35,517 nucleotides of DNA, from positions 1-35,517 of the forward strand of contig CAZLCY010000005.1 of assembly GCA_964558075.1 (NCBI GenBank), given 5' to 3'. The translations under genes were made by a program, and so were the position numbers. This document shows positions 1 to 35,517 of the stretch, piece after piece. The notes beneath the pieces are model-generated. The model worked only from the letters and a program-made list of their open reading frames with translations, had not been told where the DNA came from and did not search any database. Within the stretch, counting starts at the first letter, position 1, and every line of letters begins with the position of its first letter. Origin of the DNA: an uncultured Bacteroidales bacterium (GTDB lineage Bacteria > Bacteroidota > Bacteroidia > Bacteroidales > UBA1715).

Positions 1-33
1 AAAAGAAAAAGCATATGCATGAAATATTTTCAT
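1..33 (-). CDS. Possible N-terminus of a gene running off the window edge (MKIFHAYAFSF...)
   Basis: ATG at 33 (minus), open to position 1, signal-peptide-like start; only 11 codons visible. Confidence 0.25.
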   Translation of the reverse strand, partial: MKIFHAYAFSF

Positions 34-173
34 AATTGTATGTTTGTATAACATGTAACACCCGGTGGATGTGACATGACAAATCCAATTGAACAACCTG
101 AATGTAAATAATTTTTCTATTTCGTTTATCGAAAATTTATGCTTGACACAGGGTTTTGCTAGTGAGCCTTATT

Positions 174-291
174 AAGGGCTTGCGTGAAAAATAGTAATTT
201 TTGAAATCCCTGCATAGAAAGTTTAATTTTTCTAATGACCTATTCATAAGTCAAGAAAAACATAGTATTTGGTTTTTTCAGGCAGAGACTA
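174..291 (+). repeat. MITE-like element family A, copy 1
   Basis: Ends AAGGGCTTGCGTGAAAAA ... TTTTTTCAGGCAGAGACTA (imperfect terminal inverted repeat); similar to 2963-3118 and 15245-15368. Confidence 0.6.
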
Positions 292-396
292 TCTGTCGAG
301 TATAGATTAATCAGGTATATGAAAGGCTAATAAACTGAGTTCGACGTAATTTTTAGAGTTAAGATTGATTATCACTATTCAAAAACAAGATATTTA

Positions 397-984
397 TTAT
401 TCACTAAGCTGAACAATTTCTTGTTTTTCTGTATCTAAAACATAAATTTTATCACTTTCAGGACATGTTGCTTTGTTGTGTGCATCAAAATGAAGTGTAT
501 GTCCATACTCACTGACCCAACCAATTTGTTTGCCGGGATTTCCAACAATTAACGCATATGGTTTCACATTTTTGGTAACAACAGCTCCGGCTCCTATAAG
601 TGCATATGAACCAATTGTAATACCACACACAATAGTTGCATTTGCACCAATACTGGCACCTTTTTTTACAATTGTTTCTACATACTCTGATTTCCGCACA
701 ATAGCACTACGCGGATTCAGTATATTCGTAAACACCATTGAGGGTCCGAGAAACACGTCGTCTTCGCACACAACACCGGTGTATATAGAAACATTATTCT
801 GTACTTTCACATTGTTTCCCAACTTTACTTGTGGCGATACAACTACATTTTGTCCAATATTACACTTTTCTCCAATAGTACAGTGAGACATAATATGAGA
901 AAAATGCCAGATTTTTGAATCATTACCAATTATACAATCAGAATCAATAACAGCTGTTTCGTGTGCAAAATACGGTGTATTCAT
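397..984 (-). CDS. wbpD: Hexapeptide-repeat N-acetyltransferase, WbpD/WlbB-like (UDP-2-acetamido-3-amino-2,3-dideoxyglucuronate N-acetyltransferase type)
   Basis: [33 protein letters not shown] motifs; left-handed beta-helix repeats; adjacent to a DegT aminotransferase. Confidence 0.8.
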
Positions 985-986
985 AA

Positions 987-2105
987 TTATGCTTTATAAG
1001 ATGAGATAACCTCACAAATATACTCAATTTGTTCGTGACTTAGTTCTGTATGCATAGGCAAACTAATAACCGAACGAGATAAATGTTTCGAAACCGGACA
1101 TGCCTTCGGGTTGAATTCGAATAAGGCTTTTTGTTCATGCATCGGTACCGGATAATAAATCATAGACGGAATATCATGTTCGCGTAAATAAGATTGAAAC
1201 GCAACATTATCCCCCTCAATTGTAATGGTATATTGATGAAATACATGTGTTGAGTGTTCCTGAAAAACCGGAGTTTGAATCCATGAAATTGTTGATAATA
1301 ATTCGGTATATCGTGCAGCCGCCTTTTTTCGAGCATCATTGTACGCATCAATATATTGGAGTTTTACACGCAAAATAGCTGCTTGTATAGTATCGAGGCG
1401 AGAATTTATCCCAATTTGAGAGTGATAATATTTTTTCAAAGAACCATGATTTGCAAGAGCACGAATAGCATCTGCTTTTTCGGTGTCATGGGTAAAAACG
1501 GCACCTCCATCGCCAAAACAGCCTAAATTTTTTGAAGGAAAAAAAGACGTACACCCAATGTCTCCGATTGTACCTAATTTTTTTGTGTGCCCTTTGTATA
1601 CATAATCTGCCCCAAAACATTGAGCTGCATCTTCAATAACATATAAATTATGCTCATGAGCAATCTGCATAATCCTATTCATATCTGCTGCTTGGCCAAA
1701 TAAATGAACCGGCATAATTGCTTTTGTTCGCGGGCTAATAGCTTCAATAATTTTATCACAGTCAATCGTAAAGGTATCCGGATTCACATCAACCGGAACC
1801 GGTACCAATCCCACACGAGCAATAGCTTCTGCCGTAGCAATAAATGTAAAATCAGCTGTTATAACCTCACTTCCGGGTTCAAGTTCGAGCGACAGCAATG
1901 CAAGTGTTAAAGCATCTGTTCCATTCCCACAAGTAAGAGCATAAGAGCATCCTAAGTATTGTTGCAGTTCCTTCTGAAACTCTTTCACATCAGAACCGTT
2001 AATAAATGCAGATTGTGAAATAACTTTCGATATAGCAGCATCAACCTCTGCCTGAATGTGTTTGTATTGACCATGTAGGTCAACCATTTGAATAGCAGGT
2101 TTCAT
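987..2105 (-). CDS. DegT/DnrJ/EryC1/StrS PLP-dependent aminotransferase, WbpE-like
   Basis: [33 protein letters not shown] (PLP lysine), GINSRLD. Confidence 0.9.
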
Positions 2106-2114
2106 GTATTATAT

Positions 2115-2432
2115 TTATAATAATCCTAATTTTAATTTTCCCTCTTCACTTATCATTTCTTTGTCCCATGGCGGATCAAAGGTAAGGTCAACAAACACAT
2201 TTTCAATGCCTTCAATCAACATTAATCTATTTTGAATTTGATAAATAATCACATCAGTCATCGGGCAATTAGGTGATGTTAAGGTCATTAGAATAGAAAC
2301 TTCAGGTAATTTGTCGAGTTTTATTTCATATATTAATCCTAAGTCATAAATATTTACCGGAATTTCCGGGTCGTATATTGATGTTAAGGTGGTAATAATT
2401 TCTTCTTCGAGTTGTTTTATTTCAGCAGTCAT
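2115..2432 (-). CDS. sufT: SUF-associated Fe-S assembly protein (DUF59/SufT, MIP18 family)
   Basis: IYDPEIPVNIYDLGLIY, MTLTSPNCP, LTFDPPW; start moved to ATG 2432, directly after the sufE stop. Confidence 0.85.
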   Translation of the reverse strand: MTAEIKQLEEEIITTLTSIYDPEIPVNIYDLGLIYEIKLDKLPEVSILMTLTSPNCPMTDVIIYQIQNRLMLIEGIENVFVDLTFDPPWDKEMISEEGKLKLGLL

Positions 2433-2433
2433 A

Positions 2434-2856
2434 TCATTTGTTTTTATGATTATATGCAATTGCATACAGTTTCATTTGCTTTATCATTGCCACCAAGCCG
2501 TTTGACCGAGTTGGTGAAAGATTTTCTTTTAATCCTATTTGTTCTATAAAATACAAATCAGCATTCATAATATCTTCAGGCTTTTGCTCTGAAAGCACCC
2601 GTATGAGTAGTGCAACAATTCCTTTTGTTATAACTGCATCACTATCGGCAGTATACACAATAAGATTGTTGTGTAACTCCGCAGCCAACCACACCCGCGA
2701 TTGACACCCTTTTATAAGATATTTCTCCGTTTTAAACGCATCATCAATAATGGGTAAATTATTACTTAAATCTATAAGGTACTGATACTTATCAAGCCAA
2801 TCGTCAAAAATTGAAAATTCCTCAATTATTGTATCCTGAATTTCGTTTATTGTCAT
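2434..2856 (-). CDS. sufE: SufE family cysteine desulfuration protein
   Basis: IKGCQSRVW catalytic motif, ADSDAVITKG, LSPTRSNGL. Confidence 0.92.
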   Translation of the reverse strand: MTINEIQDTIIEEFSIFDDWLDKYQYLIDLSNNLPIIDDAFKTEKYLIKGCQSRVWLAAELHNNLIVYTADSDAVITKGIVALLIRVLSEQKPEDIMNADLYFIEQIGLKENLSPTRSNGLVAMIKQMKLYAIAYNHKNK

Positions 2857-2874
2857 ATGTTAATTTTTTTTGAA

Positions 2875-2882
2875 CAAAGGTA
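2875..2882 (-). promoter_or_regulatory. Bacteroidota sigma-A -7 box (TACCTTTG) for sufE-sufT-wbpE-wbpD
   Basis: Matches TAnnTTTG, 18 nt upstream of the sufE ATG. Confidence 0.6.
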
Positions 2883-2962
2883 AAAATTTATATTAGGTAA
2901 CATACCCAATAGTTCATACTATTTTGTCAAAAAAATATACAAAACATTACAAAAAACATTCT

Positions 2963-3118
2963 TAGTCTCTGCCCAAAAACTCCATATACTACGAATCTCT
3001 CGACTTATTAATTGACCACTTACACAAGTAACCTTTCCATTAATAAGTCTTCGAAAGCCTTGTTTTTAAATTTTCCATGAAGAAACTCCTAAAATCAAAA
3101 CTTTTTTCGCAAGCACTT
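2963..3118 (-). repeat. MITE-like element family A, copy 2
   Basis: Minus strand reads AAGTGCTTGCGAAAAAAG-TTTTGATTTT...CATGGAAAA...TTTTTGGGCAGAGACTA; begins 4 nt after the folB stop. Confidence 0.65.
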
Positions 3119-3122
3119 CTTA

Positions 3123-3482
3123 TTATGCTTTTTGCGTCAGCTGTACACTCACGGATTTCATTTTTCCACCTATTGGCGGTGCAAGTTTTGCAACCTTTAT
3201 TGTTGCAGATATAAGTTGAGTAGAAAAATGTGCAAATAACTCATCTAATATTCTTTTGCATACGTGTTCTAAAAGTGCGGATGGAATCGCCATTTCGTGT
3301 TTAATAATTTCGTATGCGGTTTGATAGTTAAGTGCGTCAGCTATTGCATCTGATTTTACCGCATCTGAACAATCTGCTTCCAATCGAGCATTAACGGTAA
3401 AATAGTTTCCAACAAGCTGTTCCGATTCAAAACAACCATGATAGGCAAAAAACTCCATATCTTCAATTTCAATTATTCCCAT
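3123..3482 (-). CDS. folB: Dihydroneopterin aldolase
   Basis: FFAYHGCFESEQ, ALNY, LLEHV, KLAPPIGG motifs. Confidence 0.93.
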   Translation of the reverse strand: MGIIEIEDMEFFAYHGCFESEQLVGNYFTVNARLEADCSDAVKSDAIADALNYQTAYEIIKHEMAIPSALLEHVCKRILDELFAHFSTQLISATIKVAKLAPPIGGKMKSVSVQLTQKA

Positions 3483-3569
3483 AAATTTAATTTTTGCGAA
3501 AAATAATTTTTTTTTGTCAAAAAACAGGTAAATAGATTAATGAACTGTAAAATAAATACAAGATAATGT

Positions 3570-3577
3570 TATTTTTG
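3570..3577 (+). promoter_or_regulatory. -7 box (TATTTTTG) for glnS
   Basis: TAnnTTTG 19 nt upstream of the ATG. Confidence 0.55.
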
Positions 3578-3596
3578 CATAAAATATAGAAAAGTT

Positions 3597-5288
3597 ATGG
3601 CTGAAAATTCAACAGAACACAAAAAATCTCTTCACTTTATAGAACAACTTATTGAAGAAGATTTACAAACATATCCGCATATTATAACACGTTTTCCACC
3701 GGAACCAAACGGGTATTTGCATATTGGTCATGCAAAATCAATTTGTCTGAATTTTGGTATGGCGGCACAATATGGCGGCTATTGTAATTTACGATTCGAT
3801 GACACCAATCCTATTCGCGAAACAATAGAATATGTGGAAGCAATCAAAAAAGATGTTGAGTGGCTTGGGTTTGAATGGGAAAATGAATTGTATGCCTCTG
3901 AATATTTTGAGCAACTATATGAATGGGCAGTTTTGCTAATTACAAAAGGCAAAGCATATGTGTGTAACATGTCGGTTGATGAAATTGCAGAAAGCAGAGG
4001 TACGCCAACTATTCCCGGAAAAGAAAGCCCGTATAGAAATCGTTCTGTTGAAGAAAATCTCGATTTATTTGCTCGTATGCGTCAAGGTGAATTTGCAGAT
4101 GGCGAATGTATGTTACGTGCAAAAATTGATATGACTTCTCCCAATATGCATATGCGTGATCCTATTATGTACAGAATTCGTCATGCTCATCATCACCGTA
4201 CCGGCGACAAATGGTGCATTTATCCAATGTATGATTTTGCACATGGAGAATCAGATTTTATAGAAGGTATAACTCATTCATTTTGCACATTAGAATTTGA
4301 AGTTCACCGACCACTGTACGAATGGTTTTTAGAGCACATAGCAGAGCCGGGGCAACGAGTACCGAAACAGCGAGAATTTGCTCGTCTCAATTTGAATTAC
4401 ACCGTAATGAGCAAACGAAAACTGTTACAATTAGTAGAAGAAAAACATGTTCAATCTTGGGATGACCCACGCATGCCTACTATTTCCGGCCTACGTCGTC
4501 GCGGTTATACGCCCGAATCTATTCGTAATTTTTCTGCGAAAGTTGGGGTTTCAAAACGCGAAAATGTAATTGATGTTGCATTACTCGAACATTGCGTACG
4601 AGAAGATCTTAATGCTTCGAGTCCGCGAATTATGGCAGTGCTCAATCCTTTAAAAGTGGTATTAACAAATTATCCTGAAAATGAATCAGAATTAGTGTAC
4701 GGCATTTCAAATCCGGAAGATGAACATTCAGAAAAACGTGCAATTCCTTTTTCACGTGAATTATATATTGAGCAATCTGATTTCATGGAAGATGCACCGA
4801 AAAGGTTTTTCCGTCTGGCTCCCGGTCGCGAAGTACGACTGAAATATGGGTATATTATAAAGTGCGAAGATGTTATAAAAGACGATGCGGGAAATATTAT
4901 TGAGCTCCATTGCACATACGACCCAAAATCGAAAAGTGGAAGCGGTACCGAAGAGTCAAAACGAAAAGTAAAAGGAACTATTCACTGGGTATCGATAGCT
5001 GATGCTATTGAAACCGAAGTAAGATTATACGACCGATTGTTTTCTGTGGAAAATCCATTGAATGCTGAAGATGGAAAAGATTTTCTTGAGTATATAAATC
5101 CGGATTCTTTGCAAATTACCCGTGCTTTGGTAGAACCATCAATTAAAGGAGTAGATGTTGGATACAAATGTCAGTTCGAACGAACAGGTTATTTTTGTGT
5201 AGACCCGGATTCCACTAATGATAAGATCGTATTTAACCGAACAGTCAGTTTACGAGACACTTGGGCAAAACAATCGCAGAAAAAATAA
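3597..5288 (+). CDS. glnS: Glutamine--tRNA ligase
   Basis: [17 protein letters not shown] (HIGH), [22 protein letters not shown]. Confidence 0.97.
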
Positions 5289-5289
5289 T

Positions 5290-5625
5290 TTAACGGTAGG
5301 GAATAAACGAATCGGAACCTTCTACTCGTTCATATTCCGAGCCGATTTTATGTTTGAGATACGGAATAATTGCCGCATCAATATTGGCAATATAATTAAC
5401 CTCAAACATCATAATATTCATATTTTTTTCTAAATATTCATCTGTTTCGTCGCCGGCTAAAAAACGCCAGCCGCTATCTTCGGGAGTTTCACGTTGCTCA
5501 CGGTACATAAACCCTACTTTGCATCCGTCAACCGTTATACGGTCAGAAGCAATGCAATATCCCATAGGCGAAACTAATTCTTGAATTTTATCTGTTTGGA
5601 GTATATATCTTCCGGCATCTTTCAT
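5290..5625 (-). CDS. DUF2185 domain protein
   Basis: CIASDRITVDG.KVGFMYRE...DSGWRFLAGDETDEY...NYIANIDAAIIPYL signature; ATG 5625 preferred because a TATTTTTG box lies at 5638-5645. Confidence 0.75.
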   Translation of the reverse strand: MKDAGRYILQTDKIQELVSPMGYCIASDRITVDGCKVGFMYREQRETPEDSGWRFLAGDETDEYLEKNMNIMMFEVNYIANIDAAIIPYLKHKIGSEYERVEGSDSFIPYR

Positions 5626-6032
5626 ATCTTTTTTGTTCAAAAATACAGAATTTGAGTTAACAAACATATAATTGAGTCCTGAATTCACTATATTTTTTCT
5701 AATTCCACCAATAACAAATTGTATTAACTGTCTAATATCCATCAGTTTTAAGTATGTTGCCTTTTTAAGGCGAAAAAAATGTGGTGGTGTCATTCTTTAT
5801 CAAGGCATTGCCATTGGGCTGAATTGGCATAGGTCTGCTAAAGCGAGATACAACTTTCAGCTTAATAAGACACAAGGTATATCTATCTCATATCTCGCCA
5901 CACCAACAATCAATAACCTAAAACCAACAACCTTTCATTAAGGCATAAGGCAAAAAAAGTGCAATCTAATATCTACAACAAAACGCTGTCAGGTTTTTGT
6001 GCACCGACAGTTCATTCAGCATTCATTCGAAG

Positions 6033-6203
6033 CACGTCATCTTGAATGAACGTGTCCGTTTACTAACGGAGCGAAGCGGAATGAAAGATCTCGTGCACCT
6101 GTACTGTCAGTTATTTAGTCTTGTGTTTCAATAGTAGAGATTAACTTCGTTGAGCTCCACTGCGTTCCGGTTGCCACGCTACACTGTTTCGCACAATAAC
6201 GTG
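6033..6203. repeat. Degenerate REP/RPE-like palindromic element
   Basis: Ends CACGTCATCTTG / CACAATAACGTG form an imperfect inverted repeat; internal GAAAGATCTC...GAGATT arms and TCCGTT-TACT-AACGGA hairpin; GC-richer than the flanks. Confidence 0.5.
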
Positions 6204-6223
6204 GGAAATGTATCGGCGATTCA

Positions 6224-7444
6224 TTAAGCATTAAATTTTAAAAACTCATTTACAGAAACTACATTTATACGTTTGTTTTTATGTATAATTACATCTTGTT
6301 GGTTGTAGGTAACAATGGTTCCTGTTTGAAAATTAAAAAAATCCATTGCTTCAAGCAATCCATTTTGTTCTCGTAGCATATTGTCGGGGTGTAATGTGTA
6401 GCAAACTTGAATCAATTGTTCAACTGAATTCTTAGTGCATACGACAAAATCGCATTCTTTACCTTTTTCGTTAAAATAAAACAATTCTTTTTTGTGCCGG
6501 CGTAATTCCCAAAAAACTATATTTTCAAGTTTATGCCCATCATCTTTATTAAACGATGTGGATATAATACTAAGTAAACCATTGTCAATAAAATAAATTT
6601 TTCGCGGATTAACTATTTGAACTTTATGCGAATATGAAAATTTTGGCATTAATTGCACAACGTACGATTGCTCAAAATAATTAAAATATTCCATTACCGT
6701 AGCAGTGCTTTTTATGCCTAAAATCCGAGTTAGCTTATTGGCTGACACTAAATTACCAACATTTGCTGCCAAATAACTTATTACTCGTTGGAGAGATTTT
6801 ACATCTTTAATATTGTGACGTACCGCAATATCTCTGTACAAAATATCATCAAGTAAGGCAGTCAAAATATCCGGATTTTTAGTTTTTACATATTCAGGAA
6901 ATCCCCCACTATTTGAATATTCAGAAAATGATTCTACGGTATTCTGTATTGACTTAAATTCACAAAATTCTGTAAACGAAAATGGAAACAATTCTTTTGT
7001 TATGTGTCTGCCTGTTAGTTTTGTGCCTAATTCTTTGCTTAAAAGTGATGCATTTGAACCGGTTACTATTACTCTGAATCCTTCATCTAATTTTTGTCTC
7101 ACGTACATTTCCCAGCCTTGTATTATTTGAATTTCATCAAAAAAAAGAACTGGTGAATGGTGTTCGTCAATAAGAGAATCAACTAGCTGAAAATCATGTA
7201 TATCAAAATTGTACAGTTTGGGCGTGTCAAAATTGAGGAAAAAAAATTGTTCGGACTGTTTATCTATTAATTGATGCAACAAGGTACTTTTTCCACACCG
7301 CCGTATACCTGATATAATTAATGCATGATTTTCAAGAGTATCCGGTAATTGTGGTAATAAACTTCGTATATACCCACTCGATGTTTCTTGCAAACGTTCT
7401 CTTTGTTGACCTATAACTTCGGTTAATACAGATTGTTTTATCAT
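6224..7444 (-). CDS. AAA+ ATPase, AAA_14 + DUF4143 family
   Basis: Walker A GIRRCGKST, Walker B FFDEIQ, VTGSNASLL, LTGR, GGFPE, KIYFIDNGL, ECDFV nuclease-like tail. Confidence 0.88.
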   Translation of the reverse strand: MIKQSVLTEVIGQQRERLQETSSGYIRSLLPQLPDTLENHALIISGIRRCGKSTLLHQLIDKQSEQFFFLNFDTPKLYNFDIHDFQLVDSLIDEHHSPVLFFDEIQIIQGWEMYVRQKLDEGFRVIVTGSNASLLSKELGTKLTGRHITKELFPFSFTEFCEFKSIQNTVESFSEYSNSGGFPEYVKTKNPDILTALLDDILYRDIAVRHNIKDVKSLQRVISYLAANVGNLVSANKLTRILGIKSTATVMEYFNYFEQSYVVQLMPKFSYSHKVQIVNPRKIYFIDNGLLSIISTSFNKDDGHKLENIVFWELRRHKKELFYFNEKGKECDFVVCTKNSVEQLIQVCYTLHPDNMLREQNGLLEAMDFFNFQTGTIVTYNQQDVIIHKNKRINVVSVNEFLKFNA

Positions 7445-7741
7445 TTTTGTATGTTTTTAGTATAACAAATATATAGTATTTATTTCGGATAAACAATAGT
7501 GTTCATTGTTAATGAATGGTTTTTTTGGATTAATTATCATTCTGCATTATTTCCCTACGGTCAATGAACTCGAAATTGCTCAGTTCATCATTATTAAACA
7601 CCTAAAACCATAAAAAATAACATCTAATAACATTCTGTTAACTCATCTCAAACAAAAAAAAAAATCCGAACAAAATAATTTTCGGCGAACACAATTATAA
7701 AAAAACTAAACATCTCTTCTTGTAAATACCAATAATTAGAT

Positions 7742-7749
7742 TATTTTTG
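7742..7749 (+). promoter_or_regulatory. -7 box (TATTTTTG) for tRNA-Arg
   Basis: TAnnTTTG 10 nt upstream of the tRNA 5' end. Confidence 0.6.
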
Positions 7750-7759
7750 CATCATAAAT

Positions 7760-7833
7760 GGCTCCGTAGTTCAACTGAATAGAATATCAGATTTCGGCTC
7801 TGAGGGTTACAGGTTTGAATCCTGTCGGAGTCA
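7760..7833 (+). tRNA. tRNA-Arg, anticodon TCG; CCA not encoded
   Basis: Acceptor GGCTCCG/CGGAGTC, anticodon arm TCAGA-TTTCGGC-TCTGA, T arm ACAGG-TTTGAAT-CCTGT. Confidence 0.93.
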
Positions 7834-7992
7834 CAAAAACAGAGTAAGAGTAAAGATATATATCATAAGCTCTTCTCTGTTTTTTTGTTTTATTCCAGTA
7901 TAAAAAAAGCATAAATTGTGTCGTAATCCTTCAGGATTTGTTAACTTGCTTTTGATTCGAGATTTATTAATTTTGATAAAAAAAATACGATT

Positions 7993-9123
7993 GTGGATAT
8001 AGCGATAAATACAAGATTTCTTATAAAAGATAAGCTCGAAGGTATAGGGAGATTTACCTTCGAAACAATTAAACGCATGTGCGAAAATCACCCGGAACAC
8101 ACATTTTACCTGTTATTCGACAGAATGTATGACAATGAATATATATTTGCCAAAAATGTAAAACCGGTAATTGTGCCTTTTCAGGCTCGTCACCCCTTAT
8201 TGTGGAAGTTTTGGTTTCATGCTCAATTACCGCGAGTGATAAAGAAGATTAACCCCGATATTTTCATTTCGACAGACGGATACGTACCAAGCGGCATTTC
8301 TGCACCGATAGTGAATGTTATTCACGATTTGAATTTCGAACACAATCCGCATCACGTTCCTGGCGGGGTTTTGCGGTATTATAAAAAATATTTCCCCTTA
8401 TACGCTGCTGCGTCTACGCGAATTGTAACTGTTTCTCAATTTTCGAAGCAAGATATTGCGTCAAAATATAATATACCGACAGAAATTATTGATGTTGTTT
8501 ACAATGGCATAAGCGATGGGTTTTCGCCACTTAACGAGGAACAAAAAAAGTCAATAAAGCAGAGTTATGCCGAAGGACACGAATACTTTATGTATATTGG
8601 ATCCTTGCATCCACGGAAAAATATTGCCCGCTTACTGGAAGCATTTGAAAAATTCAAACAAGATACCGGTTCTTCACATAAATTACTCATTGTTGGTGAA
8701 GAAATGTTTTACTCCAAAGCAATACAAAAAGCTTATACAAACAACACCTATAAACATGATGTGATTTTCACTGGACGTGTTTCTGATACCGAATTAGCAC
8801 TCTTATTAGGATCGGCATGTGCACTCACATATGTGCCTTTGTTCGAGGGGTTTGGTATTCCTATTTTAGAAGCATTTGCCTGTGATGTTCCGGTTATTAC
8901 CTCCAATTGCACATCTATGCCCGAAGTTGCCGGAGAAGCTGCATTATTGTGCGACCCGCGAGATATTGCCGATATTTCCCGTGCAATGAAGCGTATTACT
9001 GAAGATGATGCTTTACGTACCGAATTGGTTAATCAAGCACGCATTCAACGAGATAAATTTTCGTGGGATAAAACAGCCGATTTGTTATGGCAGTCGGTTA
9101 TAAAAAGTTATGAGAAAAATTAG
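7993..9123 (+). CDS. Glycosyltransferase family 4 (group 1)
   Basis: IHDL, TVSQFSK, GSLHPRKN, FEGFGIPILEAFAC, SMPEVAG; GTG start. Confidence 0.92.
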   Translation: MDIAINTRFLIKDKLEGIGRFTFETIKRMCENHPEHTFYLLFDRMYDNEYIFAKNVKPVIVPFQARHPLLWKFWFHAQLPRVIKKINPDIFISTDGYVPSGISAPIVNVIHDLNFEHNPHHVPGGVLRYYKKYFPLYAAASTRIVTVSQFSKQDIASKYNIPTEIIDVVYNGISDGFSPLNEEQKKSIKQSYAEGHEYFMYIGSLHPRKNIARLLEAFEKFKQDTGSSHKLLIVGEEMFYSKAIQKAYTNNTYKHDVIFTGRVSDTELALLLGSACALTYVPLFEGFGIPILEAFACDVPVITSNCTSMPEVAGEAALLCDPRDIADISRAMKRITEDDALRTELVNQARIQRDKFSWDKTADLLWQSVIKSYEKN

Positions 9124-10282
9124 AGCCCATTATATTTTTGATGGTTTTCGACTTCGAAAAAACACACAACTTGTTGTTTCTGATGATGGCATAGTTCAAG
9201 ATATATATTCTCTTTCCGAACCAATTGAGGAAGAAGCCGGGGTTGAATTTTACGACGGTATACTTTGTCCCGGATTTATAAATTCACATTGTCATCTGGA
9301 ACTATCACATCTACATGGTCATATTCCGCAAAAAAGCGGATTGCCCGAATTCGTATCCTCAGTTGCTCGCTTAAAAAAAGAAACACCTTTTTCCGAAATT
9401 GCCTGCAAACAGACAGATGAATTAATGTGGAATAATGGTATAGTTGCAGTTGGCGATATTTCAAATTTTTCGGACACATTTGAACTCAAAAAACACAGCT
9501 CTATACAATATCATACATTCATTGAATTGTTTGATTTACATGAAGACTCACGCTCCGAATATGAACGAGGAAAGAAATTGTTTAAATTATACCAGGAACG
9601 AAAACACGTCTCGCTCTCTCCCCATGCCCCCTATTCATGTTCACGAAAATTATGTGCAAAAATAGAAGCACATGCCAAAGATTATGAATATTCGGTAACA
9701 ATACATAATCAAGAACATGAATCGGAAAACGAAATGTTTGCAGAGCATAGAGGTCACTTATTTGACATTTTTCAAAAGAAACAAGCTCATCCAATTTTAC
9801 ACACAAAATATCCCTCTTCACTTCGCTTTTCTGCCAGTGCTTTTGAACAAGTCCGCCACATACTATTTGTGCATAATGTGTATATGTCCGAACAGGATAT
9901 TCGTTTTTTGATTGAAGAACGAGGCATCAAAAATTTCACCTGTGTAATATGTCCGTGCAGCAATTTATATATACACAACGACCTGCCGCCACTCCCGTTG
10001 TTTATGAAATATTCGGTGCCATGGGCAATTGGAACCGATAGTTTAGCATCAAATACCGATATTTCTATGATACAAGAAATGTTGTCGCTTCAACAAGCAT
10101 TCCCCGAACTTTCGCTCGAACAATTACTACATGCGGCAACATACAGAGGAGCGTATGCCTTGAATTTACAAAACCGATTCGGACAATTTGCAAAAGGAAA
10201 AAAGCCGGGAGTTATGTTACTCGAACACGTTGATTTACAAAAAATGCAATTCACACCGGAAACAAAGGTTCGTATGCTGTAA
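9110..10282 (+). CDS. Metal-dependent amidohydrolase (deaminase-like)
   Basis: PGFINSHCHLE, PHAPYS, HNQE, LFVH, GTDSLASN metal ligands; overlaps the GT4 stop. Confidence 0.85.
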   Translation: MRKIRAHYIFDGFRLRKNTQLVVSDDGIVQDIYSLSEPIEEEAGVEFYDGILCPGFINSHCHLELSHLHGHIPQKSGLPEFVSSVARLKKETPFSEIACKQTDELMWNNGIVAVGDISNFSDTFELKKHSSIQYHTFIELFDLHEDSRSEYERGKKLFKLYQERKHVSLSPHAPYSCSRKLCAKIEAHAKDYEYSVTIHNQEHESENEMFAEHRGHLFDIFQKKQAHPILHTKYPSSLRFSASAFEQVRHILFVHNVYMSEQDIRFLIEERGIKNFTCVICPCSNLYIHNDLPPLPLFMKYSVPWAIGTDSLASNTDISMIQEMLSLQQAFPELSLEQLLHAATYRGAYALNLQNRFGQFAKGKKPGVMLLEHVDLQKMQFTPETKVRML

Positions 10283-10363
10283 TATTGAATAGAAACACAC
10301 ACAGAATCTCTTTTATACCACCAAACCCTGCATATTTATTTAAGACGGCTGTGTCTTCGGCTG

Positions 10364-10477
10364 TGTTTTTTTGAAATAAACCTACGCCATTAAAAACCGA
10401 TAGATTGAGTTCAACCGAGAATGTAGGTTGGGGATTGTGTGATGGTTGGATTTGTGATTATTGGGCGTTCGTTGTTT
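10364..10477 (+). repeat. Direct repeat family B, copy 1 (left-truncated)
   Basis: 10364-10462 matches 13694-13792 with 9 mismatches in 99 nt by manual alignment. Confidence 0.9.
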
Positions 10478-10513
10478 TTTTTCGATTATTGTTGTCCGTT
10501 TCATTTTTAGTTG

Positions 10514-10521
10514 TAAATTTG
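10514..10521 (+). promoter_or_regulatory. -7 box (TAAATTTG) for the methyltransferase
   Basis: TAnnTTTG 31 nt upstream of ATG 10553. Confidence 0.5.
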
Positions 10522-10552
10522 TAACCATTGTGTAAGGTTAAACAACTTGGTT

Positions 10553-11791
10553 ATGAAAGAATATTTATCGCTTTCCGAAGCATCTAAACTTATTGGCAAA
10601 AGCAAAGAAACCCTTAGACGGTGGGATAGAGAGGGCAAATTGTCTGCCATTCGTGAGCCAATGAGTAACTATCGTGTTTATAATCGTAAACAAGTTGAGA
10701 CTCTTTTCGCTGACTTTTTTAGTCACGATGTTGAAGATATTGTTTCAAACTATGTTGAACCGCATAATGAATACACTGTTCTAGAATTATTTGCCGGAGC
10801 CGGTGGTTTGGCTGTTGGTATGGAAAAGTCAGGTTTAAAATGTGTTGCTTTGAATGAAATTGACAAGTGGGCCTGTCAAACTTTACGAAAAAATCGTCCT
10901 AACTGGAAAGTTTTGGAAGGCGATATTAAAGACTTTGATTTTTCAGAATATCACAATAAAGTAGATGTCGTAACTGGTGGTTTTCCTTGCCAAGCTTTTA
11001 GTTATGCAGGTAAAAAGTTAGGACTTGCAGATGCAAGAGGGACTCTGTTTTATGAGTTTGCAAGAGTTGTCAAAGAAGTAAATCCACCCATTTGTATTGG
11101 AGAAAATGTCCGAGGTTTGCTTAGTCACGATAACGGAAACACCTTGCAAGGAATGATTTCTATATTAGATGAAATTGGTTACAATGTTGTTCCAGTAAAA
11201 GTATTGAAAGCCATAAACTATAAAGTTCCACAAAAGAGAGAGCGATTAATATTAGTTGGCGTTAGAAAAGATATTGATTTGAAATATGAATATCCGAAAC
11301 CACATAATAAAGTTTACAATCTGAAAGATGCCTTGAAGAAAGGCGAACTTTATGATACAAATGTACCAAAATCACCTGGTGCAAAATATCCACAAAGCAA
11401 AAAAGCTGTTTTGGATTTAGTGCCACAAAAAGGTTATTGGCGTGATTTACCACTTGATATTCAAAAAGATTTTATGGGTGGCAGTTTTTATTTAGGAGGT
11501 GGAAAAACTGGAATTGCAAGGCGTATTGGTTGGGATGAACCATGTTTAACATTAACTTGTAGTCCTGCTCAAAAACAAACCGAAAGATGTCACCCCGAAG
11601 AAACTCGACCTTTTACAGTTCGTGAATATGCTCGTATTCAAACTTTTCCGGATGATTGGGTTTTTGAGGGATCAATAGCTCAACAATACAAACAAATTGG
11701 AAATGCAGTCCCTGTTAATTTGGGAACTGAAATCGGTTACTCAGTTTTAAGATTTTTAAATCAATACTACAAGTTGTCGAAGCCAAGATAA
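10553..11791 (+). CDS. dcm: C5-cytosine DNA methyltransferase with N-terminal MerR-like HTH (M.Eco47II/Sau96I-like, GGNCC inferred)
   Basis: LFAGAGG, GGFPCQAFS, ENVRG, QKRERL, QIGNAV; TRD TLTCSPAQKQTERCHP; N-terminal SKETLRRWDREGKL...NYRVY. Confidence 0.92.
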   Translation: MKEYLSLSEASKLIGKSKETLRRWDREGKLSAIREPMSNYRVYNRKQVETLFADFFSHDVEDIVSNYVEPHNEYTVLELFAGAGGLAVGMEKSGLKCVALNEIDKWACQTLRKNRPNWKVLEGDIKDFDFSEYHNKVDVVTGGFPCQAFSYAGKKLGLADARGTLFYEFARVVKEVNPPICIGENVRGLLSHDNGNTLQGMISILDEIGYNVVPVKVLKAINYKVPQKRERLILVGVRKDIDLKYEYPKPHNKVYNLKDALKKGELYDTNVPKSPGAKYPQSKKAVLDLVPQKGYWRDLPLDIQKDFMGGSFYLGGGKTGIARRIGWDEPCLTLTCSPAQKQTERCHPEETRPFTVREYARIQTFPDDWVFEGSIAQQYKQIGNAVPVNLGTEIGYSVLRFLNQYYKLSKPR

Positions 11792-12531
11792 TAGCTGTAA
11801 TTCTCAAAAGTAATTTGGTCTAAAACTGTTCTTTTACTGGTTTTAGTTTCCGATTTAATTTCTTCTAATGCAGAGTTTTCTGCAATTCCTTCGGTCTCTT
11901 CAACTGTTTTTAGATAATCTTCGATTGCACATGGAAGAGCTTTGTATAACTGAAACATTGCATCTTGTTGTCCTGATAGTAAAGCATAAAATTGGTCGCC
12001 CGAAATTTTATAAACCCTGCTATGACTATATTCTTTGCCGTTTATATCGTCACTCCATAATTCACAAAAACTGCCTTTTGCAAGAATTTGTACCCAATAG
12101 CATTTTGCTTGTTTGTAATCGTCTGCATAGCGTTTTAACTTTTGAAAAAGTGCCTCGGCTGCACTACTGTTCATAGTATTGTGTTTGTTTTTTATGTCTG
12201 CAAAAAGCGTATCATCTGTTGCTTTAATGTCATAACCGCTCAAATTCCCGGCTTCAAAACCTTTTATACCGCCCAAAATTTGTTCGTGAAAAGTTCCGAT
12301 TGAATTATTAATCGATTTATCAATTTGTCTTAAAATCTCTAATTGTATTAACTTTTCTTCGTCAATATCATTGAATTTTGAGTCGAAAGTTAGTTTGATT
12401 GTATCAACCTTGTTTGAATAAAAATTCTTCTTTGTGATGTTGTTTTTCGCCTTTAAATATGCATTGTGAAGATTCTCTATACAGGTTAACAAATATTGGT
12501 CAGATATAAAGTTTACGTATTTATTTTTCAT
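11767..12531 (-). CDS. Type II restriction endonuclease, Eco47II family
   Basis: RQIDKSINNSIGTFHEQ, GYD, ADIKNKHNTMNS (PD-(D/E)XK type); convergent with the MTase and overlapping it by 25 nt. Confidence 0.82.
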   Translation of the reverse strand: MKNKYVNFISDQYLLTCIENLHNAYLKAKNNITKKNFYSNKVDTIKLTFDSKFNDIDEEKLIQLEILRQIDKSINNSIGTFHEQILGGIKGFEAGNLSGYDIKATDDTLFADIKNKHNTMNSSAAEALFQKLKRYADDYKQAKCYWVQILAKGSFCELWSDDINGKEYSHSRVYKISGDQFYALLSGQQDAMFQLYKALPCAIEDYLKTVEETEGIAENSALEEIKSETKTSKRTVLDQITFENYSYYLGFDNL

Positions 12532-12601
12532 TCAATCGTGTTGTTTTTAATGTAGTAAAGTTAGCATTTATTGTTGTTTCTCTGTCTTGAACACGGTCTT
12601 T

Positions 12602-12634
12602 TTACAATGACGTTATTTTATAAGGTGGTTTCAT
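12602..12634 (-). pseudogene. 10-codon stub MKPPYKITSL*, resembling the N-terminus of Bacteroidota Fic-family proteins
   Basis: ATG AAA CCA CCT TAT AAA ATA ACG TCA TTG TAA directly behind a -7 box and operator; Fic similarity is from recollection of MKPPYxIT starts. Confidence 0.45.
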
Positions 12635-12644
12635 ATTTTCAATC

Positions 12645-12677
12645 TGATAGTATCATATGATAGTATCAAAGATACTA
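12645..12677 (-). promoter_or_regulatory. Double palindromic operator (TGATAGTATCA x2) overlapping a -7 box TATCTTTG (12667-12674)
   Basis: Copies at 12645-12655 and 12658-12668, plus inverted repeat TAGTATC-AAA-GATACTA at 12661-12677. Confidence 0.65.
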
Positions 12678-12850
12678 GTTTTTTTAGATATAGAGAAAAA
12701 ATCACGAAACTTTTAATCTGTGCTCTTACATTGAAAGTGTTTTTCTCAAATACACCTACGCCATTGAAAACCTATAGATTGAGTTCAACCGGGGATGTTG
12801 GTTGGGAATTGTGTGGTGGTTGAATTTCTGGGTATTAGGCTCGGTTATTC
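12668..12850 (+). repeat. Direct repeat family B, copy 2
   Basis: Shares core CCATT.AAAACC.ATA.ATTGAGTTCAACC...GGTTGGG.ATTGTGTG.TGGTTG.ATTT with copies 1 and 3, and ~70 nt more upstream with copy 3. Confidence 0.9.
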
Positions 12851-12866
12851 ATCTTCAATTATTTCT

Positions 12867-13523
12867 TTATTGTTTTTTTGAACCTATATTATCCCAAAAT
12901 TCTTTAGTTAAATAAAATACAGTATCTATAAAATACAAGGTGTCATTTTTTGTCAGCACATTCTCATCGTGTAAATCTTCTATTATAACACCTAGATTAG
13001 GGTTGTAATAGTCATTGTTCTTAGTATTTTTAAATCCATTATTTGCCATGAATTTTTTGACTTCATTAATGTCTGTTATATCACTAATTGTAACAAATGG
13101 TTGTTTGACAACAGCATAAATAGTTTCTTCAATTTTTGAAAAACCTAACAATTCATAGGCTGTATCATTAAAAAAATAATTGTGAAGAAGGAGGTTGTAA
13201 AAATAATCTACCCATGAACAATAATAGATAGAATCATTTAATTTTAGTACGTATTCAGAATCTTTTAAATATACTTTTTGCTCAGCTCCTTCACTTACAT
13301 ATTTTGAAAAGTCAATATCATTTATCCAAAGCTTTTCTTGAAAAATAAACTTTTCTAATTTCTTTGTTTCTTTTTCTTTGAATTGCTTTGTTTATTCAGT
13401 CGTTGTGCTTGTTCGCGAGCCTTCATTAAGGTAACTGGCTGCTGCTTGGATAATATTTCCGAACCTAACTTCGCTCTTTCCTGAAATGACATCATAAAGT
13501 TTTTGTTTTAGAGAGTTACACAT
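12867..13523 (-). pseudogene. Polyvalent-protein kinase (Kinase-PolyVal-like) with in-frame TAA at codon 44
   Basis: Frame from ATG 13523: MCNSLKQKLYDVISGKSEVRFG...TTTE*TKQF...YVSEGAEQKVY...VLKLND...HNYFFNDTAYELLGF...EDLHDENVL...FIDTVF; stop at 13392-13394. Confidence 0.78.
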
Positions 13524-13621
13524 GTACAAATATACTAAAATTATTATATAGTATCAATTCTGTATTTTGATCGGTAGTTAGTCTATCTCAAAAACCTCCG
13601 ACCATTTCCTCTATTTTTATA

Positions 13622-13794
13622 TAAAAGTACATTTTTTTTCGGGATATGGAGAAAAACTTACTAACCTTTTAACCTGTGCTTTTAAAATGAAAATGTTTTT
13701 CTGAAATAAACCTAAACCATTAAAAACCTATACATTGAGTTCAACCAAGAATGTAGGTTGGGGATTGTGTGGTGGTTGGATTTATGGTTATTCA
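13622..13794 (+). repeat. Direct repeat family B, copy 3
   Basis: Aligns to copies 1 and 2 as described. Confidence 0.9.
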
Positions 13795-13858
13795 TAACTG
13801 TAATTGAATTTCATTTCTTCATTATGTAAAATGAATTTGTTTGTACGATAATTATTGA

Positions 13859-13866
13859 TAATTTTG
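13859..13866 (+). promoter_or_regulatory. -7 box (TAATTTTG) with upstream TTTG for ribE-comF
   Basis: TAnnTTTG, with TTTG at about 13836-13843. Confidence 0.5.
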
Positions 13867-13931
13867 TGTAGTTACAAAACAAGATACTGTATCAAAATAC
13901 GATTATAATACAAATTAAAAAATAAACAAAT

Positions 13932-14537
13932 ATGTTTTCAGGAATAGTAGAAGAATTTGCGGTAGTACAAAATATTGAACAAGACAAAGAGAATGTACAT
14001 ATCACATTGTCATGCAGTTTTGTAGATGAATTGGATATTGATCAAAGTATTTCGCACAACGGAGTATGTTTAACGGTGGTAAAAAAAGATGCGACTACAT
14101 ATACGGTGACAGCTATTAAAGAAACCTTGCTTAAATCAAATTTGGGCGATTTGCAGGTAGGCAGCAAAGTCAACTTAGAACGCAGTATGCCTATGAATGG
14201 ACGTTTGGATGGGCATATTGTACAGGGGCATGTCGATCAAACAGCAGTTTGTACTGAAGTTACCGAAGCAGATGGAAGTTGGTATTATACTTTGGAATAC
14301 GAACCGAGTCAGGCAGATTATATTACCGTAGAAAAAGGTTCGGTAACCGTTAACGGCGTAAGTCTTACTGTCGTAAATTCAAAATACAAATCGTTTCAGG
14401 TTGCCATTATACCATACACATATGAGTACACCAATTTTCATGAAATTGTACCCGGGACCAAAGTTAATTTAGAATTCGATATTATTGGAAAATATATTGC
14501 CAAGTATCTTCAGCTTCAAAACACCAATAAGGAATAA
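13932..14537 (+). CDS. ribE: Riboflavin synthase (alpha chain)
   Basis: MFSGIVEE start, NGVCLTV, VNLER, GHIVQGHVD, KGSVTVNGVSLTV, VNLEFD. Confidence 0.95.
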   Translation: MFSGIVEEFAVVQNIEQDKENVHITLSCSFVDELDIDQSISHNGVCLTVVKKDATTYTVTAIKETLLKSNLGDLQVGSKVNLERSMPMNGRLDGHIVQGHVDQTAVCTEVTEADGSWYYTLEYEPSQADYITVEKGSVTVNGVSLTVVNSKYKSFQVAIIPYTYEYTNFHEIVPGTKVNLEFDIIGKYIAKYLQLQNTNKE

Positions 14538-14546
14538 ATTCACGTA

Positions 14547-15242
14547 ATGATTCGCTCATTATTTTCACATATATTTCACTTGTTTTATCCGGACAATTGT
14601 GTTGTATGTGGTGGGGAATTACGAATAAGCGAACGAGTAATGTGTTCTGCTTGTTTAATAGATATCCCACGCATCTATTTTCATAATACAGAGCGTAACC
14701 CATTGGAGGAATTGCTATGGGGGCAAATTCCATACGTACGAGCGAGTTCTCTGTTTTATTATTTTAAAGACAATACCTATTCATCGCTTATATATGACTT
14801 GAAATATAAAAACCGCCCCGATATTGGCGTTTTTTTAGGCGAATTGTTTGCTGATGAGCTTGATAAATCAGGATTCCTTAATGATATAGATTATATTGTT
14901 CCCATTCCTTTACATAAAAAACGTCTCCGTACCCGGGGATATAATCAGAGTGAAAAAATTGCTGAAGGCTTATCGGCATATTCAGGAATACCGGTTTTAC
15001 CGAGAGTAATAAAACGCACCGTACATACCCAAACCCAAACGCAGAAAAACAAAGAAGAACGAATGCGGAATGTGAGTAATATTTTTAAAGTAACCAAATC
15101 AAAAGACATTCACAAAAAGCATATATTAATAGTAGATGACATAATTACCACCGGGGCAACAAGTATATCGTGTGCACAATCGTTAAAAGAGTCTGATTCT
15201 TCGGTACGTGTGAGTATTGTTTCGTTGGGGCTGGCGAGATAA
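14547..15242 (+). CDS. comF: ComF family phosphoribosyltransferase-like protein
   Basis: CxxC...CxxC zinc ribbon, LKY, VPIPLH, RGYNQS, IVDDIITTGAT. Confidence 0.9.
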   Translation: MIRSLFSHIFHLFYPDNCVVCGGELRISERVMCSACLIDIPRIYFHNTERNPLEELLWGQIPYVRASSLFYYFKDNTYSSLIYDLKYKNRPDIGVFLGELFADELDKSGFLNDIDYIVPIPLHKKRLRTRGYNQSEKIAEGLSAYSGIPVLPRVIKRTVHTQTQTQKNKEERMRNVSNIFKVTKSKDIHKKHILIVDDIITTGATSISCAQSLKESDSSVRVSIVSLGLAR

Positions 15243-15244
15243 AA

Positions 15245-15368
15245 TAGTACTTGCAAGAAAATTTTTGATTTTATGAAGCCTCTGCATGGAAAACTTCAAG
15301 GATACAGCTTCTGAAAACTTGAGTGAAGAATAGTGCAATCTTGGGTTTGGTTTTTCGGACAGAGACTA
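15245..15368 (+). repeat. MITE-like element family A, copy 3
   Basis: TAGTACTTGCAAGAAAA ... TTTTCGGACAGAGACTA, TA at both ends, 2 nt after the comF stop. Confidence 0.65.
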
Positions 15369-15371
15369 AAT

Positions 15372-15408
15372 AAAAAAAGCCCGCTTAAAAAATAAGCAGG
15401 CTTCTTTT
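15372..15408. terminator. Intrinsic terminator between comF and gap, probably bidirectional
   Basis: Stem AAGCCCGCTTA / TAAGCAGGCTT with A-run on the left and T-rich tail on the right. Confidence 0.7.
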
Positions 15409-15432
15409 GTATGATAAAAATAATAAATTCAA

Positions 15433-16464
<1,032 letters not shown>

Positions 16465-16484
16465 TTAAACTTTTTAAACGTCGA

Positions 16485-16515
16485 CAAATTTATATAATTC
16501 TCATTAATAGCCAAA
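16485..16515 (-). promoter_or_regulatory. gap promoter (-7 TAAATTTG, -33 TTTG)
   Basis: -7 at 16485-16492, TTTG at 16512-16515 on the minus strand. Confidence 0.6.
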
Positions 16516-16622
16516 TATTTAAGTATGTAAATGTTGCACCGCATACTAAAATTCATCAGGTATTTTTCTGATGAAATAGTGTTTTTTTTCGGAAACATCT
16601 TGAAAAGCACTCAATATTACCG

Positions 16623-16658
16623 AAAAAAATACCCGGCACAAATTAATGTGTCGGGTAT
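16623..16658 (-). terminator. Intrinsic terminator after fumarate hydratase
   Basis: ATACCCGGCACA-AATTAA-TGTGTCGGGTAT hairpin, followed by a T-run on the minus strand. Confidence 0.8.
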
Positions 16659-16679
16659 GATTTATAAAAAAAAGGAGAA

Positions 16680-18281
16680 CTAAAATTCTAAAAAGAAATC
16701 ATTTCCTTTGTCATCACAGATAATAAATGCAGGAAAATTTTCTACCCTGATTTTTCGCACCGCTTCCATGCCGAGGTCTTCAAAGTCGACAACCTCAGAT
16801 GATTTAATATTTTGTTTTGCAAGAATTGCAGCCGGACCACCTATAGAACCAAGATAAAATCCGCCGTGTTTTTTACATGCTTCGCGAACTTGTGGCGAAC
16901 GGTTTCCTTTAGCAAGCATAATCATAGACCCGCCCATACTTTGAAATAAATCAACATAAGGATCCATTCGGCTTGCGGTTGTCGGTCCGAAACTCCCTGA
17001 AGCCATTCCTTTCGGCGTTTTTGCCGGACCGGCATAATATACCGGGTGATTTTTCATGTATTCCGGCATTGGTTTTCCGTCGTCAAGCATTTTTTTGATT
17101 TGGGCGTGAGCAATATCGCGAGCAACAATCAAAGTTCCCGAGAGATTAAGGCGTGTTTTAATCGGGTGTTTTGTGAGAATTTTAAGAACTTCCTCCATTG
17201 GTTGATCTAAATCAATATCAACAGCTGGTTCCAATATAAGTTCCGCTTCCGGAAGATAGTTTTCAGGATGTTTTTCTAATTGTTCTAAAAATATGCCCTC
17301 TTCGGTAATTTTCGCTTTAATGTTTCGGTCTGCACTACAACTTACCCCCAATCCTACAGCACATGAGGCAGCATGACGAGGTAAGCGAACTACACGAATA
17401 TCATGAGCAAACGCTTTTCCGCCAAATTGTGCACCAACACCAAATTCTTCAGCTAATTTTTGAATTTTTGCTTCCCATTCTAAATCACGGTAAGCTTGTC
17501 CATACTCATTACCTTGCGTTGGCAGAGAATCATAATATTTTGCTGTGGCAAGTTTTACCGTTTTCAGGTTTGTGTCAACTTGTCCGCCAATTACAAATGC
17601 TATATGGTAAGGAGGGCAAGCAGATGTGCCTAAATCTTTTAATTTCTCTTTAACGAATGCAGTAAAAGATTCTTCGTTTAGAAGAGATTTAGTCATTTGA
17701 TATAAAAATGTTTTGTTTGCCGAACCGCCGCCTTTCGTAAGAAATACAAATTCATACGCATTACCCTGCGATGCCATAATATCTATTTGTGCCGGCATGT
17801 TTGAACCTGAATTTTTTTCTTCGAACATGCTTGTTGGTAGAACTTGCGAATATCGTAAATTTTTTTCCTGATATGACGTATAAATTCCTTTTGAGAGATA
17901 CTCAGCATCGTCAACACCGGTCCATACCTGTTCGCCTTTTTTGGCAATTACTATAGCCGTTCCGGTATCCTGACAAGTGGGCAATTCTCCTTCGGCAGCA
18001 ATAACTTGATTGCGAAGCATGGTATCTGCCACAAATTTATCATTGTCTGATGTTTCGGGGTCTTTTAATATATTGTTTAGTCCCTGCAAGTGTGATGAGC
18101 GGAGATAAAAAGACACATCATTTATTGCTTCTTTTGCAAGTAATTCAAGCCCTTTGGGGTCTACTTGTAAAATTTTTTTTCCTTGTAATTCTATTGTCGA
18201 AACATACTCTTTAGAAATTAAACGATATTGTGTTGAATCGTCACTCGTTTCAAACATTTTTTTATACTTAAAATCTGCCAT
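16680..18281 (-). CDS. fumA: Class I (Fe-S) fumarate hydratase
   Basis: [45 protein letters not shown]. Confidence 0.9.
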
Positions 18282-18338
18282 ACCTCGATAATTTTTATTG
18301 TTAAACTTGCTGGTTACAAAGGTAAAAAAAAACTTGAT

Positions 18339-19154
18339 TTACCCATTATTTTTTATGTGAACTACACGTTGCGGAAACGGAATTCCTATATTATTTTCTT
18401 TGAGAGCTTTATAAATTTCAACACGTAATTCACTTTTAATATTTTCTATACGAAAAATTTCATTCGAATAAAAAAACACCGAAAATTGTAAGGCGGAATC
18501 CCCATAGTCTTCAAATCGCACAAATGGTTTAGGGTCTTGTAATACCTTTAAATGTTTTTGCACAACAGCTTGAACAGTCGTCATCATTAATTCCACATCG
18601 GTAGAATATTCAACACCGATATTTATTTTGAATCGAGATGATATTTTATCGTATGTCCAGTTTTCAACCTTATTTGCCGTAAGTTCCGAATTTGGCATAA
18701 TAACATAGTTTTCATCCCTACCAATCATTCTCGTTGTTCGGAAATTTATTTCTTGAACCTGATATATTTCGTCATTTACTTCTATGTAATCATTTACCGA
18801 AAGTGTGCCGTCAAGAAGAAGAACAATCCCGGAAATAAAATCTCTAAATAGGTTTTGCAGTCCAAATCCTATACCAACTAACAGTGCAGCAGATCCCGCA
18901 AGAAGCACAGAAATATCAAGCCCCAATAAATGTAAGCAGATTACAAATGAAATTGAAGCTAAGAAATAATGTATTAATTTATTGATTGAAAATTTTTTCG
19001 GTAAATCTATGTGTTTTGATTTATAAACAAGTTTTTTAAGAACAAATGCTATGCTAATAATTAAAGAAAAATAAATAACAACACTTACAATATTTGAAAC
19101 ACGTAACGTATAATTGCCGGTATCGAGAAGTGTGTAGGAGAGAAACTCGTTCAT
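18339..19154 (-). CDS. mscS: Small-conductance mechanosensitive channel
   Basis: Three TM helices, GIGFGLQNLFRDFISG, PNS, IGVEYSTD, IPFPQR. Confidence 0.9.
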   Translation of the reverse strand: MNEFLSYTLLDTGNYTLRVSNIVSVVIYFSLIISIAFVLKKLVYKSKHIDLPKKFSINKLIHYFLASISFVICLHLLGLDISVLLAGSAALLVGIGFGLQNLFRDFISGIVLLLDGTLSVNDYIEVNDEIYQVQEINFRTTRMIGRDENYVIMPNSELTANKVENWTYDKISSRFKINIGVEYSTDVELMMTTVQAVVQKHLKVLQDPKPFVRFEDYGDSALQFSVFFYSNEIFRIENIKSELRVEIYKALKENNIGIPFPQRVVHIKNNG

Positions 19155-19157
19155 ATA

Positions 19158-20618
19158 TTATTTCTTAATAAAGTTTGTATAATGTTTGTAACGCTGAAAA
19201 ATTTGCTTCACGTAAGTAAATGGCTCAATACCGCGAACATAACCATATTTCACAACTTCGTTTTTATAATTTTCGGGATAACTTAAATCCAATATCATTT
19301 CTTCAACATTTCCGTCCCATGTATGTTTGTCATATCCTTTTCTTTCTGCCAAATTTTGAGCATCGAGAACATGATAATACCCACAATTATATGAAGCCAT
19401 TGTGAGCTTAATGCGTTGAATGGAGTCTTTCACCTCATCGAATTTATTATATATTTGTTGTAAATAATTTGTTCCTCCCTGAATATTTTGTGCAATATCA
19501 AATATGTTTAACACTCCCAATTCTTTTGCTGTTTCGGGCATAAGCTGCATGAGTCCCTTTGCCCCTGCCCACGATGCCGCAGCAGGTTCAAACCGCGACT
19601 CCTGATAAATAAGGGATGTCAGCAAACGCCAATCCCAGCCGATTCGTTGTGCATGTTTTTTTATAATATCATCGTATTTGCTAATTTGATTTTTGTTTAA
19701 ACTATAAAAATCACTTTTCACCCGTTGTTTAAAGTTTCGCTTATTTTCAAAATATTTGTTATAAATAACGTGGTAATCAACCTCTTTTCGTTCTTTTTGT
19801 ATCCATGTATTTACCGCTTCCAATAATTGTGGAGAGTTTGGACGTACTGCCCATGCAATACGTTGCGAAAAGCTTACCGGAACCGAAACGTCTAATATAG
19901 GATAATATGATGCATTTATTTTTGCAATATATTCATCGGCAATAGTGTATTTAATAGTACCTTGTACCACTTGATTAATAATTTTATCGGTAGAAATATT
20001 CCCCCGAATGGTGTCTATGTATATGGGACCGCCAATTTCTTTTGAGAGATTTCCAATTCGTTCGAAATAAGATGTATTTTCGCGAACAGAAATTGTGTCG
20101 TTTATCAATTCTAACGGGTCTTTTATGAGTGCTCGCTGAAGAGATGACCAGGTTAAATGTCGCCAATTATCTGGTTTTTTTTGCACAAGCACCTGACGCG
20201 TCAAATAGAGATAATCGGTAAATTGCACGTTCTTTTTTCGTTCTCTGGTAATGGTTAATCCATGTGCAACAATATCTGCTGTGCCTTTTTTGAGTTCAGA
20301 AAATAAACTGTCTATGTTTTCTGCAACATATAATTCAAGTTCTAAATTAAGTGATTTCGCAAGTCGTTTTAGTTGTTCATATTCATAGCCCATGGCTCTT
20401 CCTCTGTATAAAAAATAGCTGGTGCTGCTATAAATAATAAGTGCTCGTAATTTACCGTCTTCACGAATTTCATCTAAATCTCTATGAAAAATATCTTGTT
20501 GTTCTGATTCTTTGGTTAAAGCATTATCGTTTGATGATTTTTGAGAACACGAAATGCTTATGCACAGCAAAATAAAAAAACTGATTCTTATTAATAATGA
20601 GGGAGTTTTGTGTATCAT
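19158..20618 (-). CDS. MltF-like lipoprotein: substrate-binding domain plus SLT lytic transglycosylase
   Basis: Lipobox-like ISISC, GYEYE, YQESRF, GAKGLMQLMP, ASYNCG. Confidence 0.85.
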   Translation of the reverse strand: MIHKTPSLLIRISFFILLCISISCSQKSSNDNALTKESEQQDIFHRDLDEIREDGKLRALIIYSSTSYFLYRGRAMGYEYEQLKRLAKSLNLELELYVAENIDSLFSELKKGTADIVAHGLTITRERKKNVQFTDYLYLTRQVLVQKKPDNWRHLTWSSLQRALIKDPLELINDTISVRENTSYFERIGNLSKEIGGPIYIDTIRGNISTDKIINQVVQGTIKYTIADEYIAKINASYYPILDVSVPVSFSQRIAWAVRPNSPQLLEAVNTWIQKERKEVDYHVIYNKYFENKRNFKQRVKSDFYSLNKNQISKYDDIIKKHAQRIGWDWRLLTSLIYQESRFEPAAASWAGAKGLMQLMPETAKELGVLNIFDIAQNIQGGTNYLQQIYNKFDEVKDSIQRIKLTMASYNCGYYHVLDAQNLAERKGYDKHTWDGNVEEMILDLSYPENYKNEVVKYGYVRGIEPFTYVKQIFQRYKHYTNFIKK

Positions 20619-20795
20619 ATAAAAGCATCTATGCAGTTAATAACAACAAATATACAAAAAAAAATGAAACTATAATTTTGCTTTTCTGCATGAGATATGC
20701 ATTTTTCTTAATCTACTGTTCGTTAGATGCCACTATTTATAAGCGTTCTGAACCTAAAAATTATATCCAACTGAGATTATTACGCATATGCTGAA

Positions 20796-23700
20796 TTATT
20801 TGATTTTCACAATACTTTTTATCCATATTACCTTGCTATTATGTTTGCATAGTACTGTATATGTTCCCGAAGGTAAAAAAGAGAGATTGTGCGATGTTTG
20901 TGTGTGAGATATTCCCGCAGAATATACTTGTATCCCGTTTTGTGTATATAGTTCACACTGTGAACCAATATAATTATTGGGTATTTTAAGAGTGAATATA
21001 TCCGAAAATGGATTAGGAAACACAAAAACATCTTCTAAAAATGCCGGTGAATCACTGTTGGTAGCATATGTAAAAACAGGGTCTGAAAACGCAGTGCATC
21101 CTTCTAAGTTAGTAAGCTCAACAGTATATGTGCCTGCCTCTTGGGGAACATACAATCGTGCAATTGCACCGTCTATTATACTGTCATTTATATACCACTG
21201 ATATGAAAGCCCAAGTGATGATTCTAATACATTATTTGCCTGAATGCTGATTGTTGGAACGGGGTAACAGATATTGAGTGTGTTGCTCCGAGAGGTACAT
21301 CCGTCTGGAAGTGTCACGTCTACGGAATAGCTTCCGGTAAGTTGTGCCTGATAGATAGAGTCGTGTGCCCCAAAAATAGTATCGTTTTCGTAAAACCATT
21401 GAAATGCGGTTCCGTGAGTCGAAATTAGCGTGTTGTGTTCTTGAAAAATGGAGGGAAACGGTACACAGACTTCTATCGGTTTCGATTGTGCACGACACAT
21501 ATTGTCGTGAGTTACTTCGACTGAATAGTTTCCACTTTTGCGAGTGAGGTATATTTGTTCGGTTTCGCCGGGAATGACTGTGTCGTTTGTATACCATTGA
21601 ATGGCTTTGTATGATTGTGTAGATAAATATTCCCGGTCTTGTTGAAGTGGAGGAATAGGGTTATATAAAAATTCAAATTCTATAGTGTCGGTGTTTGCAG
21701 AACAATTATTACTATTGGTAATGTGTGCAAAATAGTTTCCGTTTTGCGTAAGGTGTATAGTATGGTTATTTTGAGAAATATCTGTATTGTTTCGATACCA
21801 TGTGTATGTCTCTCCATCTGCATCAGCGGTTACTGTAACTGTATCGCGTTGGCACAAGGGATTTGGTTTATTAACCGTAAGTGTTGATTGTGGAAGTTCA
21901 TATTTTTCTATGTATATAGTATTTGATTCGGCAGAGCAATCAAATACCGTATCGGTTGCCAATACCGAAAATTCACCCCCACCTGCTGTATAGAGAGAAT
22001 GTGTATCAATATCCGATTGAGAATCATTGCATATCCAATTATATATATATTCTTGTGGTTGCTGCACTGCAAGTTGCACTGAATCGCCATCACAAAAACC
22101 GGTTTTTCCCGAAGGTGAATATATTTCGGGAGTTGGGGATGTTTTAACAACTATAGGGATTTTTCGTGAAGTGTCAGTACAGTTATATTCGTTGATGATA
22201 ATTCCAAAATAAGTGCCACTTGTAGAAATTTCAATAGAATCATGTTCTTCGGAAGAAAGAATTACATTATTCCGATACCATGAATAGTTTACCGTATTGA
22301 GTGTACGCATTTCTAATACTGTAGATTCATTATCGCAAATTATAGAATCTGTATGAACGAATATGTTTCCATGTGGTTTGGGGTGAACAGTCAAATTGAA
22401 TGTGTCGGTTGTATCTCTGCACACGCCTGAAGTTATAATGTGAGCACTGTAATCTCCTTCATCCGAAACCGACAATATGTTAGATGTTCCTTTTTGTATT
22501 GTATCTTCCCCGAAAAACCAGATATACTCGGTATCATTGTGGCTGCTTATCTGAATAGTAGTTTCTTGGTTTTCGCAAATGCCGGTTTCTGCAGCATCAA
22601 ACCAGGTTTGAATATGCGGAGGCGTTATTTCTGTAAGGTTTATGTCTTCAATTTTTGTGGAACAACCAAAATCATTACGAATAATAACCGAATAATTCCC
22701 TTCTTCGTAAAATGTTGCTCGCACATTTTCGGTGGTAAACAGTGAATCTTTGTTGCGATACCAACTGTGCATATTTGCGATACTGTCAACACATTCAACT
22801 GAAACAGAATCACCTAAACAGAAAAGATTTGTGCCTCCCAAAATTACAAGAGAGTCTTGAGGTAATGGAATTTTTTGTGTTTGAACAGTGTCTGAATAAG
22901 ATATACATCCTTCGGCACTTTCAATATGGGCAAAATAATTATTTGATTCATACACAATTATTTGATTGTTTGGAAATACATTTCCTGCGGTATCGTACCA
23001 TGTACACGAATCGGAACTGTTTGTTTCAATAAAAAGAATGGCACTATCGCCTGCACAAAACAAAGCAGAATCGATTATTTGTATAGAGTCATTCGGATAG
23101 GGATGGAATGTATAGTTAAATTCAGGAGATTGTTTCATATACGGATTGCCGTTCCTTGTTATTTCTAAGCTATACGCTTGCATATGATATGTCCCCGTTG
23201 TGGTAACCCAAAGTGAATCCGTCGAAGAATCAATAAATTCCCCGTTTTGAATCCATTTAAATGTGCAATTGTGTGAAGATTCAGCAACAAGTAATACAGA
23301 ATCTCCTTCGCAGAGCGGAATGGAATCATTGTGTGAAGAATAGACAGATAAATCAAAAGCCGGCATCGGATCTATTTCAGCAACAAATACATCTTTTTGC
23401 CCTGAGGTTTCTATATGCAAATGGTTATAGTCTATTTGTTTTGAATAAAAACCGGCTGCATATATCGAAAACTCATCCATAACAGCAACATCCTCAATTT
23501 TATCGGATGCAGAATCTCCCAGAAATTGGATCCATTCTACAGTACGTGTTGCTTCTTCTATTTTTACAAGTGCTGCATCTTCGGTATGTAAGGGAACATA
23601 TGCTGTTCCATCAACAAACAGGCTGTCAGTTCCGCTTTGTTTATTAATGTAGTTGCTTATGTATATGTTGTGTGAGTTATCAATATGTATTCCGGTACTG

Positions 23701-25148
23701 CGAACGGTATCTGTTTTGCAATATGCCGTTTTAAACCATTCGGCTTCGCCTGTTAATGAAGTTTGCACAACAGAGCTGGCGGGAAACGATTGCTCCGGCA
23801 CATTGAGTAACTTTAGTGTAACATCGTTCGCATGATTAAAGAGAAAAAGTAATTTTTCGTTTTGTGTGTCAATCGCCATATCATTGGGCATTTCAGAGAG
23901 ATTCGAAATGCAGTTCATATTGGCATATTCAAACGAAACAATATAATTTTTTCGAATCGATTGACTTGTGTCAAAAGAAAACAATGAATCAACTATAACT
24001 GTTTTGTCCGTAATATGCTCTCGTTTTGCATAATAAAACCATGCGGTGTCTTCATAATAAAGGTCAACATAATAATATGGGTCTTCAATTAAAAAGGTGT
24101 CTATTACAAATCGAGAGTTATCAATAAAAAAAGTATCAACAAAATACTGTGCATCGTTTATTGCAATTGTGTCAATAACAGAACTTGTGTCGGAAACATT
24201 AAGTGTTTCAGTAATATGAATGGTCTGTGTAATACAAAATGTATCGGCAATTTCTGAAATAGCATATTGGTTAATTCTATCTATAGCATAGAGTGTATCG
24301 AGAGCAATGAAATCTTTAATAGTGTCAAGTTCTCCACCTGCTTGTTTGTGCACAATAGACATGCTATCCTGAGCAGAAAAACTGCCAAAAATTTTGGTAT
24401 TTGTGCTGTGTTCTATGGTACGTAGTTCCGAATGAGCATTTTCATGCGAACTGCTCCCGGCAGTAAGAGAGTTGACTGTACCATCTTCTGAAACAGTGAG
24501 AAGAAAGAACTGTTCTGTTGTGCCGGAAAGCGTTGTTTCTATACAAGATAAAGAACCTTTATATGTACCCGAAATGGATATTCCTTCCGGAGAATAGATC
24601 ATGCTGTTTGGTATAATTTCCGAATCAGGAGAACTTCCAAAATTACTTATATTCCATACAATAGAACCGTTGGGAGAAATTTTGTACAGAGCCATATCCC
24701 ATGCAGCAATACTTGTTGTGCTCGTATTGTTTAAATCAAAAGTAGACGTATAGACTATGAGAACATATAAATTATTTGCATTATCACTAACTGTTTCAAT
24801 AATAGCAAATTGAGCAAGTGTGTCACAGTAGTTTCCTAATTGAATCCATTCCGGAATGCCTTCTTTTGTTAATTTTGCAACAAACGGTTTATTCATTTCA
24901 TGATTTATATTGCAGGTATCTGCAAATGCAACGGAATCTCCGATTGCAAACGTACGCGATTTGGTACTGAATCCGTTCTCGTTGATAACTTCGTAAGTTA
25001 AAAATTCTCCGCTTATATAAAGCGAACTGTCTTGGCTTGCTGAAATATGTTGTGCGGTTGAAAATAAATTTTTTCCACTTGTAAGAAATTGTGCCTGAAG
25101 AGTTATTGTTACAAAAAATAAGCTGATAAAAAGATATATTTTACTCAT
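20796..25148 (-). CDS. Large secreted protein: beta-propeller-like N-terminus, tandem Ig-like domains, T9SS type A C-terminal domain
   Basis: Signal peptide; repeated C.GDSV.L...Y.W...G.Y.V modules; VFPNPFSD...LPSGTY...IVKIK tail. Confidence 0.85.
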   Translation of the reverse strand: MSKIYLFISLFFVTITLQAQFLTSGKNLFSTAQHISASQDSSLYISGEFLTYEVINENGFSTKSRTFAIGDSVAFADTCNINHEMNKPFVAKLTKEGIPEWIQLGNYCDTLAQFAIIETVSDNANNLYVLIVYTSTFDLNNTSTTSIAAWDMALYKISPNGSIVWNISNFGSSPDSEIIPNSMIYSPEGISISGTYKGSLSCIETTLSGTTEQFFLLTVSEDGTVNSLTAGSSSHENAHSELRTIEHSTNTKIFGSFSAQDSMSIVHKQAGGELDTIKDFIALDTLYAIDRINQYAISEIADTFCITQTIHITETLNVSDTSSVIDTIAINDAQYFVDTFFIDNSRFVIDTFLIEDPYYYVDLYYEDTAWFYYAKREHITDKTVIVDSLFSFDTSQSIRKNYIVSFEYANMNCISNLSEMPNDMAIDTQNEKLLFLFNHANDVTLKLLNVPEQSFPASSVVQTSLTGEAEWFKTAYCKTDTVRSTGIHIDNSHNIYISNYINKQSGTDSLFVDGTAYVPLHTEDAALVKIEEATRTVEWIQFLGDSASDKIEDVAVMDEFSIYAAGFYSKQIDYNHLHIETSGQKDVFVAEIDPMPAFDLSVYSSHNDSIPLCEGDSVLLVAESSHNCTFKWIQNGEFIDSSTDSLWVTTTGTYHMQAYSLEITRNGNPYMKQSPEFNYTFHPYPNDSIQIIDSALFCAGDSAILFIETNSSDSCTWYDTAGNVFPNNQIIVYESNNYFAHIESAEGCISYSDTVQTQKIPLPQDSLVILGGTNLFCLGDSVSVECVDSIANMHSWYRNKDSLFTTENVRATFYEEGNYSVIIRNDFGCSTKIEDINLTEITPPHIQTWFDAAETGICENQETTIQISSHNDTEYIWFFGEDTIQKGTSNILSVSDEGDYSAHIITSGVCRDTTDTFNLTVHPKPHGNIFVHTDSIICDNESTVLEMRTLNTVNYSWYRNNVILSSEEHDSIEISTSGTYFGIIINEYNCTDTSRKIPIVVKTSPTPEIYSPSGKTGFCDGDSVQLAVQQPQEYIYNWICNDSQSDIDTHSLYTAGGGEFSVLATDTVFDCSAESNTIYIEKYELPQSTLTVNKPNPLCQRDTVTVTADADGETYTWYRNNTDISQNNHTIHLTQNGNYFAHITNSNNCSANTDTIEFEFLYNPIPPLQQDREYLSTQSYKAIQWYTNDTVIPGETEQIYLTRKSGNYSVEVTHDNMCRAQSKPIEVCVPFPSIFQEHNTLISTHGTAFQWFYENDTIFGAHDSIYQAQLTGSYSVDVTLPDGCTSRSNTLNICYPVPTISIQANNVLESSLGLSYQWYINDSIIDGAIARLYVPQEAGTYTVELTNLEGCTAFSDPVFTYATNSDSPAFLEDVFVFPNPFSDIFTLKIPNNYIGSQCELYTQNGIQVYSAGISHTQTSHNLSFLPSGTYTVLCKHNSKVIWIKSIVKIK

Positions 25149-25289
25149 AAAAAATCGATGGTTATATGTTCATAGTAAAAGTACGTGTTTTTGTTTCAAA
25201 TGTACTTTTTTTTTGTCTTTTTTCTAAAAAAAGAATAGAAAAATATTTCTAATTATCTAAAAATCTTTACTTTTGAAACAAAAACATGA

Positions 25290-25784
25290 ATGCATTCCAA
25301 GAATAGAATATTTTTAGTAATTATAAGTATATTTTTATGCTGTTTTGCAAGTGTGTCTCAAGAGAACAAAGACACTTCTGTGGTTTCGCACAAACTTTTT
25401 GATGAAAGCTATACGATTTTGTTGCCGTCGGAATATCAAAAATCAAAAACAACCAAAAATCAATTTGTATGGCAGCAACAAGGTGCCGTTTTTCAATATA
25501 TATTTATTCCGCACGTTTCTCCGCAAACATTTCAGGATAGTTTAACGCCCGCATATTTTTCTGCACAGAATCTCGAAAATGTTGTAAAAACGCAAGATGA
25601 ACCTACAAAATATCGGTACAGAGGCGAGTTTTTTGTTGGTGAATTACTGTATAATCGTGCGTTTGTGATACGTCCACACAAAAAAGGAACGGTACTGTTA
25701 CTTGCCAATTATCCTCAAAAAACCCATAATCTTATATTTCCTCATTATATGCAATCTTTTGAAAGTTCGTGTAAAGATGAATAA
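25290..25784 (+). CDS. Hypothetical exported protein
   Basis: Signal peptide; -7 box TACTTTTG at 25268-25275; overlaps the next start. Confidence 0.7.
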   Translation: MHSKNRIFLVIISIFLCCFASVSQENKDTSVVSHKLFDESYTILLPSEYQKSKTTKNQFVWQQQGAVFQYIFIPHVSPQTFQDSLTPAYFSAQNLENVVKTQDEPTKYRYRGEFFVGELLYNRAFVIRPHKKGTVLLLANYPQKTHNLIFPHYMQSFESSCKDE

Positions 25785-28700
25785 ATACCTTCGATGGATA
25801 TGTGTTATTTTGTATATGCTGTGTGTACGCAATGCATATGCACAAGTAGAATATGATACAACCACCTATTCTGTCCGGTTTTTTACACAAGACGAAAGTA
25901 TGTGGAATGCAGGTGTAAATTACTCATTGCCTCCTATAGAAAAATATTATTCTTTCAACTGGAATCAATCCAAAACTCTCGGCGGTATGGAGTCGGTTGT
26001 GGGAATGGATTTTGGTATGCAATTTTATGCTAAAACGAAAGGTCTTGTGGGGATTGGTTTTTATATGTCCGGCATTAATGGTGGAAATATTGATTCAATA
26101 GTGTATCCGATAGAAGTTACATTTATTATTCCCAAAGGAGAATATATCAATGCAGGGCAAACAATAAAAATAATTTCGGAAACAAAAATTGATGAATCGC
26201 AACGACCAACGGTTGAAACAACCTTTCCTTTGGAGGGGAAAATTGGTATTAACCTTGATGTGGATTTGGAAACGGATTTTAACCTGAGAGCCTGTGCTTT
26301 TGATGTTTGCATAAAATTAGATCCCAAAGATATTCATGAATGTGTGGGGACTGTTATGGATTTTAAAATGCCTACGAGTCCTTTTATTGAATTAAATACG
26401 TTTAATAATAATCCGCGAGCAACTGTTCCGGCTATTGGCCCTATCCCCTGTAATTTACCCAATTTAACACTTAACATACCCTGTTTTGGTCAGCAACAAT
26501 TAATCCAATATGATGATTTTTGGCCAACAACACAAGAAATTGAATTTTTCCCGATTGAATTTGGTGCGTCGAGAACAATTAAAAGCAAACACCCATTGTC
26601 GTACGTACAAAAAGCAGCAAAAGCATATGAAGAGTGTATTGCTGATACTGCAAACACACACAAAAGTGAGGCGGATTGTTTAGCTACACGTGATAATATT
26701 AAAAGTGTACGTGATATTGTGCGGGGAGACCAACAATTGGAACAATTTGTTGAAGGGGCATTTTCCTTACCTTATATTGACACGTTATATACTACAATTT
26801 TAGGGAATAATCTTCGCTCACGCGGTTCTGCCACGGCTGTTGATATGACATTTAAGCCCCTTAACCTCATGGCGGGCGGCAAGTTTCATGACGGAAGAAT
26901 TGATGTACCGGTTCCTTGTACAGATGCAAACATGTATGCCAAGTACATGCTTATTCGTCCGCAGTTTAATATGAATGTAGATTTAAAACAGGATTTTAAT
27001 TTTGATGCAAAAGTTGTGGTTACATTGTTGCTGCCTGCAAAATTGGATTATCGGGTAAAAAATAAACAGGGAACAATTCTTTCGAGCGGACATGATAGTG
27101 TTATTACCTATCAAATAGGACATGATTTGTTTATTGATTTTCCCTGTAATTATGAATATATGGATTTTAACCCCATATTTCGGGTAGAAAATGAATTGTC
27201 GAATCGTACGTATGTCAGTATACAAAACGACGGCACATTGGAAGCTTTGGAAATCGGAATCGGCATGGATGATATTGTTGTGGTACCTGAAATCACTATT
27301 CACATTCCGGTTCCCTTTACCGATGGATATGACATAACAATACCGGAAGTGTCATTTGGTTTTGAAGCATCTGTCGGACCTTTAATTGATGAAAGTATTT
27401 CAAAATATATGAGTAATCCGCAAGATTTAAATATTGATATAAATATTTTTAATAAAACATGGGAAGTTACTTCGTTTGATGAGATACCAATGCCGTCGTT
27501 TCGGGTAGCTCCGTCAAAATTATCAACTCATATTGATGATTATACCATTGCTTGTTATGGTGATGTAGTAGGTGAATTAGAAGTAGAAACACAAGCCGGA
27601 ACGCCACCTTTTTCCTACATTTGGTCGAATCTACAAACAAGTAAAAAAATCACGAATCTTACTCCCGGAGATTATTATGTAAAGGTTCGCGACAAAAACG
27701 GCTGTGAGGTTGTTAATGGTGCTGTTGTTCATCAGCGACCGCAGTTGAATATACATACCGATACTATTGTGCATCCCCGGTGTTTTAATTACCGTACAGG
27801 TGCGATCAGGACTGAAGCACGCGGAGGAACTCCTCCGTATTCGTATTCGTGGTCAAATAATAAAAATCAAGCTCTAATTGAAAATCTTACGGCAGGAACG
27901 TATATTCTTGAGTTGACGGATAATAATAATTGTAGTGTTGAGCAAGAATATACACTAACAGAACCTCCCCCTTTGAAAACATATGTAAATCACAAAACTG
28001 ATGTTTTGTGCTATGGAGAGAAAACAGGTAGTGTGTTTGTAAATGTTACCGGTGGTGTGCCGGGGTATGATTTCCAATGGTCGACCGGTGATGTATCACA
28101 AAATATTGATAGTATTGCTGCGGGCATGCACACGCTGACAGTATTTGACAGGAATAATTGTCAAACAACCCGAACTGTTGAGATTACGCAGCCGCCTCAA
28201 TTACAGCTGGAAATTACGGAGGAAGAGCAAATACGATGTTATAAAGGAGATAACGGAACATTGTTGGCACGGATTATTGGCGGCACACAACCTTATGATA
28301 TATCGTGGTATAGTCCTCAGTACACATTGCGGCATACTGAACCATTGTTAGATAGTCTTTCGGAAGGTTTATATCAGGTTGAAGTTTTTGATGCACATAA
28401 TTGTTATCAAAAAGATACTTTCTATTTATCTGCTCCGCAAGAACCGTTTACAAGTACTCTAAAACCGAAGCACGTTTCTTGTTATGGCACACACGACGGT
28501 GAATTTAATATTTCGGTTTCAGGCGGTCAGAATCCCTATTCATATTCGTGGTCTGATGGTTCTGCTGAAGCTGACAGGTATGGTTTGTCAGCGGGTACAT
28601 ACGAAGTCGAAATTACCGATTCACGTCAATGCAAAACGGTAAACAATATGGTACTGCTTCAACCTCCTCCTTTGGCAGGCACTTTTACCCCTACATTAGT

Positions 28701-29169
28701 TTCGTGCGATGGCGAATATGACGGTAAACTGCGATTTTTACCTCGCGGCGGAACGCCACCATATCAATTTTCCTGGAGTGCGGGCGACACCGATGCTCTG
28801 GCAGTAGATTTACCGCAAGGTTATCATTCGCTTATGCTTACCGACAGTAAAGGTTGTGTTGAAGAATTTGAGTATGAACTGGGTGTTGACGGAACTGCCT
28901 GTTTTGATATTCCAACGGCATTTTCACCTAATGGTGATAATTATAATGATACTTGGGTTATTAAAAATATTTCGGCAATGTATCCACACAATTCGGTAGA
29001 AATTTTCACGAAAGACGGGTATGTATTATACACTTCGGGAGATGAGGGATATGAACCGTGGAATGGCACACATAAAGGAAAAGATGTTCCTGCGGGAACA
29101 TATTATTATACTATTGATTTGGGTAATGGCACCCCGGTAATTCAAGGAACAATAACAATTCTTAGATAG
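25777..29169 (+). CDS. SprB-repeat adhesin-like protein with T9SS type B (CHU_C) C-terminal domain
   Basis: ATG 25777 gives a signal peptide; about six C.G...GG.PPY.Y.WS...G.Y...D...C repeats; IPTAFSPNGDNYNDTW...GTYYY...ITILR. Confidence 0.88.
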   Translation: MNKYLRWICVILYMLCVRNAYAQVEYDTTTYSVRFFTQDESMWNAGVNYSLPPIEKYYSFNWNQSKTLGGMESVVGMDFGMQFYAKTKGLVGIGFYMSGINGGNIDSIVYPIEVTFIIPKGEYINAGQTIKIISETKIDESQRPTVETTFPLEGKIGINLDVDLETDFNLRACAFDVCIKLDPKDIHECVGTVMDFKMPTSPFIELNTFNNNPRATVPAIGPIPCNLPNLTLNIPCFGQQQLIQYDDFWPTTQEIEFFPIEFGASRTIKSKHPLSYVQKAAKAYEECIADTANTHKSEADCLATRDNIKSVRDIVRGDQQLEQFVEGAFSLPYIDTLYTTILGNNLRSRGSATAVDMTFKPLNLMAGGKFHDGRIDVPVPCTDANMYAKYMLIRPQFNMNVDLKQDFNFDAKVVVTLLLPAKLDYRVKNKQGTILSSGHDSVITYQIGHDLFIDFPCNYEYMDFNPIFRVENELSNRTYVSIQNDGTLEALEIGIGMDDIVVVPEITIHIPVPFTDGYDITIPEVSFGFEASVGPLIDESISKYMSNPQDLNIDINIFNKTWEVTSFDEIPMPSFRVAPSKLSTHIDDYTIACYGDVVGELEVETQAGTPPFSYIWSNLQTSKKITNLTPGDYYVKVRDKNGCEVVNGAVVHQRPQLNIHTDTIVHPRCFNYRTGAIRTEARGGTPPYSYSWSNNKNQALIENLTAGTYILELTDNNNCSVEQEYTLTEPPPLKTYVNHKTDVLCYGEKTGSVFVNVTGGVPGYDFQWSTGDVSQNIDSIAAGMHTLTVFDRNNCQTTRTVEITQPPQLQLEITEEEQIRCYKGDNGTLLARIIGGTQPYDISWYSPQYTLRHTEPLLDSLSEGLYQVEVFDAHNCYQKDTFYLSAPQEPFTSTLKPKHVSCYGTHDGEFNISVSGGQNPYSYSWSDGSAEADRYGLSAGTYEVEITDSRQCKTVNNMVLLQPPPLAGTFTPTLVSCDGEYDGKLRFLPRGGTPPYQFSWSAGDTDALAVDLPQGYHSLMLTDSKGCVEEFEYELGVDGTACFDIPTAFSPNGDNYNDTWVIKNISAMYPHNSVEIFTKDGYVLYTSGDEGYEPWNGTHKGKDVPAGTYYYTIDLGNGTPVIQGTITILR

Positions 29170-29175
29170 ATTAGT

Positions 29176-30894
29176 ATGAAATATATATATATCATTTTGT
29201 GTTTGATTTTTTATATGGTGTCATCGGCATTTTCGCAGGGCTGCACATATAGTGTAAATATTCAGGCGACTCATGTTGCGTGCTATGGTGATTTTACCGG
29301 TAGTGCAATTGCTCAGCCGCAACCCGCAGGGTCGTATACTTATGTGTGGTCAACCGGAGAAACTTCGCAGGGTATAGAACATTTACAGGCTCAAACATAT
29401 TTTGTAAAAGTGACGGATTCGAAAGGTTGCGAAATTATTGAGTTTATTACCATAACACAACCGCCAAAACTCGAAGTATCTGCCGAAATTATTGAGCCGA
29501 AATGTTTTAATGAAAATTCCGGTTCGGTATCTCTTTCTGTATCCGGAGGGGTTGAACCCTATGCGTATAATTGGAGTAATAATGTTACAACTGCGGAAAA
29601 TAAGAACATATATAGCGGCACATATTCAGTTACGGTTACTGATGATAATTTTTGTGAAATAACCGAATCGTATACCTTAAATCAACCGGATAGAATTGTA
29701 ACGTCTGCGGTGGTTGAAAATGTTCGCGGATATGGTTTGTCAGACGGTTCTATAGATATTACTACTGAAGGCGGAGAACATCCGTATACCTATGAATGGT
29801 CAAATACAAGCGGTTTTTCTGGTTCTACGGAAGATGTGTATCTTATACCATCAGATACGTATTCGCTTACTATTTTTGATACAAATATGTGTCAATATGA
29901 TACGTCTATTTTTGTATCGCAACCTCCTCCGCTCGAAATGACGAGCACAATAACCGATGTGTATTGTTATGATAATAGTGATGGATCTGTTGAGGTTTCA
30001 GTTTCGGGTGGCGTACCTCCGTATACTTATGTATGGGAAGATTCGGCAAAAAAATTGAATAATTCAACTGAAACTTTACGTTCTGTACCAACAGGTTATT
30101 ATTATGTCACGGCAACAGATAATAATCAAATTTCGGTTTCAGATTCGTTTTTTGTTGATCAGCCCAATGAAATTGTTGCATACATCGAAACGGTAGATGC
30201 ATATTGTTTTGATTCACTCAACGGACATGCCTATCTCTCTGTATCGGGTGGTATGCCGCCATATACATATGTTTGGTCGAATGGGATAAAAACACAGAAT
30301 AATCAATATATTCATGCCGGGGATTATTCAGTAGAAATTGTTGATATGAACGGATGTTTCCGACGTATGGAGGCTACCGTAGAGCAGCCTGATAGTATTG
30401 AAATACACACACAAGTTCGGCATATTACCTGTAAAGATCATCATAATGGTATTATTACCACAGATGTTGAAGGAGGTATCCCGCCGTATTCATATAATTG
30501 GTCTAACGGAAAAACAGATGAGTATATTGATATGCTCGATGTCGGAAAATACACGGTTACGGTTACAGATGCTCATAATTGTCCGATGTCGGTTACCAAA
30601 GAGGTGCGGATACCGATAAACGGCTGTATTTCAATACCAAATGCTTTTACACCAAACGGTGATAATTATAATGATGTCTGGGAAATAGAAAATTATTACC
30701 TCTATCCCGATATTGAAGTTCTTGTGTATAATAAAGACGGGCATGTGGTTTTTGAGAGTATCGGGTATCATGAAAGTTGGAACGGAACATATAACAATAC
30801 CGGAAATAACAGTCCGTCCGGAACATATTATTATGTGGTGAATTTGCATAATGGAGATCCCATATATAAAGGAATTGTAACACTTATGAGATAA
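29176..30894 (+). CDS. SprB-repeat protein with T9SS type B C-terminal domain
   Basis: Signal peptide, six SprB-like repeats, IPNAFTPNGDNYND...GTYYY...VTLMR. Confidence 0.9.
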   Translation: MKYIYIILCLIFYMVSSAFSQGCTYSVNIQATHVACYGDFTGSAIAQPQPAGSYTYVWSTGETSQGIEHLQAQTYFVKVTDSKGCEIIEFITITQPPKLEVSAEIIEPKCFNENSGSVSLSVSGGVEPYAYNWSNNVTTAENKNIYSGTYSVTVTDDNFCEITESYTLNQPDRIVTSAVVENVRGYGLSDGSIDITTEGGEHPYTYEWSNTSGFSGSTEDVYLIPSDTYSLTIFDTNMCQYDTSIFVSQPPPLEMTSTITDVYCYDNSDGSVEVSVSGGVPPYTYVWEDSAKKLNNSTETLRSVPTGYYYVTATDNNQISVSDSFFVDQPNEIVAYIETVDAYCFDSLNGHAYLSVSGGMPPYTYVWSNGIKTQNNQYIHAGDYSVEIVDMNGCFRRMEATVEQPDSIEIHTQVRHITCKDHHNGIITTDVEGGIPPYSYNWSNGKTDEYIDMLDVGKYTVTVTDAHNCPMSVTKEVRIPINGCISIPNAFTPNGDNYNDVWEIENYYLYPDIEVLVYNKDGHVVFESIGYHESWNGTYNNTGNNSPSGTYYYVVNLHNGDPIYKGIVTLMR

Positions 30895-30900
30895 TAACAT

Positions 30901-31833
30901 ATGAAAAAAGTATTAGTAATTATTATCAGTTTGTTGAGTATACATATAGTGTGTGCTCAACAATTTTCGGCAAACACTCTGTATGATTGGAATAAGATTG
31001 TAAGAAATCCTGCTTTTGCGGGCACGTCAAACACAACAGACATTTCGTTTCAAATGCGTCAGCAATGGCTTGGTTTTGAAGACTCTCCGCGAAATCAATA
31101 CATAACCACACAGAGTTTATTGAAAAATGGTATAGGTGTTGGCGGTGTATTGTTTAACAATTCTACCGGTCCCACAAAACAGACCGGTATAAAAGCTGCT
31201 TTTGCAAAACATATAAAGTTAACTCCCGATACCTGGTTGTCTTTATCTTTGAGTTTTGATATTTATCAAAATTATTACGATAAATCGCGGCTGCACACCG
31301 GGTTGCCCAACGACCCTGCAATAGAAGAATCATTGTACGGACAAAAATTAGCTCCCGATGCTTCATTTGGTGCAGTGTATTTTTCTGATTATTATTATGC
31401 CGGTTTTTCTGTCAGCAACATTACTGAATCAAAATATGATTTATTTACCACTAATTCCGATTTTAGTAATCCCATTTCGCGTACGTACTTTCTCATGGCG
31501 GGATATTCATTAGAAATTGATGAAGAATTTTTTTACAAACCATCATGTGTGCTCACAAAAACCGGCGGCTTACCATTGGAATTCGATATGGCTCACAAAG
31601 TGTCTTATAAAGCATTAATAGCCGGCTTGTCGTATCGGTCAAATAATGATGTGAGCATTATGTTAGGTACACATTTCGCAGAATTTTACGAAATAGTATA
31701 TGCCTACGATTATGCAATAAATACCTTGGGTGAATATTCAACCGGTAATCATGAAGTTGTACTCAAATTTGCTATACCAAATAAAAACAAAAATAAAGGA
31801 AAAGAAGGACGACGTATGGATGTGTTGTGGTAA
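30901..31833 (+). CDS. PorP/SprF family T9SS outer-membrane beta-barrel
   Basis: NPAFAG, RQQWLGF..SP, YAYDY, GNHEV; directly downstream of type B CTD genes. Confidence 0.88.
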   Translation: MKKVLVIIISLLSIHIVCAQQFSANTLYDWNKIVRNPAFAGTSNTTDISFQMRQQWLGFEDSPRNQYITTQSLLKNGIGVGGVLFNNSTGPTKQTGIKAAFAKHIKLTPDTWLSLSLSFDIYQNYYDKSRLHTGLPNDPAIEESLYGQKLAPDASFGAVYFSDYYYAGFSVSNITESKYDLFTTNSDFSNPISRTYFLMAGYSLEIDEEFFYKPSCVLTKTGGLPLEFDMAHKVSYKALIAGLSYRSNNDVSIMLGTHFAEFYEIVYAYDYAINTLGEYSTGNHEVVLKFAIPNKNKNKGKEGRRMDVLW

Positions 31834-32018
31834 AAATACCACAACACAGGTATATAAACAAACTCTGTGACTCCTTAAAATTCTAAAACAGTTTTTTTTG
31901 TTATTTTGTGTGCAAAACAAAACCGTTCAGCCACTTGCAATATTTTTTTCACAAAACAATAAGATTGCATTATTGATACTCCACATTTTTTATCTTTGTA
32001 CAATTAAATTAAAAAAAT

Positions 32019-33464
32019 GTGAAGCGTACCTTTTTAGTAAATTTAGCATTACTGGTTTTTTTAAATCTATTAATTAAACCATTTTGGATTTTTGGGATAG
32101 ACCGTACTGTACAAAATACTGTCGGAACGGGTAATTATGGTTTGTATGCCTCGCTTTTTAGCTTATCGATTATGCTCAATATTTTGTTGGATATGGGAAT
32201 TACCAATTTCAACAATAAAAATATTGCTCAACACAATCAATTATTGCAAAAATATTTCTCGAATGCCATTGTTCTGAAATTTTTCCTGGGGATTGTATAT
32301 TTTATTATTGCACTTATTATCGGGTTCTTTCTCGGTTTTTCATCACATAAATTTTACCTATTTTCATTCCTGATTTTCAATCAATTTCTTCTTTCATTAA
32401 TTCTCTATGTTCGTTCAAATATTTCGGGTTTACATATGTACAAAACCGACAGCATAATTTCGGTCGTCGACCGTTCATTAATGATACTTTTCTGCGGCTT
32501 TTTACTCCTTACTCGTCGCGACGAGTTTGTCATAGAATGGTTTATTTACGCACAAACGCTTTCGTACAGCATCACCTTTCTCATTTCATTTTTTATAGTG
32601 TATAGAAAAATCAACATATTCCGCATTCGGTTTAATTACCGCTTTCTCATTATCATTCTCAAACAAAGCTACCCTTACGCTTTACTGGTTTTGCTCATGG
32701 GACTCTACACCCGCATGGATATGGTGATGATAGAAACCATGCTTCCGGACGGGGATCTCCAAGCCGGAATATATGCCCAAGCTTTCCGGGTATTAGATGC
32801 TGTTTCTATGTTTGCTTTTCTTTTTGCCGGACTGCTCTTACCCATGTTTTCGAAAATGATACAGCAAAAAGAATCTGTAGCTCAACTCATAAAACTCTCC
32901 TTTTTACTTATCATTACCCCGACACTGGTATTTGTAATAGGCACAATTTTTTACGGTTGGGAACTTATGAAACTTATGTATACCGAACACTACGACGAAT
33001 CGACACATATTTTTAAAGTACTCATATTAGGGTTTATTCCCATTGCCACATCATATATTTTCGGCACACTGCTAACCGCAAATAATAATATAAAACAACT
33101 GAATATTGTCGCCGGCATTGGACTCACCCTTAATTTTACGGTAAACATGCTACTTATCCCCCATTATGGTGGATATGGTGCGGCAATTGCCAGTTTAGGC
33201 ACCTTGTCGCTTACCAGTATTTCACAAATTTTTATTGCAAAAAAGGTATTTTCATTTCACATACATTACCCCACAATTCTCACATTAATAGCATTTACCA
33301 CATCTGTTGTTTTGGCATATTCATTCCTCAAAGGCATACTGGAAAACTGGATATACAATCTTGTTTTGATTGGTATCGTGTGTATATTTTTGGCCTTTGC
33401 CACGGGTTTATTCCGCATTCGGGAACTGATTCAGATATTGAAGAAGGATATTGTGGAGGAGTGA
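32019..33464 (+). CDS. Oligosaccharide flippase (Wzx/MOP superfamily)
   Basis: About 14 hydrophobic helices, LLDMGITNF, RMDMVMI, AGIYA; -7 box TATCTTTG at 31991-31998; GTG start. Confidence 0.85.
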   Translation: MKRTFLVNLALLVFLNLLIKPFWIFGIDRTVQNTVGTGNYGLYASLFSLSIMLNILLDMGITNFNNKNIAQHNQLLQKYFSNAIVLKFFLGIVYFIIALIIGFFLGFSSHKFYLFSFLIFNQFLLSLILYVRSNISGLHMYKTDSIISVVDRSLMILFCGFLLLTRRDEFVIEWFIYAQTLSYSITFLISFFIVYRKINIFRIRFNYRFLIIILKQSYPYALLVLLMGLYTRMDMVMIETMLPDGDLQAGIYAQAFRVLDAVSMFAFLFAGLLLPMFSKMIQQKESVAQLIKLSFLLIITPTLVFVIGTIFYGWELMKLMYTEHYDESTHIFKVLILGFIPIATSYIFGTLLTANNNIKQLNIVAGIGLTLNFTVNMLLIPHYGGYGAAIASLGTLSLTSISQIFIAKKVFSFHIHYPTILTLIAFTTSVVLAYSFLKGILENWIYNLVLIGIVCIFLAFATGLFRIRELIQILKKDIVEE

Positions 33465-33533
33465 TAATTATAATCAATGTTTCAACGAAAAAATTCATAT
33501 AATTGAAAACATAAAGTTACGTAATACGGAAAC

Positions 33534-34103
33534 TTACACCTTCCTCGCAACAACCACAAAATTATCCACCACCTCCGGGAACATATCATGAATAGAAAAG
33601 CCAGACTGTATTAATTCTTCACATAATTGTTCAATAGTATAGCGAATAGAAATGTCGGGACCTCTCTTTGAATCAGTTTTTCGCCAATCAGAAATCACGA
33701 AAAATCCTCCCGGCTTCAGTAACCGTTTCCACTCTTTTATATTATCTATTGGCTGGTCAAATTCATGATGAACATTAACGGTAAAAAGCAGATCTGCTGT
33801 TTCGCTTATAAGCGGTATATTAATTTCTTCGGTCTGAACCGGGACAATTGACGAGTATTGCGGCACAACATGTTCGGTAATCCAATCAATCATAACAGGC
33901 GAAATATCGCAGGCGGAAATACGTGTTCCGGGAAATTGCTCTGCACACGCAATACTAAACAATCCGCTTCCTGCACCAACATCTATTATATGTGTTGGAC
34001 TATACAATTTAGTTGATTCTACAACACGTGCAATAGGGAACAACTGCAAACGCTCAGAATTGTTGAGCATTGCCAATTTTTCAGGATTAAACTTTTTTTC
34101 CAC
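33534..34103 (-). CDS. Class I SAM-dependent methyltransferase
   Basis: IIDVGAGSG motif I, DISP, HHE, LKPGG. Confidence 0.85.
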   Translation of the reverse strand: MEKKFNPEKLAMLNNSERLQLFPIARVVESTKLYSPTHIIDVGAGSGLFSIACAEQFPGTRISACDISPVMIDWITEHVVPQYSSIVPVQTEEINIPLISETADLLFTVNVHHEFDQPIDNIKEWKRLLKPGGFFVISDWRKTDSKRGPDISIRYTIEQLCEELIQSGFSIHDMFPEVVDNFVVVARKV

Positions 34104-34109
34104 AATATA

Positions 34110-34328
34110 CTATTTCTCCGATGATTTTTCTCGCGGGCAAGTCTGTATTCCCAGAACTGAGTACAAGGGACAATATTTAATAACACTTGTTACAAATAAA
34201 ATAGCTGCAATAGCTGTGGTCACAATCCACCAATTGCCGGGAACAATATTGAAAACCCCGGCAAATAAAAGCAGAGCAGCAATTACTATGCGGATATACG
34301 CATCTTTTTTTCCTACATTTGTTTTCAT
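34110..34328 (-). CDS. DUF2892 (YgaP-like) small membrane protein
   Basis: NVG..D..IR, two TM helices, YCPLYSVLGIQTC. Confidence 0.85.
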   Translation of the reverse strand: MKTNVGKKDAYIRIVIAALLLFAGVFNIVPGNWWIVTTAIAAILFVTSVIKYCPLYSVLGIQTCPREKSSEK

Positions 34329-34407
34329 ACCTTATATTTTATATGTTTGTTTGTTAAGTCGTAAGATATAAAGAAAAATTACAGATTCAAATTTTTAAAA
34401 GAAACTA

Positions 34408-34905
34408 CTTTAAATCCGCAACAAAAATTTAATAAAGGTAAATTGCATAACCGATTGGGAAACTGCTTTCATCGGGCTTAAAGAATACCAAATTGCATCA
34501 ATACAGTACGCTCCATTTGGATGGAAAAAATCATATCGCTATGTGGTATCAAGAGAAAAAATACTGATGGACAAGGTGATTTATTTACCAGTAATAATTT
34601 TACTTATCGAGCTATAATGACAAATAATACCAAAATGTCTGATCTTGAAATTATCGAATTTTTTAACAAAAGAGGCGACAGTGAACGGTTGTTTGATGAA
34701 ATGAATAATGATTTCTTATGGGAAAAATGCCATTTTCTTTTTTTTCTTATTATAAAACTCTGGAAAAAAGCGTTTTACCACTTGCGAACATAATCTTTTC
34801 TTTCAGCATGGTCAAAAAATGAGGGTACTCGAGTAAAAATTTAACTACTTGTAAAACTAAAATCTGCTATTGTACAAACAAAATTTTTTAACTGCGGATT
34901 TTAGG
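34408..34905 (+). mobile_element. Internally deleted IS1380-family element with frameshifted transposase fragment
   Basis: Inverted ends CTTTAAATCCGCA / TGCGGATTTTAGG (11/13 match); fragment ...YRYVVSREK/(frameshift) GQGDLF...YRAIMTN...FFNKRGDSERLFDEMNNDF.W. Confidence 0.75.
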
Positions 34906-34932
34906 AGATATAAAAATGCGCTTCGAATACTC

Positions 34933-35517
34933 TTATTCCAAATTAAAAATACCTCTAAGTTCCGTATTTGACAAATTACCTATCCAGTTTTCGCCGGTAG
35001 AAACAGTCATTTCGGCCAAAGCTTTTTTCTGCTGAATCATTTCATTTATACGCTCCTCAAAGGTGTTTTTGGTAATAAAGCGATGAACCATTACATTATT
35101 TTTCTGACCTATACGATAAGCACGATCTGTTGCCTGCGCTTCCACAGCCGGATTCCACCATAAATCATAATGAATCACATGACTCGCAGCCGTAAGATTA
35201 AGTCCGGTACCTGCAGCTTTAAGCGAAAGAAGAAATATTTTGTCGGCATGATTCGTCTGAAAACGCTCAACCATTTCTTTTCGTTGTTTGAGGCTGCACC
35301 CACCATGATAATAAAGAGGCTTATCACGATAACGTTCCTCAATAAAATGCTCTAAGAGTTTTGCCATTTCGGTAAACTGGGTAAAAATCAGTACTTTTTC
35401 ATTACTTTCCACAATACTGTCAAGTTTATCAAACAACAAATCGATTTTACCGCTCAATAAGGCGTTTCTATCGCCATTTTTCAAAAACTGAGCAGGATGA
35501 TTACATACTTGTTTCAA
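34933..35517 (-). CDS. SNF2-family helicase, C-terminal part (5' end outside the window)
   Basis: SGK, VLIFTQF, SLKAAGTGLNLT, DLWWNPAVEAQATDRAYRIGQ. Confidence 0.92.
   Translation of the reverse strand: MKQVCNHPAQFLKNGDRNALLSGKIDLLFDKLDSIVESNEKVLIFTQFTEMAKLLEHFIEERYRDKPLYYHGGCSLKQRKEMVERFQTNHADKIFLLSLKAAGTGLNLTAASHVIHYDLWWNPAVEAQATDRAYRIGQKNNVMVHRFITKNTFEERINEMIQQKKALAEMTVSTGENWIGNLSNTELRGIFNLE

Follow-up and report, generated by a model that had tools for sequence, protein, structure and literature searches.

A Modular Non-coding Linker Separates Defence-Type Cassettes in a Variable Amidohydrolase–ribE Slot of a Bacteroidales Genus

Introduction

Between an amidohydrolase gene and the riboflavin synthase gene ribE of an uncultured Bacteroidales bacterium lie three copies of a non-coding repeat, and between these copies lie a restriction-modification (RM) pair and a kinase gene. 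No recombinase gene was found between or beside the amidohydrolase gene and ribE, and the locus raises the question of what the repeat is and by what route the genes that it delimits come and go. A first, sequence-only reading of the region had suggested that the repeats bound defence-type cassettes and that these are captured, exchanged or lost either in an integron-like way or by homologous recombination. Here, we analyse the 35,517-nucleotide stretch that carries the locus (contig CAZLCY010000005.1, hereafter the window), the metagenome-assembled genome to which it belongs (GCA_964558075.1, here G000; 2.53 Mb in 265 contigs), and genomes of the same genus (congeners G001, G002 and G003), family and order. 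The IntegronFinder 2.0 preprint provides two points of departure: its concept of the CALIN, under which cassette arrays can stand without a recombinase, and its statement that canonical integrons are very rare in Bacteroidetes.

Results and Discussion

The Repeat Is a Two-Module Linker

A repeat search of the window returned one family of direct repeats with three copies (10290–10489, 12664–12863 and 13620–13819), on the same strand and in the places where the sequence-only reading had put them. The copies align with a mean column identity of 79%, and ATTGAGTTCAACC is invariant among them. With copy 3 as the BLAST query against its own genome, copy 2 is recovered at 83% identity (E 9e-42) and copy 1 at 91% over 99 nt (E 6e-34), which reproduces the nine mismatches counted previously; the longest identical run noticed between copies 1 and 3 is about 22 nt. 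An iterated nhmmer profile scores the window copies at E 1e-34 to 8e-47 and gives about 25 matches on 16 contigs of this assembly, and the family is far above chance expectation. As previously described, the three copies contain no transposase, terminal inverted repeat or shared ORF. The repeat matches neither a coding gene, as a decayed gene would, nor an Rfam family: a search of the window and seven array loci against Rfam 15 gave tRNAs only, down to E 1–10.

Other parts of the first description need revision. The proposed positions are right, but the real repeat is longer and consists of two parts, of which copy 1 retains only the 3′ module. The TTGA-GT-TCAA dyad, earlier placed in an invariant core, is present in just 5 of 30 aligned family members, most of the others having CTAAAT in place of CTCAAT (hand counts on the family alignment). 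Finally, the repeat makes functional sense on the strand opposite to that on which it was first read, namely the minus strand of the window, which is also the cargo strand.

Read on this strand, each unit runs from the stop codon of the upstream cargo gene through a module B and a module A to the next cargo gene. The repeat is thus a modular non-coding cassette linker, made up of a gene-end piece (B) and a promoter piece (A). Module B is about 100–110 nt long and begins at the upstream stop codon or no more than a few bases away from it. Of 39 B copies in three genomes, 27 have a co-directional ORF of at least 70 aa that stops no more than 45 nt from the model's anchor point on B's cargo-side edge, and in 20 of the 39 the distance is 5 nt or less; among the remainder, 3 copies lie at contig ends and 9 have a stop further off. 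Module A, of about 120 nt, comprises a predicted Bacteroidota-type promoter with a −7 box (TACTTTTA, or TATCTTTG in a variant form) and a 60–80-nt leader. Its alignment has 72% mean column identity with the box invariant, and TAYTTTTA stands at one fixed position in all 31 full-length A copies; the published Bacteroidota −7 consensus is given as TAnnTTTG (PMC7366714). A co-directional ORF lies just downstream of 15 of 19 A copies in this genome, two having none and two being left out of this hand count. Since each cargo gene follows a module A, each cargo appears set up for its own transcription.

The promoter role of A and the transcript-end role of B are both predictions from sequence. In the case of B, we suggest, on weak support, that it may be a structure-poor, moderately C-rich end-of-transcript element, with C at 0.30 and G at 0.15 (0.17 and 0.17 genome-wide) and hence a moderate skew of C over G. 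Two 5-bp helices that exclude each other can be drawn in the leader, with about 87% of cells paired in each. The leader covaries no more than shuffled alignments do (the observed scores were reached by 210 and 32 of 500 shuffles), and no consensus fold was obtained for module A with its leader (−1.2 and 0.0 kcal/mol). A short motif resembling GTTGSC recurs where the leader ends and where B starts; of 36 copies, 20 have CGTT at the end of the leader (hand count). The mosaic also includes an alternative 3′ module (X), whose hairpins are local and not conserved, a G003-specific extension, and an element Y, a 170-nt palindromic MITE that is separate from A and B and matches itself on both strands.

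The Array Between the Amidohydrolase Gene and ribE

The features of the slot are collected in Table 1. On the cargo strand, the order is B3-A3-kinase-B2-A2-(Fic relic)-RM-B1, and the array thus has three B against two working A modules. Both flanking genes are as first assigned, with an Amidohydro_1 domain on one side and the two Lum_binding domains of riboflavin synthase on the other. Both ends of the slot have counterparts in G002: positions 9000–10463 align with positions 513–1973 of its contig L066 at 75% identity (BLAST), and copy 3 of B with its 45-nt flank (to 13838) likewise precedes ribE there (BLAST of 13742–14983 against contig L067).

Table 1. Features of the array between the amidohydrolase gene and ribE, in window coordinates
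Feature	Position	Strand	Basis
Amidohydrolase-side flank with decayed promoter-module remnant	10283..10363	-	Same flank in first repeat of G002 (alignment)
Module B copy 1, terminal (resident) copy, no working A after it	10364..10463	-	BLAST, nhmmer, alignment
RM cargo unit, exchanged laterally as a block	10464..12612	.	Pfam, PADLOC, BLAST
C5 methylase with N-terminal MerR-type HTH	10547-11791	+	Pfam, PADLOC
Eco47II-type endonuclease	11767-12531	-	Pfam, PADLOC
Relic of displaced Fic gene: start codon and 10 codons	12602..12634	-	Alignment with G002 L066
Two tandem copies of 10-nt motif GATAGTATCA, just downstream of copy 2 promoter box	12646..12667	.	Sequence reading, alignment
Module A copy 2, variant form	12665..12740	-	Model R1 match 12665-12720
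Copy 2 -7 box TATCTTTG, pointing at endonuclease gene	12667-12674	-	Sequence reading
Module B copy 2, starts 17 nt past kinase stop codon (12867-12869)	12741..12850	-	Profile match, alignment
Kinase-PolyVal cargo, frame change in A-rich run near 13355-13391	12867..13507	-	PF18762
Module A copy 3: box TACTTTTA and leader, pointing at kinase gene	13566..13700	-	nhmmer, model R1 (13578-13676)
Module B copy 3, adjoins ribE, no cargo upstream	13701..13794	-	BLAST, nhmmer, alignment

The cargo, too, is largely as first described, namely an Eco47II RM pair and a Kinase-PolyVal domain, except that the kinase gene is interrupted. The domain (PF18762, E 3e-65, profile positions 1–160) lies in a 174-codon frame (12870–13391) that has no start codon before 13151, and the gene likely starts in another frame (13358–13507), across the A-rich run. 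For copy 2 of B, the model anchor and the kinase stop codon are 22 nt apart. The tandem motif next to the copy 2 promoter box is shared with the second repeat of G002 and looks like an operator.

Linkers Format Accessory Cargo at Many Loci in Three Species

Arrays of the same linkers with other cargo occur at many loci, each array in one orientation, and the genes adjoining the modules are overwhelmingly accessory. Besides RM genes, the cargo includes the toxin–antitoxin systems ParDE, HigBA (two), VapBC, MNT-HEPN/HepT (two) and Phd-YoeB (two), as well as Fic genes (five), PD-(D/E)XK nucleases, and the PADLOC candidates PDC-S01, S13, S14 and S18 and SoFic. These observations support the proposal that the repeats bound accessory and defence cassettes. 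Lone scattered copies, or identical cargo in all relatives, had been named as outcomes that would speak against it; the copies are clustered, and the cargo differs.

Only three species, all in one Bacteroidales genus, have the linker. By BLAST, the repeat is present in this assembly and in two of its three congeners (G002 and G003); no match was obtained in congener G001 or in a further 37 genomes from the family and order. Our model of module A (R1) finds 22 copies in G000, 33 in G002, 11 in G003 and 0 in G001, together with single weak matches in 3 of 20 other genomes of the family; a single A-like element precedes an MFS transporter gene in another genus.

Slot Content Varies and Cassettes Are Exchanged Between Congeners

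The amidohydrolase–ribE interval is indeed a variable slot, and its content differs across the four genomes compared. In one congener the interval is empty and about 50 nt long, and in another it is occupied by an unrelated spacer of 358 nt; the window has two cassettes and the third congener at least five. Together with a slot beside a MiaB-like gene and that seen in contigs C119 and L101, the content of at least three slots is shown to differ among congeners.

Within the slot, the RM block is 93.6% identical to its counterpart in G002 over 2251 nt, against 75–78% for the flanking core genes, which indicates that this block was recently exchanged laterally. The RM unit occurs in 34 of 401 genomes of the order, with up to 88% identity in another family, and its homology to genomes of other families stops at 10460–10476. 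Identity to G002 declines across B1: it is about 95% in the cargo, 90% over the closest 40 nt and 78% over the 51 nt beyond. This fall fits a crossover inside B, although a ramp resting on 40 and 51 nt (hand count) is not statistically firm. At the other end of the block, the first 23 nt of a Fic gene (12612–12634) match the Fic start behind the same linker variant in G002 (12612–12837 against L066 2918–3130, 79% by BLAST), where the gene at that position is an intact Fic/SoFic gene. The RM unit thus replaced a Fic gene, leaving its first 23 nt in place, and this joint is illegitimate. Of the two joints in the one exchange that could be reconstructed, one lies at or within the repeat and the other is illegitimate; elsewhere, a HigBA unit joins on midway through a leader.

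Relationships among the linkers themselves follow their location. B copies from the same array share a mean identity of 83.5% (13 pairs), compared to 74.4% for other arrays of the same genome (126 pairs) and 73.8% for other genomes (296 pairs). In three comparisons, between-genome homology ends at the same cargo-side edge of B. In G003, B-containing linker copies at different loci are 90–100% identical, which points to recent active spread or strong conversion.

What Drives Cassette Turnover?

Taking these observations together, our preferred reading, to which we assign a probability of about 0.45, is that cassettes turn over mainly by host recombination anchored on the linkers. Dispersed linkers would provide portable homology for the gain, loss and replacement of cassettes: DNA from congeners would enter the cell and be incorporated by double crossovers or, alternatively, through one homologous anchor in a linker and one illegitimate joint, while neighbouring copies would, in addition, undergo unequal exchange or gene conversion. 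No integron-type enzyme acting on folded sites would be required. Of the two routes first proposed, homologous recombination fits better than an integron-like mechanism, in that copies within an array are more alike and one joint lies at or in the repeat. We note, however, that recombination alone does not account for how regularly the stop codons of unrelated genes adjoin B, and that three homology ends at one B edge are what would be expected of a fixed crossover point. Furthermore, the copies share few long identical runs and would make a poor RecA substrate, near-identical linkers stand at separate loci in G003, and no empty linker was found with the leader fused directly to B (none of six pattern matches was such a fusion).

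A site-specific enzyme may also lie behind the turnover. An integron in the strict sense does not fit: none of the four genus genomes has an integrase above the 265-bit cut-off of NCBIfam TIGR02249 (IntI; best score 97.9 bits), B is unfolded, and each cassette has its own promoter module. As DNA, the three window copies of B gave folding z-scores of +0.12, +0.26, +0.63, +0.66, −0.22 and −0.22 over both strands, and RNAalifold returned −0.74 and −2.91 kcal/mol for 29 B copies with no consensus structure. The arrays do have the single orientation, the site behind each ORF and the variable content of integrons, and lack IntI and attC-type hairpins; they are not CALINs either, because attC sites are required there too. 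A somewhat doubtful variant is a dispersed integron analogue, in which a non-IntI tyrosine recombinase would act in trans and both insert and excise cassettes at a fixed point, the cargo-side edge of B (or X), on many chromosomal pads, with solitary B copies as empty landing pads. The sharp, recurring homology end point at the B edge, the stop codons abutting it, the arrays in one orientation, the one more B than working A in the window and the GTTGSC-like motif at leader end and B start would all agree with this. A candidate enzyme, 483 aa long and encoded on contig C219, is a tyrosine recombinase that carries about 200 additional residues at its N terminus and whose gene is followed by three co-directional ORFs without a Pfam family; it is the top scorer of the genus against the IntI model, albeit in two pieces with model positions 180–239 unmatched, and C-terminal relics of it lie beside a promoter-bearing repeat on contigs that also hold modules. 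Against such an enzyme stand the unfolded B (six folds), the unconserved local hairpins of X, and the imprecision of the joints (the Fic relic upstream of RM and the HigBA unit). Moreover, G002, which is 96% complete and has the most copies, encodes only two Xer-sized recombinases and none of the C219 type, G003 has fragments only, C219 itself is without A (model R1) and without A, B or X (nhmmer), and the window slot has no recombinase. The fuller proposal of gene capture at many loci, at a non-folding pad B, by a C219-type non-IntI or host Xer recombinase in trans and with a promoter–leader on each cassette, we regard as unlikely.

Two further explanations place the linker outside gene capture altogether. 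It could be a selfish non-autonomous mobile element that inserts just behind genes and brings a promoter, its link to defence reflecting tolerated insertions in accessory islands. The family is indeed dispersed and multi-copy (16 contigs), limited to few species, near-identical at unlinked G003 loci and a mosaic of modules (B, X, A, the G003-specific extension and MITE Y); assembly breaks fall at copies, and an IS200-type transposase gene adjoins one array. Nevertheless, we consider this quite improbable, as no presence/absence case keeps both flanks (our comparisons keep B and one flank, with the other side replaced), A and B have neither terminal inverted repeats nor target duplications, and the cargo next to modules is overwhelmingly accessory. 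The array-adjacent Y1 gene, moreover, is an independent IS inserted into a module A, and Y1 transposases also occur in the repeat-free G001. Two known element types do not fit: no inverted repeat pairs the copy ends as in a MITE, unlike in the separate element Y, and an IS200/IS605-derived non-autonomous element is at odds with a B lacking a stable hairpin and an A with leader lacking a consensus fold, the two short leader helices being putative. Very improbable, in our view, is that the repeats are shared regulatory DNA only (promoter, leader and transcript end), selected for co-regulation of toxin–antitoxin and defence genes, with no role in gene movement. The high conservation of box and leader (72% mean column identity, box invariant), the two mutually exclusive helices and the single A-like element before the MFS transporter gene are consistent with regulation, but leader covariation is no better than in shuffles, between-genome homology ends exactly at modules while orthologous slots differ in cargo, and functional selection does not explain 80–100% nucleotide identity over 100–300 nt in dozens of copies.

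Comparison with Known Systems

The linker arrays resemble sedentary chromosomal integrons and CALINs in their small, same-orientation, toxin–antitoxin-rich accessory cassettes, in a lineage-specific repeat directly behind each ORF, and in content that varies among relatives. Unlike these, they have no IntI above cut-off, no attC-like fold and a promoter module for each cassette, and in place of the one platform of integrons there are many small arrays at separate chromosomal slots.

REP elements and BIMEs of enterobacteria are lineage-specific, multi-copy mosaics of short extragenic modules, usually behind genes, REP being short palindromes. The linker is likewise a lineage-specific, multi-copy mosaic of modules behind genes; to our knowledge, however, REP elements have no tie to accessory cargo and provide no promoter for the next gene. 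An assignment to REP/BIME elements with a RAYT was rejected, given that B has no palindrome and that every one of the four genomes has PF01797 Y1 genes, even the repeat-free G001. Defence islands or hotspots lie between conserved core genes, and "minimal mobile elements" are exchanged by flanking homology. As in these, the window has a fixed chromosomal slot between two core genes with defence cargo that differs among relatives, and exchange would require no dedicated enzyme. Here, however, the homology would lie in dispersed non-coding linkers within the slot rather than in the core genes, whose identity is 75–78% against 94% for the cargo, and the same linkers format cargo at many slots.

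Another format to compare is that of the rAID-1 clusters of gut Bacteroidales, defined by Ross et al. (preprint 10.1101/471110) by two or more co-directional low-GC genes behind a XerD-like recombinase gene, which stands at the 5′ end and whose product shares at least 44% identity with the reference recombinase of B. fragilis; the authors call the repetitive intergenic sequences reminiscent of integrons. The two share their occurrence in the order Bacteroidales, co-directional accessory protective genes, repetitive intergenic sequences and low G+C cargo. They differ in that the window array is bounded at both ends by core genes and has no recombinase, a comparison of the 5′ end made on the window array, with several other arrays being cut by contig ends. 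The cargo of rAID-1 is reported to consist of T6SS immunity genes, whereas the linker cargo recognised here consists of RM, toxin–antitoxin and phage-defence candidates. The one recombinase-headed cluster of this genome, that on C219, has no A or B modules, unlike the linker arrays.

Conclusions

In Bacteroidota, where canonical integrons are seldom found, these genomes nevertheless line up defence and toxin–antitoxin genes in tidy, species-variable arrays. The locus described here is a small and fully bounded example, with two core genes, three linkers and two cassettes; sister species provide empty, short and long alleles of it, and there is one dated exchange (RM for Fic). The locus thus makes array turnover without an integron integrase testable, as well as whether a portable gene-end and promoter unit insulates each cassette. 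Should an enzyme act at the edge of B, this would be a new kind of gene-capture site, and multi-locus capture, if true, would be a dispersed, self-expressing Bacteroidales counterpart of the integron that would explain the like formatting of unrelated defence genes.

Anatomy of the Repeat

The three same-strand copies reported by the sequence-only reading were recovered in the same places by a repeat search, in which they form the one direct repeat family of the window, and by alignment, BLAST and nhmmer. Mean column identity in the three-way alignment is 79%, with an invariant ATTGAGTTCAACC inside, and BLAST aligns copies 1 and 3 at 91% over 99 nt, which is the nine differences counted earlier. 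An iterated nhmmer profile gives the window copies E values of 1e-34 to 8e-47, with a total of 25 hits spread over 16 contigs of the genome from which the window comes (G000, a MAG of 2.53 Mb in 265 contigs, 85% complete). We note, however, that while the copies are real on the plus strand used originally, their adjoining genes sit on the opposite strand, and the repeat is therefore read here on the window minus strand. In an Rfam search, a check proposed with the original description, the window and seven array loci gave tRNAs alone and no match to the repeat.

The repeat consists of two non-coding modules, which in G000 are also found separately: a gene-end module (B) and a predicted promoter and leader module (A). 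At the cargo-side edge of B, the stop codon of a co-directional ORF (at least 70 aa) lies within 45 nt of the model anchor in 27 of 39 copies from three genomes, and within 5 nt in 20 of them; three of the remaining 12 are at contig ends and nine are farther from a stop codon, some of them terminal in their arrays, as is the copy before ribE. The TTGA-GT-TCAA dyad previously taken as the core of the repeat does not survive wider sampling, as it is present in only five of 30 aligned B copies. Neither strand of B folds better than its shuffled controls, and the copies yield no consensus structure; on these tests we rejected an intrinsic terminator or an attC-like hairpin. A role as a transcript-end element is weakly indicated by where B lies, by this lack of structure and by a moderate excess of C (C 0.30, G 0.15).

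Module A is conserved over about 120 nt downstream of B, and is longer than originally seen. Its TAYTTTTA box is invariant in all 31 full-length copies (the -7 consensus of Bacteroidetes promoters given in PMC7366714 is TAnnTTTG), and copy 2 has a variant A with a perfect TATCTTTG. The box is followed by a 60-80-nt leader and then by the next gene: in a hand count covering 17 of the 19 A copies of G000, 15 have a co-directional ORF just downstream and two have none. Two alternative 5-bp helices are possible in the leader, paired in about 87% of cells, with covariation not above shuffle controls.

From ribE to the amidohydrolase gene, the order in the window is B3-A3-kinase-B2-A2-RM-B1, where RM is the Eco47II-type restriction-modification pair. 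Copy 1 consists of B only, plus a decayed A-like flank common to the window and a congener.

Cargo and Associated Elements

Domain searches agree with the neighboring genes as first described (all gene calls here being ORF heuristics). The kinase gene is interrupted: the 174-codon frame containing the whole domain lacks any start codon before 13151, and the likely start is in a different frame, on the far side of an A-rich run. Module-bracketed genes in three genomes are almost all accessory (see the table), and decayed examples include, besides this kinase, a RhuM fragment and half of a PD-(D/E)XK gene. No DNA of 150 nt or more is common to different G000 arrays outside the modules.

Coordinates and content of the features discussed
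Feature	Location	Coordinates	Content or remark
Repeat copies 1, 2, 3	window	10364-10477; 12668-12850; 13622-13794	
Direct repeats, by repeat search	window	10290-10489; 12664-12863; 13620-13819	
Genes upstream of array	window		Amidohydro_1 gene, glycosyltransferase gene
Genes between flanking genes	window		Eco47II endonuclease, C5 methylase with MerR-type HTH, Kinase-PolyVal gene
Gene downstream of array	window		riboflavin synthase, two Lum_binding domains
tRNA gene	window	7760-7833	RF00005, 59 bits; ~160 nt upstream of glycosyltransferase gene, outside array
RM unit	window; compared with L130-L137	10464-12612 (window)	
Module-bracketed cargo, restriction			RM
Module-bracketed cargo, toxin-antitoxin			ParDE, HigBA (two), VapBC, MNT-HEPN/HepT (two), Phd-YoeB (two), UPF0175-DUF3368
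Module-bracketed cargo, Fic			five, one with VbhA
Module-bracketed cargo, nucleases and DUF1016			PD-(D/E)XK nucleases, DUF1016
Module-bracketed cargo, PADLOC candidates			PDC-S01, S13, S14, S18, SoFic
Module-bracketed cargo, small proteins			many, without family
Module X	G000 C109	774-919; 3213-3358; 4282-4434; 5277-5448	
Module X	G000 C135	2555-2704	
Element Y	G000 C109	1826-1999	
Element Y	G000 C135	949-1117; 3739-3894	
Element Y	G000 C139	6157-6325	
Element Y	G000 C208	1857-2025	
Element Y	G000 C4	25168-25329	
Extended repeat	G003 L098, L100, L103-L106, L073		
IS200-type element	G000 C10 (L013)	27960-28744	Y1 transposase gene, paired end hairpins
Weak A hit	G013 L141	1054-1139	
Tyrosine recombinase locus	G000 C219 (L108)	1-4215	
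Recombinase relic	G000 C16	2679-2943	
Recombinase relic	G000 C13	23425-23693	
Recombinase relic	G000 C75	1684-1926	
Recombinase relic	G000 C117	1024-1278	

Further elements accompany the modules. Module X (about 150-170 nt) is an alternative 3' module in which the ends are conserved and the middle varies in length; it stands behind ParE, TPR, HigA, VapC and DUF4143 ATPase genes. We considered it as attC-like and rejected this, as a strong local hairpin is confined to some copies (z -3.3, against -0.17 elsewhere) and the two ends remain unpaired. Several linkers have an insertion, element Y, that separates the 3' module from the promoter module; it is a truly palindromic, MITE-like element of about 170 nt, hairpin-rich and matching itself on both strands, with no match in Rfam. 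In the congener G003, B forms the start of a longer repeat extending at least 110 nt past the end of B; at least ten copies, 90-100% identical, are scattered over unlinked loci, directly after an ORF in every case, and look like a recent expansion. Finally, an IS200-type element is inserted in module A of the hemE-side array, cutting it just upstream of the promoter box. Y1 transposases were discarded as the mobilizer of the system, since co-occurrence argues against them and the array-adjacent copy is an IS that inserted into module A.

Distribution

BLAST matches of the repeat number 16, 19 and 16 in G000 and two of its three congeners; the third congener and 37 further genomes of the family and order gave none. 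A model of A built from sequence gives 22, 33, 11 and 0 copies across the four genomes of the genus, and single weak hits in three of 20 other genomes of the family. One of these, in another genus (G013), is a single A-like promoter-leader before an MFS transporter gene; derivation of A from the leader of such a gene was rejected, as the MFS genes behind A-like elements in G013 and the congener G002 are not orthologous. A pattern scan of 185,579 species genomes (one per species) returned six stretches, two in one MAG titled Bacteroidales bacterium and four in unrelated taxa, the latter taken as chance. We found no published description of the repeat family in the literature, supplementary files aside.

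Variable Slots and Reconstructed Exchanges

The proposal that the amidohydrolase-ribE interval is a variable slot is borne out by content that differs across the four genomes of the genus, with relatives compared at selected loci and several arrays cut by contig ends. The gap measures about 50 nt in G001, about 450 nt in G003 and 3.6 kb in the window; that of G003 includes a 358-nt stretch with no BLAST similarity to the window and is free of the repeat (best nhmmer E 0.15). Next to the amidohydrolase gene of G002 come, in order, Fic, a PD-(D/E)XK gene, YoeB-Phd with a methyltransferase, the RM pair seen in the window and a RhuM fragment; linkers set these units apart as far as the contig end, and ribE lies on a separate contig behind a partial B. 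Two further slots differ between species, one on the side of a MiaB-like gene and one seen on comparing contig C119 of G000 with locus L101. A metagenome scan with the amidohydrolase protein found three distant loci only (56, 39 and 21% identity) and no strain-level alleles.

One exchange that could be reconstructed concerns the RM block, which is 93.6% identical between the window and G002, compared to 75-78% for the flanking core genes. Of 401 genomes sampled from the order, 34 have it, and it recurs in another family at up to 88% DNA identity over 2.1 kb with the same left end and unrelated flanks. The block is a promiscuous unit, and here it landed against B. An 8-nt inverted motif (TTGGGCGT and its complement) lies near both ends of the unit in G002. 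On the other side of the block, the window retains a variant linker and the first 23 nt of a Fic gene, leading directly into RM DNA, and G002 holds that Fic gene at the same position, from which we infer that RM replaced Fic. Of the two joints of the block, that on the B1 side is at or inside B, and the one at the Fic remnant is illegitimate. By hand count, in the alignment of the copy 1 flank with G002, identity declines across B1: it is about 95% in the cargo, 90% over the 40 nt of B closest to the cargo, and 78% over the 51 nt beyond.

In a second case, G000 and G002 share a Fic-VbhA cassette and its upstream linker at 85.5% in different surroundings, and the homology ends 14 nt after the Fic stop codon, beyond which G002 has B and G000 a HigBA unit joined mid-leader. 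In a third case, G000 and G003 share B and its downstream side (4.9 kb at 87.5%), and differ wholly from the cargo-side edge of B onward.

Possible Mechanisms

The integron-like capture suggested earlier does not hold in the strict sense: none of the genus's four genomes has an IntI above the cut-off, B lacks the fold, and each cassette has its own predicted promoter module, unlike in a strict integron. We tentatively prefer, at a probability of roughly 0.45, a reading in which cassettes would turn over by recombination anchored on the linkers. The illegitimate joint and the identity ramp across B1 argue for it, as does a mean B identity of 83.5% within an array versus 74.4% between arrays of the same genome and 73.8% between genomes. 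What weighs against it is that B has a sharp edge at which breakpoints recur, that stop codons lie right at this edge, and that near-identical copies occur at the unlinked G003 loci. The linker may itself be a selfish mobile element, which we consider unlikely, and still less probable is that the modules serve regulation purely. Empty linkers, with the leader fused straight to B, were sought by a pattern scan, and no such fusion was among its six matches.

Taking into account this evidence together with that on a candidate enzyme, we place second, as a distinctly less probable reading than linker-anchored recombination, a site-specific enzyme acting in trans. The candidate is a 483-aa tyrosine recombinase on contig C219 of G000, with an N-terminal extension of about 200 aa and followed by three co-directional ORFs of no Pfam family, which is the best scorer against the IntI model, though far below threshold. 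It has C-terminal relics beside another promoter-bearing repeat: its last ~40 codons and ~150 nt downstream recur on other contigs, cut at nearly the same point, and the stretch downstream of the gene has a perfect TACTTTTG predicted promoter box. However, G002, with the most copies of all, has no recombinase of this type and only two Xer-sized ones, and none of modules A, B and X is on C219.

Relation to Known Systems

Canonical integrons are described as very rare in Bacteroidetes (10.1101/2022.02.28.482270). Within the order, the nearest published counterpart is rAID-1, described as co-directional arrays with repetitive intergenic sequences and an XerD-like recombinase ahead (10.1101/471110). 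The window slot differs from it in having no XerD-like recombinase and in carrying cargo of another kind, and we class the repeat system with the cassette arrays.
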